Translations under genes and position numbers: made by a program
Shown: piece by piece, positions 1 to 64,000 of the stretch
Layout of the letters: every line of letters begins with the position of its first letter
Position numbering within the stretch: the stretch's first letter is position 1
Origin: Acidimicrobiales bacterium
GTDB taxonomy: Bacteria; Actinomycetota; Acidimicrobiia; Acidimicrobiales; Poriferisodalaceae
Assembly: GCA_041394185.1 (NCBI GenBank)
Contig: JAWKIQ010000004.1
Location: 322,075 to 386,074 of the forward strand
Length of the DNA stretch: 64,000 nt
Direction of reading: 5' to 3'
Notes under the pieces: generated by a model
Seen by the model: only the letters and a program-made list of their open reading frames with translations
The model's database searches: none
Told to the model about the DNA's origin: nothing

Positions 1-334
1 GGCCCGGCACTCGTACCGCAACGGTTGGGGTCTTCCCGGCGGCATGATCGGCTGGAGCGAGGAACCCGAAGACACCATCGTTCGCGAGATGGCCGAGGAG
101 GTCTCGCTCTCGGTGACGATCGTCGGCAGGCCCGTTGCCATGCACCGCCGCGAACCTCGGCGCATCGAGTATTTCTATGACCTCAGGCTCGATGGGTGCA
201 CGCCCCAAGACGCGCACCCATCGAGCCCCGAGATCGAAGAGGTCCGCTGGTTCGAGGCAACAGAGCTTCCCCGCCTCGAGAGGGACGACTCGATCTCCTT
301 CGATGCCCTGGACGAGATCTTCAGTCGGGACTGA
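1..334 (+). CDS. NUDIX hydrolase, 5' end off-window
   Basis: The frame is open from base 2. A Nudix box, LPGGMIGWSEEPEDTIVREMAEEVSL (GX5EX7REUXEE pattern), lies at the window start. ORF track 44..334. Confidence 0.75.
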   Translation, partial: ARHSYRNGWGLPGGMIGWSEEPEDTIVREMAEEVSLSVTIVGRPVAMHRREPRRIEYFYDLRLDGCTPQDAHPSSPEIEEVRWFEATELPRLERDDSISFDALDEIFSRD

Positions 335-347
335 ACGCCGTTGCCTG

Positions 348-929
348 CTAGTCCAGGCTGAAGGGCGGGTATTCGTCGGTCAGCAGGAACATGTAGGCGT
401 TGACGCGGTGAGACAGTCTCATCGACTTCAGCACGAAGTCGCGCATGCCCTGGGGCCATGCGCCGGTGAACAGGATGGCGAAGAACGAGATCACCCACAG
501 GATCGCCGCAACGATTCCAACCACCGCCACGAAGAGCAGTGCCGGAATGGCCAGGATGATCCTGAACGCCACCGTCAGGCGGTTGCGATTCTCGAAGGCG
601 ATGTCGAAGTTGGAGATGACCGGCGAGCCACCTGGGTCGGCGCCCTGCATGTCGAACCCAAACGGCGGATAGTCCTCGTAGAGATAGCCGGCGAACGTGT
701 AGGCCCGCTCGCCATAGCGCACAGACATCGCCATGAAGTTGCCCAGCCCGACCGGCAGCTTGCCGGTGAACAGGATGGCGAACCAGGCGATCACGGCCAC
801 GAACTGGGTCGCGTAGTTGAGTGCTTGAGCGATGATCATGTGAGGTATCGCCATCAGCCAGTTGACCAGCGGACGCCATCTGGCGATTTGCAGCGGTGCT
901 TCTAGCTCGAATGTTGCCGGATAGTTCAT
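348..929 (-). CDS. DUF4389-like integral membrane protein
   Basis: An internal duplication gives two copies of the pattern WFAILFTGKLP...YPPFGFD / FFAILFTGAWP...YPPFSLD, which I recall as typical of DUF4389. Confidence 0.65.
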   Translation of the reverse strand: MNYPATFELEAPLQIARWRPLVNWLMAIPHMIIAQALNYATQFVAVIAWFAILFTGKLPVGLGNFMAMSVRYGERAYTFAGYLYEDYPPFGFDMQGADPGGSPVISNFDIAFENRNRLTVAFRIILAIPALLFVAVVGIVAAILWVISFFAILFTGAWPQGMRDFVLKSMRLSHRVNAYMFLLTDEYPPFSLD

Positions 930-1003
930 GGTGCCCCCAGGTGGATGTGACTACATGGTCGTGCCTGGAAGTTACTCCAGAGTTAACGGACAATGCCGCA
1001 GAG

Positions 1004-2293
1004 ATGGATGGCACCGGGCTGTTCGGGGCCTTTTGGGCTAGGTTCTCCGCCTTGCCGCAGACTCCGCCCGCCGATCGCCTCGCAGCGAACCTACGTCTCA
1101 TCGCGCTGCACGAGATGGTCGTCAGGGCCAACCCGTGGACAGCGGTGTTCGTGCTGTTCACGAGGTCGCGTTTCGACCTCGACGGAGCCGTGCAGCTTGC
1201 GGGCATCTACTACCTGTTCGTCGTGCTGTTCGAGGTTCCGAGCGGTTGGATGAGCGACCGCATCGGCAGGGTGCCGACCATCCGCATTGCGGCCGTCGCT
1301 TGGTTGGGGTCGTTCACCTGTTTCGCCGTTGGCGATGATCGGTTCGGCGTCATCGTGGCCGGCCAGGCGTTGCTGGCCGCCGGATACGCATGCTTGTCGG
1401 GCACCGACGTCACCTTCCATTTCGACACCCTCGAGGCGCTGGGTCGAGCCACTGAGTACGCAGATCGCCAGGCCAGGGTCGTCTCCAGAGGAATGGTGGT
1501 CGGCGCCACGGGCTTGCTCGCCGGTGGCCTGGTGGGCCTTGTCGACGTTCGGCTGGCTTTCGTGTTGTCGTTGAGCCTGGCGCTGGCCCAGACGGCCATC
1601 AGCTTTCGGTTCGTCGAGGCGCCTCACGGCGACCGGGCCGACGACATCTTGCGTCAGGTGGGTACGTGCGTTGGCTACCTCCGCAGCGCGCCGATTGCAT
1701 GGATCTTCGGCTATGGCGTGGCGATGGTGGTGCTGGAGCATGTTGCCTTCGAGATGCTGCAGCCGTGGCTGACCGAGGCGCTGGGTCGCTCGCCGAACGA
1801 CCTGGGCGTGGCTCCACTCTTGTCTGGTGCAACTCTGGCCGTCATGACCTTGGTGGGCGCGGCCGCGGCCCGATCCAGCGCGGTCCTGGGCCGGGCGCTG
1901 GGCGTCAGGTTCGCTCTGGTGGCGCTGGGTGCCCTGTCGGCGTGCATCGCCACGCTCATGGCCGCGTCCACGGGTCTGTGGGTGTTGGCACTGATTGCCT
2001 TCAGATCGGTGCAGGGTGCTGCGGCACCTGTGCTCATCAGCGCGTATGTCGCACCACGTATTGAACAGAGGCATCGGGCCACGTTCTTGAGTCTCGACTC
2101 GCTCGCTGGTCGGCTCACCTACGGCGCCTTGCTGTTGATGCTGTCGGTCGATGTCGGCGACGACGTGTCGAGGGTTCTGTGGAGGTTGTCGGCGGTCTCC
2201 TGGACGCTGGTCGCGTTGACGTTGTTGTCGGCGATGTGGGTGCGTCGAAGCCACGGTGCGGCAGGGCTCGACGACGGTCGGACGATGCAGTAG
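1004..2293 (+). CDS. MFS transporter
   Basis: Polytopic hydrophobic protein. The motif FEVPSGWMSDRIGRV is shared with the MFS at 19648. The ATG at 1004 was chosen because the 896 start overlaps the divergent gene. Confidence 0.7.
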   Translation: MDGTGLFGAFWARFSALPQTPPADRLAANLRLIALHEMVVRANPWTAVFVLFTRSRFDLDGAVQLAGIYYLFVVLFEVPSGWMSDRIGRVPTIRIAAVAWLGSFTCFAVGDDRFGVIVAGQALLAAGYACLSGTDVTFHFDTLEALGRATEYADRQARVVSRGMVVGATGLLAGGLVGLVDVRLAFVLSLSLALAQTAISFRFVEAPHGDRADDILRQVGTCVGYLRSAPIAWIFGYGVAMVVLEHVAFEMLQPWLTEALGRSPNDLGVAPLLSGATLAVMTLVGAAAARSSAVLGRALGVRFALVALGALSACIATLMAASTGLWVLALIAFRSVQGAAAPVLISAYVAPRIEQRHRATFLSLDSLAGRLTYGALLLMLSVDVGDDVSRVLWRLSAVSWTLVALTLLSAMWVRRSHGAAGLDDGRTMQ

Positions 2294-2323
2294 CCGTCGC
2301 CGGCACCGCGTAACGTTGCCACG

Positions 2324-3622
2324 GTGACAAACCCTGTTGAACAGGCCGACAACCGGTCGCGCATCTTCTACGGATGGTGGATCGTCGGCGCCTTGTTCAT
2401 CGTGCTGGTGACCACGGCTGGTCTGGGCTTCTACAACGCCTCGGTCATTCTCTCCGCAGCCGAAAAGGAGCTGGGCCTGTCGACCACCGTGGTCTCGGCG
2501 GCCACGGCGATGTTCTTCGGCGTCAGCGGCATCACCGGCTACACCCTGGCCAAGCGGATGGACCAGGTCGACATCCGACTGTTCTATCTGGCCGGCGGCA
2601 TCATGGGCGCCCTGACACTGTTCGGGCTCAAGTGGGTGCACAGCGGCCCGGCCTTGTTCTTGTTCTTCATCGTTTTTGGTGTGTCGTTCGCCATCGCCGG
2701 CCTGGTGCCGTCGACAACGCTGGTCGCCCGCTGGTTCGAAAAGAACCGCTCGGTGGCGTTGTCGGTGTCGTCAACGGGTCTCAGCGTTGGCGGTATTGCG
2801 ATCACACCGTTTGTCGGGCGGGCTCTGGAAGATCACCAGCTCGCCGATGTCGGGCCGTGGCTGGCCTTGGCGTGGATCATCGGGGTCGTGCCGATCACGT
2901 GGCTGGTGCTGCGTTCGTGGCCCGCCGACAAGGGCATGAAACCCGACGGCGAGATGCTGGCCGTCGACGAGAAGGTCGACCTGTCGAAGGTGCCAGGGGC
3001 CACGTTCGCTCAGGCGAAGGCCAGCCGCTTCTATCGCCTGCTGTGCGCCGTCTACGCGCTGGTGTTCCTGGCTCAGGTCGGTGGCATCGCCCACCTGTAC
3101 AACCTCACCAACGGGCGTGTTTCCTCGGCCGCCGCTGGTACGGCGCTGTCTGTTATGGCGGCGTCAAGCGTTGTGGGGCGCCTCATCGGGGGAGTGGTGG
3201 TCACCCGGATTCCCAGCCGCACCATGACGTTGGTGTTGGTGTTGGTGCAGTCGGCCGCGTTGGCGATCATCGGGCTGATGACCACCAAGGCGGGCATCGT
3301 CGCCGGCGCGGTGGTGTTCGGTCTCAGCGTCGGCAACCTGCTGATGCTGCAGCCCCTGCTGTTGGCCGAGACCTACGGGGTGCGCGAGTACAGCCGTATC
3401 TATTCGTTCAACCAGCTGTTCGGCACCATCGGAGTCGCTGGCGGGCCCTTCGTAATCGGTGCCATGAAAGACCTGTTCGACTACCGGGCGGCGTTTCTGA
3501 TCGCCGCTTTGGCCAACGTCGTGGGTTTCGGTCTGATGATCATGGCCGGTTCGACCAAGACGCGCGCTCGACCTGGGAGGCCGAGAACGCCGCTCTGGTG
3601 TGTGATGCCCGGCCGGCCCTAG
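2324..3622 (+). CDS. MFS transporter
   Basis: 432 aa with about 12 hydrophobic segments and GTG start. The N-terminus FYGWWIVGALFIV resembles oxalate/formate-antiporter-like MFS proteins. Confidence 0.7.
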   Translation: MTNPVEQADNRSRIFYGWWIVGALFIVLVTTAGLGFYNASVILSAAEKELGLSTTVVSAATAMFFGVSGITGYTLAKRMDQVDIRLFYLAGGIMGALTLFGLKWVHSGPALFLFFIVFGVSFAIAGLVPSTTLVARWFEKNRSVALSVSSTGLSVGGIAITPFVGRALEDHQLADVGPWLALAWIIGVVPITWLVLRSWPADKGMKPDGEMLAVDEKVDLSKVPGATFAQAKASRFYRLLCAVYALVFLAQVGGIAHLYNLTNGRVSSAAAGTALSVMAASSVVGRLIGGVVVTRIPSRTMTLVLVLVQSAALAIIGLMTTKAGIVAGAVVFGLSVGNLLMLQPLLLAETYGVREYSRIYSFNQLFGTIGVAGGPFVIGAMKDLFDYRAAFLIAALANVVGFGLMIMAGSTKTRARPGRPRTPLWCVMPGRP

Positions 3623-4155
3623 CAGTTGACCTCGACGGTTCCTTCCACGCCCTCGGCACCGAATTCACCAGCGGGAAGGAAGGTTCCGCTTCCGGTGATG
3701 GTCGAGCCGTCCTTGACCAGTTCGAGGGTGGCGCCCACCATCGAGTTGGCCTCCCACAGCGTGTCGAAAGTCTCGGCGTCGTAGATCGACACGGTCGCCG
3801 ACCCGCCGAAGCTGTCGTCGCCGAACTGGGTCAGGTCGAAGTGGTAGGGCCTGTCGTAGGACGTGGCTGTGAACAGGATGGTCGACCCTGCAGCCTCCTG
3901 CGACTCGAGCACGCACAGCACCGAGAAGTCGAATGTCTCGCCGTTGGCCAGCACTACCCGAGCGCTGGCATTGGCCCCGGCGGTGGATGAGGCGTCGTCC
4001 GAGCCTGCATCGTCCTCGGCGGCGGCTCCGGCATCGTCGGCAGAGTCATCGGCGGCTGTCGTGTCGGTCGACTCGGCGGCCGTGGTGGTGGCGGTGTCGT
4101 CGCCTGCCGACCCCGAGCCGTTGTCGTCGGAGTCGCCACCACATCCGGCGGCCAA
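3619..4155 (-). CDS. secreted lipoprotein with acidic low-complexity linker; signal peptide lies in another frame (apparent frameshift)
   Basis: The ORF begins at TTG with AAGCGGD, a lipobox-like Cys. The hydrophobic leader MRTFIALVLVAS (ATG 4192) is in a different frame and joins at an A4/T4 run at 4154-4157. Confidence 0.5.
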   Translation of the reverse strand: MAAGCGGDSDDNGSGSAGDDTATTTAAESTDTTAADDSADDAGAAAEDDAGSDDASSTAGANASARVVLANGETFDFSVLCVLESQEAAGSTILFTATSYDRPYHFDLTQFGDDSFGGSATVSIYDAETFDTLWEANSMVGATLELVKDGSTITGSGTFLPAGEFGAEGVEGTVEVNC

Positions 4156-4277
4156 AACTTGCGACGAGGACTAGGGCGATGAAGGTTCTCATGGGAGCCA
4201 CGAGACCGCGCGGACGACGGTAAGTCAAGTCACGTGGCGCGCACCGCCACGCAAGGCGCTACCGTATGCAGCCGCAC

Positions 4278-4354
4278 GGGCGCATAGCTCAGTTGGCTAG
4301 AGCGCTGCCCTTACAAGGCAGATGTCGGGGGTTCGAGTCCCTCTGCGCCCACCA
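4278..4354 (+). tRNA. tRNA-Val: tRNA-Val (anticodon TAC), CCA encoded
   Basis: Cloverleaf folded by hand: acceptor GGGCGCA/TGCGCCC, D arm GCTC-AGTTGGCTA-GAGC, anticodon arm CTGCC-CTTACAA-GGCAG, T arm GGGGG-TTCGAGT-CCCTC, discriminator A plus CCA. Confidence 0.93.
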
Positions 4355-4603
4355 TCCAGCTACTACCGGCGCTGATCCGGTCGCGGCCGGTTGCGTCTTT
4401 TGGGTTTGGGCGTACGACACGACCACGAGCTCACCGACGGTTGGGTTGTCGGGATCGTCTCGGGCTCGCAAGTCAGGTATTGGTGGTACAGGTGACGATG
4501 TTCGTATCGACCACACCTAGCACGCATTCGCCAATCCAGCGAGATCTCGTTCGCTACACCGAGTGGTTCCATCCAGACGGAACGACGTGGGCAGGAGCAG
4601 CCG

Positions 4604-5332
4604 GTGGGTGACAGTCGATGCCGGTACCTTGGCCTTCGTTTGTGCCTCGTGGTGTTGTTGGGGATCTCGTCCTGCAGTAGTAGCGAGGCTGAATTGTCGT
4701 GTGCTCGATGGGGGGAGCGCTTCGCAGGGGTATCGCCTGTGCTGAGGGTCGAAGATCATGTGCAGCTGCGAGATAGTGGTTTGCTGCTTGGTGGTGATTC
4801 AGCCTTGCCTTTGAACTCAGTCACTGGAGTTGAACTGGCTGAAGTTCGCTGCATTGCTTCGACACTGACGTCGACACACGTGCTTGCCGAGACCGCTGGC
4901 TCTTTCACAGGCCAAGGCTATGAGGTTTCCGGGAACGAGGGATCTACCGTCGGCCCGGCCGGGCCTGATCGGTGGAATCTGGAGTATGCCGGTTCGGCGT
5001 ATTCCTTGATCGCAGACCGCGGGCCGGTGATGATCTCATTGTCAGGTGGGTTGGTTGAGGATGGGCCTGTAGTCGCTCTTGGTTTGGTGGGTTCTAGTGC
5101 TGATGAGCTGAGCCTTCTGGTGGGTTATGTTGGCCCTGAGGATCTTGTAACGAGTGAGTGGGTGCTCGGTCTCGTGGAGGCCGATGAGCGCGGGTTCCAG
5201 CCCGAGGAAGTCGAGGTACTTCGGGCCGATCCAGGGACGGTCCTGGTGCAAGTCCCGCTTGCGCCGGATCAGTTTTCGGTCATGTCGGATCTCGTGAACG
5301 GGTTCGGTATCGGTTGGGCATGGGAACTTTAG
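4604..5332 (+). CDS. hypothetical protein, possible lipoprotein (N-terminal part only is credible)
   Basis: N-terminus LCLVVLLGISSCSSS is lipobox-like. The 3' third overlaps a minus-strand frame with much better third-position GC, so the true end is doubtful. Confidence 0.3.
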   Translation: MGDSRCRYLGLRLCLVVLLGISSCSSSEAELSCARWGERFAGVSPVLRVEDHVQLRDSGLLLGGDSALPLNSVTGVELAEVRCIASTLTSTHVLAETAGSFTGQGYEVSGNEGSTVGPAGPDRWNLEYAGSAYSLIADRGPVMISLSGGLVEDGPVVALGLVGSSADELSLLVGYVGPEDLVTSEWVLGLVEADERGFQPEEVEVLRADPGTVLVQVPLAPDQFSVMSDLVNGFGIGWAWEL

Positions 5333-5356
5333 CAGTAGCGGAGCTGCCCGTCCGAG
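5042..5356 (-). pseudogene. start-less gene remnant, possibly the C-terminal part of a tyrosine recombinase/integrase
   Basis: The minus frame is open from a TAG at about 5357 with no start codon until a TTG at 5251. Third codon positions are overwhelmingly G/C by hand count, unlike the overlapping plus frame. The pattern HEIRHD...IGLHETEHPLTRY resembles the HxLRH...LGH(x8)Y box of tyrosine recombinases, but the spacing is longer. Confidence 0.3.
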
Positions 5357-5602
5357 CTAAGACCTTGGTATCTGCAAGCCCGCTCGTTCCTGCTGAGGGA
5401 GGGGACGTTGCAGACCTTGTGGAGGTGAGTTGGCTCTGGTTGGAGGTCCATGTGCTATACGAGTTGTGACAGGTGCTGGCTAAGTCGATCGTGGTCAGAT
5501 CGTTCGCTCTCAGTGGCCGCACGAACGGGACGGTAGATGTGGCCATGTGCAGATGTGGGCTCGTGTCTCTTCAGAATCAGCATTTGGAGCCTAAGGAGCC
5601 GA

Positions 5603-6391
5603 ATGTCGGCCAAACATGACAGGGCGGATGCCAACAATCTCGCGGAAATTGAAGCACACTTCGGATTCGATGATGTGGCCGCTGCGCAGAACGTGCTCGC
5701 ACTAATGGATGAGGCATGGCTCTGCACCTATGGCCTGGTCAAGACACCCCCAAAGATCAGGAGTAGGGTCATCCAGCTCGCTAGCGGGGATATCAAGGAG
5801 CTCGCACGCTACGCCCACACGGCAGTTTCTGACTGGCGTCTTCTCTTCGATCAAGCCTCCGATGATGACGAAGAGGCGGTCGATACGGGCCCAATATGGG
5901 AGCGGGTTGAAGAGGGTGGATACTGGGACAGGTTCTACTCGGAGTTCGAGTTCAGCCCAATGAACCGTGAGCCAGACGGTCGTTCGTTCATCGAGCCGAA
6001 GGGAAGTGTTGTCTACTCGCTCGAACCGATCTACTCCGGGCACCACTCAAATGAATGGCTATCCAACGCCGTCAACTTCGCCGTCATCTGGGGTATCTCG
6101 AACAGCCTGAAAGACAGTGAGCCCATTGTGGTTCTCGACTGGCAGCATCCTACTCATCTGCTTTGGCATAGCCGAGCCTCCGAGGTCAGCTATCAGAAGA
6201 TGTTGGGCGAAGTTGCTCCGATTGCCTACTACGACTTCTACGCCTTCCTGAGCGCAGACATGACTTCTGGATCCATCGGCGATCCCTGGAGGAACACGCT
6301 ATGCATTTTCGGGCGCCCGCTCGTCGATACCGTCGAGCCCGTACTGAGCCAGCTTCTGCCTGTACTCCGGGACGACAGGAGCCTTGATTGA
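5603..6391 (+). CDS. hypothetical protein (C-terminal half reminiscent of DUF2716-type proteins)
   Basis: ATG at 5603 is preceded by AAGGAG. The 262-aa ORF has coherent, coding-like codon usage and sits in a lower-GC stretch. VVLDWQHP...DPWRNTLCIFG is recalled only as DUF2716-like. Confidence 0.55.
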   Translation: MSAKHDRADANNLAEIEAHFGFDDVAAAQNVLALMDEAWLCTYGLVKTPPKIRSRVIQLASGDIKELARYAHTAVSDWRLLFDQASDDDEEAVDTGPIWERVEEGGYWDRFYSEFEFSPMNREPDGRSFIEPKGSVVYSLEPIYSGHHSNEWLSNAVNFAVIWGISNSLKDSEPIVVLDWQHPTHLLWHSRASEVSYQKMLGEVAPIAYYDFYAFLSADMTSGSIGDPWRNTLCIFGRPLVDTVEPVLSQLLPVLRDDRSLD

Positions 6392-6839
6392 AGTTAGGAG
6401 GCCTTCTCGCCCCTTCCGGATTCCACGTCAGCCTTCTTGGTGCCTGGGTCGTGTACATAGCCGAATGCGTCAAGCCAGACGTCGTCGGTCGATGGCAGTA
6501 AGGGCACGTGCCACCCTTTATCGACACTATTCGGTGCTTGATCTTGAGAACGCATGGCGATTCGAGCCAGCGACCGGGCTTTCGCGGTTGGATCGGTCGG
6601 ACTTGGTTCTAGTGGTTGACAGCCTGGGCGTGGTGCGGTGGATTCGCCTGGAGTGCGGAGGCCTCTTTCGGATATCGGCCTATAGGTTGTGAGCCCTCGG
6701 TCAGAGAGGGCCGGTGGGTGCATCGATGGGCCGCTGCCGGAGCGGCGCCGACATTGGCGGTGTCCTCGATCGAGGTCATGGAGTCGGCTCGGTGCCAGCC
6801 TGGGATGGCGGGCGTTCGCACCGGTTAGGTTTGGTGAGC

Positions 6840-7505
6840 ATGGGGCGGATCCGATCGACTGCAGGATGGGTGTTCGTCGCGATGCTGACGGCGGCGGTGT
6901 TGGCCGTAGGCGGTTGTGGAGACGACGACAGCGGCCAGGGCACCCAGGGTGAAGACCTCACCGAGGCGGGCCGCGGGTTCGTGGGGACGGTCGAAGGAAC
7001 CGACGCCTTCGTCGCCCTGTTGTTGGGTGGCGGCGAAGCAGTCGTATATGTCTGCGACGGGTCGCAGGACATCTCCGAGTGGTTTGCAGGTCCAGCGGAA
7101 GGGTCGGGAATCGAGCTCAGCAACGAGGTCGGTGCCTCGGTCTCGGCGACTCTGTCCGACACTGGCTACCGCGGGTCGGTGACTCTCGGCGATGGGGAGC
7201 GCCACGAGTTCGAGGCCGTGGCGGCCGAGCCGGGAGCCGGGCTTCTGCGCATCACCGGACCGGAGGCAGAAGCCGACGGTGTTGTGGCCGGATGGATCGT
7301 CGACAACGATGGTGACTACCGCGGATCGCTGCGTGTGGGCGGATTTTCGAGAACACCGCCCGCGGCGCCAGGTGGATCGGTGAGTCTCGACAACACCAGC
7401 TACCCGGTGTCGGTCTTCCTGATTCCGCCTAAGACACCGGCTACGCCTCCGGGCGTTCCGATCCCTTATCCGAACATCGGGATGGCCGCTACCGCCACGC
7501 GCTAA
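6840..7505 (+). CDS. lipoprotein of unknown function with PAAR-like (DUF4150-type) C-terminal motif
   Basis: MGRIRSTAGWVFVAMLTAAVLAVGGCGDDD is a signal peptide plus lipobox. The C-terminus reads FLIPPKTPATPPGVPIPYPNIG. Confidence 0.65.
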   Translation: MGRIRSTAGWVFVAMLTAAVLAVGGCGDDDSGQGTQGEDLTEAGRGFVGTVEGTDAFVALLLGGGEAVVYVCDGSQDISEWFAGPAEGSGIELSNEVGASVSATLSDTGYRGSVTLGDGERHEFEAVAAEPGAGLLRITGPEAEADGVVAGWIVDNDGDYRGSLRVGGFSRTPPAAPGGSVSLDNTSYPVSVFLIPPKTPATPPGVPIPYPNIGMAATATR

Positions 7506-7542
7506 GGCTCCGCCATGTGAACGAGGCCGCCCCGGCCGTGAC

Positions 7543-10500
7543 CTACACCGGATCGGCCAGCGCCACCACGACCTGACGATTGCCGGTGTACGGATCTCGG
7601 CTGTGTGCCATGGCGATGTTGTCGACGAACAACAGATCGTTGGTGCGCAACGGTTCGCTGATCGCACACTTGTCATAGGCGGCGTTGATCGTTTCGACGA
7701 CGTCGGGCCCGATCGGGTCGCCGTTGCCGAACCGGGTGGTGAACGGCAGCCCGTCCTCACCGTAGGTGTCGATCAAGAACTGGCGCACCTCGGGTTTCAT
7801 GGTCCACTCGTTCAGGAACGCAATCTGGTTGAACCAGCTGCGTTCTCCGGTGACGGGGTGCTTGATCACTGCGTCGCGGCGTTGCCTTGTGATCAAGCTG
7901 CCGTCGGGTCGCCATTCGTGGTCGATGCCGTTGTCGCGGCAATAGCGCATGATCGCTGCCCGATCGTCGGTTCCGAACGCCTCGCCGACGGACAGGCCGA
8001 TGTCTTCGCTGTAGCAACGGCACAGCATCCAGCCATGGCGTTCGAAGCGCTCGACCAGGTCGCCAGGAAGGTGGCCGAGCACCTCCGATGACCTTGCCAG
8101 CGAAATCGCGCCACCGCTCTCGCCGGCCTGCAAGCACCCGAAGATGATCTTCGATGGGAACCGGTGTACGTAGCTGAGCTCGTGGTGCATACACATCTGC
8201 TGGTTGGCCGGCCACTGCGATGAGGAGTAGATCCGTGGCGAATGCTCGATGCGTTCGGCGAAGGCCTCTGTGTCTCGGGCCAGTTCGTCTGCGATGCATC
8301 GAGCTGCCGCTGCGAACAGGTCTGGTCCGTTGATGGTCAACCCCCTGACCAGCACGGCACCATGTTCGGTAATAGCCGATCGGAGCGCGGCCTGATGGGC
8401 CGCAACCCATCGGTCGGCGGGTTGCTTGTCATCGACGACGACTAGCGGGGGTCGACCTTCGCCGAGCGACACCTCGAAGGGCTCGGCTTCGGCTCCTTCG
8501 GCGCCAACCCGAGCCGCGGACGTATGGCCCGATTCGGGTTCGCTCGCTTCGGCTGCGACGTCCTCGCCGAGCATCACCTGGCGAACGACTCCAGCTGCGA
8601 GCGACGGTTCGGTGCGGATGAAGAAGTGGCCGCCGCGTTCGAGTTGTATCAACCGGACTGTTTCGGCAAAGCGCTCCCACTCGCCGAGACGCGACGACGC
8701 ATCGGCCGTCGCATCGTCGCCGGCGGCTGAGACGACGATGAGCGGTGTCGCCATCGGTTCGGCGGCCGAACTCTCGAGCTCGTTGATGAAGAAGCGACTG
8801 GCGTTGGAAACGTCGTGTCGATACGCAGCGCCGAGCTGTCCCAGCTGACCTGCGTCGAGGTGCTCGATTTCGGCGTAGCCCGTGGCTTCGAGAAGAGACG
8901 TCGCCATCTTGCGGTCACTCATGGCCGACAGGTCGTCCAGGAACGACCGCCGGAGGGCGACGTCGCCGGGCATCTGGGCGGCGACGAACACAGCCGCCAG
9001 TTCGACACCTTTGTTGCCCAGTCGTCGGGCTACCTCCAAGGCCAACGCAGTTCCAGCCGAGTGCCCCCAAAGCGCCACCGGGCGTTCGCTCAGGGCCGCG
9101 ACCTCGGCAGCGACCCTGTCGGCCACCTCGCCAAGTGGCACGAAATCGTCGTCGTTCTCGCCCATGTCGTGGCCGGGCAACTCGACGGCATGTACCGCCA
9201 ACCCTGATCCGCTCAGTGCTTGTGCGAGCGCCCGAAAGTTGATGGCATTCCCACCCGCGTACGGCATGCACACGAGAACACCGTTGCGTCCGTCGTCGCT
9301 GTCGGACAGTCGCTGCAACAAGCTGTCCGACGTGGCCTCGTCGCCGTCGAGTACGCAAGCCAGGTCGGCCAGCACGGGTGTGCCTGTGACGTCCTTCAGC
9401 GTCACGGCACCGTCGAGAGCCACGACCAGCTCGACCGCCGACAGCGAGCTGCCTCCGCGATCGAAGAAGTTGTCTCGCCGTCCGATCTCGTCGACGGGAA
9501 CTGCGAGAATGCCCGACCATATGTCGGCCAGTCGCCGTTCGGTGTCGGTGCTGAGCGGCTCGTAGTCGTCGACGGGACTGTCGAGCTCGGCCGCCAGCGC
9601 TCTCAGCGCCTTCTTGTTGATCTTGCCGTTGTCGGTCAGCGGCAACGATTCCATCCAGTGGAACACGGTCGGCACCATGTACTCGGGCAACGAACGACCG
9701 AGGTGGTCTTGCAGATCGGCCGCAGAACAGTGGGCGCCCGAGTGGAAGGCGACGAGATGCTGCTCGCCATCTGATTTGTCGGTGACGACGACGGCCGCCT
9801 GTCGCACGCCATCGCGGGTCAGCAGGGTGTTCTCGATCTCGCCGATCTCGATTCGAAAACCGCGGATCTTCACCTGAGCGTCGCGGCGCCCGAGGTACTC
9901 GAGCTTCCCGTCGGGACGCCACCTGCCGAAGTCACCACTCCGATACAAGCGTTCACCCGGGCGGATGGGGTCGGCGAGGTATGCCTGGGCGGTGCGGTCT
10001 GGATCGTTGATGTAGCCCCGACCCACGCAGATACCCGAGAACACGATCTCGCCAGGTGCGCCAAGTGGAACGGGGGCGAGGAACTCGTCGACTACATAGA
10101 CGTACACATTGTTGACCGACGGCCCAAGTGGCACGGTGCCGTAGGGCGCTTCGGTCATCACCTCGTGGTTGGTGTCGTCTGAAGTCTCCGTCAGACCGTA
10201 CGCGTTGGCGAGCTTGATGCCGTCGAGCGACCGGAAGAACCGATGCGCCAGCTCGAGGCTGAGAGCCTCGCCGGTGACCGATACACAGTGCAGGTCGGAC
10301 AGTTCGACCGGGTGTTGTTCGAGGTATGTCAGCAGCACTTCGAGGTACGAAGGCACCACCTGCATAACGCCGACCTTCGCTTCGACGATGAGCTCGGCGA
10401 ACCGGTCGGGCTGCATGATGGTGTCCTGGTCGACGATGAGCGTCGAGCCACCAACCAGCAGCGACGACACGAGCTGCCACAGCGAGATGTCGAAGCACTG

Positions 10501-11172
10501 GGGCGCGATCTGGGCGACAATCTCACCCTCGCCGATGCCGAAGTCGTCGATCTTGGCGTAGAGGTGGTTGATCATTCCGGCGTGCTCGCACATTGCGCCC
10601 TTGGGTTCGCCCGTCGAACCCGAGGTGAAGTAGATGTAGGCCAGCTGATGCAGCCCGACAGCGATGTTCGGGTTCGTTACCGCCGCCGAACTCGCGAGCA
10701 TGTCTTCGACATACAGCTGCCTGGAGGGTGGCAGCGAGCTCAGCGCCTCGGTCAACGTTTCGGTGCTGCCCCGCTCGGTCACGATCAAGGTGCAGCCCGC
10801 CCGGGCCAGGGTTCGCTCGATGCGGCCTGGAGGGAAGTGCGGTTCGATGGGCAGATACACCCCACCCGCCTTGAAGACGCCCAGCACCGACGCCATCCAC
10901 CCGAGGTTTCGTTCGGTGACGACGGCTACCACCGTTTCGGTTGTGACACCGTTCTCGATCAGAGAATGGGCGATACGGTTCGCGTTCTCGTTCAGCTGGG
11001 CGTACGTCCACGCGTCGCCTCGACAGCGCGCTGCGATCGCGTCGGGATGACGTTCGGCTCGCTCTTCGAAAAGCTCATGCATGCGCTTGTCCGGCAGCTC
11101 GCGTTCAGGCCCGCTGAGCCCTTCGATCTGGAACTCGAGTTCGTCGGCTCCGACGACGCTGTGGCGAGCCAC
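7543..11172 (-). CDS. NRPS-like protein: adenylation - PCP - thioesterase - TauD/TfdA-type Fe(II)/2OG dioxygenase
   Basis: A-domain motifs: YFTSGSTGEPKGA, QCFDIS, YGLTET, GEIVFSG..GRGY, YRSGDFGRW, KIRGFRIE. PCP: FFDRGGSSLSAV. TE: WGHSAG. The C-terminal about 300 aa carry MHHE (HxE) and a distal AHSR. The GTG start at 11172 overlaps the upstream TAG (TAGTG). Confidence 0.85.
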   Translation of the reverse strand: MARHSVVGADELEFQIEGLSGPERELPDKRMHELFEERAERHPDAIAARCRGDAWTYAQLNENANRIAHSLIENGVTTETVVAVVTERNLGWMASVLGVFKAGGVYLPIEPHFPPGRIERTLARAGCTLIVTERGSTETLTEALSSLPPSRQLYVEDMLASSAAVTNPNIAVGLHQLAYIYFTSGSTGEPKGAMCEHAGMINHLYAKIDDFGIGEGEIVAQIAPQCFDISLWQLVSSLLVGGSTLIVDQDTIMQPDRFAELIVEAKVGVMQVVPSYLEVLLTYLEQHPVELSDLHCVSVTGEALSLELAHRFFRSLDGIKLANAYGLTETSDDTNHEVMTEAPYGTVPLGPSVNNVYVYVVDEFLAPVPLGAPGEIVFSGICVGRGYINDPDRTAQAYLADPIRPGERLYRSGDFGRWRPDGKLEYLGRRDAQVKIRGFRIEIGEIENTLLTRDGVRQAAVVVTDKSDGEQHLVAFHSGAHCSAADLQDHLGRSLPEYMVPTVFHWMESLPLTDNGKINKKALRALAAELDSPVDDYEPLSTDTERRLADIWSGILAVPVDEIGRRDNFFDRGGSSLSAVELVVALDGAVTLKDVTGTPVLADLACVLDGDEATSDSLLQRLSDSDDGRNGVLVCMPYAGGNAINFRALAQALSGSGLAVHAVELPGHDMGENDDDFVPLGEVADRVAAEVAALSERPVALWGHSAGTALALEVARRLGNKGVELAAVFVAAQMPGDVALRRSFLDDLSAMSDRKMATSLLEATGYAEIEHLDAGQLGQLGAAYRHDVSNASRFFINELESSAAEPMATPLIVVSAAGDDATADASSRLGEWERFAETVRLIQLERGGHFFIRTEPSLAAGVVRQVMLGEDVAAEASEPESGHTSAARVGAEGAEAEPFEVSLGEGRPPLVVVDDKQPADRWVAAHQAALRSAITEHGAVLVRGLTINGPDLFAAAARCIADELARDTEAFAERIEHSPRIYSSSQWPANQQMCMHHELSYVHRFPSKIIFGCLQAGESGGAISLARSSEVLGHLPGDLVERFERHGWMLCRCYSEDIGLSVGEAFGTDDRAAIMRYCRDNGIDHEWRPDGSLITRQRRDAVIKHPVTGERSWFNQIAFLNEWTMKPEVRQFLIDTYGEDGLPFTTRFGNGDPIGPDVVETINAAYDKCAISEPLRTNDLLFVDNIAMAHSRDPYTGNRQVVVALADPV

Positions 11173-12125
11173 TATTGCCCCGGGTCGTCGCACAGCAGAC
11201 GTAGCGCCCGAACGTGGTACCCGGCGATTCGCGTCGCGTATTCGGCGCTGAAGTGGCTGGTGTGATGCCGCACCCTCAGGTGTGAGCCGGCGATGCCCCC
11301 GTACACGCCGACACCCAGCCACACGGCGTCTGGGAGCGAGCCGGTGTTGTCCAGCGACCCCACCACCGTCTCGAACAATGGCGTTTCGAGGTTCAGGTCG
11401 GATCGCAGCGCGCCCAGGTCGAACCCGGCGTGCCTGGTCGCGTCCGCGGCGACCGAAGCCGCATCGCCAACCAGCTCACCGAAGGTCTTGTCGCCACCGA
11501 TGCTGAGGTGGCACGGGAGCGCGACTTGGACCTCGTCGTCGGGAATCAGGCCCATGACGACGTCGCGTTCTCCGGTGAGCGACGCCACAACGTGCGTGTG
11601 CGCCGCCAACAGGACCGCTGTGACCGAGGTGTTGAATCGCTCCGACAGGTCGCGGACCCGAGCCATCAATTCTGTGTCGATGCCGACACTCGTGTCGGCG
11701 ACGCGATCGGTGAGGTCGATCGTCCAACGCGGTAGCGGTGTGAAACCGCCAGACATCAAGACGTCGTGCCAATAGCGCCTGCTGTCCAGTGTCTCAATCG
11801 GTGCGTTGGTGGTTGTTGTTGCATCTGTCGTGGTCGACACGAGTTCCGCCCCCTGGTCTATATGTATGAGTGCTTCGAGCTCGCGGCTGGGGTTCTCGCC
11901 CCAGTGGCTGCCCGGCACGACGTCGCTTCCCTTCATCAGGAACGAGGCCGCATCGAGCGTCGCTCCGTCTCCCATCGTCACGCCGTAGTGCACGAGGCTC
12001 CCGACCCCGAGCGTGACTCCCGATCCGATGACGATGTCGTCGGACTTGAACGAGCCGTCTTCTTGCGAGTGCGGCTGGATGAGAGAACCTGCGTTGAATA
12101 CGCAGTCATCGCCGATGGTGACCAT
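11172..12125 (-). CDS. hexapeptide-repeat (LbH) segment continuing the upstream Pls/PosA-type domain, fused to a C-terminal half of a condensation domain
   Basis: MVTIGDDCVFNAGSLIQPHSQEDGSFKSDDIVIGSGVTLGVGSLVHYGVTMGDGA is LbH. Then YWHDVL..PLP, LLAAH..LTGERDVVMG and PLFETVV resemble condensation motifs C4-C7. No HHxxxDG motif is present. Confidence 0.7.
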   Translation of the reverse strand: MVTIGDDCVFNAGSLIQPHSQEDGSFKSDDIVIGSGVTLGVGSLVHYGVTMGDGATLDAASFLMKGSDVVPGSHWGENPSRELEALIHIDQGAELVSTTTDATTTTNAPIETLDSRRYWHDVLMSGGFTPLPRWTIDLTDRVADTSVGIDTELMARVRDLSERFNTSVTAVLLAAHTHVVASLTGERDVVMGLIPDDEVQVALPCHLSIGGDKTFGELVGDAASVAADATRHAGFDLGALRSDLNLETPLFETVVGSLDNTGSLPDAVWLGVGVYGGIAGSHLRVRHHTSHFSAEYATRIAGYHVRALRLLCDDPGQ

Positions 12126-12131
12126 GGTCTT

Positions 12132-14375
12132 TTAGATGAGTGCGCAGCCGTCGTCGAACAGGCGCTTGCCAACCCGAACCCCGTAAAGCCGCCACATGAC
12201 GCTCTTGAACGGCGTGCCGTTGAACACCGCCGGCTGCGAGCTGAGCTTCCAGAACCGTTCGATGCGCCACGACCTCCGGTCGTAAATCGAGCAGTGCATC
12301 GGTTCGAGGTCGCGGAACCCGATGCTGGCGCGTTCGGCAACCGCCAGATAGACCGGAGCGACGATGGCTGTAGCGATGGCCGTCGCGAACAAGCCCAACG
12401 GGCCGAGCGCATCGAAAGCGTCTATGGCGCCTACAGCGACTGCAACAACCGTGGTGGTCAACAGATACCGATGCGACAGGCCCAAGATCATCGAAGCGAT
12501 GTTGCTTCGGTTCTTCGCCCTCAGCAGGCGCGGGAACTGCTCGCTCTCACGAAGTTCGGCGAACTCTTGATCGCGAAAAACCGATCGAGGTATCTCGAAC
12601 GCGGGCGATCCGAGGAATCCGACTCCGTCGCGTCGTTCGCCGGATGTGGGTACAACCGTCTTCGACGCCAGCAGGCAGTTGTCGCCGACGGTGCTGTGGG
12701 ACGGGTAGAAGATGTTGTTGCCGAAGAAGCTGTCGGAACCAACCCGAACCTCGTTCACCCTAAACGACGTGCTCGAGTAGTCGTTGTTGAGTGCGTAGAA
12801 GCCGTCGGCGGCCATGGTGCCTGGACCGACCGAGACGTAGTACGGGTTCTCGTGGACGACGCTGGTTCCGAAGTTCGACCCTGTCTGCTTCTCGAACGAC
12901 ACGTCGTATCCGATCAGCTTCAGGTAGTGGACGATGTAAGAGGTGTCCCCGAGCAGCCAGGTCCAGAACTTCGAGTTCGTGAAACGCTCGATTCCGCGCT
13001 GAGCCATGTAGTGAAGGCCGTAAAGGCTGTACGTGGTGTTCGGCCGGACAAACACCGACAGGACTCGTCCCGCCGCCACCGCAAGTGCGAGGCGAACGAC
13101 CATCAGGGTCACGAACACCAGCCCGGACAGGATCAGAACCGATACAAGGTCGAAGCCCGCCGAGATACCCAGGAAGCTGTCGGTCTCACTCATCGCCCAA
13201 CGCCAGTCGGCGAGCGCTCCAAACGCCACCGTCGGGAGCGGGAGGGTGACGAGCAGGTGGAACGACAGCTGCAGTAGGCCGTAGCCGAACCGTCGACGGG
13301 TGGACGCGAGGCCCGCTTCGACGGCCATGTAGTCGACGTCGCTATCGGTCGTGGCGGGCACGCCGACCCGTCGCTGGCCCGCAGGGATCGACTGGCCGAC
13401 CCCCAGCGAAGACGAATGGCCGAGTTGGGCGCCGTCGCCGACCTCGCTGTCGATCTCGAGGACGGTGGCTTCACCGACGAACGCGTTGTCGCCGATGCGC
13501 ACCGTTCCGGTCTGGATGACCGAGCCGGTTGCCCTGTAGCCACTGAACACTGCCGAGCGCCGGATCACCGCGCCAGATCCGATAGAGATGAGGTCGGTGC
13601 AGACAGGCATTCCACGAGAGAAGATCACGGCGCCTTCGCCTATGCGGGCGCCGAGCAACCGCAGGTACACCGGGAAGACGGGTGTGCCGGCGAACAACAC
13701 GACCGGATTTGCCCGAAGCGCTGTCTTGACGAGCCAGAAGCGGAAGTATCGGAGACTCCAGATGGGAATGGTCTCCACCTTGAAACGACCGACAAGGGTC
13801 CACTTGAGTGCAACTGGGAACAGGGCCAGGCCTACGAAGTGTCCGCTGCCCACGATGATCGCCCGCAGGTATGTCTGGACCGCTCCAGAACCGTTCGCCA
13901 CCCACTCGTATCCAAACGACAGGGTGAGCGACAGTGCCAGGGCGGTGACGATGAACGTTGCGAGCTGCAGTGCTCCGCACAGCCAATACGAGGCCGTCGA
14001 TGCTGGGGCCGCCGAGGAGTGCAGGGTCGTGCGCGGTCCGTCGGTATCGCGTTGTCCCGCTCGATTGTCGGAATGGGACGTCTGTGCGATCGCTATCTGG
14101 TGCTCGAGGTGATCGGCCAGCCGTGCCGCCGTGGGGTTCTGGTAGACGTCCTTTATTGCCACAGGCGGCAGGCCCGGAACGCTGCGCAGGCGAGCGCAGA
14201 GTTGGGCGATCAGCAACGAATCGGCCTCGAGCTCGTCGAAGAAGTCGGCGTCGGCGTCGATGCCGTCACGTTCGAGTACCGACTCGAGCGCGATTGTGAG
14301 CGCCAGCAGAATCGAAGACTGTTCCTTGCGGATCGCGACCTGTCCAGCTCGGGAAATGGCTCCTGCTCCACCCAT
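12132..14375 (-). CDS. carrier protein (PP-binding) fused to Pls/PosA-type membrane-embedded hexapeptide domain (TIGR02353-like), ended by an in-frame TAA
   Basis: DFFDELEADSLLIAQL is a PP-binding Ser motif. It is followed by alternating TM blocks and LbH stretches (IGEGAVIFSRG..., VSVGPGTMAADG..., VGKRLFDDGCALI*). The start is uncertain: ATG 14375 has GAGGGG upstream, and ATG 14402 is the alternative. Confidence 0.7.
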   Translation of the reverse strand: MGGAGAISRAGQVAIRKEQSSILLALTIALESVLERDGIDADADFFDELEADSLLIAQLCARLRSVPGLPPVAIKDVYQNPTAARLADHLEHQIAIAQTSHSDNRAGQRDTDGPRTTLHSSAAPASTASYWLCGALQLATFIVTALALSLTLSFGYEWVANGSGAVQTYLRAIIVGSGHFVGLALFPVALKWTLVGRFKVETIPIWSLRYFRFWLVKTALRANPVVLFAGTPVFPVYLRLLGARIGEGAVIFSRGMPVCTDLISIGSGAVIRRSAVFSGYRATGSVIQTGTVRIGDNAFVGEATVLEIDSEVGDGAQLGHSSSLGVGQSIPAGQRRVGVPATTDSDVDYMAVEAGLASTRRRFGYGLLQLSFHLLVTLPLPTVAFGALADWRWAMSETDSFLGISAGFDLVSVLILSGLVFVTLMVVRLALAVAAGRVLSVFVRPNTTYSLYGLHYMAQRGIERFTNSKFWTWLLGDTSYIVHYLKLIGYDVSFEKQTGSNFGTSVVHENPYYVSVGPGTMAADGFYALNNDYSSTSFRVNEVRVGSDSFFGNNIFYPSHSTVGDNCLLASKTVVPTSGERRDGVGFLGSPAFEIPRSVFRDQEFAELRESEQFPRLLRAKNRSNIASMILGLSHRYLLTTTVVAVAVGAIDAFDALGPLGLFATAIATAIVAPVYLAVAERASIGFRDLEPMHCSIYDRRSWRIERFWKLSSQPAVFNGTPFKSVMWRLYGVRVGKRLFDDGCALI

Positions 14376-14582
14376 TGGAAGCCCCTCAGAGTCGCGGCGC
14401 ATGCCGTTGCGCCCGCTACTTCGACTATTCGCCACCTGCCGGCGGTGTCCAGGGCCCTTGGTCCCAGTTGCAGTTTGAGTAGCGTTGTTTTTGGGCTGAT
14501 AACTCTCTTCGTGGTGATGGCATCGCTGCAAGTGTCGAATTGATAGGTGTAACCACACCGGCTCGCGACCGTCTAGAAGGAC
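14376..14582. promoter_or_regulatory. divergent intergenic/promoter region between the NRPS-like operon and the rSAM operon
   Basis: About 200 nt non-coding, locally less GC-rich (gtttgagtagcgttgtttttgggctgataactc...gaattgatagg). It is flanked by outward-facing genes. No specific -35/-10 could be assigned. Confidence 0.35.
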
Positions 14583-14804
14583 GTGGATCCCGATCTCTCA
14601 CCAGACCAGACGGCGACGGTTGCGGCACTGGTCGAACGTCTCGTGGCGTTCCACGCTGAACTGGAACCAGCAGAGCAGGCCGAGTTGGAACGTATCGTCT
14701 GGGCGTCGCTGCCCGCCCCTGACCGTTTCGCCCTGAGCGGACGGGCTGAGCCATTCTCGGAGACCGAGAGCGCGCTCGTAGACCGACTCGCAGCGGAGAT
14801 CTGA
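14583..14804 (+). CDS. small acidic helical protein (73 aa), candidate precursor/partner peptide of the adjacent rSAM enzyme
   Basis: GTG start with AAGGA upstream. The stop lies 2 nt before the rSAM start. Residues 15-39 align ungapped with the 96-aa ORF at 16015. Confidence 0.55.
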   Translation: MDPDLSPDQTATVAALVERLVAFHAELEPAEQAELERIVWASLPAPDRFALSGRAEPFSETESALVDRLAAEI

Positions 14805-14806
14805 TC

Positions 14807-16018
14807 GTGAGCGAATCGGTGACCCTCATCATGAAGGCCACGCGGTTGTGCAACCTTCGTTGTGACTACTGCTACGACTGGCGTGCCGAGAAGAACCAGA
14901 TCATGTCATTCGAGGTTCTGGCGCACACGATCGCACGGGTCCTGCGCCACCAAGAACACCGGGTCGTTGAGTTCGTCTGGCACGGGGGCGAGCCGACACT
15001 GCTCGGCATGGAGTTCTTCGAACGGGCCATGCTGTTGCAGGCCCGCTTCCGCCGCACCGGACAGATCGTCCGCAACACCATCCAGACCAACGCGACACGC
15101 GTGGACGGCGAGTGGGCGGACTTCCTCGCCCGACACGACTTCGAGGTCGGCGTCTCCATCGACGGTCCGGAGGCCATTCACGATCGGACCCGCCTCTACG
15201 CGAACGGCAAACCGTCCTGGAGTGATGTGCGAACCGGGTTGCGGACACTCGTCGATCGCGGCGTAAACGTCGGAGTCTTGATGGTCGTCGACCGCCCCGT
15301 CCTCGACCTTGGCCCTCGCAGGGTCGTCGACTTCTTCATCGCCGAAGACATCAAGGCCTACGGCCTGCTGGCCGCCAAGCCGGCGAGCCAAGTGGAGCGA
15401 ACCCCTGGCGAAGCGACGCCCCACTATGTGACGCCGCGCGAAATGAGCGAGTTCCTGATCGGTGTCGACGAATGCCTCGCGGCCCACGGCGACCCAGACA
15501 TCCAGGTCCGCGAGCTCGAAGCCTTGCGCACCAAGATTCGTGGATCGGGACGGCGCCACTGCACCTTGTCGGGATTCTGTGTCGGCAAGTACTTCGTCGT
15601 CGAGCCCGATGGCGAGGTCGCCCATTGCGATCTGTTCGTCGGCGACCCCGACTACACGCTGGGCAACGTTCTGGAGGACACCTTCTCGGACTTCCGAGCC
15701 TCATCCAACGCCACAAACCTGCGCGGCCGCAACGAGCGCGAAGTGGCTGCGATGTCGAGCTGCTCGGGTTTCGACATCTGTGCAGGCTGGTGCCCTCATG
15801 AGCGCTACAGCGCGGTACGTCACGATCCCGAGTACGACCCGTCGTGCTGCGGCCAAAAGACCCTCATCGAGCACCTGATTGCACGCGAGGAGGCCGCACC
15901 ATCTGTCACCAGAACCTCGGTGCAGATCGCGGAGCGCCGACCCGGCTCGATACCGACCCGAGATCGATTCGAAGACCTTTCCGGATCCAGCAATATCAAC
16001 GAGGAGACACGAACATGA
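14807..16018 (+). CDS. radical SAM / SPASM-domain maturase (anSME-like)
   Basis: CNLRCDYC (CX3CX2C) at residues 16-23 and HGGEPTL. C-terminal Cys-rich blocks: HCTLSGFCVGKYFVVEPDGEVAHCD, SCSGFDICAGWCPHE, PSCCGQ. Confidence 0.88.
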   Translation: MSESVTLIMKATRLCNLRCDYCYDWRAEKNQIMSFEVLAHTIARVLRHQEHRVVEFVWHGGEPTLLGMEFFERAMLLQARFRRTGQIVRNTIQTNATRVDGEWADFLARHDFEVGVSIDGPEAIHDRTRLYANGKPSWSDVRTGLRTLVDRGVNVGVLMVVDRPVLDLGPRRVVDFFIAEDIKAYGLLAAKPASQVERTPGEATPHYVTPREMSEFLIGVDECLAAHGDPDIQVRELEALRTKIRGSGRRHCTLSGFCVGKYFVVEPDGEVAHCDLFVGDPDYTLGNVLEDTFSDFRASSNATNLRGRNEREVAAMSSCSGFDICAGWCPHERYSAVRHDPEYDPSCCGQKTLIEHLIAREEAAPSVTRTSVQIAERRPGSIPTRDRFEDLSGSSNINEETRT

Positions 16019-16305
16019 GCAACGACGAAACCACGGTCGGCGAGGAGCTGGTCGGGTCGCTCGCAGCGAAGCTAGAGGAGTTCGCAGCCGGGCTCGAAGG
16101 CGAAGAGCGCGCACTTCTGCAAGAGGTGCTCGCCCGGGGCGGGTCCGCTGATGACGATGAGGTCACGGGGTTCAGCAAGATGAACTTCCGCGACATCAGC
16201 ATCAGGAGCATGGGAGACCTCATCGGTCGACCGATCAACGCCGCAACAGAAGGCTGGATGGAGATCGGCGAAGGCTGGTTCAAGAAGCCAATAATCGTGG
16301 GCTGA
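16015..16305 (+). CDS. small protein (96 aa), candidate RiPP precursor
   Basis: The ATG overlaps the rSAM TGA (ATGA). GAGGAG lies 8 nt upstream and third-position GC is high. An acidic helix (leader-like) is followed by GG-SADDDEVTGFSKMNF...EGWMEIGEGWFKKPIIVG. Confidence 0.65.
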   Translation: MSNDETTVGEELVGSLAAKLEEFAAGLEGEERALLQEVLARGGSADDDEVTGFSKMNFRDISIRSMGDLIGRPINAATEGWMEIGEGWFKKPIIVG

Positions 16306-16356
16306 CGCCTAGGTGGCTCTGGGTGTTGGGCCGAAGGGGTGGGCTAGCTTTCGCAG

Positions 16357-17379
16357 ATGAGCGTTGAAATCACCGAGCACACTCTGAAGAGCGACCGGCA
16401 CACCACCGGCTACCTGGCCGCCGGCCCTGTGGACGGGCCGCTGTTGGTCTTCGTGCACGGCTGGCCCGAGCTGTCGATCTCGTGGCGAAACCAGCTGCCG
16501 GTATTTGCCGGACTGGGATTCCGGGTGATTGCGCCGGACATGCGCGGATATGGCCGGTCGTCGACGTACGACCGGCTCGACGCGTTCTGCCAACTCGAGA
16601 TCGTCGCCGACATGCTCGAATTGCACGACCATCTCGGCGGGCCCCAGCGGAGTGCGATTTGGGTAGGCCATGACTGGGGAGGCCCGGTTATGTGGAACAT
16701 CGCCAGCCATCATCCCGATCGTTGCCGAGCGGTCGCGAGCTTGTGTGTTCCCTACGCCACGGTCGAGTGCGGCCTCGACGCTCTCGTCGAGCTGGTCGAC
16801 CGCGACGTGTATCCCGAGGATCAGTATCCGGCCGGTCAGTGGGACTACATGCTGTATTACCGCGAGAGCTTCGAACGGGCCAGCCAAGTCTTCGGCGCCA
16901 ACGCCTACAACATGGTCAGGGCTCTGTTTCGCAAGGGCGACCCGGGTGGTGTGGGAAAGCCGGCGTCGACCGCCAGCATCCGGGCTGGCGGCGGCTGGTT
17001 GGGAGGTGCCGACGAGTTCCCCGAGCTTGCGATGGACGCAGACGTCGTCACCGAAACCGACCTACGGTTCTACGCCGCCGCGCTCGACCGCAACGGCTTC
17101 TTCGGGCCAGACGCCTGGTACATGAACCACGAGGCAAACGCCGAGTACAGCCGCGAGGCCGTCAACGGCGGCCGGCTGGACATGCCGGTGCTGTTCCTCC
17201 ACGGTCGATACGACTACACGTGCCAATCCGTCGAGTCGCGGCTGGCCGAACCGATGCGCGCCCTGTGCTCGAATCTGACCGAGCACATCGTCGACAGCGG
17301 ACACTGGATGGCCCAGGAGCGCCCGGCCGACGTCAATCGCCACCTCGCCGACTGGCTCTTCCGCGTGGTCGGGGCTTAG
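16357..17379 (+). CDS. alpha/beta hydrolase, epoxide hydrolase/haloalkane dehalogenase-like
   Basis: HGWPELSISWRNQ and the GHDWGG nucleophile elbow, with a C-terminal DSGHW motif. Confidence 0.8.
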   Translation: MSVEITEHTLKSDRHTTGYLAAGPVDGPLLVFVHGWPELSISWRNQLPVFAGLGFRVIAPDMRGYGRSSTYDRLDAFCQLEIVADMLELHDHLGGPQRSAIWVGHDWGGPVMWNIASHHPDRCRAVASLCVPYATVECGLDALVELVDRDVYPEDQYPAGQWDYMLYYRESFERASQVFGANAYNMVRALFRKGDPGGVGKPASTASIRAGGGWLGGADEFPELAMDADVVTETDLRFYAAALDRNGFFGPDAWYMNHEANAEYSREAVNGGRLDMPVLFLHGRYDYTCQSVESRLAEPMRALCSNLTEHIVDSGHWMAQERPADVNRHLADWLFRVVGA

Positions 17380-17424
17380 CCGATAGCGTTGTCGGCTCGC
17401 CCGCAACCGACCGGAGGCAATTCC

Positions 17425-17940
<516 letters not shown>

Positions 17941-17969
17941 GTTCGACGCCTGCCCGGCTTGGGTGGCCC

Positions 17970-18935
17970 TCACCCAGCCGTCGCGGCCAGGCCGATCTCT
18001 CCCAACAGGCCGATGCGGTCGACTATGTGGCCGTTGGCCGGCAGGTTCATCGTGATGCCGTCGATGCCGGTGTCCATACATGCCTGCAGCTTCTCGCCGA
18101 CGGTGTCTGGGTCGCCGTAGATCAACACGCCCTTGGCCATTTCGATGATGGCGTCGTTCCAACCCTTGGCCTCGGCCACGCTGCGCAGGTCGGCCTCGGC
18201 CTGCTCCATCGTCGGCGCGACCAGCACCATCAACAGCTTGGTGACCTTGATCTGCGAGCGGTCGCGGCCCAGTCGTTCGCAGTGGGCGGCCAGGGCGTCG
18301 AGCTTGCGGGGGATCTCTTCGACGGTGCCGGTCAGGTTCGACTCGTCGGCGTACTGGGCCACCATGCGAAGTGTCTTCTGCTCGCCCGATCCGCCGATCA
18401 TGACCGGGATGCGCGAGATCGGAGCCGGCGAGTTGACGGCGTTGTTCACCTGATAGTGCTTGCCCTGGAGGGTCACCGTCTCTCCGCGCAGCATCGGGAC
18501 GATGATCTGCAACGCCTCCTCGAGCTTCTCGAAGCGGTCGGTGAAGGTGCCGAATTCGTAGCCGAGCGAGTTGTGCTCGAGCTCGAACCAGCCGGCGCCG
18601 ATGCCCAGCGTGGCTCGCCCGCCCGACACGTGGTCGAGTGCGGTGATGGTCTTGGCCAGCAGGGTCGGGTGCCGGTAGGTGTTGCCCGTCACCAGGGCCG
18701 AGAGCCTGACCGACTGGGTGTGCTGGGCCAGCGCCGACAGCATCGAGTAGCACTCGAACATCGGCTCGTCGGGGGCGCCGATGCCGGGCAGTTGGTAGAA
18801 GTGGTCCATCAGGAACACACGGTCGAAACCTGCGGCCTCGGCTGCCTTTGCCTGCGCCACCACGTTGCCGAAGATCTCGGCCCCGTCGATGCCTGGATAG
18901 GTGAAGTTGGGAATCTGGTAGCCGAGCCTGGTCAT
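17970..18935 (-). CDS. LLM-class (luciferase-like) F420-dependent oxidoreductase
   Basis: MTRLGYQIPNFTYPG...GFDRVFLMDHFYQLPGIG resembles the Rv1855c-type LLM family. Confidence 0.8.
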   Translation of the reverse strand: MTRLGYQIPNFTYPGIDGAEIFGNVVAQAKAAEAAGFDRVFLMDHFYQLPGIGAPDEPMFECYSMLSALAQHTQSVRLSALVTGNTYRHPTLLAKTITALDHVSGGRATLGIGAGWFELEHNSLGYEFGTFTDRFEKLEEALQIIVPMLRGETVTLQGKHYQVNNAVNSPAPISRIPVMIGGSGEQKTLRMVAQYADESNLTGTVEEIPRKLDALAAHCERLGRDRSQIKVTKLLMVLVAPTMEQAEADLRSVAEAKGWNDAIIEMAKGVLIYGDPDTVGEKLQACMDTGIDGITMNLPANGHIVDRIGLLGEIGLAATAG

Positions 18936-18982
18936 CGGAGGAGCTCCTCGTTGGTGAGTACCTGACGCAAAGGCCAGATTTC

Positions 18983-19000
18983 GTCAGGTCGAAACCTGAC
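18983..19000. promoter_or_regulatory. candidate TetR operator (perfect inverted repeat GTCAGGT-cgaa-ACCTGAC)
   Basis: Located in the divergent region between the LLM gene and the TetR-MFS operon. A third CCTGAC half-site lies at 18961-18966. Confidence 0.4.
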
Positions 19001-19063
19001 ACATACGGCGAGGTGTGTCAACATCTGGTCGTGGTGAATCATGAGCCCGGCTCAAGGAAGCCC

Positions 19064-19651
19064 ATGGGTCGTGGACAAGCGAGACGCGCTGCGATCTTGG
19101 CCGCGGCCGTCGACCAGTTCTCTCGTCGCGGCGTGGCGGGCACATCGATGGCCCACATCGCCAAGGCAGCGGGAGTGTCTCGTCCGGCGCTGTACCAGTA
19201 CTTCAGCGACAAGGACGAGATCTTCTCCTCGGCCTTTGTCGGGCTGTTCGAACAGCTGGTCGACAACGCGCTGGACGCGCTGGAGCAGCCCGGCACCACA
19301 GCAGAACGTCTCGACGGGTTTCTGCAACGCTACGAAGGCGACCTGTTCGAACGAATGTCGGCCTCACCTCACGTCGACGAGATAACCGGGGCTAAGAACG
19401 AACAACTGGCGTCTGCGACTGCCGCCGTGATCTCGAGGCTCGCGGACGGCCTCGCCGCGTACCTGGCGTCTGTTTCGACCAGCAGCGGCTCGAAGGCCCG
19501 CCGGCAGCGCGACTCGTGGCTGGAGATGTTGCGATTGGCGCCAAAGGGCCTTCGCTTCGACCAGCCGACAGTCGACGTGTTTCGACATCGACTGAGCACG
19601 TTGGCCGCCTTGGTCGCAACGGCGGTCGATGCGCAACGAGAGCGAGCATGA
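19064..19651 (+). CDS. TetR family transcriptional regulator
   Basis: ILAAAVDQFSRRGVAGTSMAHIAKAAGVSRPALYQYFSDKDEIF is a TetR HTH. Confidence 0.88.
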   Translation: MGRGQARRAAILAAAVDQFSRRGVAGTSMAHIAKAAGVSRPALYQYFSDKDEIFSSAFVGLFEQLVDNALDALEQPGTTAERLDGFLQRYEGDLFERMSASPHVDEITGAKNEQLASATAAVISRLADGLAAYLASVSTSSGSKARRQRDSWLEMLRLAPKGLRFDQPTVDVFRHRLSTLAALVATAVDAQRERA

Positions 19652-21024
19652 GCACCGTTTCTGCCAACCTCGCCTGGTATCGACGGCACCAACTCCTGGC
19701 AGGCGCCATGTTCTGGGTGCCGACGATGATGCTGTTCCTGATCGACGGGTTCGGCTTGGCCGCGGCGCTGCGACTGCAGGCCGTGTACTACGCCGCCGTG
19801 GTGGTCATGGAGGTTCCGTCAGGGTGGCTCAGCGACCGATTCGGGCGGGTGCTGACCTTGCGAGTGGTCGCCGTGGCGTGGGCGGGCGCGTACTCGATGT
19901 TCCTGCTGGGCGATCTTGCTGCAGTGGTGCTCGGACAGGTGCTGCTGGCTGCGGGCTACGCGTTCTTGTCGGGCACCGACGTTACGTTTCACCTCGAATC
20001 ACTAGAGGCCGAGGGCCGGGCCGCAGAGTTCGCCCAACGAGAGGCGTCGAGCCGCCAAGGATTGCTGTACGTCAGCGCTGTCAGTGCGCTGCTGGGCGGC
20101 GCGCTGGCCATGGCAGACCTGAGGCTGCCCTTCGTCTTGTCGCTGGTGTTCGCCATCGCCCAGCTTGTGGTGGCGATGCAGTTCGTGGAGGTTCCGGCCG
20201 AACGCGACCAGTCGCCGAGTTTTCGGGCCGACATCGCAAGATCGGCCGCTCGGCTGAAAGACCCGCTGCTGGCCTGGGTGGGGCTGTACATGATCAGCCA
20301 GGTGGTTGCGGTTCACCTGGTGGCCGAGCTGACCCCCGCCTACCTGACCGACGTATTCGGCGCGACCACCGACGCGACCGAATGGGCGGCGTTGTCGACC
20401 GGCGTCATCGCCGCGGTGGTGGCCACCGTGGCGGCGCTGTCGTTGAAGGGCCTTCCGGCCACGGTTGGCCGCCTCGGTCTGGCCGCCGTGCTGTTGTTGC
20501 TGGCAGCTGTGCCGCTGGTGGTCATGGGCGCAATGGCCGTGGTGGCCGCCGGCTGGGTGCTGCCGTTGTTGACGCTGAGGCGGGTGCAGGCTGCCGCCTC
20601 TTCTGTGCTGGTGCCCGCTGTGGTTGCTGCCCATGTCGATGCGAAGAGCCGAGCGACGCTGCTTTCGATGCTGAGCCTGGCCGGTCGTCTCAGCTACATG
20701 GCCGTGCTGTTGTTGCTGGCCGGCTCTGCGGGCGACCAACTGGGGCGGTCTCTGTGGCTGGCGACCGCCGCCATCGGGGTGTTGTGGATTGCCGTGGTGG
20801 TCGGCCAGCGGCGGGTGCGCGACTTTCCCGACGATCTCGAACACGACCACGACCACGTGCACGACGAGATGGAACACGACCACCTGCACACCCACGGCGA
20901 CGGTCATCACGATCACCACCACTATCCGCCCGTCGAAGGCCCGCATCGGCACCGGCATCACCACCCGCCGATGCGCCACAAACACCCTCACACCCGGGAC
21001 GATCACCACCTACACGACCGCTGA
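19648..21024 (+). CDS. MFS transporter with C-terminal histidine-rich tail
   Basis: The ATG overlaps the TetR stop (ATGA). The motif EVPSGWLSDRFGRV is present, and the last about 65 aa are rich in His/Asp (HDHDHVHDEMEHDHLHTHGDGHHDHHH...). Confidence 0.8.
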   Translation: MSTVSANLAWYRRHQLLAGAMFWVPTMMLFLIDGFGLAAALRLQAVYYAAVVVMEVPSGWLSDRFGRVLTLRVVAVAWAGAYSMFLLGDLAAVVLGQVLLAAGYAFLSGTDVTFHLESLEAEGRAAEFAQREASSRQGLLYVSAVSALLGGALAMADLRLPFVLSLVFAIAQLVVAMQFVEVPAERDQSPSFRADIARSAARLKDPLLAWVGLYMISQVVAVHLVAELTPAYLTDVFGATTDATEWAALSTGVIAAVVATVAALSLKGLPATVGRLGLAAVLLLLAAVPLVVMGAMAVVAAGWVLPLLTLRRVQAAASSVLVPAVVAAHVDAKSRATLLSMLSLAGRLSYMAVLLLLAGSAGDQLGRSLWLATAAIGVLWIAVVVGQRRVRDFPDDLEHDHDHVHDEMEHDHLHTHGDGHHDHHHYPPVEGPHRHRHHHPPMRHKHPHTRDDHHLHDR

Positions 21025-22413
21025 CCCTGGCGAACGCGACGGTGAAAAAGCGTCTCCGCGGGGACGTTTTCTGGCCTCTCGGGTAGCCAGGCAGTGTTCG
21101 GTCAGCACGGCTACGACAAAGCCGAAGTCGAGACGGTCGTTGGCCCACAGGCTTTGGATGGACTGTGAGGTAATGCGCCCGGGCGGGGCGACGTCGAGCA
21201 CACCCTGGACGGATCCGCCGAGCGGTTCGATTGCCAGCTCGGTGCCATCGGGCGTGGCCCACCTGACCTGTCCGCCGTCGAGCGAAACCGACCAACCCCC
21301 TTCGTGGACCAGGTGGTGATGGAAGCCGCACAAGCTGATGAGGTTGTCGAGATCGGTCGGGCCGCCGTTGGCCCAGTGAACTATGTGGTGGGTATGGAGC
21401 CAGGTGGTGGCGCCACATCCGGGAAAACGGCACGTGCCGTCGTCGCGGCGGTGCACCGCGCGGCGCAGCCGGCGATTGGGGAGCTTCGTCTGGCGGCCCT
21501 CGTCGTGGACGTGGCCGCCGGCCTCGAGCATGACCGACGAACTGATGTCGCACGCCCACCTCTTGGCGACCTCGGGTGCAACACGTTTGCCCGACAGCGT
21601 CACCTCGCCGCCGCTGCCATCAGCTTGGGTGCCTTCGCTGTCGGCGAGTTCTTGCAGCCCGTCGGTGTCGACCACCAGAGTCAGTCGACCCACGTCGCCA
21701 CGGTGGGCAGCGACCGGGTTGGCGGCCAGCACCTGCTCGGCGATACGCACCAAGGCGTCGAACCGCACGGCCCCTATGCCGCCGCGCTCGACCTGGGCCG
21801 AGTGGCGTGTTTGGTCGGTGCCGGCGATGGCATCGTCGAGCATCTGTGATGCGACCACGTCGAGCGCCGCCCAGATGGTCTCGACCAGATCCGCAGGCCC
21901 CACGGTCGTCAGCATGTCCAGGGCGTCTTCGCGTCGCGACCGCTTGACGTTGCGCCTGGCGAACGCCGAGGCCGCATCGGCGTTCTCGTCGCGGTCGAGG
22001 GCGGCCTTGACCGCTGCGACAGTGCGCTCGAGTTGGCCGCCGGTGGAGTGTTTGGCGCGGTCGACCCACTCGGCGTCGTCTTCTGGCAGTGCAACGCGGG
22101 TGATGGCCCTGACCTTCGAATACGACAGCTCGCCCGCGGCAAACGCCGCCGATATCGCCGGAAGATCGTCGAGCGCTCGGGCCGTGCGCACCTTCTCTCG
22201 TGCCGTGTGCAGGTCGTCGCCGCACTTCCAAGAAAGCCAGTGGGCGGCCGACTTGCACCCCCACGACCGCCACCCCTCGCGGCGGTCGTAGTCGGAGATC
22301 CAACGCAACAGCTGGGCCGAAGCCGCCGCGATGTGACCCGACAGCTGTGTGATGTTGTCCTCGAGACGCTCTAGTGGAATCAAGGAGTACCCCCGTTTCG
22401 ATTGTGCCGACAC
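21010..22413 (-). CDS. DUF222 / HNH endonuclease domain protein (actinobacterial 13E12-type)
   Basis: N-terminal DUF222-like helix region. The C-terminal HNH reads CRFPGCGATTWLHTHHIVHWANGGPTDLDNLISLCGFHHHLVH. The start is uncertain (GTG 22413, TTG 22419 or TTG 22383). Confidence 0.8.
   Translation of the reverse strand: MSAQSKRGYSLIPLERLEDNITQLSGHIAAASAQLLRWISDYDRREGWRSWGCKSAAHWLSWKCGDDLHTAREKVRTARALDDLPAISAAFAAGELSYSKVRAITRVALPEDDAEWVDRAKHSTGGQLERTVAAVKAALDRDENADAASAFARRNVKRSRREDALDMLTTVGPADLVETIWAALDVVASQMLDDAIAGTDQTRHSAQVERGGIGAVRFDALVRIAEQVLAANPVAAHRGDVGRLTLVVDTDGLQELADSEGTQADGSGGEVTLSGKRVAPEVAKRWACDISSSVMLEAGGHVHDEGRQTKLPNRRLRRAVHRRDDGTCRFPGCGATTWLHTHHIVHWANGGPTDLDNLISLCGFHHHLVHEGGWSVSLDGGQVRWATPDGTELAIEPLGGSVQGVLDVAPPGRITSQSIQSLWANDRLDFGFVVAVLTEHCLATREARKRPRGDAFSPSRSPGSAVV
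21041..21070. terminator. palindromic terminator-like element, copy 1 (imperfect)
   Basis: GGTGAAAAAGCGTCTCCGCGGGGACGTTTT lies 17 nt after the MFS stop. It is nearly identical to the element at 26564-26592. Confidence 0.4.
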
Positions 22414-22478
22414 AATCAACCTAGATAGGGGGTGGGACGCTCCCGATGCGAGGGCCGGGTGCTCGGTAGGCTCGCCGC

Positions 22479-23639
22479 ATGGTCCAAATCCTCGCCGCAG
22501 CGGTGGCCCCATCCGACGGTGGTGGCTCCGGCTCGTTGACTCTGCTGGTCGTATACATCGTGGTTGCGATCGGGGTGTCGTTCCTGTGCTCGATCATGGA
22601 GGCGGTGCTGCTCAGCGTTTCGCCCGCCTACGTGGGTGCTCTCGAGGCTGAGAAGCCCGCAATCGCCCAGCGTCTCCGCGAGCTCAAGAGCGACGTCGAC
22701 CGACCATTGGCCGCCATCCTCACCCTGAACACGGTCGCCCACACCATCGGCGCCGCGGGGGCCGGCGCCGAGGCCGCTGCATACTTCGGCAACGGGGCGA
22801 TCGGCGTGTTCTCGGCGCTGTTGACTTTGGGAATCCTGGTGCTCAGCGAGATCATCCCCAAGACCCTGGGCGCCGTGTACTGGCGAGGGCTCGCACCCAT
22901 GGTCGCACGCCTGCTGAAGCCTCTGATCTACCTCCTCTATCCGCTCGTGCTGATGTCGCAGTGGCTGGCCAAGGCGCTGACCCGCGGTGAAAAGGAGAGC
23001 GATGTCAGCCGTGGCGAGCTGGCGGCGCTGGCCGACATCGGCGCGGATGAGGGGGTGCTGCGAGAGGGCGAGGCTCGCCTGTTCAAGAACCTGCTGCGGT
23101 TCGAGGGCCTAAGCGTGTCGGATGTGATGACGCCCCGCACCGTTGTGGTCGCCTTCCCCCAGACCGCATCGGTCGACGAACTGGTCGACGCCAAGGGTCA
23201 GTTCTCGCGCTATCCGATCTATTCGGAGAACCGCGACGACATCACCGGCTATGTGTTGCTGGGAGACGCACTGGCGAAGGTCGCCGAAGACGCACACGAC
23301 ACCCGGCTCAGCGAGTTGCGCAGAGACCTGGTTGCCGTGCGGGCCGACACCCCCTTGCTGGAGGCGTTCGAGAACCTCATCGAAGACCACGCCCACATCG
23401 TGCTGGTGCTCGACGAATACGGAGGCACCGCCGGCATCGCGACGATGGAGGACATCATCGAGACGCTGATCGGCCTGGAGATAACCGACGAGACCGACAC
23501 CACCGAAGACATGCAGGCCCTGGCCAAGGACCGTTGGCGCGCACGCGCGTCGCGTTATGGGCTGCTGGATGACGGCGAGCGCGACGCCGCCATCCGCCTG
23601 GGGCTCACCGGCAACCGACCCGACCATTCCGACAACTGA
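22479..23639 (+). CDS. CNNM/DUF21 transmembrane domain + CBS-pair protein (hemolysin/CorB family)
   Basis: N-terminal TM region containing IPKTLG, followed by a CBS-pair-like region (VSDVMTPRTVVVAF...). Confidence 0.75.
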   Translation: MVQILAAAVAPSDGGGSGSLTLLVVYIVVAIGVSFLCSIMEAVLLSVSPAYVGALEAEKPAIAQRLRELKSDVDRPLAAILTLNTVAHTIGAAGAGAEAAAYFGNGAIGVFSALLTLGILVLSEIIPKTLGAVYWRGLAPMVARLLKPLIYLLYPLVLMSQWLAKALTRGEKESDVSRGELAALADIGADEGVLREGEARLFKNLLRFEGLSVSDVMTPRTVVVAFPQTASVDELVDAKGQFSRYPIYSENRDDITGYVLLGDALAKVAEDAHDTRLSELRRDLVAVRADTPLLEAFENLIEDHAHIVLVLDEYGGTAGIATMEDIIETLIGLEITDETDTTEDMQALAKDRWRARASRYGLLDDGERDAAIRLGLTGNRPDHSDN

Positions 23640-25867
23640 TGCTGGGCGCACAGGAGCGGCCGTCGCGGTTGGCCGTGTTGACCAGCGGGGGCGACGCCGC
23701 GGGCATGAACCCCGCCGTGCGGGCCGTGGTTCGCACCGCGCTACACCTCGACCTCGAGGTGTTCACCGTGTCGGAGGGGCTGCGCGGCCTGGTCGAGGGA
23801 GGAGACCTGATCCGCCAGGTCGGCTCCAGTGATGTGGGCGGCATCTTGTATCGAGGCGGCACGGTGCTGGGCACAGCGCGCAGCGAGGCCTTCCGCACCA
23901 GGGACGGACGTCGCAGCGCCGCGCTGAATCTGGTGCAGCGAGGGATCGACGCGTTGGTCGTGATCGGCGGTGACGGCAGCCTCACCGGTGCAGACACCTT
24001 CCGTCGAGAGTGGCCCGAACTGCTGAGCGAGTTGGTCGAGCTCGGCGAAATCGAGCCTGCCCAGGCCCAAGCACATCAGCGCCTGTCGCTGGTGGGCATG
24101 GTCGGCTCGATCGACAACGACATGTTCGGCACCGACATGACCATCGGTGCCGACACGGCTCTGCATCGCATCACCGAGGCCATAGACGCAATCCAAAGCA
24201 CGGCGTCGAGCCATCAGCGCACCTTCGTGGTCGAGGTCATGGGCCGCAACTGCGGTTACCTGGCGGTGATGAGCGCGCTGGCCACCGGTGCCAACTTCGT
24301 GCTCATCCCCGAGAGCCCGCCGGAAACCGACGACTGGCGCGAGTCTCTGGCGTGGGCAGTCAAGGGCAGCCGCGAGATCGGTCGCCGCTCGAACATCGTC
24401 ATCGTGGCCGAAGGCGCTCACGACAAACACGGCAACCCCATCACCGCCCAACAGGTCAAGGAGGTGCTCGAGGACCTCCGCGGCGAAGACACCCGGGTCA
24501 CCAGCCTGGGCCATGTGCAGCGCGGCGGTTCGCCCAGCGCCTTCGACCGTTTCCTCAGCACGGTGCTGGGTTACGCAGCCGTTCAGCAACTGGTGGCCGA
24601 TCCGGCCAGCGAACCCCAGATGGTGGGTATCAAGGGCAACGAGATCGTCAGCTCGAACCTGATGGACAACGTCGCAAAGACGAAGTCCGTGGCTTCGGTC
24701 ATCGCCGAGCGCGACTACGAGACAGCGATGGAGATGCGCGGTGGAAGCTTCCGCGACTCGTTCCACATGGTGCGCACGATGGTGCGGTCGCGGCCACACA
24801 CCCCTGCGCCAGGGCAGCGCACCCTGAGGCTCGCCGTTGTGCACGGGGGCGGCCCGGCCCCGGGGATGAACACCGCGGTTCGCGCCGCGGTGAGAGCCGG
24901 GCTGGACATGGGCCACACGGTTATGGGTGTGCGCCGTGGGTTTCGCGGCCTGGCCCGCGGCGACGTCGAAGAGATGGACTGGATGAGCGTGTCCGGCTGG
25001 GTCGGCAGCGGTGGCGCCGAACTGGGTACCAGCCGCTCGGTCGCCACCGCCGACATGCTTGCCGAGGTCGCAGATCAGATCAGGGCTCACCGCATAGACG
25101 GACTGCTGATGGTGGGCGGATGGGCCGGCTATCAGTCGGTGTACGACATGGAGCAGTTGGCCAAGGTCGTGCCGGGGCTGGACGTTCCGGTGGTGTGCGT
25201 GCCGGCATCGATCAACAACGACCTTCCGGCATCAGAGCTGAGCATCGGCACCGACACCGCACTGAACAGCATCGTTTCGGACGTCGACAAGATCAAACAG
25301 TCGGCGGTGGCGTCGCGGCGGACGTTCATAGTCGAGGTGATGGGCCACGACTGTGGCTACCTGGCGCTGATGAGCGGGCTGGCCACAGGAGCCGAGCACG
25401 TCTACCTGCCAGAGGGTGGAATCTCGCTTCGCGACCTCGAGACCGACCTGGCCGAGCTGAAGCGGGGGTTCGAGCACGGCAAGCGTCTGGGCCTGGTGAT
25501 TCGCAGCGAGCACGCCGACGAGGTGTACACGACCGCCTTCATCAAGGCGCTGTTCGAGCGCGAGGGAGAGGGCCTGTTCGACGTTCGCGGAGCGATCCTG
25601 GGGCACGTTCAACAGGGCGGCGACCCGTCGCCGTTCGACCGCATTCAGGCCACCAGGCTCACTTGGGCCAGCATCGAGCACGTCGTGCAACAGGCGCTGG
25701 CCGGCGACACCGCAAGTTCGATGGTGGGGCTCCAGGGCGGCAAGGTCGTCTTCACACCAATGGCCAAGTTCCCGTCGCTGGTGGCACCCGACGTGCATCG
25801 CCCTCGCCAGCAGGCGTGGATGGATCTGCTGCCCGTGGCCGAGGTGATGGGCGGCTCGGTCCACTAG
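23639..25867 (+). CDS. pfk: 6-phosphofructokinase, tandem-duplicated long form
   Basis: Two PFK halves: VLTSGGDAAGMNPAVRAVV...GGDGSLTGA...MVGSIDNDMFGTDMTIGADTALHRI, and from about residue 393 VVHGGGPAPGMNTAVRAAV...VPASINNDLPASELSIGTDTAL. The ATG overlaps the upstream TGA. Confidence 0.88.
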   Translation: MLGAQERPSRLAVLTSGGDAAGMNPAVRAVVRTALHLDLEVFTVSEGLRGLVEGGDLIRQVGSSDVGGILYRGGTVLGTARSEAFRTRDGRRSAALNLVQRGIDALVVIGGDGSLTGADTFRREWPELLSELVELGEIEPAQAQAHQRLSLVGMVGSIDNDMFGTDMTIGADTALHRITEAIDAIQSTASSHQRTFVVEVMGRNCGYLAVMSALATGANFVLIPESPPETDDWRESLAWAVKGSREIGRRSNIVIVAEGAHDKHGNPITAQQVKEVLEDLRGEDTRVTSLGHVQRGGSPSAFDRFLSTVLGYAAVQQLVADPASEPQMVGIKGNEIVSSNLMDNVAKTKSVASVIAERDYETAMEMRGGSFRDSFHMVRTMVRSRPHTPAPGQRTLRLAVVHGGGPAPGMNTAVRAAVRAGLDMGHTVMGVRRGFRGLARGDVEEMDWMSVSGWVGSGGAELGTSRSVATADMLAEVADQIRAHRIDGLLMVGGWAGYQSVYDMEQLAKVVPGLDVPVVCVPASINNDLPASELSIGTDTALNSIVSDVDKIKQSAVASRRTFIVEVMGHDCGYLALMSGLATGAEHVYLPEGGISLRDLETDLAELKRGFEHGKRLGLVIRSEHADEVYTTAFIKALFEREGEGLFDVRGAILGHVQQGGDPSPFDRIQATRLTWASIEHVVQQALAGDTASSMVGLQGGKVVFTPMAKFPSLVAPDVHRPRQQAWMDLLPVAEVMGGSVH

Positions 25868-25881
25868 CGATCCGGCATCGG

Positions 25882-25923
25882 TTGCCATACAAGTATGGCC
25901 TAACTACCATCTTTGTATGGCAA
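25882..25923. promoter_or_regulatory. candidate VapB operator: TTGCCATACAA ... TTGTATGGCAA inverted repeat with an internal GTATGGC half-site
   Basis: 11-bp perfect inverted repeat with arms at 25882-25892 and 25913-25923. The right arm contains the vapB ATG. Confidence 0.45.
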
Positions 25924-26162
25924 GCAAGACCACGATCAACTTCGACGACGAGATGGAAGAAGCTCTCGCCGAGCTCGTCGCCATCGATGGCACGAAGAAA
26001 CTCGCCATCAAGCGGTCGCTGTTGGCCGAGGTGAAACGGCGGCGCCGCAGCCAGGCCATGCTGGACCTGATCGCTTCGTGGGAGTCGCAGGAAGGCCCAA
26101 TCGATCAGGCGCATCTCGACTGGGCCGACGAGGTCCTCGATCGCCAGGGTGTCGGCCGTTGA
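25917..26162 (+). CDS. vapB: type II antitoxin, VapB-like
   Basis: The N-terminus TTINFDDEMEEALAEL resembles VapB/DUF2191-type antitoxins. The stop overlaps the downstream PIN gene start (TTGA). Confidence 0.7.
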   Translation: MASKTTINFDDEMEEALAELVAIDGTKKLAIKRSLLAEVKRRRRSQAMLDLIASWESQEGPIDQAHLDWADEVLDRQGVGR

Positions 26163-26512
26163 TCGTCGACGCCGGGCCGTTCATCGTCGATGGCCAAAAA
26201 CTGAACTCGCGATTGTGGGCGCTCATCAAGCGGGCAGTCGAACGCGGTGAGGAGCTCCACACCACTCACCCGGTGCTGGCCCAGGTTTGGCGCGATCCCG
26301 CCAGGCAGGCCAACCTCGCCCGCGCTGTTCGGTACTTCGAGGTACATGCGCTGGACGAGGCTGTGTCGGTAGGACGCAAGCTGGCTCGTAGCGGCGCAAG
26401 CGACGTCGTCGATGCCCATCTGGTGGTTGTGGCCGAGCAGTTGGGCACGTTCATCTTGACCAGCGACCCCACCGATATGACTGCCCTTGGCGCACGCTTC
26501 GAGGCCTACTGA
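26159..26512 (+). CDS. vapC: PIN-domain toxin, VapC-like
   Basis: TTG start. (M)IVDAGPFIV carries the N-terminal acidic Asp, and later DVVDAHLVVVAE and LTSDPTD are PIN-like acidic positions. Confidence 0.65.
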   Translation: MIVDAGPFIVDGQKLNSRLWALIKRAVERGEELHTTHPVLAQVWRDPARQANLARAVRYFEVHALDEAVSVGRKLARSGASDVVDAHLVVVAEQLGTFILTSDPTDMTALGARFEAY

Positions 26513-26563
26513 TCAAGGTCGCGCCGATCGCTCTCGACGCCGTGAAGACCGTGTCGGTCTCGG

Positions 26564-26592
26564 GGTGAAAAACGTCCCCGCGGGGACGTTTT
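26564..26592. terminator. bidirectional hairpin terminator, palindromic element copy 2 (perfect)
   Basis: AAAACGTCCCCG/CGGGGACGTTTT is a 24-nt perfect palindrome flanked by A and T runs. It lies between the convergent genes ending at 26512 and 26599. Confidence 0.6.
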
Positions 26593-26598
26593 GGCGCC

Positions 26599-27600
26599 TC
26601 AATAGTCGGAGTCGGTGGCCTCTTGGTCGGGGTGCAGCACCGACCGCACCCGCTGGGCTGCGGTCTGGGCTCGCCACGATCGCACCTTGATGCCGTTGCG
26701 ATAGCGGTCGCCCACCATGCGGTTGGTGGCGTCGCGGAACTTCTCGACGATGGCCCTGGTGTCGGCGCGGCTGTCGGTGACTCGAACCGGGTCGAACAGC
26801 TCGAACTGAAGATCGGCAGGCACCACCGACCCGTCGGGTTGGAAGGTCGGGCAGTCGATGCAGATCGGCACCACCTTGACGTTCGGGGCGACGTATCCCT
26901 CGAGGGTGCGACGGTTGGGCTCGTGTATGTAGAGCGTGCTGCCGTTCTTCGACGTCGTGTTGTGTCTGGCGACCAGGGACATCACCGTCACCGACCCCGG
27001 GGTGTCACGAACCGCCTCCAGCACCTTCAGGCCGGTGTTGTTCTTGCGGCGCCGGTATTCGCGCAGGGCCTCACTGGGCGATCCGTCCAGGCGGGGCACC
27101 GTCTGCACCACACCACTGATGTGGCTCAGCGTTCGGATGATCTCGTAGGGCCCGTAGCCGATGTCGAGGCTCATCAGGCTGATCATCTCGCTGACCACCT
27201 GGACGGTGGTGTGTCGGCTTCCGAAACCCATGCGGCCGATGGTCTCGGCCACCACGGGAACGTCGGTGAACTGCCCGTGATCGGTGACGATCAGCACCGA
27301 CTCGCCACTGTCGACCCAGCCGCGCAGGCCGTGTTTGGAGGCGTAAGAGTCGAGCTGGTTCTGCAGGCGTTCATGGCTTTCGCGGGTCAAGATCACATCG
27401 ACCAGGGTTTGGTCGACGCTGCGCGAGGGGTCGTGCTGGTGCAACGTCTGGGCCATGTCGAAACGGGCGTCGTCGAAATCGCGAACCTGGAACGCGGCGA
27501 ACCGTTTGCCCAACGTGTCGCGGTAGATGTCGTACATCTCGCGTTCGGGCAGGCCGTCGAGCCAGTGTTTGGTGTGATCGATTTCCGGGGGGAGATTCAT
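26599..27600 (-). CDS. conserved hypothetical protein, possible acyltransferase (HX4D)
   Basis: 333-aa ORF with good coding character. LIVTDHGQFTD contains an H-x4-D as in PlsC/GPAT-type acyltransferases, but I could not recognise the other motifs. Confidence 0.4.
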   Translation of the reverse strand: MNLPPEIDHTKHWLDGLPEREMYDIYRDTLGKRFAAFQVRDFDDARFDMAQTLHQHDPSRSVDQTLVDVILTRESHERLQNQLDSYASKHGLRGWVDSGESVLIVTDHGQFTDVPVVAETIGRMGFGSRHTTVQVVSEMISLMSLDIGYGPYEIIRTLSHISGVVQTVPRLDGSPSEALREYRRRKNNTGLKVLEAVRDTPGSVTVMSLVARHNTTSKNGSTLYIHEPNRRTLEGYVAPNVKVVPICIDCPTFQPDGSVVPADLQFELFDPVRVTDSRADTRAIVEKFRDATNRMVGDRYRNGIKVRSWRAQTAAQRVRSVLHPDQEATDSDY

Positions 27601-27679
27601 CGCCCGGACACGCTAATGGCCGCGCGCCGACGGGGGTTACGTGGCCGCCGCTCAGACGAACTCGGTGGGCGTGGTCGCC

Positions 27680-29182
27680 CTAGGACAGGTCGTTCTCGAG
27701 CCGCCGACGCAATTCGCGTTTGAGAACCTTGCCGTAGTTGCTGGTGGGCAGGCTGTCGACGAAGAAGTACTGCTTGGGTCGCTTGTAGCGGGCGATTCTG
27801 TCCAAGCAGATCTGATCCAGATCGTCGGTCGTAGGGGCCGATGCGGGATCCGTGGCCACAATGAACGCCACCACCGATTCTCCCCACTCGGGGTCGGGGC
27901 GACCCACCACGCAAGCTGCAGCGACGCCGTCGTGGCGCAGCAAGGCTTCCTCTACTTCGCGCGGGTAGATGTTCATCCCGCCGCTGATGATGAGATCTTT
28001 GGACCTGTCGCGCAGGGTCAGGTATCCCTCGACGTCGAAGCTTCCTACATCGCCGGTGTGCAACCATCCGTCGCGGAGGGTCTCGGCTGTTGCCTCGGGC
28101 TGCTGCCAATACCCGGCCATCACGACATCGCCTCGTACGACGATCTCACCGACTTCCCCAGCCGGCAGGGGAGTGCCGTCGTCGTCGACCACACGCACCT
28201 CGATATCGGTGCGGGCCACGCCAACGCTCTGCAGACGATCGCGCCAGCGGGGATCGTCTCGATCGGCGTGGTCGTCCTTCGACAGGGCCGTGATGGTCAT
28301 CGGCGTCTCGCCTTGGCCGTAGATCTGGGCGAGTTTGGGCCCGAACACCTCGAGCGCGATTTCAAGGTCGGCCAGGTACATCGGCGCCCCGCCGTAGATG
28401 ATGGTCTTCAGCCCCGTGAGGTCGGCGTCCAGGATCGCCGGGTCGGTCGTCAGTCGCTTGATCATCGTCGGCGCCGCGAAGAACGAGACGCCGGACCAAC
28501 GTGCCAACACTGTTGCTATCTCGGCGCCGTCGACCCCGCCCGAGGCCGGCGTGATGCTGACCGCTCCGCGGGCGATGTGGGGCAACCCGTACAGGCCCGA
28601 GCCGTGGGAGATGGGGGCTGCATGAAGCACGGCATCTCGGTGGCTTATCGGATCGATGTCGGCGAAATAGCTGAGCGACATCATGAGCAGGTTGCGATGG
28701 GTCAACGTCGCGCCCTTGGGTCGGCCCGTGGTGCCGCTGGTGTAGAACAGCCAAGCGGCATCGGTGGGAAGACGCTCGACCAGCTCGATCGGTTCGGCAC
28801 CGGCGAGGTCGTCCCACTGCGGGCCAGGGGCTACCACGCTCGACCCGTCGGCATGCTCCTCGTCGGCTACGGCCACGCGGGCACCGCTCTGTTCGAGAAT
28901 GAAGGCGACCTCGTCGGGGTGCAGGCGGGCGTTCACGGGCACGGCAACCAGTCCGGCATGCCAGATGGCGAACAGCGCCTCGAGGTACTCGGGCCGGTTG
29001 CTCATGACGATGGCGACTCGATCGCCGGTCTGCAGACCGAGCTGGGTGCATAGACCGCCCGCGATGCGCGCGACGCGGGTCGCGAACTGAGCCCAGGTGG
29101 CGTGAACCTCCTCGCCGACGGCCAGTGCAGGCCCGTCGGGATAGCGCACACCATTGCGAATGACCCACGTGGCTAGATTCAT
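27680..29182 (-). CDS. AMP-dependent acyl-CoA synthetase/ligase
   Basis: FYTSGTTGRPKGA, YGQGETP, GDVG..DVEGYLTLRDRSKD and the GGMNIYP motif. ATG at 29182 (MNLATWV). Confidence 0.88.
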   Translation of the reverse strand: MNLATWVIRNGVRYPDGPALAVGEEVHATWAQFATRVARIAGGLCTQLGLQTGDRVAIVMSNRPEYLEALFAIWHAGLVAVPVNARLHPDEVAFILEQSGARVAVADEEHADGSSVVAPGPQWDDLAGAEPIELVERLPTDAAWLFYTSGTTGRPKGATLTHRNLLMMSLSYFADIDPISHRDAVLHAAPISHGSGLYGLPHIARGAVSITPASGGVDGAEIATVLARWSGVSFFAAPTMIKRLTTDPAILDADLTGLKTIIYGGAPMYLADLEIALEVFGPKLAQIYGQGETPMTITALSKDDHADRDDPRWRDRLQSVGVARTDIEVRVVDDDGTPLPAGEVGEIVVRGDVVMAGYWQQPEATAETLRDGWLHTGDVGSFDVEGYLTLRDRSKDLIISGGMNIYPREVEEALLRHDGVAAACVVGRPDPEWGESVVAFIVATDPASAPTTDDLDQICLDRIARYKRPKQYFFVDSLPTSNYGKVLKRELRRRLENDLS

Positions 29183-29214
29183 GAGACGACCCTCGAAACT
29201 GTCGATTCCATGAG

Positions 29215-29664
29215 ATGAACTTCTCCTCAGAACAGGCGCTCGACCGCCTCGCATCCAACGAACATGGCGTCTTGGCCACACTCCACCCGACCCGTGGGGT
29301 CGACCTGGTGCCGGTGGTCTATACCGTGGTCGACGGTCACGTATGCGTGCCAGTCGACCGGGTCAAGCCCAAGGCATCCGAGCGGCTGCAGCGCGAACGC
29401 AACCTCGAGCTCGATCCCGCCGCCACCCTGTTGATCGAACATTGGGACCGCACCGACTGGTCGGCGCTTTGGTGGGTGCGAGCCCAGCTGCGATGGATCG
29501 ACCATTCGCAGCCGGGCTCTTGGGTCGAGGTTGCCAACCGGGCGGTCGAGCAGCTCGCCGACCGCTTCGCCCAATACCGCGAACCCCATCACAACGAACC
29601 ACCGCTGGCCCGCATCCTGGTGTTCGACATCGAGGCAGCAGCCGGGTGGGCTGCCCAGTCCTGA
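29215..29664 (+). CDS. PPOX-class (pyridoxamine 5'-phosphate oxidase-like) F420-dependent oxidoreductase
   Basis: HGVLATLHPTRGVDLVPVVY...WWVRAQL resembles the Rv0121-type family. Confidence 0.65.
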   Translation: MNFSSEQALDRLASNEHGVLATLHPTRGVDLVPVVYTVVDGHVCVPVDRVKPKASERLQRERNLELDPAATLLIEHWDRTDWSALWWVRAQLRWIDHSQPGSWVEVANRAVEQLADRFAQYREPHHNEPPLARILVFDIEAAAGWAAQS

Positions 29665-30666
29665 TCAGGCGGCGTTGACCGCAGGCAGGATCTCGTCGTT
29701 CAGCACCCTCAGATCGTCGAGAGTCTTGGCAGTCGGGACATCGGCGAACGGCGGCCAGATGAGCGGCATGGTCAGGCCGACCTTTTTCAACTCGATGAGG
29801 TTCTCGGTGATCTGTTCCTGGGTGCCCACCAGGATGTTGCTGACCTTGCCGTTGTCGGTCTGGTCGGACGGCTCGTCGGTGATGGCGAACCAGTACATGC
29901 TGCAGAGCTCGAGGTTGTCGAGGGCGTCGGGCTTGTCGAGCTTCTCGAGCTCGGCCTGAATCGGCCCGCGCCACTCGGCCAGCTCGCTCGGGGTGTCCTG
30001 GATGCCGATCCAGCCAGACAGGTTGTACTTGGCGATGCGGTTGGCCGACCGCTTTGGGTCGCGCAGGCCGCTGAAGAAGATGGGTGGGTGGGGATCTTGC
30101 AGCGGCTGGTGGCCAAACCCGCACGACTCGAAGTCGGCGAACTCGCCGTGATACTCGAACAACTCGTTGGTCCAGATGCCCTGGCAGATCTCGATGGTCT
30201 CTCGCACGTGGCTGTGGCGCCGCGGGAATATGTGGGCTGCGCTTGCGGCGGCGAACTCTTCGGGCATCCAGCCCGCGCCGATGCCCACGTTGACCCTTCC
30301 ACCAGACAGGTGATCGACCGTGGCGATCTCGGCGGCGAATACGCCAGGCGAGCGGTAGGGCGTGTCGGTGATGCTCATGCCGATGCGGCACTTGGAAGTC
30401 TTGGCGGCCAGCCACGGAATGAGCGGCCACCCCTGGAACCACTTGCCCCTGGCCGAAACGGGAAGCTGCGGCGGGAACTCCTTCATCATGCCGAACGGGT
30501 ACTGCAGCTGGCCGCGATCGGATGCCTCGGGCACGACGATGCGGTCGAGTGTCCAGATCGAGTCGAACTCGAGCTCTTCGGCCAGCTCGGTGAGGTCTTC
30601 CAGCTCCTTGACAGTGACGTGATCGCGGAAGTTCGGCAGGTACAGAGCCAGTTTCATGTCGGTCAT
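29665..30666 (-). CDS. LLM-class luciferase-like oxidoreductase
   Basis: MTDMKLALYLPNF...FDSIWTLDRIVVP...GGRVNVGIGAGW. ATG at 30666. Confidence 0.75.
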   Translation of the reverse strand: MTDMKLALYLPNFRDHVTVKELEDLTELAEELEFDSIWTLDRIVVPEASDRGQLQYPFGMMKEFPPQLPVSARGKWFQGWPLIPWLAAKTSKCRIGMSITDTPYRSPGVFAAEIATVDHLSGGRVNVGIGAGWMPEEFAAASAAHIFPRRHSHVRETIEICQGIWTNELFEYHGEFADFESCGFGHQPLQDPHPPIFFSGLRDPKRSANRIAKYNLSGWIGIQDTPSELAEWRGPIQAELEKLDKPDALDNLELCSMYWFAITDEPSDQTDNGKVSNILVGTQEQITENLIELKKVGLTMPLIWPPFADVPTAKTLDDLRVLNDEILPAVNAA

Positions 30667-30816
30667 GTGATTCCCCGGTGTTCTCCTCCAGGCCCCCTTG
30701 ACCCGGATCGACGGTGTGCCAAAGGGCACATTTGCGACCGTACGGATCGAGACTCGGCGGTCGAACAACGGTTTCTCAACAGTTGCTCAACGGCTGGGCC
30801 GACTAGCCTTTTGCAC

Positions 30817-31548
30817 GTGGGGGGATCGCACAACGACCTTGGTCGGCGGGTGTTGGTCGTCGACGACGACGAGGGCGTCCGCACCGGCGTCACCTGGGCT
30901 CTCGAGACCGAAGGTTTCACGGTCGAGGCCGTACAGGACGGCATCAGCGCCTTGGAGGCGATCCAGTCGAACGCGCCGTCCCTGGTGGTTCTCGACCTGT
31001 CGCTGCCGGGAATCGGGGGTCTCGACATCCTCCGGCGGGTGCGCCAGGGCGAAGAGCGCGACGGTGGTTACCGTCTGCCGATCATCGTGCTGTCAGGCCG
31101 AGACGGTGAGACCGACCGCATAGTGGGGCTCGACATGGGAGCCGACGACTATCTGGTGAAACCGTTCTCGCCAGGAGAGTTGGCCGCTCGGGCCCGGTCG
31201 GTGTTGAGGCGCAGCAGCGCCTACGGGCCCTCACGGTCTGCGCCGTTTGTGCCCAAGGGTACGGGGGTCGAGATCGACTCGGTGTCACGTGAAGTATGGG
31301 TCGATGGCCAACCCGTCGATCTCGCTGCCAAGGAGTTCGAGCTGCTGGCCTATTTTGTCCAGCACCCCCGACGGGCGTGCTCTCGCGAAGAGCTTTTGGC
31401 TGCCGTGTGGTCAAGCAGCGAGGGTTGGCAGACGCCTGCGACGATTACCGAGCACGTGTACCGCCTGCGCCAGAAGCTGGAAGCCGACCCCAGCAGGCCG
31501 CTGCGGCTACGGACGGTGCGCGCGGTGGGATACAGGTGGGAGGGATGA
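30817..31548 (+). CDS. OmpR-family response regulator
   Basis: Receiver domain: VLVVDDDEG...VVLDLSLPG...DDYLVKPF. Winged helix: LLAYFVQHP...RTVRAVGYRW. Start is GTG 30817 or TTG 30811. Confidence 0.88.
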   Translation: MGGSHNDLGRRVLVVDDDEGVRTGVTWALETEGFTVEAVQDGISALEAIQSNAPSLVVLDLSLPGIGGLDILRRVRQGEERDGGYRLPIIVLSGRDGETDRIVGLDMGADDYLVKPFSPGELAARARSVLRRSSAYGPSRSAPFVPKGTGVEIDSVSREVWVDGQPVDLAAKEFELLAYFVQHPRRACSREELLAAVWSSSEGWQTPATITEHVYRLRQKLEADPSRPLRLRTVRAVGYRWEG

Positions 31549-32795
31549 CGGTGCTTTCGGGTGACGAGGCTGCGGCGGTGCTCGATCACCAGTCGTCGGT
31601 GATGGAACAGCTGGCGGCCGGCGCGTCGCTGGACGTCGTGCTCGAAGGCATCGTCGTGGCGCTCGAAGCGCTGATCGTCGGCAGCAGGTGCTCGGTGTTG
31701 CTCCTGGACGGACACGGCGTGCTGAGGCACGGCGCGGCGCCCACATTGCCGGCCGCCTACTCCGAGGCGATCGACGGACTGGCACCAGGCCCGCTTGCGG
31801 GTTCCTGTGGCACCGCCGTGCACTATGGCCGCCAGGTGGTTGCCAGCGACGTCGCAACCGATCCGCGCTGGCAACAGTTCCGCGACCTCGCGGTACAGCA
31901 CGACATCGGCGCATGCTGGTCGAGCCCCATCCGGTCACAGTCGAGGATCGTCGGCACCTTCGCCGTGTACGACCGTAGGCCTCACGAACCCGACGACCGC
32001 GAGCGCGAGTTGGTGCGTCGCTTCACTCACCTGGCCTCGATCGCCGTTGCCCACGACGGTGCGATGCGCGAACGCGAGGCGCGTCACAGAGCCGAAGTGG
32101 CCCGCGAGTCTGCCGAGCGAGCGAACCACGCAAAATCGCAGTTTGTCACCGCGCTCAGCCACGAGCTGCGAACGCCGCTGCAGTCGATAACCGGATTCAC
32201 CGAGAGTCTGAAGACCCTCGACCTGTCGCCCGACCGAAGGCACAAGGCGCTTGACGGCATCTCGAAGGCCTCGGCCCACATCTTGTCGATCGTCGACGAT
32301 GTTCTCGACCTGGCCCGGGTCGAGGCCGGTGCTATGCCCTTGACGCTGGAGCCGCTGGACGCGGCATCTGTGGTCGCGACCACCGTCGAACTGACCCAGC
32401 CGCTTGCCGCCGAGCGGGGACTGGTCATAGAAGCGACCGGGCCTGTGCTGGCGGTATCGGCCGATCGTCGCCGCCTGCAGCAGGTGCTATTGAACCTGGT
32501 GTCGAACGCGCTGCGCTTTTCGGCCGCCGGCACCCGCGTAGTGGTCAGCACCGACGAGTCACAAGGTCGGGCGCAGGTGCACGTCGTCGACGAGGGCCCT
32601 GGCATTCCCGCCGAGCTACTGCAACGGCTATTCGTGCCTTTCGATCGGTTAGGGGCCGACGCCGGTCGCGAGGGCGGCGCCGGGCTGGGACTGGTGCTGT
32701 CGCGCCGTCTGGTCGAGGCGATGGGCGGTTCGCTCGACCTGCGCAGCGCGGTTGGGGTGGGAACCCACGTTACGGTCACCCTCGTGCCAGCCTGA
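31545..32795 (+). CDS. cytoplasmic GAF-domain sensor histidine kinase
   Basis: The ATG overlaps the regulator's TGA. A GAF-like N-terminus is followed by the H box FVTALSHELRTPL and N/G boxes (LLNLVSNALRF, DEGPGIP, GAGLGL). I saw no TM segments. Confidence 0.85.
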   Translation: MTVLSGDEAAAVLDHQSSVMEQLAAGASLDVVLEGIVVALEALIVGSRCSVLLLDGHGVLRHGAAPTLPAAYSEAIDGLAPGPLAGSCGTAVHYGRQVVASDVATDPRWQQFRDLAVQHDIGACWSSPIRSQSRIVGTFAVYDRRPHEPDDRERELVRRFTHLASIAVAHDGAMREREARHRAEVARESAERANHAKSQFVTALSHELRTPLQSITGFTESLKTLDLSPDRRHKALDGISKASAHILSIVDDVLDLARVEAGAMPLTLEPLDAASVVATTVELTQPLAAERGLVIEATGPVLAVSADRRRLQQVLLNLVSNALRFSAAGTRVVVSTDESQGRAQVHVVDEGPGIPAELLQRLFVPFDRLGADAGREGGAGLGLVLSRRLVEAMGGSLDLRSAVGVGTHVTVTLVPA

Positions 32796-32809
32796 ACTGC
32801 GGCCGCCGC

Positions 32810-34378
32810 TCAGCGGTTCAGAGCTCTGAAGACCGGCTTGGTGCGGTTGAACGTTCGAACCAGCTGATCGGCCATCAGGTCGTATGTCTGGGTATGGGTC
32901 GGGTCGGGTTCGAAAACCCTGCTGGTGTGTACAGCGGCGGCGATGTCGTCGAAGTCGATGACACCCAGCCGTTCGAAGGCCAACAGAGCGGCCCCGATGC
33001 TGACGGTGTGGTTGCCGTGCTCGAGCTGATGCACCGGTGTGCCCATGACGTCGGCCATGATCTGGCACCACAGGGCAGACTGAGCCGCACCGCCGTAGAA
33101 AGCGAAGTGGTCGAATCGGCGCTTGGCGAACTTCTCGACGGGGCCTCGCAACCACCGCAGGTTCAGCGCCACACCTTCCAGAACCGCACGCGCCATGTCG
33201 CTGCGGGTAGTGGTGGCCGACATGTTCAGGAAGCCACCCCGCATGTGGTCGTTGGCCGAAGGAGCAATCGCGCCGCCCACCCACGGCAGGAACAGCAGCT
33301 TGTTGCTGCCCGCAGGTGCCGCGGCGGCCGCCGCCTCCAGCCGGTCGAAGCGGTCGTCTGGTGCGTCGGAAATGGCATCGTGAAACGCGTCGTCCGGGTA
33401 CACGACATTGTCGAGGAAGCGATCCAACGCGGCGCCCGCCATGCCGTTCTCGGCCATCACGAAATAGGTGCCCGGAACCGTGCTTGGCATGCTCAAGATG
33501 GCGTGACGCACGTCTGTGTGCTTGCGGTCGACGTGGGTGATCATCACGCAGGTCGAACCCACCGACACGCCGGCGTGGTCGCCGGTGAAGGCGCCGCACC
33601 CTATGCCGCCGGCCTGCGTGTCGTTCAACCCGGTCACCACCTTGGTGTCGGTGCCCAGACCCAGCTGCTCGGCCGCAGCGGGTGTCAGGGTGCCGACGAT
33701 GTCGTTCATGGCGACCAGCTCTGGCAGCTTGGCGCGGTCTATCAGCGACGCCTCGACCAGATCGTCGCTGTAGTCGGTGGCATCGAGCGTGCGGTTGTCG
33801 ACCATCAGCGACATGAACGCGGTGGCCTGGTTGGCGGTGGCTCGGCCGGTGAGGCGCATGGTGAGAAAGTCCATGGGCTCGAGCAAGTAGGCGGTGCGGT
33901 CGTAAACGTCGGGCCTGGCGTATTTGAGGTATCGCATGTGGGTCAGCGAGATGCCTCCGGCGATGGGAGGCAGACCGTGCAGGCGCAGCCATTGCGCCAA
34001 GTGGATCGGCGAATCGACGATTCGCGGCGTGCCCGGCAGCTGCTTGAGGTTGGCGGTGGCGCCCCGGTGGTCTTGCCACAGGATCATGTCGGCGAGAGCG
34101 TTGCCGTTCGCGTCTACAGGCACGATCGACGAGTACTGGCTGGTGCAGATCACGGCGACTATCTGCTCTGGGTTCACGCCCGAGGCGGCGACCGCCTGCC
34201 TGGTCGCGTCGACGACGGCCGCCCAGATCTGCTGGGGGTCTTGTTCGACGGCGTCGCCCGAGCGGATCGTGTCGACATGGGTGCGGGCCGTCCCGACAGG
34301 TTGGCCCTGAGGTGTCACCACAGCGACCTTGGGGCCACTGGTACCGAGGTCGATTGCGACGACGTGGGGGTTTGACAT
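32810..34378 (-). CDS. FGGY-family carbohydrate kinase
   Basis: VAIDLGTSGPKVAVV at the N-terminus and FYGGAAQSALWCQIMADV near the C-terminus. Confidence 0.85.
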   Translation of the reverse strand: MSNPHVVAIDLGTSGPKVAVVTPQGQPVGTARTHVDTIRSGDAVEQDPQQIWAAVVDATRQAVAASGVNPEQIVAVICTSQYSSIVPVDANGNALADMILWQDHRGATANLKQLPGTPRIVDSPIHLAQWLRLHGLPPIAGGISLTHMRYLKYARPDVYDRTAYLLEPMDFLTMRLTGRATANQATAFMSLMVDNRTLDATDYSDDLVEASLIDRAKLPELVAMNDIVGTLTPAAAEQLGLGTDTKVVTGLNDTQAGGIGCGAFTGDHAGVSVGSTCVMITHVDRKHTDVRHAILSMPSTVPGTYFVMAENGMAGAALDRFLDNVVYPDDAFHDAISDAPDDRFDRLEAAAAAAPAGSNKLLFLPWVGGAIAPSANDHMRGGFLNMSATTTRSDMARAVLEGVALNLRWLRGPVEKFAKRRFDHFAFYGGAAQSALWCQIMADVMGTPVHQLEHGNHTVSIGAALLAFERLGVIDFDDIAAAVHTSRVFEPDPTHTQTYDLMADQLVRTFNRTKPVFRALNR

Positions 34379-34439
34379 GCTCTTGATCTTCGCAGATAGG
34401 GTCGCGACCGGCCGATGCGAGCCGCCGCGGGAGGCAGAG

Positions 34440-35834
34440 ATGGGTCCCTATCCGTATGCAGACCGGTATCCGGTGCTTCGAGGGATGCCGGCCCAGGGCC
34501 GCCCCAGGGACGAGATATTGGCCGAGCTGGCCGAGATGGCTCACCTGGAGGACGCAGCCTGGGAGTCTGGCAAGGCGTCGGGCTCGTTCTATTGCGGCGA
34601 CCACGACCACTATGCCTTCACCGGCGAGGCGTTCAAGATGTACAGCCACATGAACGTGCTGCAGCGCGACGTGTGCCCCAGCGCCACCCGGTTCGAGGGC
34701 GAGATCATCGCCATGGGGCTCGACCTGATGAACGCCCACGCGATCGACGGTTCGGACAACCCCGGCGAGCCGTGCGGGATGATCACCAGCGGAGGCAGCG
34801 GCAGCATCCTGCACGCGATGCTGGCCTATCGCGAGGCCGCCACGGCCAGGGGCATCACCCGGCCCAACATCGTCAAGCCCGAGACCGGCCACCCGGCATT
34901 CGACAAGGCCTGCCACCTGCTGGGCATCGAGATGCGCCGCGTGCCCGTAGACCCGTCGACCACCCAAGCCGACGTCGAGGCGATGGCCGCTGCGATCGAC
35001 GACCAGACCGCCGCCATCGTCGGGTCGGCCTCCAACTATGGCTACGGAACCGTCGACCCGATCGAACAGCTGTCGGAGCTGGCCCTGGAACGACAGGTCG
35101 GGCTACATGTCGACGGTTGCCTCGGAGGGTTCATCCTGCCCTTCGGCGAGCAGTTGGGTCACGACATTCCGGTGTTCGACTTCCGGCATCCGGGGGTGAC
35201 CACCATCTCCGCCGACACCCACAAGTACGGGTACGCGGTGAAGGGCACGTCGATCCTGATGTTTCGCGACAAGGCCCTGCGCAATGGCCAGTACTTCTAC
35301 ATGACCGACTGGTCTGGCGGTAAGTACGCCTCGCCTGGCATCGACGGATCGCGGTCTGGTGGTCTGCTGGCAGCCACATGGGCAGCAATGGTGTCGCTGG
35401 GGCGTGAGGGCTATTCGAGATACGCCCGAGACATCTTCGACACCGCGTTTGCCATGCAGCAGGCGGTTAGGTCGCATCCCGAGCTGCGGATAATGGGCGA
35501 CCCCTACTTCTGCTTCTCGTTCACCTCCGACGAGTTCGACATCTACCACGTCAACGACGCCCTGCGGGCCAGTGGCTGGCGGCTGAACGGACAGCAGTAT
35601 CCAAACGCCATCCACATGGCAGTGACACGACCACAAACCCAACCCGGGCTGGTCGACAAATGGTGGGCCGACCTGGACGCGGCGGTCGCTCACGCACACG
35701 AACACAAGGACGAGCCCGCTGTCAGTGGTTCGATCTATGGGGGCGTGCCCGACCTGACCCCCGAGGTCACCAGCTTCATCAACAGCGTGATCGAGTCGAT
35801 GTTCGACGACCAGCAGGGCCTGCCCCCGAGCTGA
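34440..35834 (+). CDS. PLP-dependent decarboxylase/lyase, sphingosine-1-phosphate-lyase-like (group II decarboxylase fold)
   Basis: ISADTHKYGYAVKGTS carries the PLP Lys. ATG at 34440 follows GGGAGG. Confidence 0.75.
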   Translation: MGPYPYADRYPVLRGMPAQGRPRDEILAELAEMAHLEDAAWESGKASGSFYCGDHDHYAFTGEAFKMYSHMNVLQRDVCPSATRFEGEIIAMGLDLMNAHAIDGSDNPGEPCGMITSGGSGSILHAMLAYREAATARGITRPNIVKPETGHPAFDKACHLLGIEMRRVPVDPSTTQADVEAMAAAIDDQTAAIVGSASNYGYGTVDPIEQLSELALERQVGLHVDGCLGGFILPFGEQLGHDIPVFDFRHPGVTTISADTHKYGYAVKGTSILMFRDKALRNGQYFYMTDWSGGKYASPGIDGSRSGGLLAATWAAMVSLGREGYSRYARDIFDTAFAMQQAVRSHPELRIMGDPYFCFSFTSDEFDIYHVNDALRASGWRLNGQQYPNAIHMAVTRPQTQPGLVDKWWADLDAAVAHAHEHKDEPAVSGSIYGGVPDLTPEVTSFINSVIESMFDDQQGLPPS

Positions 35835-35902
35835 GACGGCGACGGCCGGCTGAGTGCGCCTGCCTGGGTCGGCGACGAGAAGTCACGACTATTGTCCGCC
35901 GG

Positions 35903-38900
35903 GTGGCACCTGACAATGCGCGCGTAGCCGAGATCGGGCGGGTTCTCGCCGACATCGTGAAGCCGGCCCGGTGGACGAGGACCCATCCGGTCGATATCTC
36001 GGCCAACCACATCCACGGCGAACCGGTGCCCTACGAGGCCGCAGTCGCTGGGACATTCGAGCCTTTCGAGGAGGGCGATCGGTGGGGGCCGGCGTGGGAC
36101 ACGACCTGGTTCGAAGTGCGGGGTCGGGTGCCAGACGACTGGGCGGGTCAGCATGTCGTGCTGGTGGTGCACCTGGGATTCGGAGGGGGAGCCGGCTTCG
36201 GCGCCGAAGGCCAGGTCTGGGTAGACGGCAGGCCCATCCACGGCATCAGCCCGAACCACCGCGAGGTCGAGCTGGCCGCACCGGCCCAGGGAGGTGAACG
36301 CTTCGAGCTGTACATCGAGGCTGCTGCAAACCCGCCCGCCATCGCGGCCGACCCGGGTCCGATGCTGGCCGCCGAACCGTGGGGCGAGCCGCTGTTGGAG
36401 CTGCGCCGGTGTCATATGGCCACCGTCGATCGCGACGTGGTCGACCTGGTGCGCGACTGGCAGCTGGTCGCCGACCTCGCTGCCCACGCGAAGACGCAAC
36501 GGGCGAGCGAGTGTGCCGAAGCCCTCGACCGTGCGTGCGCGGTCATCGAGACCGACGGAGTCGGCGCCGCCGCCGTTCGGCAGGCTCGGGCGTTGCTGGC
36601 CGAGGCGCTGTCGCGAGGCAACGACGACACCGGGCGAGTCAAGACCCACCTGGCCGTGGGCAACTCGCACCTCGACACCGCCTGGTTGTGGCCCCTGCGC
36701 GAGACCCACCGCAAGGCCGCCCGCACCTTCTCGACAGCGGCCACCATGCTCGATCGAAATCCCGACTATCGATTCGCCGCATCACAACCCCAGCAGCTGG
36801 CCTGGGTGCGCGACGAGTACCCCGATCTGTGGAACCGTCTACTCGATCATGTGCGCTCGGGTCGCTTCGAGGTCATGGGCGCCATGTGGATAGAGGCCGA
36901 CTGCAACATCGCCTCGGGCGAGTCGCTGGTGCGCCAGATCGTGCACGGAAAGCGGTTCATGCGCGACGAACTCGGCACCGACACCGACGGGTTGTGGTTG
37001 CCAGATGTGTTCGGCTACTCGGCGGCGTTGCCCCAGATCCTGAAGTTGGCGGGCCTCCAGTGGTTCGTCACCCAGAAGATCTCGTGGAACGACACCAACC
37101 GCTTCCCACACCACACGTTCTGGTGGGAAGGAATCGACGGCTCCAGGGTGTTCACACACTTCCCGCCCGCCGACACCTATGTGGGCGACTTCTCGGTGGG
37201 TCAGCTGTTGCACGGCGAAGGCAACTTCGCTCAAGGCGATGTGCGGTCGAACATGTTGTACCTGTATGGCCACGGCGACGGGGGAGCGGGCCCCGACGAC
37301 GACATGTTGCACCGGGCGCGGCGTCTGGCCGACCTCGACGGCGTGGGCCGTGTAGAGCTGGTTGGGGCCGCCGAGGCGATCGAGAGGTTGCAGGCCGAGG
37401 GCGAACCCGCCGACCTGCCCGTGTGGGTGGGCGAGCTGTACCTGGAGCTCCACCGGGGCACCTACACCACGATGGGCGCCATCAAGAAGGGCAACCGAGC
37501 CCTCGAATGGGCGCTTCGCGATGCCGAGCTGTGGGCTGTGGCGGCCGCAAAGGCGGGCGGTTCGCAGACGACCGGGCGCGACTTCGATCAGATCTGGCAG
37601 ACGGTTCTGCTGCACCAGTTCCACGACATCTTGCCCGGCTCGTCCATCCATTGGGTCAACGACGACACCGTCGAAGCCCACGCCCTGGCCATCGCCCAGG
37701 TCGAGTCGCTGGTGCAAGGGGCGCTTTGTGAGCTGGTCGCGCGAATAGACACCGGCGATGCCGTCGAGCCGGTGGTGGTCTTCAACAGCTTGCCCTTCGA
37801 TCGGCACGAGACGGTCGACATCGACGGCGTCGCAACCGTGGTGCATGCGCCCGCAATGGGTTGGGCGGTGAACGACCTGGCCGTGCAGGCCGACACCGCA
37901 CCGCCCGTGACCGTGGGCGACGACTGGTTCGACAACGGCCTGGTGCGCGTCCGGTGGGACCACCTCGGGCTGCTGCGGTCGGTGGTGCACAAGGCCAGCG
38001 GTCGTGAAGCCATCGCCCCCGGCGAGGCCGCCAACGTGTTGCAGATCTTCGACGACCGCCCGCAGAACTACGACGCCTGGGACATCGACAGGCCCGCGCT
38101 CGATACCGGCGTCGACCTCACCACGGCCGACGTCGTCGAGGTGATCGAGGCAACCCCGCAGCGGGCGACACTGCGAGTCGTCAGGTCGTTTGGACGGTCG
38201 CGCATCGAACAACACGTCCGCATCAACAGGGGCTCGGCCAGGGTCGAGGTGCACTGCGAAGCCGACTGGCACGAAGACCACAAGCTGCTGAAGGTCGCCT
38301 TCCCGGTCGACGTGCGCGCTGTCAACGCCACCCACGAGATCCAGTTCGGGCACGTCGAGAGACCCACGCACGCCAACACCAGCTGGGACCAGGCGCGCTT
38401 CGAGACGTGCGCCCACACCTGGGTGGATCTGAGCGAGAGCGGCTTCGGAGTGGCGCTGCTGAACGACTGCAAGTACGGCCACGATGTCAAGGGCAACGTG
38501 ATTCGCCTGTCTTTGTTGCGTGCGCCCACATGGCCCGACCCCGTTGCCGACAGGGGGCGGCACCAGTTCGCCTACGCGCTGTTCGCCCATGCGGGCAACG
38601 CCACCGAAGGGGGAGTGGTGGCCCAAGCGCACGCGTTCAACAATCCGCTGAGGGTGGTGCCTGCGGCTGGTTCGGCCGACGGCAGCGCGGCGGCTTCGTT
38701 GGCGGGCCGCCAGTCGTTGATGGGCATCGACGATGCGGGTGTGGTGGTCTCGGCGGTGAAGCCCGCCGACGATGGCCACGGTGTGATGGTGAGGCTGCAC
38801 GAGGCGTTCGGCGGCCGCCGCCGGGTGAACCTCACCATCGCGGACATGACCTCGGCCAGCCGCACCAACCTGCTGGAAGAGCCGCTCGAAGATGGCTCGC

Positions 38901-38977
38901 TGGTGGTCGAGGGCAACACCCTGCAGCTCGACCTGGCCCCTTTCGAGATCGTGACCCTTCGCCTACAGCTCAGCTAG
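35903..38977 (+). CDS. GH38 alpha-mannosidase
   Basis: VGNSHLDTAWLWPLRET, GMWIEADCNI, WLPDVFGY and LLHQFHDILPGSSI are GH38 hallmarks. GTG at 35903 follows the upstream stop. Confidence 0.88.
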   Translation: MAPDNARVAEIGRVLADIVKPARWTRTHPVDISANHIHGEPVPYEAAVAGTFEPFEEGDRWGPAWDTTWFEVRGRVPDDWAGQHVVLVVHLGFGGGAGFGAEGQVWVDGRPIHGISPNHREVELAAPAQGGERFELYIEAAANPPAIAADPGPMLAAEPWGEPLLELRRCHMATVDRDVVDLVRDWQLVADLAAHAKTQRASECAEALDRACAVIETDGVGAAAVRQARALLAEALSRGNDDTGRVKTHLAVGNSHLDTAWLWPLRETHRKAARTFSTAATMLDRNPDYRFAASQPQQLAWVRDEYPDLWNRLLDHVRSGRFEVMGAMWIEADCNIASGESLVRQIVHGKRFMRDELGTDTDGLWLPDVFGYSAALPQILKLAGLQWFVTQKISWNDTNRFPHHTFWWEGIDGSRVFTHFPPADTYVGDFSVGQLLHGEGNFAQGDVRSNMLYLYGHGDGGAGPDDDMLHRARRLADLDGVGRVELVGAAEAIERLQAEGEPADLPVWVGELYLELHRGTYTTMGAIKKGNRALEWALRDAELWAVAAAKAGGSQTTGRDFDQIWQTVLLHQFHDILPGSSIHWVNDDTVEAHALAIAQVESLVQGALCELVARIDTGDAVEPVVVFNSLPFDRHETVDIDGVATVVHAPAMGWAVNDLAVQADTAPPVTVGDDWFDNGLVRVRWDHLGLLRSVVHKASGREAIAPGEAANVLQIFDDRPQNYDAWDIDRPALDTGVDLTTADVVEVIEATPQRATLRVVRSFGRSRIEQHVRINRGSARVEVHCEADWHEDHKLLKVAFPVDVRAVNATHEIQFGHVERPTHANTSWDQARFETCAHTWVDLSESGFGVALLNDCKYGHDVKGNVIRLSLLRAPTWPDPVADRGRHQFAYALFAHAGNATEGGVVAQAHAFNNPLRVVPAAGSADGSAAASLAGRQSLMGIDDAGVVVSAVKPADDGHGVMVRLHEAFGGRRRVNLTIADMTSASRTNLLEEPLEDGSLVVEGNTLQLDLAPFEIVTLRLQLS

Positions 38978-39761
38978 AGCTCCACACCACCGGGAACAGT
39001 GGGTGATCCATGGCAGCCCCGGCAGCCAGTTGGGTCTCCAGGCCAGGGAAGGGTGGCGATGTCTTCCAGGGCCGCGGGGCGTGCACCATGTCTTCGCCGA
39101 GGAACCGCAACGACAGCACCCGGCGCCTGTGCGGCCCCGGGTTGCCGGCGGCGGTGTGCAGGGTGTTCATGTGGAAACACACGGCATCACCCGGTTCGAG
39201 CTGCCATCCCAGAACGTTGTTCTGGTCGGCGGTGGCGTCGATGTCGGGCGCTTCGGCCAGAGAGCCCTCGGGAAACCAGGCGGCCCGCGCGTCCAGAAAC
39301 GTTCGCGGCAGGTACATCGGGCCAAGATGTGACCCGGCAACGAACTCGAGGGTGACTTCCCTGGGCACCGGGTCGACCGGAATCCACATGCTGAGGTTCT
39401 GGAAGCCCTCGACGTTGTAGTACGGCAGGTCCTGATGCCACGGAGTGCGCTGCGCAGTTCCCGGCTCTTTCACCAGCACGTGGTCGTGGAAGAACCTCAG
39501 GGTGTGGGCGCCAAGCACCTCGGCAGCTACGCGGGCGGCCGATGACTGCCGAACGAAGCGCTCGAGTTGGGGGATTCGGGTCCACGAGCAGAAGTCTTCG
39601 ACGAAGGCACCGTCGTGGTCTGTGCTGGCCCGCTTGGACAGCGGGGACAGGTCGGCCAGGTTGGCTTCGATGGCTTCGGTCGCCAACCGAATCTCGTCTG
39701 GCGAGAAGGCCTCCCTGACACACACGGCGCCGTCGCGGTTCCAGTCACCCTCGATTCGCAT
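38970..39761 (-). CDS. phytanoyl-CoA dioxygenase (PhyH) family Fe(II)/2OG oxygenase
   Basis: TPWHQDLPYY (HxD) and a distal FHMNTLH. ATG at 39761 (MRIEGDW). The 3' end overlaps the mannosidase stop by 8 nt. Confidence 0.75.
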   Translation of the reverse strand: MRIEGDWNRDGAVCVREAFSPDEIRLATEAIEANLADLSPLSKRASTDHDGAFVEDFCSWTRIPQLERFVRQSSAARVAAEVLGAHTLRFFHDHVLVKEPGTAQRTPWHQDLPYYNVEGFQNLSMWIPVDPVPREVTLEFVAGSHLGPMYLPRTFLDARAAWFPEGSLAEAPDIDATADQNNVLGWQLEPGDAVCFHMNTLHTAAGNPGPHRRRVLSLRFLGEDMVHAPRPWKTSPPFPGLETQLAAGAAMDHPLFPVVWSSS

Positions 39762-39816
39762 CGTGCCAGTCTTACCCAATCGGGCGCGCGGAGGGGCCGT
39801 CTGCCAGGATGAGGCC

Positions 39817-40749
39817 ATGACACTCGATGCCGACGTCGCCGCGGCCCTCGAAGCCCTGCTGGCACTTGACGCCCCCGCCTTGTCGCAAGGAACCGTGGCC
39901 GAAGCCCGGGCCAACTACGACGCGGCCCCCAAACCCCGCGGAGACGACGTCTCGCGAGTCGAAGACCTCGTGGTGCCGGGGTCTGCGGGCGATGTTCCAG
40001 TGCGTGTTTATGCCGCCAGCGACGCCGAGAACCTGCCGATGGTGGCGTTCTTCCACGGCGGGGGATGGGTTCTGTCGTCGGTCGACGGGCACGACTCGCT
40101 GGCCCGCCGGATAGCGGTACGCACCGGAGCGCTCGTGGTTTCGGTGGACTATCGGCTGGCCCCCGAACACCCGTTTCCGGCGCCCCACGACGACTGCTGG
40201 GCGGTCACCTCGTGGCTGGCGCGGCACGGAGCCGAGATAGGTGGAGACCCGTCGCGCTTGGCGGTGTGCGGCGATTCGGCCGGCGGCAACCTGGCGGCCG
40301 GCGTGGCCCTGCGGGCCCGCGACGAGGGCATCGACCTGGCCTTGCAGGCCCTGATCTATCCGTGCATCGACGACCGCCAGGACCGTTACGAATCGATGGT
40401 CGAGAACGGCGAAGGGCTGTTCCTGACCGCCGACGACATGGTGTGGTTCTGGGACCACTTCGTCCCCAGCAACGAGCGGCTGAACCCGTACGCGGTGCCA
40501 GCCCGCGCCGCCGACCTGTCGGGCTGCGCGCCCGCGTACGTTCAGACCGCCCAATACGACCCGCTTCGAGACGAGGGCGAGCACTACGCGGCCAGGCTTC
40601 GGTCGGCCGGTGTAGAGGTCGACGTCACGCGCTATCCGGGTGTGGTTCACGGCTTCGTATCGCGCTGGCACGTGATGGCCCGAGCCGCCGATGCCCACCA
40701 CGATCTGGCCAACGCACTGGTGGCCGCGTTCGAAGAGCGATCGGGCTGA
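39817..40749 (+). CDS. alpha/beta hydrolase, HSL-type esterase/lipase
   Basis: FFHGGGW oxyanion motif, the GDSAGG nucleophile and a distal HGF. Confidence 0.88.
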   Translation: MTLDADVAAALEALLALDAPALSQGTVAEARANYDAAPKPRGDDVSRVEDLVVPGSAGDVPVRVYAASDAENLPMVAFFHGGGWVLSSVDGHDSLARRIAVRTGALVVSVDYRLAPEHPFPAPHDDCWAVTSWLARHGAEIGGDPSRLAVCGDSAGGNLAAGVALRARDEGIDLALQALIYPCIDDRQDRYESMVENGEGLFLTADDMVWFWDHFVPSNERLNPYAVPARAADLSGCAPAYVQTAQYDPLRDEGEHYAARLRSAGVEVDVTRYPGVVHGFVSRWHVMARAADAHHDLANALVAAFEERSG

Positions 40750-41670
40750 TCAGGCGCTGGGGTTGACCATCGGCATGTTGGGGTCGGCGGCCCACTCCAT
40801 GAGGCTGCCGTCGTACACCGCAACGTCCTGGTGGCCCAGCAGGGCAAGGCAGAAGGCGTCGACCGTGGCGGCGATGGCGCCGCCGCAATAGGTGATGACC
40901 CGCGGGGCATCCAGCAGCCCGGCGTCGGCCAGCACCGCTCGCATTGTTACGGCGTCGACGAAACCGCAGGTCTCGGCCTCTATCAGCGACGCATACGGCA
41001 CGTTGATCGCACCCTCGATGTGGCCGGCTCGCCCTCCGTAGACGTCGCTGGACCCGCCGTAGTTGTTGGCGCTGAGCGCGTCGACGATGCACACGCTGGC
41101 GTCGCCCGAGCCGATCGCTTGGACAGCGGCCAGCACATCGTCCTTTGTGGCGCGGGCCCGCTGCCATTCGCCTGACGGCTCGGCCGGCGTCGGCACCGGT
41201 CGTGCGGCGGGTTGATCTTCGCCGTGGGCCATGGGACGACCTTCGGCCTGCCACCGCTCGATGCCGCCGTGCAAGATGGCGCAGTCGACCCCGAAGTGGT
41301 GCATGGTCCACCACGCCCGGGTGCACCACATGGTGCCCGAGTCGACGCCGGGCCTCGGCGTGCGGCCCACCAGAACCACCTTGGTGTGGGGTCCCACGCC
41401 GATGTCGGCCATGGTCGCCCCGAACTGGTCGGCCGTGGGCCACATCCAGGGCAACGAAGCGTCTGGGTTCGACAAGCGCCCCTTTGCGGAGGCGACGTCG
41501 AAGAACACCGAACCGGGTATGTGCTGGTCGATCCAGCACTGCAGGCCCGGGGCGTTGTCGAGGCTGGAGGTCAGGCGGGCCGTCACGTCCAGCACCACCA
41601 CGTCTGGGTCGTCCAGGTGGTCTGCCAGCCACTGGGTCGTTACGAGGTATTCGGGGTGAACCAAAGCCAT
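40750..41670 (-). CDS. tandem-rhodanese sulfurtransferase (thiosulfate/3-mercaptopyruvate type)
   Basis: LVTTQWLADHLDDPDVVVLD, HIPGSVF and the active-site region ITYCGGAIAA. Confidence 0.8.
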   Translation of the reverse strand: MALVHPEYLVTTQWLADHLDDPDVVVLDVTARLTSSLDNAPGLQCWIDQHIPGSVFFDVASAKGRLSNPDASLPWMWPTADQFGATMADIGVGPHTKVVLVGRTPRPGVDSGTMWCTRAWWTMHHFGVDCAILHGGIERWQAEGRPMAHGEDQPAARPVPTPAEPSGEWQRARATKDDVLAAVQAIGSGDASVCIVDALSANNYGGSSDVYGGRAGHIEGAINVPYASLIEAETCGFVDAVTMRAVLADAGLLDAPRVITYCGGAIAATVDAFCLALLGHQDVAVYDGSLMEWAADPNMPMVNPSA

Positions 41671-41760
41671 GCGGGCGACACTATCTTCACGTCGCGGCCC
41701 GATACTGTTCTGCAATCCACTGCACGCACCGGGCGGGGCAGTACGGGATCGTCGAGGACG

Positions 41761-42702
41761 GTGCTCGTGTTACTCACGCTGCTGGCTTTGGTCGGCGGGG
41801 TAGTTCTGCTCGCTGTGGCGGCAGACCACTTTGTGCTGGGGGCTGCCAGGTTGGCGCTGATCCGCCGGGTGCCGCCTCTGACGGTGGGCGTTGTCATCAT
41901 CGGCTTCGGAACAAGCCTGCCCGAGATGCTGGTTTCGGTGATCGCCGCTTCGAACGATCAGGTCGAGGTCGCGGTCGGCAACATCGCCGGCTCCAGCATC
42001 GCCAACCTTTCGTTGTTACTGGGCGTCGGCGGATGCATCGTGCCACTGGCGGTGACCTCTGCGACGGTCAGGCGCGAGGCGCCGCTGGCCTTGCTGGCCG
42101 CGGTGGCCTTCGCCGTGGCAGTTCAGGGCGACGGCATCGCCGTCTGGCAGGGCATCGTGTTGCTGGCGGCAATGGTCGCGACCCTGGTGGTGGTGTTTCG
42201 GTCGTCGAAACCAGACCCGCTGGGGCCCGAGGTCGTCGAGCTGGCCGACGTGCAACACTCGTTCGGGTTCGAGGTCGCCCGGACCCTTGCCGGGCTGACC
42301 GGCACCGTCGCCGGCGCCCAGCTGTTGTTGTGGGGGGCCGTCGACATCGCCGAACGCGCCGGGCTGTCGGAGGGATTCGTCGGCGCCACCCTGGTGGCTG
42401 TGGGCACCTCGTTGCCCGAACTGGTGACCGTGGTGCAGTCGGCGCGTCGCCGCGAGACCGACCTGATCGTGGGCAATCTGCTGGGTTCGAACATCTTCAA
42501 CTGCCTGGCCGTCGGCGGGGCGGTGGGGTTGACAGGGGGTCGTGGGCTCGACTCGGTCGCGCTCGCCGTGGTGGCGCCGGTATCGGCGGTGGGCGTGTCG
42601 GCCCTGGCGTGGTTGGCCATGCGCACCCGCGGCGGTGTCGGGAGGCTCGAGGGGTTGGGCCTGGTGGTGCTGTACGCGGCGATAGTGCCGCTGCTCGCCT
42701 GA
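41761..42702 (+). CDS. CaCA-family cation/Ca2+ antiporter (YrbG-like)
   Basis: Two alpha-repeats, GFGTSLPEMLVS and AVGTSLPELVTV, in a polytopic protein. GTG at 41761. Confidence 0.85.
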   Translation: MLVLLTLLALVGGVVLLAVAADHFVLGAARLALIRRVPPLTVGVVIIGFGTSLPEMLVSVIAASNDQVEVAVGNIAGSSIANLSLLLGVGGCIVPLAVTSATVRREAPLALLAAVAFAVAVQGDGIAVWQGIVLLAAMVATLVVVFRSSKPDPLGPEVVELADVQHSFGFEVARTLAGLTGTVAGAQLLLWGAVDIAERAGLSEGFVGATLVAVGTSLPELVTVVQSARRRETDLIVGNLLGSNIFNCLAVGGAVGLTGGRGLDSVALAVVAPVSAVGVSALAWLAMRTRGGVGRLEGLGLVVLYAAIVPLLA

Positions 42703-42737
42703 AGCCGAACGCGATTGTTGGCCTAGGGTCTCGCGCC

Positions 42738-43928
42738 ATGAGCGCGCTCGAAGGTATCCGGGTGCTCGATCTCGGACAGCTGGTGCAGGGGCCACAGGCC
42801 GCCCAGATGCTGGCCGACCTCGGGGCCGATGTCATCAAGATCGAACTGCCAGGCGTCGGCGATTTGTCGCGCTATCTCCCGTCGGCGCCGGGGGATCGTC
42901 GTTCTGGGTTCTTCCACGGATGCAACCGCGGCAAGCGCAGCGTGGCGGTCGACCTGCGCACCGACGGCGGAAGGCAGGTGTTCTGGCGGTTGCTCGAAAG
43001 CGCAGACGTGGTCATAGCCAACTTCAAGGCCGGCACCCTCGAAGAGTGGGGGTTGAGCTATGACGAGGCGGCCAAGCGCAACCCCCGAATCGTCTATGGC
43101 CTGGGCAGCCTCTTTGGGCCGAAGGGTCCTGCGGCGACGAGGGAGGGGGCAGACCTCGCCGCCCAGGCGGCAGGTGGGCTCATCAGCACCACCAACACCG
43201 AGGGTGTCGAGCCCACACCGGTTGGGGCCACCGTCGCCGACCACATGGCGAGCCAGAACCTGGTTGCCGGAGTGTTGGCGGCGCTTGTGGCCAGAGAGCG
43301 CACCGGCGTGGGTCAAAGGGTCGACGTGTCGCTGCTGGGCGGACAGATCTGGGCCCAGGCCTCGGAATACTCGGCCTATTTCATCTCGGGGCGGGTGCCA
43401 TCGAGGGCCGACGGTGGTCACCCGTTCGTGCGCAGCGGCTATGGCATCTTCCCCACCGCAGACGGCCACATCGCGATGGTGGGCATCCCGGCCAAACGCC
43501 GCGCCGAGTTCTTCGCCCTGGTCGGCATGCCAGAACTGGCCGACGACGAACGCTTCCTGGCGCCACAGATGACCGACGAAGTGCACCTGGCCTTGCGCCA
43601 GTCGTTGGCCAAGGTGCTGGTTAGGCGGACAACAGCCCAGTGGTGCGAGCTGTTCGAGGCCGGCAACTGGCGATTTGCTCCGGTCAACGACTACCAGGCC
43701 GCTGCGGCCGATCCGCACCTTGTCGAGAACGGCTATGTGTTCGAGACCGACCACCCCGATTGGGGGCGCATCCGCACGGTCGGGTCGCCCATAGCCATGT
43801 CGGCCACTCCGCCGGTGCCGGGCGCGGTGTCGCCCGAGCTCGGCGCTCACACCGACGAGGTGTTGATCGCAGCCGGTCTAAGCGCGCAAGACATCGCCGC
43901 GTTGCGCGAGTCTGGCGCCATAGGCTGA
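42738..43928 (+). CDS. class III CoA-transferase (CaiB/BaiF family)
   Basis: LEGIRVLDLGQLVQGPQAAQMLADLGADVIKIE at the N-terminus. Confidence 0.85.
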   Translation: MSALEGIRVLDLGQLVQGPQAAQMLADLGADVIKIELPGVGDLSRYLPSAPGDRRSGFFHGCNRGKRSVAVDLRTDGGRQVFWRLLESADVVIANFKAGTLEEWGLSYDEAAKRNPRIVYGLGSLFGPKGPAATREGADLAAQAAGGLISTTNTEGVEPTPVGATVADHMASQNLVAGVLAALVARERTGVGQRVDVSLLGGQIWAQASEYSAYFISGRVPSRADGGHPFVRSGYGIFPTADGHIAMVGIPAKRRAEFFALVGMPELADDERFLAPQMTDEVHLALRQSLAKVLVRRTTAQWCELFEAGNWRFAPVNDYQAAAADPHLVENGYVFETDHPDWGRIRTVGSPIAMSATPPVPGAVSPELGAHTDEVLIAAGLSAQDIAALRESGAIG

Positions 43929-43934
43929 ACCCCG

Positions 43935-44687
43935 ATGTCGACAGTACAATCGGTCGAGCGCGCCTTTGCCGTGCTCCAGAGCTTGGCCAGTGGGCCGGCG
44001 GGCGTCTCCGAGGTCGCCGAGCGCTGCGGGCTGCCCAAGAGCACCGTGGCCCGCCTGCTGTCGACCCTGGTCGAGGTGGGCGCGGTCGAACAAAGTGACG
44101 CCCTGGGTGTCTACGGCCTTGGCTCGGTGCTCATCGACCTGGCTTCGGCTGCCAGCCCTGGCAACAGCCTCATCTCCATCACACATCCGCATCTCGTCGA
44201 CCTGGTGGCCCAGACCGGCGAAGCCGCAGGGCTTTCGATGCTCGACGGGTTCGAGGTCTACTACTACGACCAGGTCGACGGCGATCACGAGGTGCAGGTC
44301 CGCGACTGGACCGGCGAGAGCGTCGATGCCCACGTGGTGTCGTCTGGCGTCGTGTTGCTGGCCTTCGCAGACCCAGACGTGCGAGATGAGTTCCTCGGCC
44401 AGGAACTGGCCAGGTGGACCGAAAAGACGATGACCGACCCGGTTCAGCTGGCCGCGCGGTTCGACGATGTTCGTGCCACGGGCTACGCCTGGACCCGCGA
44501 GGAGATGTCGGAAGGCCTCAACTCGGTGGCTGCCCCCATCTTCAACCCGGCGGGGCGGGCCGTGGCCGCCATCCACGTGCATGGTCCCTCATACCGCTTC
44601 CCACCCGAGGGCACCGACGACTCGATTGCCGCCGAGGTCGTGGCGGCTGCGCAACGGATATCAGCGCGCCTAGCTGGGGTGACATAG
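43935..44687 (+). CDS. IclR family transcriptional regulator
   Basis: SVERAFAVLQSLASGPAGVSEVAERCGLPKSTVARLLSTL is an IclR-type HTH, followed by an effector domain. Confidence 0.88.
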   Translation: MSTVQSVERAFAVLQSLASGPAGVSEVAERCGLPKSTVARLLSTLVEVGAVEQSDALGVYGLGSVLIDLASAASPGNSLISITHPHLVDLVAQTGEAAGLSMLDGFEVYYYDQVDGDHEVQVRDWTGESVDAHVVSSGVVLLAFADPDVRDEFLGQELARWTEKTMTDPVQLAARFDDVRATGYAWTREEMSEGLNSVAAPIFNPAGRAVAAIHVHGPSYRFPPEGTDDSIAAEVVAAAQRISARLAGVT

Positions 44688-44704
44688 GGCTCGCCTTCGG
44701 TTAC

Positions 44705-44731
44705 GATTCCGCTATACGGAATCGTTCCGCA
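44705..44731. promoter_or_regulatory. candidate operator: overlapping palindromes GATTCCG-ctata-CGGAATC-g-TTCCG
   Basis: Perfect 7-bp inverted repeat plus a third half-site, in the 95-nt gap between iclR and the corrinoid-protein gene. Confidence 0.4.
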
Positions 44732-44782
44732 TCGTGGACTCAGCCTTTGCGATGCTGTCCGCCAAGGGGATTGGGGGCCGCG

Positions 44783-45511
44783 ATGAGCGACCACGAAGAC
44801 GTCGACATCGACCTCGCCGGCTTGTCCGACGACGATCTGGCATCACAGATGCACGACGATCTGTACGACGGGCTCGGCGACGAGATCGTCGAGGGCACCA
44901 ACATCTTGCTCGAGCGGGGCTGGAGCGCCGACCGTGTGCTGCAGGAGGCACTGGTCGAGGGGATGCGCATCGTCGGCATCGATTTTCGAGACGGCATCTT
45001 GTTCGTGCCCGAGGTGCTGCTGGCCGCCAACGCCATGAAGGCAGGCATGGCCATCCTGCGACCCCTGCTGGCCGAGACCGGCGCCGAGCCCATAGGCAAG
45101 GCTGTCATCGGAACCGTCAAGGGCGACATCCACGACATCGGCAAGAACCTGGTGGCGATGATGCTGGAAGGTGCCGGGTTCGAGGTCGTCGATCTGGGAA
45201 TCAACTGTGATGTCGACACCTATCTGGCCGCACTCGACGAGCATCGCCCCGACATCTTGGGCATGTCGGCGCTGCTGACCACGACCATGCCCTACATGAA
45301 GGTCGTCATCGACACCCTGATCGAAGCCGGGCGGCGCAACGACCAGATAGTGATGGTGGGCGGTGCGCCGCTGAACGAAGAGTTCGGCGCCGCCGTCGGT
45401 GCCGACGCCTACTGCCGCGACGCAGCCGTTGCCGCAGAGAAGGCCAAGGAGTTGATAGCCGCGCGACGAGCCAACGTGGTCGCGCTCGACACCGCAGGTT
45501 CACGCCCATGA
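44783..45511 (+). CDS. cobalamin-binding corrinoid protein (methyltransferase cognate, MtbC/MtgC-like)
   Basis: GTVKGDIHDIGKNLV (DxHxxG), GMSALLTT and MVGGAP are B12-binding domain motifs. Confidence 0.85.
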   Translation: MSDHEDVDIDLAGLSDDDLASQMHDDLYDGLGDEIVEGTNILLERGWSADRVLQEALVEGMRIVGIDFRDGILFVPEVLLAANAMKAGMAILRPLLAETGAEPIGKAVIGTVKGDIHDIGKNLVAMMLEGAGFEVVDLGINCDVDTYLAALDEHRPDILGMSALLTTTMPYMKVVIDTLIEAGRRNDQIVMVGGAPLNEEFGAAVGADAYCRDAAVAAEKAKELIAARRANVVALDTAGSRP

Positions 45512-47064
45512 CCGACATTCACGACCCTGGCGCCCCGGAACGGCGGTCTCGTCGGGCCGGTGGCCGCGACGCGAGGCGCGCCCTCAGGTCGACGGCCACC
45601 AAGGCGTCGGCCGCCTTCCTGACCCGCAAGATAAAGCCCTACGAACTGGTCAGCGACGAGGGCCTCGAGCTGCTCGAATACAACGCCGACACCCTGCTCG
45701 AGCAGGTGGGGGTCGAGATCCGCGACTATCCGGCGGCGCTGGCCTATTTCGGCAACGCGGGGGCCGATGTCGACGGAACCCGCGTCAGGTTCCCCCGCGG
45801 ACTGTGTCGCCAGTTGGTGCAGGGCAACGCCCCCTCCGTTTACACCCAGCATGCACGCAACCCGCTGCGCGACGTTCAAATCGGTGGCGATGCCATGGTG
45901 TTTGCCCCCAACTACGGGTCGCCGTTCGTACACGATCTCGACCGCGGTCGCCGCTATGCCACCATCACCGACTTCGAGAACTTCGTGAAGCTGGCGTATC
46001 TGTCGCCGTTCATGCATCACAGCGGTGGAACGGTGTGTGAACCGGTCGACATCTCGGTCGAGACCCGCCACCTCGACATGGTGTTCGCTCACCTGAGATG
46101 GAGCGACAAGCCGTTCATGGGCTCGGTGACCGCCCCCGAGCGGGCTGCCGACTCGGTCGAGATGGCCCGCATAGCGTTCGGCGGCGACCTGGCCGACCGC
46201 ACGGTCATGACCAGCCTCATCAACGCCTCGTCGCCCATGGTCTGGGACGCCACCATGCTCGGCGCAGCCGAGGTCTATGCGGCCAACAACCAGGCGTGCG
46301 TGATCTCGCCGTTCATCCTGGCCGGCGCCATGGCGCCGGCGACCTCGGCCGGGGTAGCGGCCCAGACACTGGCCGAGGCCCTGGTGGGCATGGCGTTCAC
46401 GCAGCTTGTCAGACCCGGTGCCCCGGTGGTGTTCGGCTCGTTTGCCAGCTCGATGTCGATGCAGACCGGAGCGCCCACCTTCGGCACGCCAGAACCCGCC
46501 ATAGTTCTGTACACCATGGCCGCCCTCGCTCGCCGGTTGGGTGTTCCGTTCCGCTCGGGCGGCTCGTTGACGGCGTCGAAGGTGCCAGATGCCCAGGCTG
46601 CTTACGAGTCGCTCGCCACGCTCGAGCCGACGGTTCTGGCCGGGGTCAACTTCGTTCTTCACGCCGCGGGCTGGCTGGAGGGCGGCCTGACCATCGGCTA
46701 CGAGAAGTTCGTGCTCGACTGCGACCAGTTGGGTGCCATGCACACCTTCGCCCAAGGCCTCGATCTAAGCGACGCGGGCCAAGCCCTGGACGCCTTGCTG
46801 GCCCACACCCCGGGCGAGCACCACTTGGGCACCCAGCACACCCTGGCCAACTTCGAGACCGCGTTCTACAGGGCGCTCACCGCAGACAACGCCAGCTACG
46901 AGCAATGGTCGGAAGAGGGCAGCAGAGACGCCGCCCAGCGTGCCAACGAGATGTGGCAACGCGAGCTGGCTGCCTATGAAGCGCCGCCCATAGACGACGC
47001 CATCGCCGACGAGCTGACAGAGTTCGTCGTGCGTCGACGCACAGAGCTGGCAGAAGCCCGGTGA
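45508..47064 (+). CDS. MttB-superfamily methyltransferase, non-pyrrolysine member (quaternary amine such as glycine betaine is the likely substrate class)
   Basis: 518-aa uninterrupted ORF. The N-terminal region (KPYELVSDEGLELLEYNADTLLEQVGVEI) resembles MttB family proteins. The ATG overlaps the upstream TGA. Confidence 0.75.
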   Translation: MTDIHDPGAPERRSRRAGGRDARRALRSTATKASAAFLTRKIKPYELVSDEGLELLEYNADTLLEQVGVEIRDYPAALAYFGNAGADVDGTRVRFPRGLCRQLVQGNAPSVYTQHARNPLRDVQIGGDAMVFAPNYGSPFVHDLDRGRRYATITDFENFVKLAYLSPFMHHSGGTVCEPVDISVETRHLDMVFAHLRWSDKPFMGSVTAPERAADSVEMARIAFGGDLADRTVMTSLINASSPMVWDATMLGAAEVYAANNQACVISPFILAGAMAPATSAGVAAQTLAEALVGMAFTQLVRPGAPVVFGSFASSMSMQTGAPTFGTPEPAIVLYTMAALARRLGVPFRSGGSLTASKVPDAQAAYESLATLEPTVLAGVNFVLHAAGWLEGGLTIGYEKFVLDCDQLGAMHTFAQGLDLSDAGQALDALLAHTPGEHHLGTQHTLANFETAFYRALTADNASYEQWSEEGSRDAAQRANEMWQRELAAYEAPPIDDAIADELTEFVVRRRTELAEAR

Positions 47065-47945
47065 GGCTCGCCGTGCGGGCACGAGCCCGGTCTTCGGCGC
47101 CCGATCGACACCACCAGGCCGTGGCCGACCTGGTGGCCCGACTGCACTATGAGCTGGTGCCGATGCGATCGATAGAGGCGGCCATCGCAGAGCTGCCTGC
47201 GGGCGCGCCGGTGTCGGTCACCTGCTCACCTGCGGCCGGAATACCAGCGACGCTCGACTATTGCAGCCGCCTGATCGACCTGGGTCACCAGCCCATCCCT
47301 CATCTGGCGGCCCGCACGGTCGCCGACGCCGACGCAGTAGAGCAGACAGCATCGTGGCTGCGTCAACACCAGATTCGAGAGGTGTTCGTCATTGCCGGCG
47401 ACGCCCCAGAACCGGCGGGGCCATACGAGGGCGCGGCCCAGTTCATGGCCGACCTGATCGCTGCCGAACCCGGTGTCGAGCGCATCGGTATCGCCGGCTA
47501 TCCCGACGGGCATCCGGCCATCGACGACCAAGCGCTCGAACAGCAGCTCTTCGCCAAACAGGCGCTGTTGCGCTCGGCTGGGCTCGACGGCTGGATCTCG
47601 ACCCAGATGTGTTTCGACGCCACCCGCGTACGCGCCTGGCTGCAGGGCATTCGGGCCGCGGGCATGACCCTGCCCGTGAGGTTGGGTGTGCCCGGTGTGG
47701 TCGACAGGGCGCGCCTGTTGAAGGTGGGCACCCGCATCGGCATTGGGGCGTCTTTGCGTTATGTCAGCAAGAACCGCTCGACGGTGATGCGCCTGATGTC
47801 GCCCGGCGGTTATGACCCAACCGACCTGGTGGCCGAGTTCGCCGACGACGCCCAGCGCCTGGGTATAGAGGCGCTGCACTCGTTCACGTTCAACTCTGTG
47901 GCCGACACCGCACGGTGGCAGGCGGCCATTGCCGTGGCGGCCTGA
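47061..47945 (+). CDS. methylenetetrahydrofolate reductase-like protein
   Basis: YELVPMRS...VSVTCSP...HLAARTV...FVIAGD...GIAGYPDGHP is an MTHFR-like pattern. The GTG overlaps the MttB stop (GTGA). Confidence 0.7.
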   Translation: MRLAVRARARSSAPDRHHQAVADLVARLHYELVPMRSIEAAIAELPAGAPVSVTCSPAAGIPATLDYCSRLIDLGHQPIPHLAARTVADADAVEQTASWLRQHQIREVFVIAGDAPEPAGPYEGAAQFMADLIAAEPGVERIGIAGYPDGHPAIDDQALEQQLFAKQALLRSAGLDGWISTQMCFDATRVRAWLQGIRAAGMTLPVRLGVPGVVDRARLLKVGTRIGIGASLRYVSKNRSTVMRLMSPGGYDPTDLVAEFADDAQRLGIEALHSFTFNSVADTARWQAAIAVAA

Positions 47946-47966
47946 TCGCTCGCGTCGCGGGGCCGA

Positions 47967-48920
47967 TCAGCCCCGGCGACGCCGGATCTCGGCCGTGATG
48001 GCAGGCACAACGTCGTGCAGGTCGCCGATCACCGCGTAGCCGGCCCTGGTGACCATGTTGGCCTGCGGGTCGGTGTTGACGGCGATGATGTTCTTGCTGG
48101 CAGCTGCACCAACCCAGTGCTGGATGGCGCCAGAGATGCCGCAGGCCAGATAGACGTCGGGCGCGATGCGGGTGCCGGTCTGGCCGACCTGATCGGTGTG
48201 GTTGCGCCAGCCGTTGTTGGTGACCGCCCTAGAGCAGCCCACAACACCTCCGAGCTCGGCTGCCAGTTCCTCGAGCGGCGCAAACGCCTCTTCGCTGCCC
48301 ACACCGCGGCCGCCACCTACGACGACGGGGGCTGTCGCCAGGGTTACGCCCGCGGCCCGTTCGACTCGGCCGCTGACCATGGAACGGCCCAGGTGCGGGT
48401 CGAGGTCGACGGCAAGCTCGACCGGTTCGGCCGCACCGGGCTCGTCTGCGGGTGCCGCGTCGACGCTGTGGTGGGCCACCGTCAACAGCCCGACCTGGGC
48501 GTCGAGCCTTGCGTTCTCCAGCAACGAACCGCCCCAACGCACCCTGGTGATTTCGGCGCCATCGACGGAAGTGACGTTGGCGGCAAAGGGAAGGTCGAGC
48601 CGGGCCGCCGCATGGGCCAACACCTCGTTGCCGCGATCGGTGCCGGTGGCGACCACCACAGCAGGTGATGTGTGGGCTACGGCATGAGCGACCACTGCGC
48701 CCCACGCCTCTGGTCCATAGTCGGTGAGCATGTCGTGGTGGGCCTGCAGCACCCTGGTGACGCCGAAGGCTGCCAGGTGGGTTGCCAACCCGTCGGCGTT
48801 GGCGCCGATGGTGAGGGCCTCGACCGGTTGGCCGAGCGTGCGGGCGAACGTTAGGGCCTCCAGCGCAGCAGGCGACAGTGTGCCGCGGTCGTGTTCGATC
48901 AATACGAGGGTGTGGCTCAC
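47967..48920 (-). CDS. etfA: electron transfer flavoprotein alpha subunit
   Basis: LACGISGAIQHWVGAAASKNIIAVNTDPQANMVTRAGYAVIGDL is the EtfA FAD-binding C-terminus. Confidence 0.9.
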   Translation of the reverse strand: MSHTLVLIEHDRGTLSPAALEALTFARTLGQPVEALTIGANADGLATHLAAFGVTRVLQAHHDMLTDYGPEAWGAVVAHAVAHTSPAVVVATGTDRGNEVLAHAAARLDLPFAANVTSVDGAEITRVRWGGSLLENARLDAQVGLLTVAHHSVDAAPADEPGAAEPVELAVDLDPHLGRSMVSGRVERAAGVTLATAPVVVGGGRGVGSEEAFAPLEELAAELGGVVGCSRAVTNNGWRNHTDQVGQTGTRIAPDVYLACGISGAIQHWVGAAASKNIIAVNTDPQANMVTRAGYAVIGDLHDVVPAITAEIRRRRG

Positions 48921-49684
48921 GACATGACCCCGATCTCTTCGAGCAGGTCGACCACGGCTGCTGCGGCCTCGGGCCCGTGACCGAGGACGACGGTTTGCGA
49001 GGCGCGCTCGGGTGGCCGCACCAGGGTCACCAGCGACAGGCCGCCCGGTTGGGCGCTGGGCTGCATGACCTTGACCTCGGCCTTCTTCGATGCGAGTCGG
49101 CCGCGCATGGTGGGGTAGCGGGGCAGGTTGATGCCCTCCTTGATGCCCACCACTGCGGGCAGCGGCAGGCTGTAGGTCTCGCGACCTGCATCGGCCTCGC
49201 GTTCGACGTGGACGCTGCCGTCGTCGACCGCCAGACCCTTGGCGCCGTTGACCATCGGGCGACCCAGCGCGTGCGCCACCCTGATGCCGACCTGGAAGCC
49301 GCCGCTGTCGGCCGACTCGTTGCCGAACAACACCAGATCGAAGGCGCCGCCTTCGGATTCGAGCTGTTCAATCGCCGCCGCAATGGCGGCTGCCGTGCGC
49401 TGAGGGTCCCATTCGGTGCCGTCGGTGACCAACAGCACGCCGCTGTGCATGCCCACGCTGGCGGCGTAGCGAAGCTGCTCTTCGGCCTCGGCGGGGCCCA
49501 AGGTCAGCACCATCGCCTCGCCACCGTGCTGGTCGATCAGCTGGGCCGCCGCCTCCACCGCACACTCTTCGTGTGGGCTGGTGGTGAAGCCGAGGTTGGT
49601 GGCGTCGACGGCCTGGCCGTCGGCGGTGATGTTGATCTTGGCGCCCGGCGCGGGCACCCGCTTGACGCAGACCAGAACCCTCAC
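48917..49684 (-). CDS. etfB: electron transfer flavoprotein beta subunit
   Basis: (V)RVLVCVKRVPAPGAKI... is an EtfB N-terminus. The GTG at 49684 overlaps the upstream TGA. Only the last 255 codons of the 747-aa track ORF are credible. Confidence 0.88.
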   Translation of the reverse strand: MRVLVCVKRVPAPGAKINITADGQAVDATNLGFTTSPHEECAVEAAAQLIDQHGGEAMVLTLGPAEAEEQLRYAASVGMHSGVLLVTDGTEWDPQRTAAAIAAAIEQLESEGGAFDLVLFGNESADSGGFQVGIRVAHALGRPMVNGAKGLAVDDGSVHVEREADAGRETYSLPLPAVVGIKEGINLPRYPTMRGRLASKKAEVKVMQPSAQPGGLSLVTLVRPPERASQTVVLGHGPEAAAAVVDLLEEIGVMS

Positions 49685-52215
49685 GACTTGAGCCGCGAAT
49701 CGTCGGGGTCGAATGGGCCGTCCTGGCCCACGACCTTCACGGGGAACAGCTCGTTCATGTACATGACCTGCAGGTCGGTGCCTGGCACGGCCAGCTCGCG
49801 GGGCAGATACGCCATGACGATCTGCTTGCCAACCGACGGGCCATAGGTGGCCGAGGTGACGCGCGAGACCCTGCCGTGCGAATCGCGGATTGGCTGTCCG
49901 TCGAGGGTGAGGATCGGTTCGTTGCCGCCCTGAAGCCAGCGGGTGCGGCCCGAAGAGTCGGTTGCGTCCTCGACCGTCAGGCAGCTCATGAGCACCTCGG
50001 GCTCGCCGGCGGCGCGGGCGGCAAGATAGGCCTCCTTGCCGATGAAGTCCGCCGACTTGACCTTGGGCCGGGCCAGACCGGCCTCGAGCGGGTTGTACTC
50101 GCTCTCCAGTTCGGCACCCTGGAGGCGGTAGCCCTTCTCGATGCGGCCCGAGCTGCCATAGACACCGCCGCCGGTGGGGCGCAGGCCGTATTGGTCGCGG
50201 CCGTTGGCCATCAGCGCATCCCAGACCAGGGGGGCCTGATCCCAGGGCAGATAGATCTCCCAGCCGGTGTCGCCCACGTACGAGATACGGAAGAGATAAC
50301 CGTCGACGTCGACATCGCCGCAGCGCAGCGTGCAGTCGACCATGGCTCCGTAGGGCGAGCCGGCGTGGCTGAGGTCTTGGTCGGTCAGGGTGGCCAGCAC
50401 CGCCGGTGCGTTGGGCCCCCACAGGCCGATGGTCGACACCTGGTGGGTGCGGTCGGTGACCGTCACCGAGCCGTCGCGGGGCATGTACGTGCGAATCCAG
50501 TGCATGTCGCGCCCGCCGTCGAACACACCCGTGACGACCCGCACGGTGTCTTCGGCGATGCGCTGCATGGTGAGGTCGGAGTGGAAGCCGCCGTCTGGTG
50601 TCAGCCATGGGGTATAGGTGGCCCGCCCGACCGGGCCGATCTTGTTGACCGCCAGGCGGTCGGCGAACTCGACCGCGCCGGGCCCAGACAGGTCGATGAT
50701 CTGGAACGCCGACAGATCGACCATGCCGCAGTTCTCGCGCATGTTCAGGTGTTCGCCCGCTGTGATGGGGCTCCACCAGCGGTTGTCCCACTCGACCTCG
50801 CGTTCGGTGATGCCGTAGCGCTCGGCCAGGTCGGCGTTGGACCCGTACCACTGGGGGCGCTCCCAGGTGCGGGCCTGGAAGAAGAACGCGTCCAACTCCT
50901 GCTGGCGGCTGTAGAAGGGCGATACCTCGAGGTTGCGCCTGCTGGCCCACTGCTCGGCCGGGTGGACGATGCCGTAGGTCTTGTTGAAGTGTTCCTCTGC
51001 TCGCGCCCAGATGTGATCGTCGCCGCGCTCTTGTGGGTAGAAGCGTGCGATGTCGGCGCCGTGGGCGTCGATGACGCGGGGATAGCCGTAGGTCATCCAC
51101 TCGGCCACCACCTGGGCCATGCCCGGCCCTTCCTTCACCCACACCGCGGCCGCCGACCACAGGTTGGCGACCTCGACGGTTTCGCCCAGGCAGGGCATGG
51201 CGTCTGGGGTCAGCGACAGCAACCCGTTGATGGCGTACTTGATCTCGGCGTCGCCCAGCATGTCCATCAGCTCGATGGCCTGTTCCATCTGGGGGTCGAA
51301 GTCGTCCTGGGTGAACGGCATCTCGGTGGGCGACAGTGCGGCCTCATCGTTGGAGGGGATGGTGTCGGGGTGGTGCAGGATCGGCCGGTGGGCGTACGAC
51401 CCGACCTCCATCGACCCCGCCGACTGGCGCTCGTAGCAGAACGTGTCCATGTCGCGGATGATCGGGTAGCCGATCTCGGAGTTGGTCTCGACCAGCACAT
51501 CGATGGGGCCCACGTCGGCCATCTGGTGAACTGCGGGCACCAGTGGGATGGTGGCGCCTGCCATGTTGGCGACCCGGTTAGACCACACACCAGAGGCGAT
51601 CACCACGTATTCGGCCTCGATGCGGCCCTTGTCGGTGACCACGGCCGACACCTTCTTGCGGCCGGTCGCGGGCTCGTCGACGGTTTCGATGTCGAGAACC
51701 TCGGTGTTGGCGAACACCTGCAAGCCGGCCTTCTCGATGGCCTCGTTGCGGAACAGGGTGCCGGTGTCGAGCGAGTCGACCACGGAAACCGAGGGGCAGT
51801 AGAACCCGCCCAAGATGACTTCCTCGTCGATGAACGGCACCAGCTCCTTGACCTCGGTGGGGGTCAGGAGCTTGGCCTCGACACCCCAGGCGGTGGCGCT
51901 GGTCATGCGGCGCCGAAGCTCGTTCATGCGCTCCTGGGTGCGGGCGACCTCGATGCCGCCGCAGTCGACCGAGCGATCGGCGTCGCGGTACTGGTTGGCC
52001 GACTGCACGCCCAGCAGCGCCATCTCCTTGTTGTGATCGACAGGGAAGATGAAGTTGGATGCGTGGCCGGTGGACCCGCCCGGGTTGGGCAGGGGACCCT
52101 TGTCGAGCAAGACCATGTCGGTCCAGCCCAGGCGGGCCAGGTGACCGGCCAGGCAGTTGCCGACGATGCCGGCGCCGATGATGACGCAGCGCGCCGAGGA
52201 AGGAACTTCGCTCAT
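49681..52215 (-). CDS. FAD-dependent oxidoreductase fused to GcvT aminomethyltransferase domain (dimethylglycine/sarcosine dehydrogenase type)
   Basis: The N-terminus VIIGAGIVGNCLAGHL is a dinucleotide fold. At 844 aa, the C-terminal third is folate-binding GcvT-like. Confidence 0.85.
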   Translation of the reverse strand: MSEVPSSARCVIIGAGIVGNCLAGHLARLGWTDMVLLDKGPLPNPGGSTGHASNFIFPVDHNKEMALLGVQSANQYRDADRSVDCGGIEVARTQERMNELRRRMTSATAWGVEAKLLTPTEVKELVPFIDEEVILGGFYCPSVSVVDSLDTGTLFRNEAIEKAGLQVFANTEVLDIETVDEPATGRKKVSAVVTDKGRIEAEYVVIASGVWSNRVANMAGATIPLVPAVHQMADVGPIDVLVETNSEIGYPIIRDMDTFCYERQSAGSMEVGSYAHRPILHHPDTIPSNDEAALSPTEMPFTQDDFDPQMEQAIELMDMLGDAEIKYAINGLLSLTPDAMPCLGETVEVANLWSAAAVWVKEGPGMAQVVAEWMTYGYPRVIDAHGADIARFYPQERGDDHIWARAEEHFNKTYGIVHPAEQWASRRNLEVSPFYSRQQELDAFFFQARTWERPQWYGSNADLAERYGITEREVEWDNRWWSPITAGEHLNMRENCGMVDLSAFQIIDLSGPGAVEFADRLAVNKIGPVGRATYTPWLTPDGGFHSDLTMQRIAEDTVRVVTGVFDGGRDMHWIRTYMPRDGSVTVTDRTHQVSTIGLWGPNAPAVLATLTDQDLSHAGSPYGAMVDCTLRCGDVDVDGYLFRISYVGDTGWEIYLPWDQAPLVWDALMANGRDQYGLRPTGGGVYGSSGRIEKGYRLQGAELESEYNPLEAGLARPKVKSADFIGKEAYLAARAAGEPEVLMSCLTVEDATDSSGRTRWLQGGNEPILTLDGQPIRDSHGRVSRVTSATYGPSVGKQIVMAYLPRELAVPGTDLQVMYMNELFPVKVVGQDGPFDPDDSRLKS

Positions 52216-52249
52216 TGAGACCCCCGATTGGATGGGTGGTGGCTGATCC

Positions 52250-52272
52250 GTGATATATCATGAAGCTATCAC
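52250..52272. promoter_or_regulatory. candidate GntR operator: GTGATA-tatcatgaagc-TATCAC containing palindrome TGATATATCA
   Basis: Nested perfect inverted repeats lie immediately upstream of the GntR ATG (52273), in the 57-nt divergent gap to the dehydrogenase gene. Confidence 0.45.
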
Positions 52273-52926
52273 ATGACCTCCTTGAGCGAACAGGCCTACG
52301 ACGGAATCCGCCGGATGATCGTCCGCCTCGAGTACGCGCCGGGCGACGTGCTCCGAGACGACACGCTCCAGCAGCAGTTGGGCATCGGCCGCACCCCTGT
52401 GCGCGAAGCCTTGCAGAGGCTGGCCCGCGACCAGTTCGTCACGGTCATTCCACGCCGTGGAATGCTGGTCAGCCGCGTCGACGTCGAAGACCTGTCCCTG
52501 TTGTACGAGACCCGAGCGGTCATGGAGCCCTACGCGGCGAGGCTGGCAGCTCTACGGGGTAAGCCCGAGCACTGGGAAGCCATGCAAGAGCTGATCACCT
52601 CGTCGGCGACGTCGGACGACGACGAGGAACTGCTTGCGGTCGACCGTCGCTGTCACGAGATCACGTGGGCTGCAGCAGGCAATCGGTTCCTCACCGACAG
52701 TCTCGACACTCTCTACGCCCACAGCGACCGCGTCTGGCACCTGTACCTGTCCGACGTCGCCGACACCCGCGAGGCGGTGGAAGAGCACGCCCAGATCCTC
52801 GACGCATTGCGGCGCGGCGACGGCGACGCAGCGGCCGACTTGATCGAGCGCCATGTTCGCAGTTTCGACGATCAGGTGCGTGCTGCTGTGTCGCGCCGCC
52901 TCGACTCGCCGCTGGTCACTCGATAA
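52273..52926 (+). CDS. GntR family (FadR/FCD subfamily) transcriptional regulator
   Basis: LQQQLGIGRTPVREALQRLARDQFV is a GntR-type HTH, followed by a helical FCD-like C-domain. Confidence 0.88.
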   Translation: MTSLSEQAYDGIRRMIVRLEYAPGDVLRDDTLQQQLGIGRTPVREALQRLARDQFVTVIPRRGMLVSRVDVEDLSLLYETRAVMEPYAARLAALRGKPEHWEAMQELITSSATSDDDEELLAVDRRCHEITWAAAGNRFLTDSLDTLYAHSDRVWHLYLSDVADTREAVEEHAQILDALRRGDGDAAADLIERHVRSFDDQVRAAVSRRLDSPLVTR

Positions 52927-53902
52927 TCGGGTTGGCGAGGTGCCAGGCGATAGTCGAGCGCAACCCATCGGCGATCGACGTCACCGGGCACCATTGCAGC
53001 TTCGACATGGCCCTGTCGGTGCGCGGGACGCGCCGGTGTGGCTCGACGAAGCGCCACCCGTGTATCTGCTGTGGGTCGGTTGCAACGACATCGACCGCTG
53101 GCGTACTGGTCAGATCGGCGACCAGCTCTGCGGTCAGAGTGGCCAGATCGGCGATGGTCGTCGGTTCGCGGTTGCCGGCGTTGAACACCTCGCCGACCGC
53201 GGCCGGTTGTGACCCTGCAAGGGCGGTGAGGCGGGCCAGATCGCCAACATGGGTGAACGACCGGACCTGCGAACCATCGCCATAGATGGTCACCGGACCT
53301 CCCGCCAGCGCCTGGTCGACGAAGCGGGCGACCACAGAAGCGCCAGGTCCCCGGTGGGCTCTGGGGCCGTAGCTGTTGAAATAGCGCAAGATCGTGGCAG
53401 GCATCCCTCGGGTGGCCGCGTCGAGAACGAACTGTTCGCCCAGAGCTTTGGCCAGGGCATAGCTCCATCGGGGCGAGGTGGGTGGACCTATGGCCAGGTC
53501 GTCTTCCTCGTCCATCGGTTTGCCGCGCGAGTTGCCGTAGACCTCGCTGCTCGAGGCAAACACGAGGCGAGTCTCGTTGCGGACGCAGGCGTCGACCACG
53601 GCACGTGTGCCGTCGAGAATGATTGCTGCCGCGCCGGTGGGGTCGTTCAGGACGCGCTGCACACCCACCGCAGACGCCAGGTGGAACACGACGTCGGCCC
53701 CTGCGGTGACGTGTGCCACCAGGTCGGCGTCGGCGACCGTACCCTTCGTGAACGTGACGTTGTCGCCATGGTGGGCGAGGTTGTCGAGCGACCCGTTCGA
53801 CAGGTCGTCGACAACGGTCACCGAGTAGCCGGCGGCAACCAGCTCATCGACCACGTGCGAACCGATGTGGCCCGCGCCTCCCGTCACGACGGCCCGCATC
53901 AT
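52916..53902 (-). CDS. NAD-dependent sugar-nucleotide epimerase/dehydratase (SDR)
   Basis: VVTGGAGHIGSH (GxxGxxG), SSSEVYG and YALAKALGE (YxxxK). The ATG overlaps the upstream TGA. Confidence 0.88.
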   Translation of the reverse strand: MMRAVVTGGAGHIGSHVVDELVAAGYSVTVVDDLSNGSLDNLAHHGDNVTFTKGTVADADLVAHVTAGADVVFHLASAVGVQRVLNDPTGAAAIILDGTRAVVDACVRNETRLVFASSSEVYGNSRGKPMDEEDDLAIGPPTSPRWSYALAKALGEQFVLDAATRGMPATILRYFNSYGPRAHRGPGASVVARFVDQALAGGPVTIYGDGSQVRSFTHVGDLARLTALAGSQPAAVGEVFNAGNREPTTIADLATLTAELVADLTSTPAVDVVATDPQQIHGWRFVEPHRRVPRTDRAMSKLQWCPVTSIADGLRSTIAWHLANPIIE

Positions 53903-54861
53903 GGCGACGACTCCGAAGTGACGCGTCGATAGTCCTGGAGCCGAAACCCGAACACCCCACCGACCCATCCGATGGGTGCAACAGCGGTGGCAATGGCCTC
54001 GGCCTGTCGCTCGGCGCGCTGTTGCGGCGACTGCTTGGGGAGCAGTGAGGCGAAGGCGACAGCCACCCCACGAACGAAGCTTCGAGCCTGGCTCGGAAGC
54101 TGAGCCGCGAGGGCTCGGCGGCCCCGGTGGCGACGGGTCCACATCGCCTCGAATCCACCGAACGAGAGGTAGCGCTCGATGAACCACCTGAGCCTCAGCC
54201 TGGCCTGCGGCACCACCTCCCAGGCGATGGCGCGGTCGTTCCACTCGATGTCGTAGCCGGCCATGCGCAGGCGGCGTCCGAGGTCGGCATCGTCGGCGGT
54301 AGCCGTTGCCTGCGACTCGTCGTAGCGCTCGGAGCACTCGTCGAAGATGCTCGAGCGAAAGCAGACGTTGCCTCCGAGGAACGAAGGCATGTCTGTGCCG
54401 GTCGGGTGCCGAGGGATCTGCTGCCAGATGACCCGAGCCCATGCCGGCGCTGTGTCGGGGATCCGCACCAGCACGGGCCCGGTGAGGATCGGAGCCCTCG
54501 ACTCTGCGGCGAGCTTCAGATGAGACTCGAGCCATGACGGCGTGACCACTTGGTCGTCATCGACGCACAGCAGATATTTGGCACACGGGTCGCGTTCGGC
54601 GATGACGGTGTTTCGCGCGAAAGCGACACCGGTGCGACCCTCCTCGACGACTCTGACCGGCCAGCCGCAGCGTCGGCTCAGTTCGGCCGCGTCGAGAGAG
54701 CTGCCGCCCGGCGTGTTGTCGACCACCAACACGTCGACGCTCGGCCGCTCGATCGACCGGAACTTGGAACGACCCACCGAGTCGAGCAGACGCGCCAACT
54801 CGGCTGGGCGCTCGCGTGTGCAAACAGCGAGCGTCAGGTCATTGTGAGGCATCCGGTCCAA
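53899..54861 (-). CDS. family 2 glycosyltransferase (copy a)
   Basis: LAVCTRERPAELARLLDSV...VLVVDN...ARN...CVDDDQVVTPSWLE has the GT2 DxD context. It is a paralogue of 55211-56176. Confidence 0.8.
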   Translation of the reverse strand: MDRMPHNDLTLAVCTRERPAELARLLDSVGRSKFRSIERPSVDVLVVDNTPGGSSLDAAELSRRCGWPVRVVEEGRTGVAFARNTVIAERDPCAKYLLCVDDDQVVTPSWLESHLKLAAESRAPILTGPVLVRIPDTAPAWARVIWQQIPRHPTGTDMPSFLGGNVCFRSSIFDECSERYDESQATATADDADLGRRLRMAGYDIEWNDRAIAWEVVPQARLRLRWFIERYLSFGGFEAMWTRRHRGRRALAAQLPSQARSFVRGVAVAFASLLPKQSPQQRAERQAEAIATAVAPIGWVGGVFGFRLQDYRRVTSESSP

Positions 54862-55154
54862 CCACGCCGAGGCATCCCAAGGCGGCCGGGTGTGAGCAAA
54901 CCGCCGCTCAGGTCGAGAGGGTTGCCAAAGCTGCCTACCTTGCCGAACGAGAAGCCCGACACCTCGCCCTCCAGAGAGTGGGCATCGCCCACGAGCGCCT
55001 CCATGTCGTCGGCGTCGAGGCCATATTCGGTGGCCACGGCGTCGGGCGATTCGATCACCTTCGAGGCGAACTCTTCGTCTTCGAGCAGACGCTTGAACGC
55101 TCGACCCAGTGGTGTGGCGAGGGCCTTTTCCATGTCTTCGTCTTTGGCTGACAT
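54834..55154 (-). CDS. small protein (106 aa) with NHLP/Nif11-like leader-type N-terminus; candidate RiPP precursor
   Basis: ATG follows AGGAG. RAFKRLLEDEEFASKVIESPDAVATEYGLDADDMEAL resembles NHLP/Nif11 leaders. It continues EGEVSGFSFGKVGSFGNPLDLSGG-LLTPGRLGMPRRGWTGCLTMT, and the 3' end overlaps the GT2a start. Confidence 0.6.
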   Translation of the reverse strand: MSAKDEDMEKALATPLGRAFKRLLEDEEFASKVIESPDAVATEYGLDADDMEALVGDAHSLEGEVSGFSFGKVGSFGNPLDLSGGLLTPGRLGMPRRGWTGCLTMT

Positions 55155-55210
55155 CGTGGCTCCTGGTTGTGGTGCGCTGTCATGATCCTGACGGCATCGA
55201 GGAGGCCAAG

Positions 55211-56176
55211 TTACATTCCGGAGTTGTCAGAGGTCACCTTGCGGTACACCTTCGGGCGGGGCAGGCCGACGGCACATGCCAGCCACCCCGAGATCCACGG
55301 CACTCTGTGCTCTGCGGCATACCTGAGTTCGCTATCGCGTCCCAGCACCGCCCGAATCCACACCAGCACGACGCGTCCGAGTTCCTTGAACGTGCTGCGC
55401 ACGAGGTGGCTGCGTTTCGTACCTGCGTCGCGCGCTCGCTCGGCCTGACCGAAACCAACGCGGTAGCCGCGCTGCACCAGCCATCGAAGCGATGCTCGTT
55501 CCTCGCTCAGCCAGTGCCACGTGACGGCACGATCGGCGTGGATCAATCTGGCACCCTGCTCGACCGAGCGTGCCGTCCATTCGATGTCGGAGCCACCGGC
55601 GGTTCCGAACGACTCGTCCAACCAAGTCTCTTGTCGGTCGAGCCAGCTCGTGTTGATCAACAGGTTGCCGGTTGCCGCATGTTCGAGAACGGTGCCGTCG
55701 GCAGGTCGGGCACTGCGAAGTGTGCTCAGGATCGCCCTCGCTCTCGGCGAAGCCCCCGGCGGGATTCGCGGAAGCGATGGGCCAGAGACGAAGTCCGCGT
55801 CGTGCTGTTCCGCCGCGATGATGAGCTGCTCGAGCCACGAAGGCGTGGCGGTCACGTCATCGTCGATGAACACCACCGCGTCGGCCTCGCGGTTTCGGTT
55901 CCGAATGGCGGTATTTCGGGCGAAGGGAATGCCGGTGCGCGACTCGTGCACCACCCTCACGTCGAGCCCGCATAGCGACGACAACTCGTCGGAGTCGTAA
56001 CCCTCGGGCGGGCTTGCGTTGTCGACGATGACCACAGCGGCGATGGCCCGGTCTTCGTCGAGCTGCCTGAACTTGAGCCTGGCGAGCGACTCCAACAGGC
56101 GTCTCAGCTCGGATGGCCGGCTTCTCGTGGCCACAAGGATCGACACCCGCACAGGCGCCGAGTATCGCGCACTCAC
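55211..56176 (-). CDS. family 2 glycosyltransferase (copy b)
   Basis: ILVATRSRPSELRRLLESL...VIVDN...ARN...FIDDDVTATPSWLEQ is co-linear with copy a. Confidence 0.8.
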   Translation of the reverse strand: MSARYSAPVRVSILVATRSRPSELRRLLESLARLKFRQLDEDRAIAAVVIVDNASPPEGYDSDELSSLCGLDVRVVHESRTGIPFARNTAIRNRNREADAVVFIDDDVTATPSWLEQLIIAAEQHDADFVSGPSLPRIPPGASPRARAILSTLRSARPADGTVLEHAATGNLLINTSWLDRQETWLDESFGTAGGSDIEWTARSVEQGARLIHADRAVTWHWLSEERASLRWLVQRGYRVGFGQAERARDAGTKRSHLVRSTFKELGRVVLVWIRAVLGRDSELRYAAEHRVPWISGWLACAVGLPRPKVYRKVTSDNSGM

Positions 56177-56208
56177 TATCTTTGGTCACCGTGCGAGTCG
56201 TAGACCAC

Positions 56209-57051
56209 ATGTCCGCTGCCCTCGGAGTAGTGGCTGAGGGCGCCGACCTGCGTAGTCCTACCCCCGAGATGATCGATCAGTTGAGCGAACTGTTGGATCG
56301 CCACCTCGTCGTCGCAATACGCGGTCAGCGCCTGACCGAGTCCGAACACATGGCGGTCACCTCGGCGCTGGGTACGCCCTGGATACACCCGATCGACCGA
56401 TTGCGAGGCAAGGCCAGTGCCGAACCAGTAACCGTGGAGGCGACCAGCGACGAGCCTCTCGGTACCGACAGTTGGCATGTCGACTTCCCGTACCTTCCTT
56501 CTCCGCCCTCGATCGGCATCCTGAACGCGATCGAGGTGCCCTCCTACGGCGGCGACACCATGTGGCTGAACCTCCAGCTCGCCTACGAAAGGCTTCCGGA
56601 CCGGATTCGCGCAGATCTGGACGGAGTTGGGGTGAACCACTCGATCGGAGAGTTCTTCCTGGATCGCTATGCCGGCGGCGACCCGATGTTGAGGGCGCTC
56701 TGGAAACGAGTGTGTGTCGGAAACACCCACCCGGTCGTCAGAGCCCACCCCCGAACGGGCAAGCCCAGCGTGTACACGCTCGATGCCCAGGCCGAGTTGG
56801 TCGGCTTCGAGGGCTCTGACCCTGCCCGGCTGATGGCCGAGCTGGTCGAACGCTCGACCAGCCTGAATTTCACCTGCCGTTGGCGTTGGCACGAAGGCGA
56901 CGTGGTGTTCTACGACCAGGCGGCGACATTCCACCGACTCATCATCGACCCTTGGCCGGGAGTGCGTCGGATGCGCAGGACACTGGTCGAGGGCCAACCA
57001 CCGACCGCCTACGAACCAGCGATTGCGGTGTCGTCGGCCAAGGCCGAATAG
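56209..57051 (+). CDS. TauD/TfdA-family Fe(II)/2-oxoglutarate dioxygenase
   Basis: DSWHVDFPY (HxD), GGDTMW and WRWHEGDVVFYDQAATFH. It is divergent from the GT2 operon. Confidence 0.8.
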   Translation: MSAALGVVAEGADLRSPTPEMIDQLSELLDRHLVVAIRGQRLTESEHMAVTSALGTPWIHPIDRLRGKASAEPVTVEATSDEPLGTDSWHVDFPYLPSPPSIGILNAIEVPSYGGDTMWLNLQLAYERLPDRIRADLDGVGVNHSIGEFFLDRYAGGDPMLRALWKRVCVGNTHPVVRAHPRTGKPSVYTLDAQAELVGFEGSDPARLMAELVERSTSLNFTCRWRWHEGDVVFYDQAATFHRLIIDPWPGVRRMRRTLVEGQPPTAYEPAIAVSSAKAE

Positions 57052-58829
57052 TCGTCGATGCGCGCTCGCACGACGTCCAGCCCTGCCGACCAGAAGGCCT
57101 CGTCGCGCACGTCGATGCCGAACCGGGCGCCCAATTCGGCGGCGGGGGCCAACCCGGTAGACGACAACAGGTCGTCGTAGGCGCCGCGGAAGGCTTCGGG
57201 ATCGTCCATGAAGCGGGCGTAAAGGCCCAGGCCGAACAGCAGGCCAAACGCGTAGGGCCAGTTGTAGAACACGCTGCCGTAGTAGTGCGGCTTGGCCGCC
57301 CACATCCATCGATGGCGCACGTCTTCGTGCAGGCCCTCGCCATAGGTCGCCTGCTGAGCGTCGGCCATCAGCTCGCACAGCTCGCCAACCGACAAGGTCG
57401 ACTTGCGTCGCCGTTCGAACACCGACGACTCGAACAGGAACCGACTGTGAATGTCGACGATGACCTGGGTGGTGCCGGACAGATCGATGTCCAGCAGTGC
57501 CAGGCGCTGGGCGCCTTCGAGGGCTTCGAGGCCGTGGTGCACCATCAGGGTTTCGCAGAAGATCGACGCGGTCTCGGCCAGCGTCGACGGGGTGCCTCGC
57601 TGGATGGGTGTGCGTTCGCCCAACTGGACGTTGTGGTAGGCGTGGCCCAGCTCGTGTGCCAGGGTCATGACCCCGTCCGCGCTGCCGTCGAAGTTCAACA
57701 ACACCCGGCTGTCGCCGTCGCCCATGGGCATGCAGAACGCCCCGCCCCGCTTGCCGGCGCGAGGTGCGACGTCGATCCACCGCTCGCCGACGGCACGCTC
57801 GGCCAAGCCCCGCAGCGAGGTCGAATACGAGCCGAAGGCGTCGTAGACCCGCTCGACGGCCTCTGACCAGTCCACCGCCGCGGCCTCACCCACGGGGGCG
57901 AACAGGTCGTACCACGGCAGGCCTCCATCGTGGCCGAGCAGCCCCGACTTGGTTCGCAGATATCGGCGGAAGTCGGGGAACGATGCGACCATGGCCGATT
58001 GCAGTGCCGCCAGCGTGTCCTGGTCGACGGCCTGCCCGAACACCTGGGCCGCCAGCACCGAGGGCCATCCCCTTCGCAGCGCCAGCTCCTGCTGTTCGCC
58101 CTTGATGGCGTTGAGCGCGGCCGCGATCGGAATCGAGTGTTGCTCCCAGGCTCCATGCTCGGCCACATAGGCGGCTTGGCGCACTGCGGTGTCGGGGTTG
58201 GTCGCCAGACCCCTGATGGCGAAGATGGGCAGCGACTGCGGCCCGTCGGGCAGGTCGACCACCGCGCGGATCGACGACGACACGTCGCCGTACAGCCGCG
58301 ACCAGGCCGAAGATCCCGTGACCGACATCAGGGCGGCCAGTTCTTCTTCGGCCTCGCTCATCTGGTGTTCGGCGCGAACCAGACCCTTGCGCAAAGGCCA
58401 CTCGTGGGCGGCCGCGGCGTCGCTGGCGGCGATCAGTTCGTCGACGTCTAGGCCCTCGGTCCATGCGTCGAAACGTGTGGTCAGGTTCGACAGGTCGACC
58501 ATCACCCGTTCGAGGCGCGACATCGCCGCCTGGGCCACCGAGTCGGTGCTGTCGGTGCTGACGAATGCGTTCAGATAGGCGCGCATCTGTCCCAGCTGTC
58601 CGAGCACCTCGTTGGTGCCAGCCAGTACCTCGTCGATGGCGGTTGTCGGGTCGTCGGGCACCGATCCGCGCCTGACGTCGTGGCGGTCGTACAGCGCTGC
58701 CAGCCGACCCACCCGAGCCCCGATCTGCTCCTCGGCGTCGGTGTACTCGCGGCTGTCGACACCGGGGAAGTACTTGCTGACATCCCAGCGGGGCGCGTCG
58801 GGTGATGGTGCGTTCTCTGTGACCGTCAT
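57009..58829 (-). CDS. M3-family oligoendopeptidase (PepF-like)
   Basis: LAHELGHAYH (HExxH), at the 606-aa length typical of M3B peptidases. Confidence 0.85.
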   Translation of the reverse strand: MTVTENAPSPDAPRWDVSKYFPGVDSREYTDAEEQIGARVGRLAALYDRHDVRRGSVPDDPTTAIDEVLAGTNEVLGQLGQMRAYLNAFVSTDSTDSVAQAAMSRLERVMVDLSNLTTRFDAWTEGLDVDELIAASDAAAAHEWPLRKGLVRAEHQMSEAEEELAALMSVTGSSAWSRLYGDVSSSIRAVVDLPDGPQSLPIFAIRGLATNPDTAVRQAAYVAEHGAWEQHSIPIAAALNAIKGEQQELALRRGWPSVLAAQVFGQAVDQDTLAALQSAMVASFPDFRRYLRTKSGLLGHDGGLPWYDLFAPVGEAAAVDWSEAVERVYDAFGSYSTSLRGLAERAVGERWIDVAPRAGKRGGAFCMPMGDGDSRVLLNFDGSADGVMTLAHELGHAYHNVQLGERTPIQRGTPSTLAETASIFCETLMVHHGLEALEGAQRLALLDIDLSGTTQVIVDIHSRFLFESSVFERRRKSTLSVGELCELMADAQQATYGEGLHEDVRHRWMWAAKPHYYGSVFYNWPYAFGLLFGLGLYARFMDDPEAFRGAYDDLLSSTGLAPAAELGARFGIDVRDEAFWSAGLDVVRARIDDYSALADDTAIAGS

Positions 58830-58887
58830 ACGACCAGTGTCGCAGCTGACCAGACGTGCGACACTGGCAGCCTCGGGAGGGGGTCAG

Positions 58888-59871
58888 GTGCAATTCGCCG
58901 TTTTCGATCAGGTCGAACTGGACCGCGATGTGTCGCTGAGCCGGCAGTACCGCGACCGGATGGAATACATCCGAGCGCTCGACGAGGCCGGGTTCTGGTG
59001 TTACTTCAAGAGCGAACATCACGGCATCGGGCTGGACGCAGCCCCCGACTCTGGGACGTTCCTCGCGGCCGCTTCCCAGCACACCGAGCGGATGCGGCTG
59101 GGGTCGCTGGTGTATCTGCTGCCGTTCCACCACCCGCTACGTCTGGCAGAACACATCGCAATGCTCGACAACCTGTGCGACGGGCGCCTCGAGGTGGGCA
59201 TCGGGAAGGGAATCAGCTCGCCCGAGCACGAGCTGTGGGGTCTCGACCCCGACCAGGGGGGTGCCAGGCGAGACGAGGCCTTCGAGGTGTTGGTCAAGGC
59301 TCTGACCAGCGACACGGTCGACCACCACGGTGTTCACTACCGGTTCGACGGCATGCCCGTGACCGTGCGCCCGGTTCAGCAGCCGCATCCACCGTTCTGG
59401 TATCCGGGCAACGTTCGTGCCGCAGCGCAGCGGGGCATGAACACGGTCACGGGCGGCCCGCCTTCACACGTGGCAAGCCAGGTCGAGCTGTACCGGTCGC
59501 TGTGCGACGAGGCGTCGGCAGGTCGGGGTCAGGTGGCCGGCACCTACACGTTTCTGGTGTGCGAGACAGACGACGAAGCGCTGAGCCGGGTGCGTTCGGC
59601 GTGGGCGCGGTTCACCGAGAACCTGACCCCGCTGTTTCGCAGGTGGGGTTTGGCCGTTCCCAACGATCCGACCTGTGGTGGCGATGTCGATGTCGCACTC
59701 CAGCGCAACTCGGTCATCGCCGGTTCGCCCGCAACCGTCGCCCGATTCGTCGAACGCTTCGAGGCCGAGTCGAACGCCGACCTGATGCTGTGCAAGTTCA
59801 CCTGGGGCGACCTGTCGCACGCCGAGGCGATGCGCTCGATGAGCCTTTTCGTCGAAGCCACCCTGGCCTGA
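58888..59871 (+). CDS. LLM-class flavin/F420-dependent oxidoreductase
   Basis: GTG start follows GGGAGGGGG. FAVFDQV...FKSEHH...LDNLCDGRLEVGIGKG is a luciferase-like pattern. Confidence 0.75.
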   Translation: MQFAVFDQVELDRDVSLSRQYRDRMEYIRALDEAGFWCYFKSEHHGIGLDAAPDSGTFLAAASQHTERMRLGSLVYLLPFHHPLRLAEHIAMLDNLCDGRLEVGIGKGISSPEHELWGLDPDQGGARRDEAFEVLVKALTSDTVDHHGVHYRFDGMPVTVRPVQQPHPPFWYPGNVRAAAQRGMNTVTGGPPSHVASQVELYRSLCDEASAGRGQVAGTYTFLVCETDDEALSRVRSAWARFTENLTPLFRRWGLAVPNDPTCGGDVDVALQRNSVIAGSPATVARFVERFEAESNADLMLCKFTWGDLSHAEAMRSMSLFVEATLA

Positions 59872-59875
59872 GCCC

Positions 59876-60910
59876 CTATAGGGGCGCTGGGGACAGACAG
59901 TTCGGTGGGGTGGGGAGACGCACGTCGGCCAGCAACTCGATGGAACGCAGCCTCTCGGCGAGGGTGGGCGACGGGTGCACGGTTATCAGCTCGTCGGCCT
60001 GGGCGCGCTGGGCGAAGTCGGCCAGGTACGAATCGACCTGGCCGGGGTCGCCCGCTGCGGTGAAGTGCATCATGTGTGCGATGTGTTGGCCCTGGGGCGA
60101 GGCCAACACCTGGTCGGCCTCTTCGTCGGTGAGCTCGCGGGGCACGCGCAGGAAGCGGGCCACCCGGCGGCGGCTGACATCCAGGCGCTGGCGCTCGGCA
60201 TCGGCCTGGGTTTCGGCGGCTATCACGTTGACCCCCGCCAAGACATAGGGCTCGGCGAGCTGCTCTGACGGCTCGAAACGGTCTCGGTATAGCGCCACGG
60301 CCTCGAACAGCTGGCCGGGTGCGAAGTGCGACGCGAACCCGTAGGGCAGCCCCAGCTTTGCGGCCAGCTGCGCCCCGAACAGCGACGAGCCCAGTATGTA
60401 CAGCGGAACGTTGGTGCCAGAGCCGGGAACGGCCTGCACCCCCGCCACCTTCGACCGGCCCTGAAGATAGGCCTGCAGCTCGAGCACGTCCTGGGGGAAG
60501 TGGTCTGAGGCGCGAGGATCGACCCGCATGGCCCGCATGGTGACCTGGTCGGTGCCAGGCGCCCGTCCCAGGCCCAGGTCGATGCGGCCCGGATGCAGCT
60601 CGGCCAGGGTTCCGAACTGCTCGGCTATGACCAGCGGAGAATGGTTGGGCAGCATCACCCCACCCGAACCAAGCGTGATGGTCGAGGTCCGCGAGGCCAC
60701 ATGGGCGATCAGCACGCTGGTGGCCGACGAAGCGATCGCCGACATGTTGTGGTGCTCGGCGTACCAGATTCGCCGGTATCCGCGCCGTTCGGCCAGCTGG
60801 GCAACCTCGACACAGTTGGCAAGGGCCTGCGCCACCGAGTCGTCGCGGTTGACGATGGCCAGGTCGAGTATCGACAGTGCGACGGGCTTGTCTTGGTGCG
60901 GGTCAGCCAT
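59876..60910 (-). CDS. LLM-class luciferase-family oxidoreductase (group 1, YhbW-like)
   Basis: LSILDLAIV...[12 protein letters not shown]...[23 protein letters not shown]...[12 protein letters not shown]. Confidence 0.8.
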
Positions 60911-60952
60911 GCCAACAGCATGCCACCGCGGCGTGCGTGACAGACTTTCCTG

Positions 60953-62605
60953 ATGCCCGAAGACGATGTTGAGACATCCCCAGCGACCACAAACCACGAG
61001 GCGGCCACGCACGATGTGGTGGTCATCGGTGCCGGGGTGTCCGGCATCTATCAGATCAAGCGCCTCGTCGACATGGGGCTCGATGCCGTGGTGCTCGAAG
61101 CCGAAGCCGATCTGGGCGGCACCTGGTATCGCAATCGGTACCCGGGGTGCAGGTTCGACTCCGAGAGCTACACCTATGGCTACTCGTTCTCTCAGGAGTT
61201 GCTCGACGAGTGGCACTGGAAGGAGCGGTTCTCGCCCCAGCCCGAGAACTTGCGCTATCTCAACTATGTCGCCGACAAGTTCGACCTGCGCAAACACATG
61301 CGCTTCGGCGTGCGCATCGCATCCATGAAGTGGGACGAACAGCGGCGCGTCTGGCATCTCACCGACACCGAAGGGTCGGTCACCTCGGCCCGGTTCGTGG
61401 TGGCCAGCCTGGGCCCACTGTCGATACCGACCATGCCCGACTATCCGGGCCTCGACCGGTTCGAGGGGCAGGCGTTCCACACCTTTCACTGGCCCGAGGA
61501 ACCCGTCGAGTTGGCGGGCCGTCGAGTCGGCGTCATCGGTACCGGTGCAACGGGCATCCAGGTTATTGCCGAGATCGCAGACAAGGTCGGCGAGCTGAAG
61601 GTGTTCCAGCGGCGCCCCAACTGGAGCTCGCCGCTGAACAACGGACCGATCTCAGACGACGAGATGTCGCAGATACGGGCCCGCTACGACGAGATCTTCG
61701 CCAACTGCGCAGCCTCGCCGGGTGGGTTCGAGCATGTGCCCAGATGGGGCTTCTGGGATGCCACCGCCGAAGAGCGCCGGGCGTTGTGGGACCAGCTCTA
61801 TGCCGAGCCTGGCTTCGCGATTCTCGCTGCCAACTATGGCGAGATCTACTTCGACGAGGCCGCCAACGCCGAGCTGTCGGCCTACATCGCCGACCGCATT
61901 CGTGGCCGGGTCGACGACCCCGCCCTGGCCGAGAAGCTCATCCCCAGAGACCACGGTTTCGGGTTGCAGCGCCTGCCCCTCGAAACCCACTATTTCGAGG
62001 CTTACAACCGGCCCAACGTGCACCTGGTCGATCTCCAGGAGACACCGATCCAACACTTCACCGAGGGTGGCATCCAGACCAGCGACCAGCACCACGACCT
62101 CGATGTCATCGTGTTCGCAACCGGATTCGACGCCATCACCGGCGGCTACGACCGCATGGACATCGAAGGCGCCAACGGGGTTCGGTTGAGCGATCGGTGG
62201 AGCGACAGCCCACGCACCTTGCTTGGGGTGATGACACACGGGTTCCCCAACCTGATGATGGTCGCCGGCCCGCAGAGCGTGTCGGGTTCGACCAACTTCC
62301 CGCGGGCCATCGAAAAGGGTGTCGAGTTCGTCACCGGGCTGATCGAAACGACCCTCGACAACGGCAACACGCGCGTCGAGGCCCGCCTCGAGGCCGAGGA
62401 TGCCTGGGTCAAAGAGGTCGTACGCGCCCACGAGAGGTTGCTGATTCGCAACAGCAAGGGCTGGTTCACCGGATACAACTCGAACGTGGCCGGTCACGCC
62501 GAGGGGCAGGTGCGATATCAGGCATACTTCGGCGGCGCGCCTCGATACGTCGCCCGTGTCGAGGCCGTGGTCGACGGTGGCTACCGCGAGTTCGAGTTCG
62601 ACTAG
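60953..62605 (+). CDS. Baeyer-Villiger-type flavin monooxygenase
   Basis: [10 protein letters not shown], the BVMO fingerprint [12 protein letters not shown] (FxGxxxHxxxWP), and a second fold VIGTGATG. Confidence 0.88.
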
Positions 62606-62612
62606 GCCCTGT

Positions 62613-63341
62613 TCACAGAAGCTCGCGGTCGAACATCACCTTCACTCGCTCGTACGAGCGATCGGCCGCCGATTGGTGGTAGGCGCCGCTGCCGATTACG
62701 CCGAAGCCATGGTCGGCGCCGTCGTGGATCTCGGCTTCACCCTTTTCGAGGGCGTTCGTCGCGTCGATGAGGGCTTCGTTGGCCGACGCCGGTTGCATCT
62801 GGTCGGCCGAGCCGAATGCGATGTACAGCGACCCGGTATAGGTGGGCACTGCCAGGTGCGGTGAGTCGGGCGCGTCGGTGGTGCAAAACGACGGGTGCAA
62901 GCCGGCCGCAGCCCGAAACCGGTCACCCCTGTCGCGGATGGTGCACAGAGAGCTGCGGGCACCGATGCAGTATCCGATGCAGCCCATGGGTCCATCGGTG
63001 CGAGCGGCGGGGTCAGACGACAGCCAGTCGAGCACCGCCCCGACGTCTTCGCCGACCTGATCCTCCGAAGTCGCCATGATGAGGCCGAACATCTTCTTGA
63101 CCTCTTCGTCGGTACGAGCTGCCATCTGGTACCAGGGCTCGCTGCGGTGATAGCGGTCGTGTGTGACGACGTAATAACCCCAACCGGCTATGCGAGCCAT
63201 GGTGTCCTTCGACGGTTGGTCCAGGCCGGGGCCGTGGTGGAAGAACACCACCACCGGGAATGGTCCGTCGCCGTCGGGCCTGACCACATGGATGCCCAAC
63301 GGGCCGCTGGCTGAGTCGATGCTCTCGGTGTAGGTCTGCAC
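62613..63341 (-). CDS. dienelactone hydrolase family protein
   Basis: GTG start follows AAAGGGGGA. GPFPVVVFFHHGPG and IGYCIGA (G-x-C-x-G nucleophile). Confidence 0.65.
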   Translation of the reverse strand: MQTYTESIDSASGPLGIHVVRPDGDGPFPVVVFFHHGPGLDQPSKDTMARIAGWGYYVVTHDRYHRSEPWYQMAARTDEEVKKMFGLIMATSEDQVGEDVGAVLDWLSSDPAARTDGPMGCIGYCIGARSSLCTIRDRGDRFRAAAGLHPSFCTTDAPDSPHLAVPTYTGSLYIAFGSADQMQPASANEALIDATNALEKGEAEIHDGADHGFGVIGSGAYHQSAADRSYERVKVMFDRELL

Positions 63342-63477
63342 AGTTCCCCCTTTGTGTCGCAAGAAGCTAGCGGCACACGGTCGCGGACGAAATCTCCGAA
63401 AAATTCTGCGAGGCTGTCGAATCGGGCTCGAGCCGTTCGTCGTGATCACGAAACCAACCAATCCGAAAGGACATCCG

Positions 63478-63846
63478 ATGCCTCTCTACGCAGCACTCAT
63501 CTACTCCGAAGAGCCGACAACCGAGCCTGCACCCGACGAGTGGGCCCAGGTGATGGCCGACTACGGCGCCTTCGGCGAAGCGGCCGGCGCCGCTGGTGTA
63601 CTGGCCGGCGGCGAAGCGCTGCAGCCGACCATGACTGCCACCACCGTCAGCGTCGCCGGTGGCAAGGGCGGCGACGTCACCACCACCGACGGACCTTTCG
63701 CCGAGACCAAGGAAGTGCTCGGCGGCTTCTACCTGCTGAACTGCTCCGATCTCGACGAGGCCCTGCACTGGGCCGCGCAGATCCCCGGCGCCTGGCACGG
63801 CCGGGTCGAGGTCCGGCCGTGTATCGATTTCAGCCAGGAAGGCTGA
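63478..63846 (+). CDS. YciI-family (DGPF) protein
   Basis: TDGPFAETKEVLGGFYLL motif. This is the typical partner gene upstream of an ECF-type sigma factor. Confidence 0.8.
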   Translation: MPLYAALIYSEEPTTEPAPDEWAQVMADYGAFGEAAGAAGVLAGGEALQPTMTATTVSVAGGKGGDVTTTDGPFAETKEVLGGFYLLNCSDLDEALHWAAQIPGAWHGRVEVRPCIDFSQEG

Positions 63847-63873
63847 TCAGCCAGGAAGGTTGACGCCGACCCC

Positions 63874-64000
63874 GTGAACCAGCAGCTGCTGGCCGATGTC
63901 ATCCGCCGTGAGGGTGGCCGCGTCGTGGCCACCCTCACCCGGCGGCTCGGGTCTCTCGAGCTGGCCGAGGACGCGGTGCACGACGCCGTGGTCCGCGCGC
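63874..64000 (+). CDS. sigma-70/ECF-type RNA polymerase sigma factor, 3' end off-window
   Basis: The GTG-initiated frame (V)NQQLLADVIRREGGRVVATLTRRLGSLELAEDAVHDAVVRA matches the N-terminus of YciI-associated sigma factors. Not in the ORF track because it runs off the window. Confidence 0.55.
   Translation, partial: MNQQLLADVIRREGGRVVATLTRRLGSLELAEDAVHDAVVRA

Follow-up and report, generated by a model that had tools for sequence, protein, structure and literature searches.

A permuted Pls/PosA-type synthetase locus with predicted diaminopropionate specificity in an uncultured Acidimicrobiales bacterium

The PDAP synthetase of Streptomyces albulus PD-1 (EXU85975.1; PMC4668381) has L-2,3-diaminopropionate (L-Dap) as its monomer, which is produced by homologues of OCD (ornithine-cyclodeaminase-like) and PALP (cysteine-synthase-like) (PMC4668381). 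In its specificity code, positions 2 and 3 are Phe and Glu, and Glu at position 3 is normal for the adenylation (A) domains of cationic homopoly-amino-acid (CHPA) synthetases (PMC10522769). The Pls, PosA and CHPA synthetases possess a TIGR02353 membrane domain that scores above the curated cutoff, in which transmembrane (TM) pairs alternate with three LbH-type soluble domains, and a Pls-type carrier with an LGADSL-like motif lies immediately upstream of it; Pls (epsilon-poly-L-lysine) and PosA (delta-poly-L-ornithine) use cationic diamino acids. The A domain is encoded before the membrane domain in these enzymes, PDAP synthetase having the canonical order of A domain, peptidyl carrier (PCP) and membrane domain.

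In the SyrB1/SyrB2/SyrC and CmaA/CmaB/CmaE systems an A-PCP unit is combined with an Fe(II)/2-oxoglutarate enzyme that acts on the tethered amino acid, and an α/β-hydrolase of the SyrC/CmaE type transfers the product onto the carrier belonging to a condensing enzyme that has no A domain. SyrC and CmaE have an active-site Cys, and SyrB2 and CmaB are halogenases that lack the carboxylate ligand. The thioesterase (TE) of ObiF1 (obafluorin) has a catalytic Cys and forms a β-lactone.

The window analysed here, 64 kb from an uncultured Acidimicrobiales bacterium, contains three adjacent minus-strand genes, whose products are the same three proteins as in the NCBI annotation: MEZ5282634.1 (PCP and Pls membrane domain, ending at an in-frame TAA), MEZ5282633.1 (remainder of the Pls domain and the C-terminal half of a condensation domain, halfC) and, after a TAGTG overlap, MEZ5282632.1 (A-PCP-TE-TauD). 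The TIGR02353 domain, the TM and LbH arrangement, the position and type of the first carrier and the predicted cationic diamino-acid substrate are as in Pls-type enzymes, whereas the A domain follows the membrane domain in coding order, its code shows Asp at both positions 8 and 9 but not the Glu that is the hallmark of position 3, two interruptions break the reading frame in the window, and there are four additional elements that PDAP synthetase does not possess, namely halfC, a second PCP, a TE and a TauD oxygenase. Domain scores were far above chance level, and the catalytic motifs of both carriers, the A domain, the TE and TauD were intact. Profile searches and hydropathy recovered, in place, every element listed in a preliminary description of this DNA, including both carriers, the alternating TM blocks with three hexapeptide stretches, further Pls domain beyond the TAA, the half condensation domain, the TE and the oxygenase.

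Gene 1 (747 aa; 12132–14375, minus strand, as are all features below) encodes PCP1 and the first ~88 % of the membrane polymerase domain; its ORF spans 12132–14558, the start being placed at 14375 by NCBI. PCP1 (14106–14291; PF00550, E=1.9e-7) has the Pls-type motif FFDELEADSL, with the phosphopantetheine-attachment Ser at exactly 14217–14219, where the preliminary description had placed it. The whole TIGR02353 domain (11889–13979) runs across the TAA, and the ORF1 product alone scored 497.8 bits (cutoff 423.1) over profile positions 2–611 of 695, which bears out its earlier assignment as TIGR02353-like. Hydropathy revealed three pairs of hydrophobic segments alternating with soluble stretches, all three of which gave hexapeptide/acetyltransferase-type matches. 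The TAA (12132–12134) lies within the third soluble domain, at a position occupied by Glu, rarely Asp, in relatives. It severs the last ~84 residues from the main polypeptide, which thereby lacks HSQEDGSFK (within 12039–12077), a motif (HSQEDGxFK) kept in about 73 of 79 Pls segments of relatives.

Gene 2 (317 aa; 11172–12125) starts with an ATG 6 nt downstream of the TAA, and its first 80 codons, the end of the Pls C3 domain, resume the TIGR02353 profile at positions 615–694 (91.6 bits); exactly the same protein is present in NCBI and in three ENA contigs. The halfC region (11205–11813) matched only positions 193–276 of PF00668 (33.7 bits, cutoff 30.6), and a search of it for the HHxxxDG motif found none. 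A profile built from 23 homologues likewise matched only the C-lobe (~residues 200–430) of solved condensation domains, among them McyA 8jbr (9e-20), AmbE 7r9x and TycC 2jgp. From these matches halfC is classed as a non-catalytic C-terminal lobe whose N-lobe is absent. The junction with gene 3 is a TAGTG overlap (11170–11174; TAG 11172–11174, GTG start 11170–11172).

Gene 3 (1209 aa; 7543–11172) comprises the A domain (9622–11070; PF00501, 252 bits, and PF13193), PCP2 (9409–9534; FFDRGGSSL, PF00550, E=3.2e-7, Ser at 9445–9447), a type-II-TE-like thioesterase (8611–9276; PF00975, 76.6 bits) with the motif GHSAG (Ser at 9058–9060), and a TauD/TfdA-family Fe(II)/2-oxoglutarate oxygenase (7567–8403; PF02668, 101.5 bits). 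The best solved relative of the TE was that of ObiF1 (6n8e, 2e-32), followed by RifR-type TEs. The oxygenase (MHHELSY ... AHSR) has the HHE...H triad in a motif conserved among relatives, and matched 1y0z (4e-24) and 9yut (3e-20) in the PDB. Downstream of ORF3, a 3.3-kb stretch (about 4200–7540) lacks the GC3 coding signature of the genome.

At least 592 homologous genome stretches were confirmed by tblastn, and 80 loci were inspected. The usual cassette reads PCP-Pls, halfC-A-PCP-TE, TauD, SbnB-like, SbnA-like, with the Pls domain upstream in 70 of 72 loci, TauD in 79 of 80, the SbnB-like OCD in 69 of 70 and the SbnA-like PALP in 68 of 70. The layout is therefore the norm of a large family across many actinomycete genomes. 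One relative (L018) carries all seven domains collinearly in a single ORF of 2,268 aa and was, among the matches listed, the best match to ORF1, ORF2 and ORF3 in that order (48, 41 and 56 % identity). Single-chain proteins occur both as PCP-Pls-halfC-A (P0006, P0011 and P0041) and as halfC-A-PCP-Pls (P0004, P0005, P0007 and others), so the circular permutation is real; both orders are directly followed by OCD and PALP, and these permutants contain just the PCP1-type carrier. PCP2-TE-TauD was missing from the inspected neighbourhoods of four minimal single-chain loci, and is present in split and fully fused cassettes.

The reversal of order relative to characterised enzymes thus held, and the relatives' loci revised other parts of the preliminary description. 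It knew of no described example of the layout, and our literature search indeed found no paper on this cassette; the arrangement is nevertheless common, and databases already call these proteins 'Pls/PosA family NRPS'. The locus is split in the window as had been said, but not by design: a collinear ORF was broken by a nonsense codon, which is polymorphic, and by the deletion of 1 nt in a CCGGGGC run where relatives have a continuous halfC-A frame. halfC, grouped earlier with the Pls protein, belongs to the A protein in nearly all relatives, the two sharing one ORF in 78 of 80 loci, whereas the window uncouples them.

The source is a metagenome-assembled genome, and the preliminary description had itself raised the possibility of a mis-join separating a normal A-PCP-Pls gene. 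That the layout is such an artefact, or a sequencing error, is hardly credible and was rejected: order and junctions recur in five independent assemblies of the same population (L001, L087, L088, L089 and MCB0990909.1), the TAGTG being identical in the first four, and 70 or more further genomes have the order as well. Three independent assemblies (ENA contigs L087–L089) also carry the TAA, whereas L001 and MCB0990909.1 are intact alleles with GAA (Glu) at this position; the TAA is a real segregating allele. A far more serious contender, to which we give somewhat less than an even chance, is that the locus in this strain is a decaying, non-functional remnant, in which case the family-level function may still hold. 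Replacement of a conserved Glu with loss of the final Pls residues, interruption of a frame that is continuous in nearly all relatives, the lack of OCD, PALP and a phosphopantetheinyl transferase (PPTase) anywhere in the 64-kb window, the absent GC3 signature at about 4200–7540 and the three structurally distinct alleles in which the Pls/halfC region segregates in the population all point that way. Against decay, the TAA haplotypes of four assemblies diverge by 0.4–0.7 %, mainly synonymously; differences between alleles were mostly synonymous (15 synonymous to 6 non-synonymous, 20:7, 13:4 and 3:1), with the bias extending to both sides of the stop and the A domain (20:7 and 13:4). Moreover, all catalytic motifs of ORF3 are intact, and the ATG just past the TAA and the GTG overlapping the TAG allow coupled translation of the pieces. 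Absence of Dap genes is not decay in itself, since the intact L018 also lacks adjacent ones.

Extraction of the Stachelhaus code, a check that had been proposed, gave DIWQSTADDK for the window and likewise for 84 of the 85 A domains of the family. Together with the SbnA/SbnB-like genes of relatives, this code predicts L-Dap as the substrate. The A3 domain of SulM (sulfazecin), crystallized with L-Dap (PDB 9N1V), has the code D V W E M N A D D, in which Asp8 and Asp9 bind the β-amine, and its BLAST homologues carry Ile as the second and often Gln as the fourth code residue (PMC12042044). The window shares the pattern D-[V/I]-W-x-x-x-A-D-D-K and both β-amine-binding Asp residues, its Ile2 and Gln4 are those of the uncharacterised homologues, and Asp8/Asp9, Trp3 and Ile2/Gln4 agree with the published 'mode 3' of SulM A3. 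However, SulM A3 belongs to a tripeptide monobactam NRPS, and the whole window domain is nearer LgrA (637 bits, summed over two stretches of LgrA that it matches) than SulM A3 (252 bits), so the code match could be convergent. Trp at position 3, where CHPA synthetases normally have Glu, likewise counts against the proposed reading. That the A domain instead activates a different small amino acid of polar or cationic character (Ser, Thr or Dab, for instance) is improbable. Such a substrate would account for the missing Dap genes, as neither OCD nor PALP was found in the window or next to L018; furthermore, the code differs from that of SulM A3 at positions 4–6, and SulM A3 pocket mutants retain modest activity with Ser and Thr (PMC12042044). 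The same code in 84 relatives, nearly all of which, where inspected, adjoin SbnA/SbnB-like genes, and the mode-3 agreement favour L-Dap instead.

We propose that the A domain would adenylate L-Dap and charge PCP1, with which the membrane protein begins, and probably its own PCP2 as well, since cassettes usually have one A domain and single-chain permutants only a PCP1-type carrier. In capreomycin biosynthesis (CmnA-A1/CmnI; PMC12400406), a Dap-specific A domain likewise serves in trans to load the carrier of another module that has no A domain, although an ordinary NRPS module is the acceptor in that case and a membrane polymerase here. Such loading is not always required, as the Pls protein of some relatives (L044 and L082) has its own DFE-type A domain. 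By analogy with its homologues Pls, PosA and PDAP synthetase, the six-TM, three-LbH domain would then repeatedly join Dap held on PCP1 to a free amine acceptor at the membrane through amide (isopeptide) bonds, releasing a cationic Dap oligomer or polymer. halfC would serve as a non-catalytic scaffold for the A domain. PCP2-TE-TauD would be an accessory branch; speculatively, its most likely role is oxidative tailoring of carrier-bound Dap, followed by release or by shuttling to PCP1. Such SyrB1/SyrB2/SyrC-like logic would account for two carriers and an A-less PCP-Pls. Unlike SyrC and CmaE, however, the family TE has Ser (GHSxG) in 83 of 85 relatives' segments, the motif not being found in two, and unlike SyrB2 and CmaB the window oxygenase has a complete HxE...H triad. 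Hydroxylation of Dap at C3 would yield an unstable hemiaminal, which leaves the TauD step without obvious chemistry.

The extra PCP-TE and oxygenase are typical of small-molecule NRPS logic, and PCP-Pls might instead perform one or a few ligations, giving a small Dap-derived molecule (for example an oxidized or cyclized Dap dipeptide) or Dap on a membrane or cell-wall acceptor. We regard this as unlikely, though less so than a substrate other than Dap. The TE is nearest to that of ObiF1, which is also cis-acting with a type-II-TE-like fold, although the window nucleophile is Ser. In L005, L044 and L082 the cassette is adjoined by a canonical PDAP-type synthetase that has an A domain of its own (DFE/DFQ code); the two are therefore distinct genes, a hint that the cassette has another role. 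No member of the sub-family has a known product, which also counts against the polymer reading. Conversely, minimal single-chain relatives have A, PCP, Pls and halfC with Dap genes, the parts list of known polymerases, and every TIGR02353 enzyme characterised so far polymerises iteratively (PMC4668381; PMC10522769).

Whether the synthetase is active in the window strain is uncertain. The reversed Pls-type order of the preliminary description stands, corrected by the relatives' loci as to uniqueness, designed split and affiliation of halfC, and extended by a predicted L-Dap substrate. The window system is most likely a Dap-specific, order-permuted Pls-type synthetase. On balance it is probable that ORF1, ORF2 and ORF3 are fragments of one collinear synthetase, PCP1-Pls-halfC-A-PCP2-TE-TauD, which would be Dap-specific, act by the proposed mechanism and represent a widespread, uncharacterised branch of the Pls/PosA (CHPA) synthetases.

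The region 7543-14558 of the window was occupied by three adjacent synthetase ORFs on the minus strand. All three proteins are annotated, with identical sequence, in an NCBI metagenome-assembled genome (MAG; contig of 482,952 bp). These comprised MEZ5282634.1 (ORF1, 747 aa, named Pls/PosA family NRPS by NCBI), MEZ5282633.1 (ORF2, 317 aa, DapH/DapD/GlmU-related protein) and MEZ5282632.1 (ORF3, 1,209 aa, amino acid adenylation domain-containing protein). ORF1 began with a PP-binding domain (PCP1), followed by the Pls/PosA terminal domain TIGR02353, which ORF1 alone matched over profile positions 2-611 of 695 with 497.8 bits (curated NCBI cutoff 423.1). The remainder of the profile (positions 615-694, 91.6 bits) was found in ORF2, in the 80 codons after the in-frame TAA that splits the domain. 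This HMM match places the locus in the TIGR02353 family; the preliminary description had named the match of the 12132-14375 product as a check, and that product lay above the curated cutoff. The carrier serine of FFDELEADSL was found at nt 14217-14219, where it had been placed, and every other sequence detail listed in that description was borne out by domain searches and translation.

Kyte-Doolittle hydropathy revealed three pairs of hydrophobic segments with soluble stretches between them, and all three soluble stretches of the Pls domain gave hexapeptide or acetyltransferase-type matches. The family layout of six transmembrane segments and three soluble LbH/acetyltransferase-like domains was thus present, as judged by hydropathy and domain matches. 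A search by sequence for a solved TIGR02353 structure returned none. The last LbH domain alone resembled solved proteins, namely maltose and galactoside acetyltransferases, but the alignment at the conserved His was two residues off their catalytic loop, so that no catalytic residue was assigned. The order A-PCP-membrane domain in a single polypeptide was absent: a PCP alone preceded the membrane domain, and the A domain lay downstream in another ORF.

The approximately 220 residues that follow the end of the Pls domain in ORF2 matched PF00668 at positions 193-276 only. A profile built from 23 homologues of this segment (halfC) matched the C-terminal lobe alone of solved condensation domains, including McyA 8jbr (residues 202-432, 9e-20), AmbE 7r9x and TycC 2jgp. 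The HHxxxDG motif was absent from halfC, which lacks the N-terminal lobe of a two-lobed condensation domain; it is most simply regarded as a retained platform that supports the A domain structurally. The stop codon of ORF2 overlaps the GTG start of ORF3 (TAGTG). ORF3 encoded an A domain, a second carrier (PCP2), a thioesterase (TE, with the motif GHSAG) and an oxygenase of the TauD family, whose HxE...H triad was complete. The nucleophile Ser (GHSxG) was conserved in the TE segments of 83 of 85 relatives, the motif not being found in the other two, and the nearest solved relative of the TE was that of ObiF1. The solved relatives of the TauD domain, At3g21360 (function unknown) and sulfoquinovose dioxygenase, were distant matches from which no substrate was assigned.

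Species-representative genomes were scanned with ORF3, and at least 592 stretches were confirmed by tblastn. None of these genomes was a close match to that of the window organism; the best 80 of the at least 592 loci matched residues 3-1209 at 51-59 % identity. A cassette of the form PCP-Pls/halfC-A-PCP-TE/TauD/SbnB-like/SbnA-like was defined from these best 80. Within them, the Pls domain lay upstream of the A gene in 70 of the 72 loci with enough upstream sequence, halfC and A shared one ORF in 78 of 80, TauD was present in 79 of 80 (mostly as its own gene, fused in two), and ornithine-cyclodeaminase-like (SbnB-like) and PALP-family (SbnA-like) genes were present in 69 and 68 of 70, respectively. 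The same cassette was seen in the gene calls of the homologous loci L003, L004 and L005. The last of these, in Pseudonocardia xinjiangensis (CP192009.1, 6244609-6267854), contained a second PALP gene and, within 20 kb, three Pls-type genes: besides the cassette's own PCP-Pls there were one of canonical A-PCP-Pls build (code DFQCLSVVA) and one of the form PCP-PCP-Pls. In protein searches, halfC-A-PCP-TE proteins were very numerous, with or without a fused TauD, and A-less PCP(x1-3)-Pls proteins, 810-1,030 aa in length, numbered in the hundreds in Streptomyces, Amycolatopsis, Pseudonocardia and metagenomes. One homologue, P0108 (1,369 aa, ENA), had two PCPs before Pls and a Pro/Ala-rich N-terminal extension of approximately 430 residues with tandem 'TGDQTTALPV(V/I)' repeats.

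The circular permutation is genuine, since single polypeptides are known in both orders. Eleven homologous proteins of approximately 1,590 aa (P0004, P0005, P0007, P0008, P0012, P0014, P0015, P0017, P0018, P0022 and P0023) had the order halfC-A-PCP-Pls, and three of 1,478-1,608 aa (P0006, P0011 and P0041) had the order PCP-Pls-halfC-A. These minimal single-chain forms possessed one carrier and neither TE nor TauD. Cyclodeaminase-like and PALP genes lay directly downstream of them wherever the neighbourhood was visible, and a PPTase gene lay directly upstream of P0011 and P0041. At two metagenomic loci (L002:9189-10004 and L086:7420-8004) the 4'-phosphopantetheinyl transferase gene overlapped the start codon of the PCP-Pls-halfC-A gene, which suggests that the N-terminal carrier has a priming enzyme of its own. 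In the 64-kb window, no PPTase gene was found.

In the window locus a PCP-Pls gene directly precedes the co-oriented A gene, with PCP2-TE behind the A domain and a TauD oxygenase. The fusion of TauD to the TE was shared with L003, L004, L018 and L037, TauD being a separate gene in most loci. Unlike 78 of 80 relatives (best 80 of at least 592), the window did not hold halfC and A in a common frame, and it lacked the adjacent cyclodeaminase-like and PALP genes, as did L018. It is thus a divergent member of the cassette family, in which gene order, specificity code, PCP2-TE and TauD have been kept, the halfC-A frame is broken and the diaminopropionate (Dap) genes are missing. Among the matches listed, L018, whose MAG bears the label Actinomycetes bacterium Vin_2, was the closest relative for all three ORFs. 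Its positions 6812-13615 form a single ORF of 2,268 aa with the order PCP-Pls-halfC-A-PCP-TE-TauD, collinear with ORF1, ORF2 and ORF3 at 48, 41 and 56 % identity, respectively. The neighbours of L018 were sulfatase, TauE, amidase and MFS genes, with no Dap genes within 10 kb; beyond the synthetase, no flanking genes were common to L018 and the window.

The preliminary description had read the locus as a permuted and split Pls/PosA-type assembly line, with a contig mis-join as the artefact that might mimic it. A mis-join or sequencing error is ruled out by the same order in 70 of 72 relatives (best 80 of at least 592) and by the recurrence of the TAA in three independent assemblies. That reading was supported in part: the permuted order stood, and the layout proved not to be unique, with at least 592 related stretches. 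Its remark that no example had been described agreed with the searchable literature (subscription-only papers lie outside it), in which no paper on the split or permuted cassette or its sub-family was found.

The TAA, at 12132-12134, lies in frame at a site that is conserved as Glu, rarely Asp, in relatives, and the family-conserved HSQEDGxFK motif follows downstream of it. In the sibling contig L001 (99.3 % identity) the site reads GAA, and a 1-nt deletion ends Pls cleanly behind TIGR02353. Taken alone, the comparison with L001 would make the TAA a one-off recent lesion. This was ruled out by diverged haplotypes that carry the TAA, in the ENA contigs L087, L088 and L089 (99.3-99.6 % identity, independently assembled), and by an intact allele in a second NCBI MAG, MCB0990909.1, an uninterrupted PCP-Pls-halfC protein of 1,067 aa. 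The membrane domain was accordingly interrupted in the window and L087-L089 and intact in L001 and MCB0990909.1. Given its recurrence in three further independent assemblies, the TAA is a real segregating allele and not an error. Synonymous and nonsynonymous differences numbered 15:6 against L001 and 20:7, 13:4 and 3:1 against the TAA haplotypes; this mostly synonymous pattern, which included sites past the TAA and within the A domain, indicates that the genes have remained under constraint. The break between halfC and A was due to one base missing in a CCGGGGC run, as compared with the unbroken frame of relatives, and was common to all sibling contigs. Restart codons were present at both breaks (an ATG 6 nt past the TAA and the GTG overlapping the TAG), from which coupled translation could occur. 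That the copy of the window strain is inactive is a serious possibility, to which somewhat less than an even chance is given. The Pls-halfC boundary was also polymorphic: one base present or absent (window 11874-11875 vs L001:2904-2905) left Pls and halfC fused (window, MCB0990909.1 and L087-L089) or as separate genes (L001), states that mirror the fused and unfused forms of distant relatives.

Specificity codes were extracted by aligning all family A domains to GrsA; the reference control returned the canonical DAWTIAAICK. The window has the code DIWQSTADDK, as do 84 of 85 family A domains. The Glu that characterized cationic homopoly-amino acid (CHPA) synthetases have at code position 3, the mark of 'mode 1' binding of diamino acids (PMC10522769, PMC12042044), was absent; this position held Trp, and positions 8 and 9 were both Asp. 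The code agrees with the 'mode 3' pocket of SulM A3, which was crystallized with L-Dap and has the residues D V W E M N A D D; its Asp8 and Asp9 hold the β-amine, in its BLAST homologues position 2 is Ile and position 4 often Gln, and the mode has been found in no known BGC besides that of sulfazecin (PMC12042044). A pair of cyclodeaminase-like and PALP enzymes is the source of L-Dap for PDAP in Streptomyces albulus (PMC4668381). From the SulM A3-like code and the corresponding gene pair in relatives, L-Dap is the best prediction for the substrate, although the A domain as a whole was nearer to LgrA than to SulM A3 and the window itself has no Dap genes.

No tblastn match to the SbnB/SbnA-like (Dap) proteins of L003 was found in the 64-kb window. 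The 3.3 kb directly downstream of ORF3 (4200-7540), the position of the TauD/SbnB-like/SbnA-like genes in relatives, had a lower GC content (0.60) and no ORF with the usual GC3 signature of the genome. It contained lipoprotein-like ORFs at 4604-5332 and 6714-7505 (both plus strand) and a DUF2716 protein at 5537-6391, and may be foreign or decayed DNA in place of the Dap genes. Two MFS transporters were encoded at 866-3622. On the other side, a radical SAM/SPASM protein (MEZ5282636.1, 14807-16018, plus strand) was encoded divergently from the PCP-Pls gene, with an alpha/beta hydrolase (16357-17379) behind it; the radical SAM/SPASM gene lay outside the cassette in the relatives inspected and could represent a separate peptide-maturation system. 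Within 20 kb of the locus were also two genes for luciferase-like monooxygenases and one for a stand-alone AMP-binding (acyl-CoA-synthetase-like) enzyme (17970-18983, 27680-29281 and 29665-30786, all minus strand). A DUF222 and HNH endonuclease gene lay at 21010-22512 (minus strand); in Actinomycetota, genes of this kind are frequently repetitive and mobile-like.

Homology shows a carrier with a Pls-type, amide-forming membrane domain behind it, an adenylating enzyme with a Dap-type pocket and, in addition, a second carrier, a Ser-type TE and an Fe/2OG oxygenase. The mode of action of the locus is most likely that of a CHPA synthetase, but it differs from the characterized enzymes in domain order, in the lack of Glu at code position 3 and in its interrupted frame. 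The A domain would load PCP1 in trans, for which capreomycin biosynthesis offers a precedent, an A domain that loads an A-less module in trans (PMC12400406); in L018 and the permuted single chains, loading would take place within one chain. Trans-loading is not universal, as in L044 and L082 the A-less PCP-Pls is replaced by A-PCP(x2-3)-Pls with its own A domain and a PDAP-like DFE code. Two different predicted Dap-activating A domains thus stand side by side at these two loci. The Pls domain would then join Dap into isopeptide-linked chains, in the manner of PDAP synthetase, Pls and PosA acting on their respective substrates.

The split and the fully fused cassettes contained PCP2-TE-TauD and none of the four minimal single-chain loci with an inspected neighbourhood did, for which reason it may, speculatively, be read as an add-on tailoring branch. 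It resembles SyrB1/SyrB2/SyrC in its list of parts only (loading, oxidation while carrier-bound and transfer to an acceptor that has no A domain). Hydroxylation of Dap at C3 would give an unstable hemiaminal, which leaves the TauD step without clear chemistry. To our knowledge, no genes have been assigned to comb-like multi-Dap-poly-Dap. This polymer and β-poly-L-Dap, the product of the canonical PDAP synthetase, are the known Dap polymers (PMC9606270). A new class of two-carrier Pls-type pathway, in which Dap is loaded on a dedicated carrier, oxidatively tailored by TauD, passed on or released by the TE and polymerized by the A-less membrane enzyme into an undescribed modified or branched poly-Dap, is a rather unlikely reading. 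If it were true, the recurrence of the TAA allele under purifying selection would imply that the third soluble Pls domain can work in two pieces.

Cationic homopoly-amino acids such as ε-polylysine are used as food preservatives and studied as cell-penetrating carriers. We know of only a handful of such polymers and synthetases, all with the order A-PCP-membrane domain. The window copy is the least suitable member for study, coming from an uncultured source with a nonsense allele and no Dap genes, and its value lies in the family that it exposes: a large unstudied branch that occurs in Streptomyces, Pseudonocardia, Amycolatopsis, Saccharopolyspora, Acidimicrobiia and Thermoleophilia, with at least 592 tblastn-confirmed stretches. 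The occurrence of the same parts in both orders, split or fused, represents a natural experiment on the modularity of Pls enzymes (trans-loading, circular permutation and domain splitting). With its unusual parts, a predicted Dap pocket otherwise known only from sulfazecin, an extra carrier and TE, and an Fe/2OG oxygenase, the family is a genome-mining target for a new Dap-based polymer.

Follow-up and report, generated by a model that had tools for sequence, protein, structure and literature searches.

Here we describe a compact three-gene operon that is quite probably a minimal RiPP-type cassette, in which a precursor peptide (ORF3) would be modified by a radical SAM (rSAM)/SPASM enzyme sister to DarE and DarW, assisted by a docking module (ORF1), and for which Trp cyclophanes are the predicted products. 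The operon is real and self-contained, and we found neither a curated model nor a description of the widespread family of peptide natural products of which it is a member. Its features, on the forward strand of the window (the whole 64,000-nt stretch of DNA that was analysed), are as follows, together with the evidence used to define them.

14547..14582, + strand: conserved 5' leader (GTGTAACC...CGTC) with a Shine-Dalgarno-like AAGGA (blastn and alignment against the related locus L001)
14583..14804, + strand, GTG to TGA: ORF1, 'B-type' partner, 73 aa, MEZ5282635.1, annotated as hypothetical (ORF call, family profile)
14807..16018, + strand, GTG to TGA: radical SAM/SPASM maturase, 403 aa, MEZ5282636.1, best placed in the anSME/DarE/DarW clade (Pfam, NCBIfam)
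14849..14872, + strand: radical-SAM [4Fe-4S] cluster motif CX3CX2C, here CNLRCDYC, C15/C19/C22 (motif, alignments)
15560..15852, + strand: SPASM region with eight invariant Cys (anSME alignment, alignment of 20 relatives)
16015..16305, + strand: ORF3, 'A-type' putative precursor, 96 aa, MEZ5282637.1, annotated as hypothetical (ORF call, family alignment)
16015..16152, + strand: ORF3 leader, residues 1-46 (hhalign, AF2)
16249..16305, + strand: ORF3 predicted core EGWMEIGEGWFKKPIIVG, residues 79-96 (precursor alignment)
16255-16263, + strand, codons: candidate cross-link motif W81-M-E83 (coordinates checked in the sequence)
16276-16284, + strand, codons: candidate cross-link motif W88-F-K90 (coordinates checked in the sequence)

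Sequence inspection shows ORF1, the enzyme gene and ORF3 to be translationally coupled in a single operon: ORF1 is separated from the rSAM gene by 2 nt, and the rSAM stop codon overlaps the ORF3 start codon in the ATGA at 16015-16018, with GAGGAG at 16001-16006. The AAGGA at 14577-14581 lies 1 nt from the ORF1 GTG, an unusually short spacing; at L001 the ORF1 start codon position is occupied by ATG and preceded by GGGAGGG. A promoter/terminator scan, of little informative value in this DNA of 65% GC, detected no sigma-70-like site on the + strand between 14547 and 14582. The three coupled ORFs, their coordinates and motifs, and the ATGA overlap had been reported in an initial annotation made from the letters of the sequence, and all are present.

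The same triad occurs at a different genomic position in L001 as a 1.76-kb block (window 14547-16308 corresponding to L001 2977-4692, 82% by blastn), the left edge of which is the 14547..14582 leader segment. Comparison of the two cassettes (82% identical, dS of approximately 0.55) gave dN/dS values of 0.11 for ORF1, 0.15 for the rSAM gene, and 0.19 for ORF3. Based on these values both small ORFs are genuine genes, and all three genes are under purifying selection. The initial annotation had also raised a hybrid cluster with the neighbouring NRPS-like locus, a proposal that was rejected given that L001 carries the cassette in a common backbone without the 7-kb NRPS block; no NRPS was present among called genes around L009-L011. 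A PKS lies approximately 2.8 kb downstream at L011.

Metagenomes and genomes yielded approximately 80 related loci (38-66% identity) with the same parts, from hosts that include Actinobacteria and many other phyla, archaea among them; Streptomyces members are also known (e.g. WP_167459040.1). The census was taken on 77 distinct related loci, with denominators of 65 for the ORF1-like domain and 46 for ORF3-type genes. In 55 of 65 loci an ORF1-like domain begins 120-400 bp 5' of the enzyme core (15 of these in-frame with the enzyme), and an ORF3-type ORF with C-terminal Trp residues was found in 41 of 46 (31 upstream and 10 downstream). The family was gathered via the enzyme, searches with the small ORFs having yielded few homologues: nine matches for ORF3 over 1.84 billion representatives, and two each for ORF1 and ORF3 in word-indexed searches. 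A scan of genome contigs yielded one distant alphaproteobacterial relative (L008), which has neither an ORF1- nor an ORF3-type gene. Many relatives have an attached glycosyltransferase (GT4), a sign that the product may be modified further. No description of the cassette family was encountered in the literature searched (DarW, core strings, and DarE-like actinomycete systems); subscription journals fell outside this search, so a prior description is possible.

The enzyme falls within the Radical SAM superfamily (PF04055, 73.1 bits against a cut-off of 29.5; CNLRCDYC at residues 15-22) and carries a SPASM domain (PF13186, 32.3 bits against 21.5) as well as GGEPTL. The CX3CX2C cysteines are at least 90% conserved in a 20-sequence alignment, in which one sequence lacks the N-terminus, and invariant in a 50-sequence alignment. 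Cys 252, 258, 274, 319, 325, 329, 347, and 348 of the SPASM region, in the pattern C252-x5-C258-x10-G-x4-C274 ... C319-x5-C325-x3-C329 ... C347-C348, are invariant in 20 relatives. They align to the Aux I/Aux II ligands of anSME (C252, C258, C274, and C329 at positions aligned to Aux I ligands), except that the first Cys of CX2CX5CX3C is replaced and a CC doublet stands downstream instead.

The best NCBIfam matches of the enzyme all lie below their cut-offs, in the order DarW (NF041300; 309 bits against 650), DarE (NF038005; 258.7 bits against an equivalog cut-off of 650), and anSME (TIGR03942; 233.2 bits against 349.45). DarW outscored the other curated models for the window enzyme and for each of the 50 relatives examined, among which the best E-values were 3.4e-105 for DarW and 2.7e-93 for DarE; three fusion proteins scored singly against DarW reached 312-322 bits, far under 650. 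No paper on DarW was found in the literature searched. Models of 3-CyFE enzymes scored the window enzyme well under their cut-offs (bits/cut-off: XyeB, 69.7/450; GrrM/OscB, 132.4/310; FxsB, 121.9/370; YhhB, 122.7/445; AmcB, 141.2/425). These triceptide enzymes, with ChlB, have aromatic-x-X core logic and the SPASM fold in common with the present system, but differ from it in curated model scores (70-141 bits against cut-offs of 310-450) and in their leader families. The best PDB match of the enzyme is anSMEcpe (4K36/4K37), followed by ChlB (9GM3, 9GMC). The best reading of these comparisons is that the enzyme belongs to the anSME/DarE clade as a sister of darobactin-type maturases (of the DarE/DarW/PasB/MicB kind), and the analogy with the darobactin W-x-K link drawn in the initial annotation agrees with DarW and DarE being its nearest curated relatives.

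An anaerobic sulfatase-maturating enzyme flanked by incidental small ORFs might be considered on the strength of the TIGR03942 match, and anSME (PDB 4K36-4K39) is the closest solved structure, with aligned auxiliary-cluster cysteines. This reading is extremely unlikely, however, and was rejected: the anSME score lies below its own cut-off and below those of DarW and DarE, the first CX2C Cys is replaced and a CC doublet lies downstream, the enzyme is accompanied throughout the family by the small ORFs as conserved peptide partners, and no sulfatase was found nearby. Specifically, none was detected among nine neighbouring window genes with Pfam, no PF00884 domain was found in called genes around L001 and L009-L011, and six-frame scans of the window and of 469 kb of related loci, with signature patterns run without a positive control, gave no sulfatase match. 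The initial annotation had named clustering of the enzyme with sulfatase maturases together with a nearby cognate sulfatase, or small ORFs without homologues, synteny or selection, as grounds for abandoning its reading; homologues, synteny, and purifying selection were all found.

ORF3 has the architecture expected of a precursor, and would comprise a helical-hairpin leader (approximately residues 4-46), a linker, and a C-terminal core with two conserved Trp. The leader is predicted to form a helix-turn-helix hairpin (helices 10-25 and 29-43; AF2, pLDDT of approximately 80-87), in which L20 is invariant across 38 precursors, and AF2 confidence is low for the core. The protein ends in ...EGWMEIGEGWFKKPIIVG, where W81 and W88 each reach 90% conservation or more across the 38 aligned precursors. 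Within the precursor family, Lys or Arg occupies the position two after Trp for 75 of 116 Trp (65%) versus a 13% background (p of approximately 1e-37, with counts that are not independent). Relatives' cores contain repeated WPR/WPK/WAR units, and some have aromatic-x-aromatic sequences (IWTFRW, VSWSW, VSWGW). The aromatic-x-Lys triads pointed out in the initial annotation differ in standing: WFK (W88-F-K90) is a conserved family feature, but FSK lies in the variable linker and is not conserved.

Both W-M-E and W-F-K in the window core follow the aromatic1-X2-X3 pattern of triceptides. The core, GWMEIGEGWFKK, departs from the W-N-W-x-K/R-x-F core of DarA-type precursors and contains no W-x-W, no aromatic-x-aromatic motif as defined for daropeptides (review PMC10849128), and no WPR motif. 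A profile of 11 DarA sequences likewise gave only 1.2% probability (E=0.043) against the precursor family, no better than shuffled controls.

Release of a peptide product is not assured, since the three-gene block carries no protease or exporter gene in either the window or L001. ORF3 could instead be cross-linked but never released, the 96-aa protein or its complex with ORF1 being the end product in the manner of protein-derived cofactors; the cross-linked small subunit of quinohemoprotein amine dehydrogenase is a precedent for an unreleased modified protein. Movement of the three genes as a cassette with neither protease nor transporter is consistent with such an outcome, as is the linker (residues 47-78), which is conserved relative to L001 (dN 0.07) and contains two further helices (47-54 and 58-70) in the AF2 prediction. 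Family-wide, however, leader and Trp core are retained but the linker is highly variable in length and sequence, the WPR/WPK repeats of relatives resemble RiPP cores, and the minimal darobactin cluster consists of darA and darE, with cleavage by host proteases (PMC9055067). An unreleased end product is distinctly unlikely on this evidence.

By analogy with characterized relatives, W-M-E and W-F-K are the probable sites at which the enzyme forms three-residue Trp cyclophanes. A 5'-deoxyadenosyl radical would lead to abstraction of a side-chain hydrogen from the residue two after each Trp (E83 and K90), and the resulting carbon would be joined to the indole, yielding two three-residue cyclophanes, most likely C-C linked and each with a mass change of -2 Da. 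C-C links at E83 and K90 are predicted on the basis of the substrate-controlled rule for DarE, whereby an aliphatic position 3 gives C-C and an aromatic one gives ether, the DarA variants W3K/R/N/Q receiving C-C links (PMC10705402), and of the C-C cyclophanes installed by the PasB/DarE-like MicB at YSK, HAS, and FTK (PMC12912966). The chemistry predicted at the two window motifs has its best precedent in MicB, a DarE-like enzyme from the minviopeptin triceptide system that acts on aromatic-x-X motifs with C-C bond formation and -2 Da each; by its published description, it differs in its Bacteroidota host, its ADP-ribosyltransferase and alpha-KG oxygenase accessories, and in that no leader-like partner is described (PMC12912966).

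The same system could nevertheless perform other chemistry, namely ether (C-O-C) formation, a Trp81-Trp88 link, beta-hydroxylation, desaturation, or a WprB-like Trp-C5/Cgamma link, in place of Trp-to-Cbeta C-C bonds. With DarE-type enzymes the substrate determines whether an ether, C-C, desaturated or oxo product is formed (PMC10705402, PMC9055067), some relatives end in W-T-F-R-W or W-S-W, the aromatic-x-aromatic arrangement typical of ether-forming daropeptides, and WprB joins Trp-C5 to Arg-Cgamma at the WPR motif (PMC11851443), repeats of which are found in cassette relatives. In the window, however, the residues at W+2 are Glu and Lys, both aliphatic, for which C-C formation is the outcome in DarE variants and MicB (PMC10705402, PMC12912966), making a different chemistry rather unlikely. 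The WprABC system (PMC11851443, PMC12957482) resembles the present one in pairing a precursor carrying WPR or a single WxR/K with an rSAM enzyme and a non-RRE 'chaperone' of approximately 100 aa, WprC, which is required for cross-linking. By description WprB is nonetheless WgkB/StrB-like, a twitch-domain enzyme without Aux I Cys, whereas the window enzyme is anSME/DarE-like with a full SPASM domain that retains every Aux I and Aux II position, and the window core has WME and WFK rather than WPR.

The initial annotation had aligned the two small ORFs by hand over residues 15-39, and its nine identities (L16, L20, F23, A25, L27, E28, E31, A33, and L35) are correct. The paralogy it implied is real at the profile level: hhalign of the family profiles joins residues 4-46 of ORF1 to residues 4-46 of ORF3 with 96.6% probability (E=6.3e-10), compared with E-values of at least 0.087 for reversed and column-shuffled controls, and when the entire window was scanned in six frames, the ORF1-family profile picked out ORF3 (E=5e-8). 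Pairwise BLASTP of ORF1 and ORF3 gave no alignment at E<=100. No Pfam or NCBIfam model matches either ORF, and none matches the 34 ORF1-type sequences consistently; a PDB profile search with the ORF1 family returned nothing below E=0.2. With precursor and partner families and their leader homology in hand, the proposal of an unclassified RiPP-type operon, with a substrate and a leader-like partner as its two small ORFs, is supported.

ORF1-type proteins have their own conserved motif in the C-terminal part (..P.DR....LL/FS..E..LV..L) and no Trp-rich tail, and in four proteins, each called as a single polypeptide (P0023, P0028, P0029, and P0032), the B-type domain is fused to the enzyme N-terminus. 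The structure of the domain was taken from the AF2 model of the natural fusion P0029 (pLDDT 89.8), in which the fused N-terminal domain is confidently modelled as four helices with no beta strand. A PqqD-type RRE (PF05402; winged helix with a three-stranded sheet) was not detected in ORF1 or in the enzyme, the fused domain being all-helical and the ORF1 family giving no consistent profile match. Isolated ORF1-like domains match neither the DarE nor the DarW profile, and in the fusions alignments to these profiles reach approximately 30 positions into the fused domain, adding just 4-8 bits. Similarity between leader and partner was not higher within than between loci (p=0.087), and so gave no sign of co-evolving pairs.

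The best reading of these sequence comparisons is that ORF1 is an ancient copy of the precursor leader and acts as a leader-derived docking partner rather than as a substrate. Alternatively, ORF1 may be a degenerate precursor alongside ORF3, or may mimic the leader as a decoy or regulator and compete with ORF3 for the enzyme (e.g. for timing or self-protection); in favour of these roles, it has leader fold and sequence in common with ORF3 and is encoded first in the operon. The lack of a Trp-rich tail and the separate C-terminal motif argue against both roles, and the in-frame enzyme fusions, with their confident AF2 packing, fit a permanent enzyme domain better, so that we give a precursor or decoy role little weight. 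As a docking module that arose by leader duplication, a separate gene here and N-terminally fused in some relatives, ORF1 would bind the ORF3 leader, e.g. in a pseudo-dimeric helical bundle, and would take the position of the N-terminal lobe of approximately 60 residues needed by DarE for leader binding. DarE has no RRE, and these N-terminal residues are required and predicted to bind the leader (PMC10705402); the equivalence of the ORF1 domain and this lobe is positional rather than demonstrated, as the isolated domain matches neither the DarE nor the DarW profile.

Among known systems, DarE/PasB with DarA (NF038005; PMC9055067, PMC10705402) provides the broadest comparison. Both systems employ an rSAM/SPASM enzyme of the anSME-like clade without a PqqD-type RRE, the minimal system being a precursor and one enzyme for DarE/DarA; Trp-centred three-residue rings, including a W-x-K ring, are the DarE counterpart of the products predicted here, and the DarE N-lobe sits where the ORF1 domain is fused in relatives. 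In contrast to DarE, the docking domain of the window cassette would be encoded by a separate gene paralogous to the leader, no homology to DarA leaders was detected, W-x-W is missing from the core, and cassette hosts include Actinobacteria and many phyla rather than Gammaproteobacteria.

Going further, it is possible, if tentative, that ORF1 is a RiPP recognition element of a new type, derived from a duplicated leader hairpin that lost the core and gained an enzyme-binding helix, which captures the precursor leader-to-leader in a pseudo-dimeric helical bundle, either free or fused to the maturase; on this reading the cassettes would also define a large Trp-x-Lys/Arg cyclophane family, covered by none of the models and papers searched, across Actinobacteria, other bacteria, and archaea.

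Darobactin-type enzymes are sought for the production of rigid, protease-resistant macrocyclic peptides, and darobactin itself is an antibiotic lead. The 1.76-kb cassette offers a compact three-gene entry to a large family outside Pfam and NCBIfam, comprising at least 80 loci and hundreds of homologous enzymes, with a readily recognised and often repeated W-x-K/R core motif. For genome mining, the leader/partner pair serves as a query that retrieves such clusters even if their core peptide cannot be recognised. The leader-derived partner also provides a testable answer to how RRE-less maturases of the DarE clade find their substrates, and a substrate-derived recognition element, if true, would account for substrate recognition by RRE-less DarE-type enzymes.

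The cassette consists of three genes, each single-copy when the window is scanned in all six frames, and the layout proposed in the initial annotation is confirmed exactly by coordinates, starts, stops and overlap:

14583 (GTG) to 14804 (TGA), plus strand: ORF1, 73 aa, MEZ5282635, annotated as hypothetical
14807 (GTG) to 16018 (TGA), plus strand: radical SAM (rSAM) gene, 403 aa, MEZ5282636, annotated as "radical SAM protein"
ATG in the ATGA overlap (16015-16018) to 16305, plus strand: ORF3, 96 aa, MEZ5282637, annotated as hypothetical

Two bases separate the ORF1 stop from the rSAM GTG, while the rSAM stop shares its ATGA with the ORF3 ATG, which has GAGGAG 8 nt ahead of it. AAGGA lies just 1 nt from the ORF1 GTG; at this start codon a metagenomic relative (L001) has ATG after GGGAGGG. 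In public records MEZ5282635-37 are proteins of an Acidimicrobiales MAG. In L001 the triad recurs with 82% DNA identity; dN/dS values against the window are 0.11 (ORF1), 0.15 (enzyme), and 0.19 (ORF3) at a dS of ~0.55, so all three genes are under purifying selection.

The block of homology around the cassette extends in the window from 14547 to 16308 (the cassette plus 36 bp upstream). The two share flanking genes (6836-7505, a cyclophilin gene at 17375-17945, and DUF222/HNH), but the L001 cassette lies on the opposite side of the cyclophilin gene, and L001 entirely lacks the following block:

7543-14558, minus strand: NRPS-like block of three genes

Their products are an A-T-TE-TauD protein of 1259 aa, a protein of 317 aa that combines part of a condensation domain with hexapeptide repeats, and a PP-binding protein of 808 aa, also with hexapeptide repeats and membrane-bound in appearance. 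Given the block ends, the absence of the NRPS-like genes, and the moved position in L001, the triad is a 1.76-kb unit complete in itself, to which the divergent NRPS neighbour does not belong as a conserved partner, contrary to an earlier suggestion of a hybrid cluster. The NRPS-like block, missing from a locus whose flanks otherwise match, was therefore inserted or deleted independently of the rSAM cassette. Directly upstream of ORF1, a non-coding stretch, GTGTAACCaCAcCGgCTcGCgAcCGTC, is conserved in both genomic contexts (window 14547-14575; L001 2977-3004); it marks where the mobile cassette begins on the left and may serve as a promoter or 5'-UTR element, and no sigma-70-like match was found in the stretch upstream of ORF1. 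Further genes of the surroundings are:

19013-19651: TetR regulator, adjoining the MFS transporter gene
19516-21024, plus strand: MFS transporter with a long His-rich C-terminal tail (…HDHDHVHDEMEHDHLHTHGDGHHDHHHYPP…HRHRHHH…)
21010-22512, minus strand: DUF222 and HNH endonuclease gene, 70% DNA identity to the end of L001

An MFS gene likewise adjoins the cyclophilin gene of L001, and the His-tailed transporter may be connected with metal handling. The DUF222 and HNH gene belongs to the "13E12 repeat" type, which is common in Actinobacteria.

The enzyme matches Pfam Radical_SAM and SPASM and contains CNLRCDYC, GGEPTL, and eight further Cys, invariant among relatives, that correspond in alignment to auxiliary-cluster ligands of anSMEcpe. 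It reaches the cut-off of none of the NCBIfam models, which rank (bits/cut-off) DarW 309/650, DarE 259/650, anSME 233/349, and DynA 190/450; the triceptide synthase models AmcB, GrrM/OscB, YhhB, and FxsB score 122-141 bits and XyeB lower, at 70. The same pattern was obtained for 50 relatives (best DarW E-value 3.4e-105). Among solved structures, anSMEcpe (TM 0.80) comes closest, along with the triceptide synthase ChlB. The nine neighbouring genes scanned against Pfam include no sulfatase, and none was detected with signature patterns across all frames of the window and 469 kb of related loci (a pattern test run with no positive control). Throughout the family, the first Cys of the SPASM CX2CX5CX3C is missing (Met or Arg; rSAM residues 316-348, about 15752-15850) and an invariant doublet, C347-C348, occupies the position of a single Cys in anSME; together these may reflect altered ligands at auxiliary cluster II.

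Homologues of the enzyme number more than 1,500 at E<=1e-20, and proteins 45-66% identical to it, carrying generic names only, occur in Streptomyces, Kitasatospora, Acidimicrobiales, Variovorax, and a Nitrososphaeraceae archaeon. A metagenome scan added 80 related loci, and the census comprised 77 distinct loci, with HMMs built from the first few as seeds. An ORF1-like domain begins 120-400 bp ahead of the enzyme core in 55 of the 65 loci with enough upstream DNA, 15 times sharing the enzyme's open frame, and fusions occur as called genes (P0023, P0028, P0029, and P0032; 457-476 aa). An ORF3-type ORF is present in 41/46 loci flanked on both sides, upstream in 31 and, as in the window, downstream in 10. 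Gene order is ORF1-like, enzyme, ORF3-like, GT4 glycosyltransferase in L009, a 66% identical relative, and ORF3-like, ORF1-like, enzyme, GT4 in Streptomyces and one other contig. The window cassette lacks a glycosyltransferase; in many relatives a GT4-family gene adjoins the enzyme, and a single clade has it fused to the enzyme C-terminus (808 aa), with some ORFs of that clade also including the ORF1-like domain in frame (890-943 aa):

GT4-family glycosyltransferase beside or fused to the enzyme, by related locus
L009: 7951-8904
L010: 7176-8393
L011: 7098-8354
L046: 3992-6418
L054: 3743-6415

This suggests glycosylation of the cross-linked peptide. A second radical SAM gene lies beside the cassette in L024 (3078-4235, with a CNERCVFC motif) and L077 (1070-3028, ~650 aa, B12-binding type as judged by eye), hinting at further tailoring.

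The paralogy of ORF1 and ORF3, initially drawn from nine identities at residues 15-39 (a correct count), is invisible to BLASTP and real at the profile level, because residues 4-46 of the two align (E=6.3e-10, 96.6% probability; a separate run 4.5e-10; reversed or shuffled controls E>=0.087) and the ORF1 profile recovers ORF3 from the six-frame translation of the window at E=5e-8. Leader/partner likeness within a locus does not exceed that between loci (p=0.087). ORF1-type proteins share the pattern ..LA..L..FA..L...E...L...L..A.DP..R.......LL...E...L..L, and neither small-protein family has a match in Pfam, NCBIfam, or PDB sequence searches. In the AF2 model of the P0029 fusion (pLDDT 89.8) the N-terminal domain has four helices and zero strands, which rules out an RRE/PqqD fold.

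In ORF3, AF2 places leader helices at 10-25 and 29-43 (pLDDT about 80-87), followed by a core modelled as a low-confidence hairpin. Conservation of at least 90% in the 38-member precursor alignment is reached by one leader residue, L20, and by two Trp of the C-terminal part, W81 and W88. Among 50 non-redundant precursors, 45 have at least two Trp within the last 45 residues, and Lys/Arg follows at Trp+2 for 75/116 Trp against a 13% background, counts that are not phylogenetically independent. Of two aromatic-x-Lys triads singled out at the outset, WFK fits this conserved pattern, and FSK falls in a variable linker. Cores of relatives include GW(V/M)RGGPIWPRAYGDWPR and three IWPKAYG repeats, WVEAGDPWAQW, VSWSW, and C-terminal IWTFRW (L083-L085; VWSFRW in L079), the last resembling the photorhaptin core WT(F/Y)RF (PMC9055067). 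With such ends in related loci, the precursor family covers both aromatic-x-aromatic and aromatic-x-Lys/Arg motifs. Just after the leader helices many precursors have (E/D)-V-x-G-(F/Y) (ORF3 residues 48-53; 16156-16173), with V50 and G52 unchanged throughout the nine closest relatives; this motif may serve for recognition or cleavage. Several related loci hold two precursor genes with different cores (L016 943-2211; L018 5278-5988; L088 5156-5756; L079 3042-3758).

DarE has no RRE and requires its first ~60 residues, for which a role in holding the DarA leader is predicted (PMC10705402); the fused ORF1-like domain occupies their place. DarE/DarW profile alignments reach ~30 positions into the fused domain for a gain of just 4-8 bits, and isolated ORF1-like domains have no hit to either profile; the equivalence is therefore one of position and function and is not demonstrated at the sequence level. 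By inference, ORF1 acts as a docking partner that binds the enzyme and offers it the leader of ORF3; two homologous hairpins may pair in this step. When position 3 of DarA is changed to Lys, Arg, Asn, or Gln, a Trp-Cbeta C-C link (-2 Da) is formed, and aromatic residues give ethers (PMC10705402); the PasB/DarE-like MicB forms C-C cyclophanes at YSK, HAS, and FTK (PMC12912966). On these precedents, two C-C cyclophanes, W81-M-E83 and W88-F-K90, are predicted, for a total shift of -4 Da.

The cassette probably works in the manner of a daropeptide or triceptide system, and it falls outside the DarE, DarW, anSME, and curated 3-CyFE models; no relationship is detectable between DarA leaders and its leader family. 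WprABC is similar in three-part logic and WPR motifs (PMC11851443, PMC12957482), but the Wpr enzyme, compared by description, is a twitch-type WgkB relative without Aux I, whereas the cassette enzyme keeps those Cys. Searches of the literature readable without a subscription found no description of the family. The cassette enzymes form a distinct DarE-sister family, accompanied by a separate family of precursors and by a partner that derives from the leader and occurs either on its own or fused to the enzyme.

Follow-up and report, generated by a model that had tools for sequence, protein, structure and literature searches.

RiPP precursors with NHLP or Nif11 leader peptides (TIGR03793, TIGR03798) were reportedly described by Haft et al. 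in 2010. Like the peptide found in our window, the 64,000-nt stretch analyzed here from the metagenome-assembled genome of an uncultured Acidimicrobiales bacterium, these precursors have a helical leader of ~70-85 aa with a relationship to the alpha chain of nitrile hydratase, a Gly-Gly close to where leader and core meet and a short, variable core at the C-terminus. In both cases one leader family is paired with tailoring enzymes that differ from cluster to cluster. In NHLP/Nif11 proper, however, Gly-Gly is the end of the leader and tailoring is performed by a cyclodehydratase, LanM or radical SAM enzyme, whereas the Gly-Gly of the window peptide runs on into a conserved LxTPxxLG, the tailoring enzymes are two GT2 glycosyltransferases and no PCAT lies nearby.

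The closest experimentally studied leader relative is Os1348 of Pseudomonas sp. Os17 (the NF038399 prototype; PDB 6LK7; PMC7726476), a helical, antibiotic-related precursor-like protein of 85 aa annotated as nitrile hydratase alpha chain and Frankia_peptide. Its cluster comprises a GNAT acetyltransferase, a gluzincin peptidase and a HEXXH protein beside an efflux pump, without a glycosyltransferase. Os1348 and the window peptide are weakly similar (23.7 bits to the family model), and 6LK7 was not retrieved by Foldseek with the AlphaFold2 model of the peptide. Graspetide-type precursors of the Frankia_peptide family (PF14407), defined from ATP-grasp-linked clusters (PMC8939145), have a leader domain in common with the window family at clan level, but no ATP-grasp ligase is present at any GT2-linked locus. 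Frankia_peptide, Nif11 and NHase_alpha share one ECOD homology group (PMC12353581).

In the glycocins (sublancin, glycocin F, thurandacin, pallidocin), a GT2 of the SunS, GccA or ThuS type puts a sugar on a core Ser, Thr or Cys, which is the mechanism that we propose for the window peptide, whose tail has Ser, Thr and Cys. In glycocin precursors, short leaders of the double-glycine type precede cores that form a helix-loop-helix with nested disulfides, and the clusters encode a PCAT exporter and thiol-disulfide oxidoreductases (PMC9576775, PMC12457901). In contrast, the window peptide has a leader of ~85 aa of the NHLP type and, across its family, a core with 0-4 Cys; its locus lacks a PCAT and an oxidoreductase, and encodes a dedicated sugar-nucleotide enzyme and two ~320-aa GT2s without a SunS-type match. 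Mycofactocin also involves a GT2, MftF (TIGR03965), which adds sugar to a product made from the C-terminal end of a ribosomal peptide. The window locus differs in having no equivalents of MftB, C, D or E and in the variable C-terminal residues of its peptide. In line with the sequence-only reading of this DNA, no description of a peptide with two GT2s in this layout was found in the searchable literature.

A cassette of peptide, glycosyltransferases and epimerase

All ORFs claimed by the sequence-only reading are present in the window (Table 1), the minus-strand genes following one another 5' to 3' as GT2b, the 106-aa ORF, GT2a and an SDR epimerase. Direct reading of the sequence confirmed the arrangement that it had reported and gave the distances: an AGGAG RBS 7 nt 5' of the small-ORF ATG, an overlap of 19-28 nt between the GT2a start and the small-ORF 3' end, translational coupling through an ATGA in which GT2a ends and the epimerase begins, a TauD gene divergent from GT2b (starts ~32 bp apart) and an M3 peptidase gene convergent with TauD (43-nt overlap of the 3' ends). 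GT2a is identical to an NCBI protein of 317 aa (P0042), a length that would suit the ATG at 54852.

Table 1. Features of the locus, in window coordinates
Feature	Position	Strand	Details
SDR NDP-sugar epimerase/dehydratase/decarboxylase	52916..53902	-	328 aa
GT2a	53899..54861	-	317-320 aa; TTG start at full extent of ORF; downstream paralogue
Precursor gene	54834..55154	-	106 aa; ATG start; stop codon 54834-54836
NHLP-clan helical leader domain (predicted)	54951-55154	-	Residues 1-68
Variable linker	54906-54950	-	Residues 69-83
Conserved motif GGLLTPGRLG	54876-54905	-	Residues 84-93
Putative core MPRRGWTGCLTMT	54837-54875	-	Residues 94-106
GT2b	55211..56176	-	321 aa; GTG start; GT-A/GT2; upstream paralogue
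TauD/TfdA-family Fe(II)/2-oxoglutarate dioxygenase	56209..57051	+	Probable ATG 56209
M3 peptidase	57009-58829	-	PF01432 and TIGR02290 matches

The peptide is very rare, as are the two GT2 paralogues. Gene content, family relationships and conserved linkage can be observed directly: in ~10 divergent lineages with unrelated flanks the adjacency of peptide and GT2 is kept, usually together with the SDR epimerase, and it survives changes of gene order between lineages. Among the informative peptide loci (L001, L003-L012, L015, L016 and L019) the peptide is 40-60% identical to that of the window, or nearly identical (98%) in L003-L005, and a GT2a- or GT2b-type gene adjoins it at every locus extending to a neighbor gene. 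GT2b orthologues (51-60% identity) do so in L001, L006, L009 and L016, and GT2a orthologues in L001, L003, L006, L008, L009, L011, L012, L015 and L019; the epimerase co-occurs, in varying orientation, in L001, L003, L008, L009, L012 and L015. The synteny search recommended by the sequence-only reading links the peptide closely and specifically to the GT2 pair and the SDR enzyme across divergent loci. In a metagenome scan, the sole GT2 orthologue found carries the peptide and none of 79 generic GT2 loci (<=33% identity, full-length matches) does; on these comparisons, the GT2 clade appears to be specific to the peptide.

Two observations on the cassette weigh against reading the locus as one for a glycosylated RiPP. 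A GT2a orthologue (L014, 70% identity) stands alone, neither the peptide nor GT2b nor the epimerase lying within 10 kb of it, and the cassette contains neither a leader peptidase nor an exporter. Processing of NHLP-type precursors usually falls to PCATs (peptidase-containing ABC exporters), and none was found in the surveyed 35.6-64 kb of the window.

The precursor peptide

The 106-aa product is of precursor type and belongs to the NHLP clan. Its ORF, with a coding-type GC3 and 13 synonymous against 2 non-synonymous changes relative to the 98% identical relative in L003, is a real gene under purifying selection. In HMM searches the window peptide matches NF038399 (Os1348 family) with an E value of 3.8e-5 and PF14407 with 0.003, these and all its other NHLP-clan matches falling under the curated cut-offs, which counts against the glycosylated RiPP. 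NF038399 is matched by 29 of 38 peptide-family members (best E 4.6e-10), PF14407 by 20 and TIGR04509 by seven. The PDB matches of a family profile are nearly all alpha chains of nitrile hydratase, the others including Os1348 (6LK7), domains of the LigA type, SonA and an NHLP chimera. AlphaFold2 gives block-mean pLDDT values of 90-94 for residues 11-60, with helices reaching residue 65, and low confidence for the tail (block means 46-64). The leader (~68 residues) is confidently predicted to be a helical bundle of the NHLP / Os1348 / Frankia_peptide clan, and the C-terminal third is predicted to be disordered. The proposal of an NHLP/Nif11-like leader stands at the level of the clan but not of the named families, as the peptide has no match to TIGR03793 (NHLP proper) or TIGR03798 (Nif11) at E <= 1. 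A distant leader-family member, P0034 (tblastn E 3.5e-9), lies in a classical RiPP cluster comprising an ABC transporter, an S8 peptidase, the precursor, a DUF455 protein and a radical SAM enzyme.

Gly84-Gly85 and the tail LLTPGRLGMPRRGWTGCLTMT, with its four Thr and one Cys, are as first reported. Across relatives the C-terminus carries the motif GG(L/M)x(T/S)PxxLG, followed by a short tail of Cys/Thr/Ser type whose end reads hydrophobic-(S/T)-x-x, with a Cys just before this pattern in about half of them. Alignment of 38 family representatives, the other comparative check recommended, revealed a wider family with a conserved leader and a tail that is hypervariable in sequence and length. Tails of the GT2-linked clade, in contrast, are rather well conserved, about half of them having GCLTCT; this would also be compatible with a structural or signal role and so counts against a RiPP core. 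A Ser/Thr at -3 from the C-terminus, kept in most of 26 aligned clade members as judged by eye, is a candidate sugar acceptor; the final residues vary among T, I, V, M, S, Q and H. At L012, two peptide genes lie in tandem and differ in their tails.

Glycosyltransferases and accessory enzymes

GT2a and GT2b are, as had been claimed, paralogues that align co-linearly, with 35% identity over 317 aa (E 1e-44). Both match PF00535 (GT2b E 1.8e-13), GT2a additionally matching PF13632 and PF13641; their alignment shows that both retain a DDD motif and further acidic residues that are invariant, and that they have a C-terminal GW..G..G.R...YR.VT motif in common, and no transmembrane helix is predicted in either. 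The best NCBIfam match of GT2b is MftF, at 52 bits (E 3.6e-14) against a cut-off of 280 bits. The AlphaFold2 model of GT2a (mean pLDDT 91.6) shows a GT-A core with three long C-terminal helices, and its Foldseek matches are generic GT-A enzymes. The SunS/GccA-type relationship previously suggested for the pair is not supported, as sequence and fold searches detected only generic GT-A relationships and none of the SunS type. The GT2s are equally like teichoic-acid, polyprenyl-phosphate and polysaccharide GT-A enzymes, a further point against a glycosylated RiPP. Relatives of GT2a number 14 among 5.8 billion clusters.

The SDR enzyme (PF01370, E 1e-53) is the presumed supplier of the donor sugar; its closest solved structures are 6wjb/6wj9 (E 2e-43), followed by human UDP-glucuronate decarboxylase, GalE and RmlB. 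The dioxygenase (PF02668, E 3.5e-37) most closely resembles the structures of TauD, AtsK, Rv3406 and aryloxyalkanoate dioxygenases. It is likewise placed, divergent from the cassette, in L003 (95% identity) and L009/L010 (58% identity), with unrelated flanks, and is absent from L001 and L016, so that it accompanies the cassette in two of the four lineages where the upstream side is visible. The case for its place in the system is weaker than had been proposed: it is an accessory or possibly a member of the cassette, and it resembles small-molecule TauD/AtsK enzymes. The M3 peptidase, which had been a candidate leader peptidase, is absent from every related locus and is not supported as a cassette member.

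A proposed pathway and its alternatives

We consider the locus to be a compact cassette for a leader-guided glycosylated RiPP, with a probability of roughly 0.6. The precursor comprises a folded ~68-residue leader, a flexible linker, the conserved GG(L/M)x(T/S)PxxLG stretch and a putative core of 13 residues, and its leader would be recognized by two soluble DxD-containing GT2 paralogues, possibly via the C-terminal helical extension and GW...YR.VT motif of both. These would move sugars from NDP-sugars onto core Ser, Thr or Cys, either at two sites or in two steps forming a disaccharide, with the coupled SDR enzyme producing a special donor such as a 4-epimer or pentose. The TauD-type dioxygenase, where present, could add an optional oxidation, and genes outside the cassette, not the adjacent M3 peptidase, would provide leader removal and export. 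We infer all of glycosylation, acceptor residue, leader cleavage, export and oxidation. The sequence-only idea of a glycosylated RiPP with its own sugar-nucleotide gene survives in the precursor and in its linkage to the GT2s and SDR enzyme, having lost the SunS type and the M3 peptidase and keeping TauD only as an accessory.

It is unlikely that the small protein is an adaptor, regulator or chaperone subunit of the GT2 pair and not its substrate, the GT2s using the sugar from the SDR enzyme on an envelope glycolipid, polymer or metabolite. LigA/NHLP-type three-helix domains do have non-substrate roles in LigA, nitrile hydratase alpha and the regulatory subunit TglI (PMC12353581), and Os1348 forms a stable dimer in crystals (PMC7726476); the missing peptidase and exporter, the peptide-free GT2a orthologue at L014 and the GT2 fold matches to teichoic-acid, polyprenyl-phosphate and polysaccharide enzymes would also suit such a role. 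However, a predicted disordered tail that varies in length and sequence across the family suits a core better than an interface, the same leader family provides a precursor in the radical-SAM/S8/ABC cluster, tandem genes with different tails are typical of RiPP precursors, and a Ser/Thr is conserved close to the C-terminus. A mycofactocin-like route, in which C-terminal residues are excised to give a small intracellular cofactor or signal that the GT2s then glycosylate, would account for the absent exporter and agrees with the MftF match and with the extreme C-terminus being the conserved part of the core. We regard it as improbable, since the MftF score lies far under its cut-off, no locus has a cassette-linked radical SAM enzyme, RRE partner, peptidase or flavoenzyme, and the last residues vary, unlike those of a fixed cofactor precursor.

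Weak NCBIfam matches to the exopolysaccharide glycosyltransferases EpsD and HpsE, and source annotations reading "glycosyltransferase involved in cell wall biosynthesis," could instead indicate an ordinary cell-wall or exopolysaccharide locus in which the small ORF is unrelated or not a gene. The comparative data largely refute such an incidental layout and make it very improbable: the ORF is conserved at 40-60% identity and under purifying selection, its linkage persists in ~10 lineages despite rearrangement and unrelated flanks, the peptide is missing from all 79 generic GT2 loci, and neither cassette nor flanks contain further genes for polysaccharide synthesis (flippase, polymerase, priming transferase). 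The glycosylated RiPP that we favor would be of another sort than a glycocin, having no SunS-like enzyme, no PCAT and a core that is not disulfide-rich, and the peptide product most likely represents a previously undescribed sugar-decorated family.

Gene content and linkage of the cassette

All of the ORFs listed in the sequence-only reading were found at the same coordinates. The cassette consists of two GT2 glycosyltransferase genes (GT2b upstream and GT2a downstream), the gene for a 106-aa peptide lying between them, and an SDR epimerase gene. Read directly in the sequence, GT2a and the small ORF share 19-28 nt at the 3' terminus of the latter, GT2a stops and the epimerase gene starts within an ATGA overlap, and the starts of GT2b and of a divergent TauD-family gene lie only ~32 bp apart. 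The window has a G+C content of ~66%, and promoter/terminator scans and an Rfam search of the cassette region were both empty. The neighbours in the window (amine/one-carbon catabolism genes, a GH38 mannosidase and luciferase-like monooxygenases) are unrelated to the cassette, and the GH38, luciferase-like and Baeyer-Villiger-type genes show no linkage to it in related loci.

Features of the cassette, its surroundings in the window, and a rearranged sub-clade
Feature	Position (nt)	Strand	Basis or remark
GT2b	56176-55211	-	ORF and Pfam/NCBIfam class
Small ORF, 106 aa	55154-54834	-	AGGAG 7 nt 5' of start
GT2a	54861-53899	-	ORF and Pfam/NCBIfam class
SDR epimerase/dehydratase	53902-52916	-	Pfam/NCBIfam class
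TauD-family gene, divergent	56209 (probable ATG)-57051	+	Pfam/NCBIfam class
M3 peptidase, convergent	58829-57009	-	Pfam/NCBIfam class
Left flank: probable methylated-amine or betaine catabolism block incl. IclR regulator	43935-52926		Unrelated to cassette
MttB-like methyltransferase	45508-47064		Left flank
MTHFR-like gene	47061-47945		Left flank
Electron-transfer flavoprotein alpha and beta subunits	47967-49750		Left flank
Dimethylglycine-dehydrogenase-like gene, 844 aa	49681-52215		Left flank
GntR/FCD regulator	52273-52926		Borders amine-catabolism genes
GH38 alpha-mannosidase	35660-38977	+	Near cassette
Luciferase-like monooxygenase	58900-59871	+	Pfam-confirmed
Second luciferase-like monooxygenase candidate	59876-61489	-	By eye from sequence
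Baeyer-Villiger-type flavin monooxygenase	60953-62605	+	By eye from sequence
Rearranged sub-clade (loci L012, L015)	L012:370-684, L012:814-1125, L015:2651-3952, L012:3016-3657	+, +, +, -	

Linkage was surveyed by tblastn with the window proteins, together with a peptide HMM, over all fetched loci, and a conserved and specific association of the peptide with the GT2 genes was found. The closest locus, L003 (95-98% identity), carries TauD, GT2b, peptide, GT2a and epimerase, and the same five genes recur in the same arrangement in L009 (57-76% identity) between wholly different flanks, with ribosome-recycling and EF-Ts genes on one side. At the same level of identity, L010 is a 3-kb contig ending at the peptide. 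Locus L001, from an Acidimicrobiales genome, has GT2b, peptide and GT2a, lacks TauD, and has its epimerase gene on the other strand; four short contigs (L006, L008, L011 and L019) are consistent with the order of these fuller loci. In L016, GT2b and the peptide are followed by an unassigned protein of 479 aa. Loci L012 and L015 are rearranged, with the peptide gene or genes convergent with the epimerase and GT2a, and with a 433-aa protein in the place of GT2b. This protein is 71% identical between the two loci and has an N-terminal P-loop-like GMSKAGST motif; it has no Pfam or PDB match, and a sulfotransferase identity was rejected for want of such support. L012 has two tandem precursor genes whose tails differ (GWTGCLICV vs GWTTAISLV). 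The cassette has so far been seen only in metagenomic assemblies, and all four placed contigs belong to Acidimicrobiales MAGs.

The GT2a clade matches the peptide in rarity: it has 14 relatives, and identity drops sharply from 48% to 37%, the protein at 37% being of GT2b type. A metagenome scan using GT2a patterns yielded one true orthologue only (L019, 55% identity), which carries the peptide, and none of 79 generic GT2 loci (full-length matches of at most 33% identity) does. The sole counter-example is an orphan GT2a of 70% identity on a 790-kb contig (L014:10001-10945, + strand), and no gene for the peptide, GT2b or the epimerase lies within 10 kb of it. Taken together, the comparative data essentially exclude an incidental cell-wall locus, a reading that is now scarcely credible.

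The M3 peptidase, put forward in the sequence-only reading as the candidate leader peptidase, found no tblastn match in any related locus and was rejected as a member because of this absence; the GntR regulator was rejected on the same ground, and in the window it borders the amine-catabolism genes.

Two side observations concern the wider surroundings. In the window, a gene of the Na+/Ca2+ exchanger family (41212-42702, + strand) is found ~12 kb away from the cassette, and another lies ~2 kb downstream of the peptide in L016 (6113-7045, + strand) with one gene between, a 984-aa RTX calcium-binding repeat protein being encoded upstream in that locus; the two exchanger genes may be a coincidence. 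At L009:9290-10282, the public annotation calls a 330-aa minus-strand ORF without a Pfam match, while tblastn places an epimerase orthologue (57% identity over 322 aa) on plus-strand positions 9320-10285; the public call is likely a wrong-strand prediction in high-G+C DNA.

The peptide and its leader

The small ORF is a real gene. It differs from its 98% identical relative in L003 by 13 synonymous and 2 nonsynonymous changes, and its GC3 pattern is like that of the adjoining genes. It is also rare, with six relatives among 5.8 billion protein clusters by word-indexed search and 36, nearly all of 81-128 aa, among 1.84 billion representatives by exhaustive profile search. A scan of species-representative genomes with the peptide reached one Acidimicrobiales genome only, and a first metagenome scan with peptide patterns had no matches.

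The sequence-only reading likened the N-terminal part of the peptide to NHLP (nitrile-hydratase-leader type) and Nif11 leaders. Homology at the level of the clan bears this out, but the assignment to NHLP proper (TIGR03793) or Nif11 (TIGR03798) does not stand, as neither model matched the window peptide in an NCBIfam scan (E <= 1) that returned NF038399, "Os1348 family NHLP clan protein", alone (E 3.8e-5; 23.7 bits, below the cut-off of 40). PF14407 (Frankia_peptide) matched at E 0.003, also below its cut-off. For the family as a whole the signal is firm: among 38 members, NF038399 matches 29 (best 4.6e-10), PF14407 20 and TIGR04509 seven. Searched against the PDB, the family profile matches nitrile hydratase alpha chains almost throughout, and they take seven of the first eight places; the 85-aa crystal structure of Os1348 (6LK7) comes second, with LigA-type domains, an NHLP-leader chimera and the borosin precursor SonA lower down. 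Frankia_peptide, Nif11 and NHase_alpha are placed by the ECOD curators in one homology group, the LigA-like group (PMC12353581). Given the below-threshold scores of the window peptide and these matches of its family, sequence comparison places the peptide in the NHLP clan only, with no single curated family reached at its cut-off.

The expectation of a conserved leader and a variable core is borne out by an alignment of 38 representatives, in which conservation covers residues 1-68 and gives way to a tail hypervariable both in length and in sequence: a short variable linker and a recurring GGLxTPxxLG motif are followed by 8-35 hypervariable last residues. The AlphaFold2 model of the peptide is a helical bundle with 10-residue block means of pLDDT at 90-94 over residues 11-60 and helices to residue 65, the rest being of low confidence (block means 46-64). 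Foldseek with this model gave no significant match, the top one being SonA at E 2.4. Three larger database proteins, P0024 (1054 aa), P0035 (478 aa) and P0041 (1389 aa), match parts of the peptide profile in 4-6 repeated stretches and could be repeat proteins or fusions containing leader-like modules.

The leader family also occurs outside GT2 loci. P0034, a distant member (tblastn E 3.5e-9 against the window leader), is encoded in the Acidimicrobiales MAG GCA_034522155.1 and has a Cys-rich tail, CGDNGCCSWESKLC. Its cluster, of a classical RiPP type (L017:5007-13199), comprises an FHA-ABC transporter, a GAF protein, an S8 peptidase, the precursor, a DUF455 protein and a radical SAM enzyme, with no GT2, and looks like a separate uncharacterised RiPP system using the same leader. 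The gene neighbours of Os1348, itself an antibiotic-related precursor-like protein, encode a GNAT acetyltransferase, a gluzincin peptidase and a HEXXH protein (PMC7726476). The leader family, present in radical SAM and Os1348 clusters as well, is therefore modular, like the NHLP and Nif11 leaders.

The glycosyltransferases and the putative core

GT2a and GT2b are co-linear paralogues, as the sequence-only reading held, with 35% identity (E 1e-44). Both belong to the inverting GT2 enzymes of GT-A fold, with PF00535 above cut-off and a DxD motif; in their alignment the DDD motif and other acidic residues are invariant across both paralogues, which also have in common a distinctive C-terminal motif, GW..G..G.R...YR.VT. 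In the AlphaFold2 model of GT2a (mean pLDDT 91.6), the GT-A core is extended at the C-terminus by three long helices, and Foldseek against the PDB gave many GT-A matches of like strength (E 1e-12 to 1e-10), the top 50 including AvpGT, TarS, TarP, PcManGT, the chondroitin polymerase K4CP, GalNAc-transferases and hyaluronan synthase. The suggested kinship with SunS/GccA-type enzymes found no support by sequence, profile or fold, with no glycocin glycosyltransferase found in the PDB by phmmer (E <= 0.01) or with the GT2 alignment profile (E <= 1), nor among the best 50 Foldseek matches of the GT2a model. A role as membrane-embedded polysaccharide synthases was rejected, since no transmembrane helix is predicted in either GT2 (top 19-residue Kyte-Doolittle averages of 1.43 and 0.93). 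The SDR enzyme is closest to 6wjb/6wj9, which we take to be the PelX UDP-GlcNAc 4-epimerase, and then to human UDP-glucuronate decarboxylase, GalE and RmlB. For the TauD-family dioxygenase, the nearest matches are enzymes of the TauD, AtsK and Rv3406 type, which act on small molecules.

The window core is MPRRGWTGCLTMT, with one Cys only. In the GT2-linked clade of 26 peptides, 10-20 residues follow the GGLxTPxxLG motif and form a semi-conserved tail, most ending in hydrophobic-(Ser/Thr)-x-x (alignment judged by eye) and about half containing GCLTC(T/V/I). Thr104 of the window peptide stands at a position, -3, where a hydroxyl residue is conserved, and Cys102 at -5, where Cys is frequent; these two would be the obvious candidate acceptors. 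Gly84-Gly85, the putative cleavage site, is present in the window peptide and Gly85 is invariant. No PCAT (peptidase-containing ABC exporter) or other ABC transporter occurs in the cassette, in window positions 35.6-64 kb, or in L001 or L009, and the surveyed window neighbours include no exporter and no peptidase other than M3.

Class I PDZ domains bind [S/T]-x-hydrophobic at the C-terminus of their ligands. The conserved hydrophobic-(S/T)-x-(hydrophobic/T) ending of the peptides, encoded in the window by the last four codons (54837-54848) and seen across the peptide alignment, resembles such a ligand, and by this resemblance could serve as a mark recognised by a protease or other partner with a PDZ domain, instead of or besides a glycosylation site.

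Interpretation and relation to known systems

The best-supported model, to which we give a probability of about 0.6, is that the cassette encodes a leader-guided glycosylated RiPP system. The NHLP-clan leader of the precursor would recruit the two soluble GT2 paralogues, which, with some putative division of labour, would attach a sugar, provided by the coupled SDR enzyme, to Ser, Thr or Cys residues of the short core. TauD would be an optional extra tailoring step, processing and export would be encoded outside the cassette, and any bioactivity of the product is conjectural. A more specific proposal, which we hold tentatively and at somewhat less than even odds, is a new RiPP family in which two dedicated and deeply divergent GT2s act under the direction of an NHLP-clan leader as the only class-defining tailoring enzymes; these would place a mono- or disaccharide built from a special sugar made by the cluster on the conserved C-terminal hydrophobic-(Ser/Thr)-x-x, possibly also on the neighbouring Cys, and sub-clades would swap one GT2 (for the 433-aa P-loop-like protein of L012/L015) or add TauD-type oxidation.

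The small protein could instead assist, as adaptor or regulator, GT2s whose acceptor is something else. The cassette's want of a peptidase and an exporter and the orphan GT2a of L014 speak for this; we consider it improbable. Still less likely is a small product made from the peptide C-terminus in the manner of mycofactocin: GT2b scores 52.5 bits against MftF (TIGR03965), for which the cut-off is 280 bits, and the cassette loci contain no radical SAM enzyme or MftA-E partner genes.

A leader-guided glycosylated RiPP would resemble the glycocins in using a GT2 enzyme on a ribosomal peptide. Glycocins, however, have a short double-glycine leader whereas the window leader is ~85 aa; their helix-loop-helix core has two nested disulfides, unlike the window core with its single Cys; and they are accompanied by a PCAT and thiol-disulfide oxidoreductases, genes absent from every cassette locus. 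The cassette fails every glycocin-defining feature that could be tested. It also differs from NHLP-clan precursors cleaved at a double glycine by a nearby C39 PCAT, having the Gly-Gly but no PCAT in the regions surveyed. Our search of the open-access literature turned up no RiPP family in which an NHLP-clan leader is paired with GT2s as the only tailoring enzymes; closest to it comes a remark, from bioinformatics, that genes for GT2s are often found in Nif11-type prochlorosin clusters of Synechococcus, where lanthionine synthetase is the class-defining enzyme (PMC10783134).

The cassette is therefore a well-founded candidate for a new and rare glyco-RiPP family. To our knowledge, glycosylated ribosomal peptides are few, and almost all of those characterised are glycocins of Firmicutes made by SunS-type enzymes. 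If the model is true, leader-guided peptide glycosylation would extend to a different leader, of the NHLP clan, to a different glycosyltransferase pair with its own sugar-nucleotide supply, and to a barely explored source lineage, the uncultured Acidimicrobiia. It would offer new enzymes for peptide glyco-engineering in a compact four- or five-gene system easily tested heterologously, and would give a concrete function to one branch of the poorly understood Os1348/Frankia_peptide leader clan.
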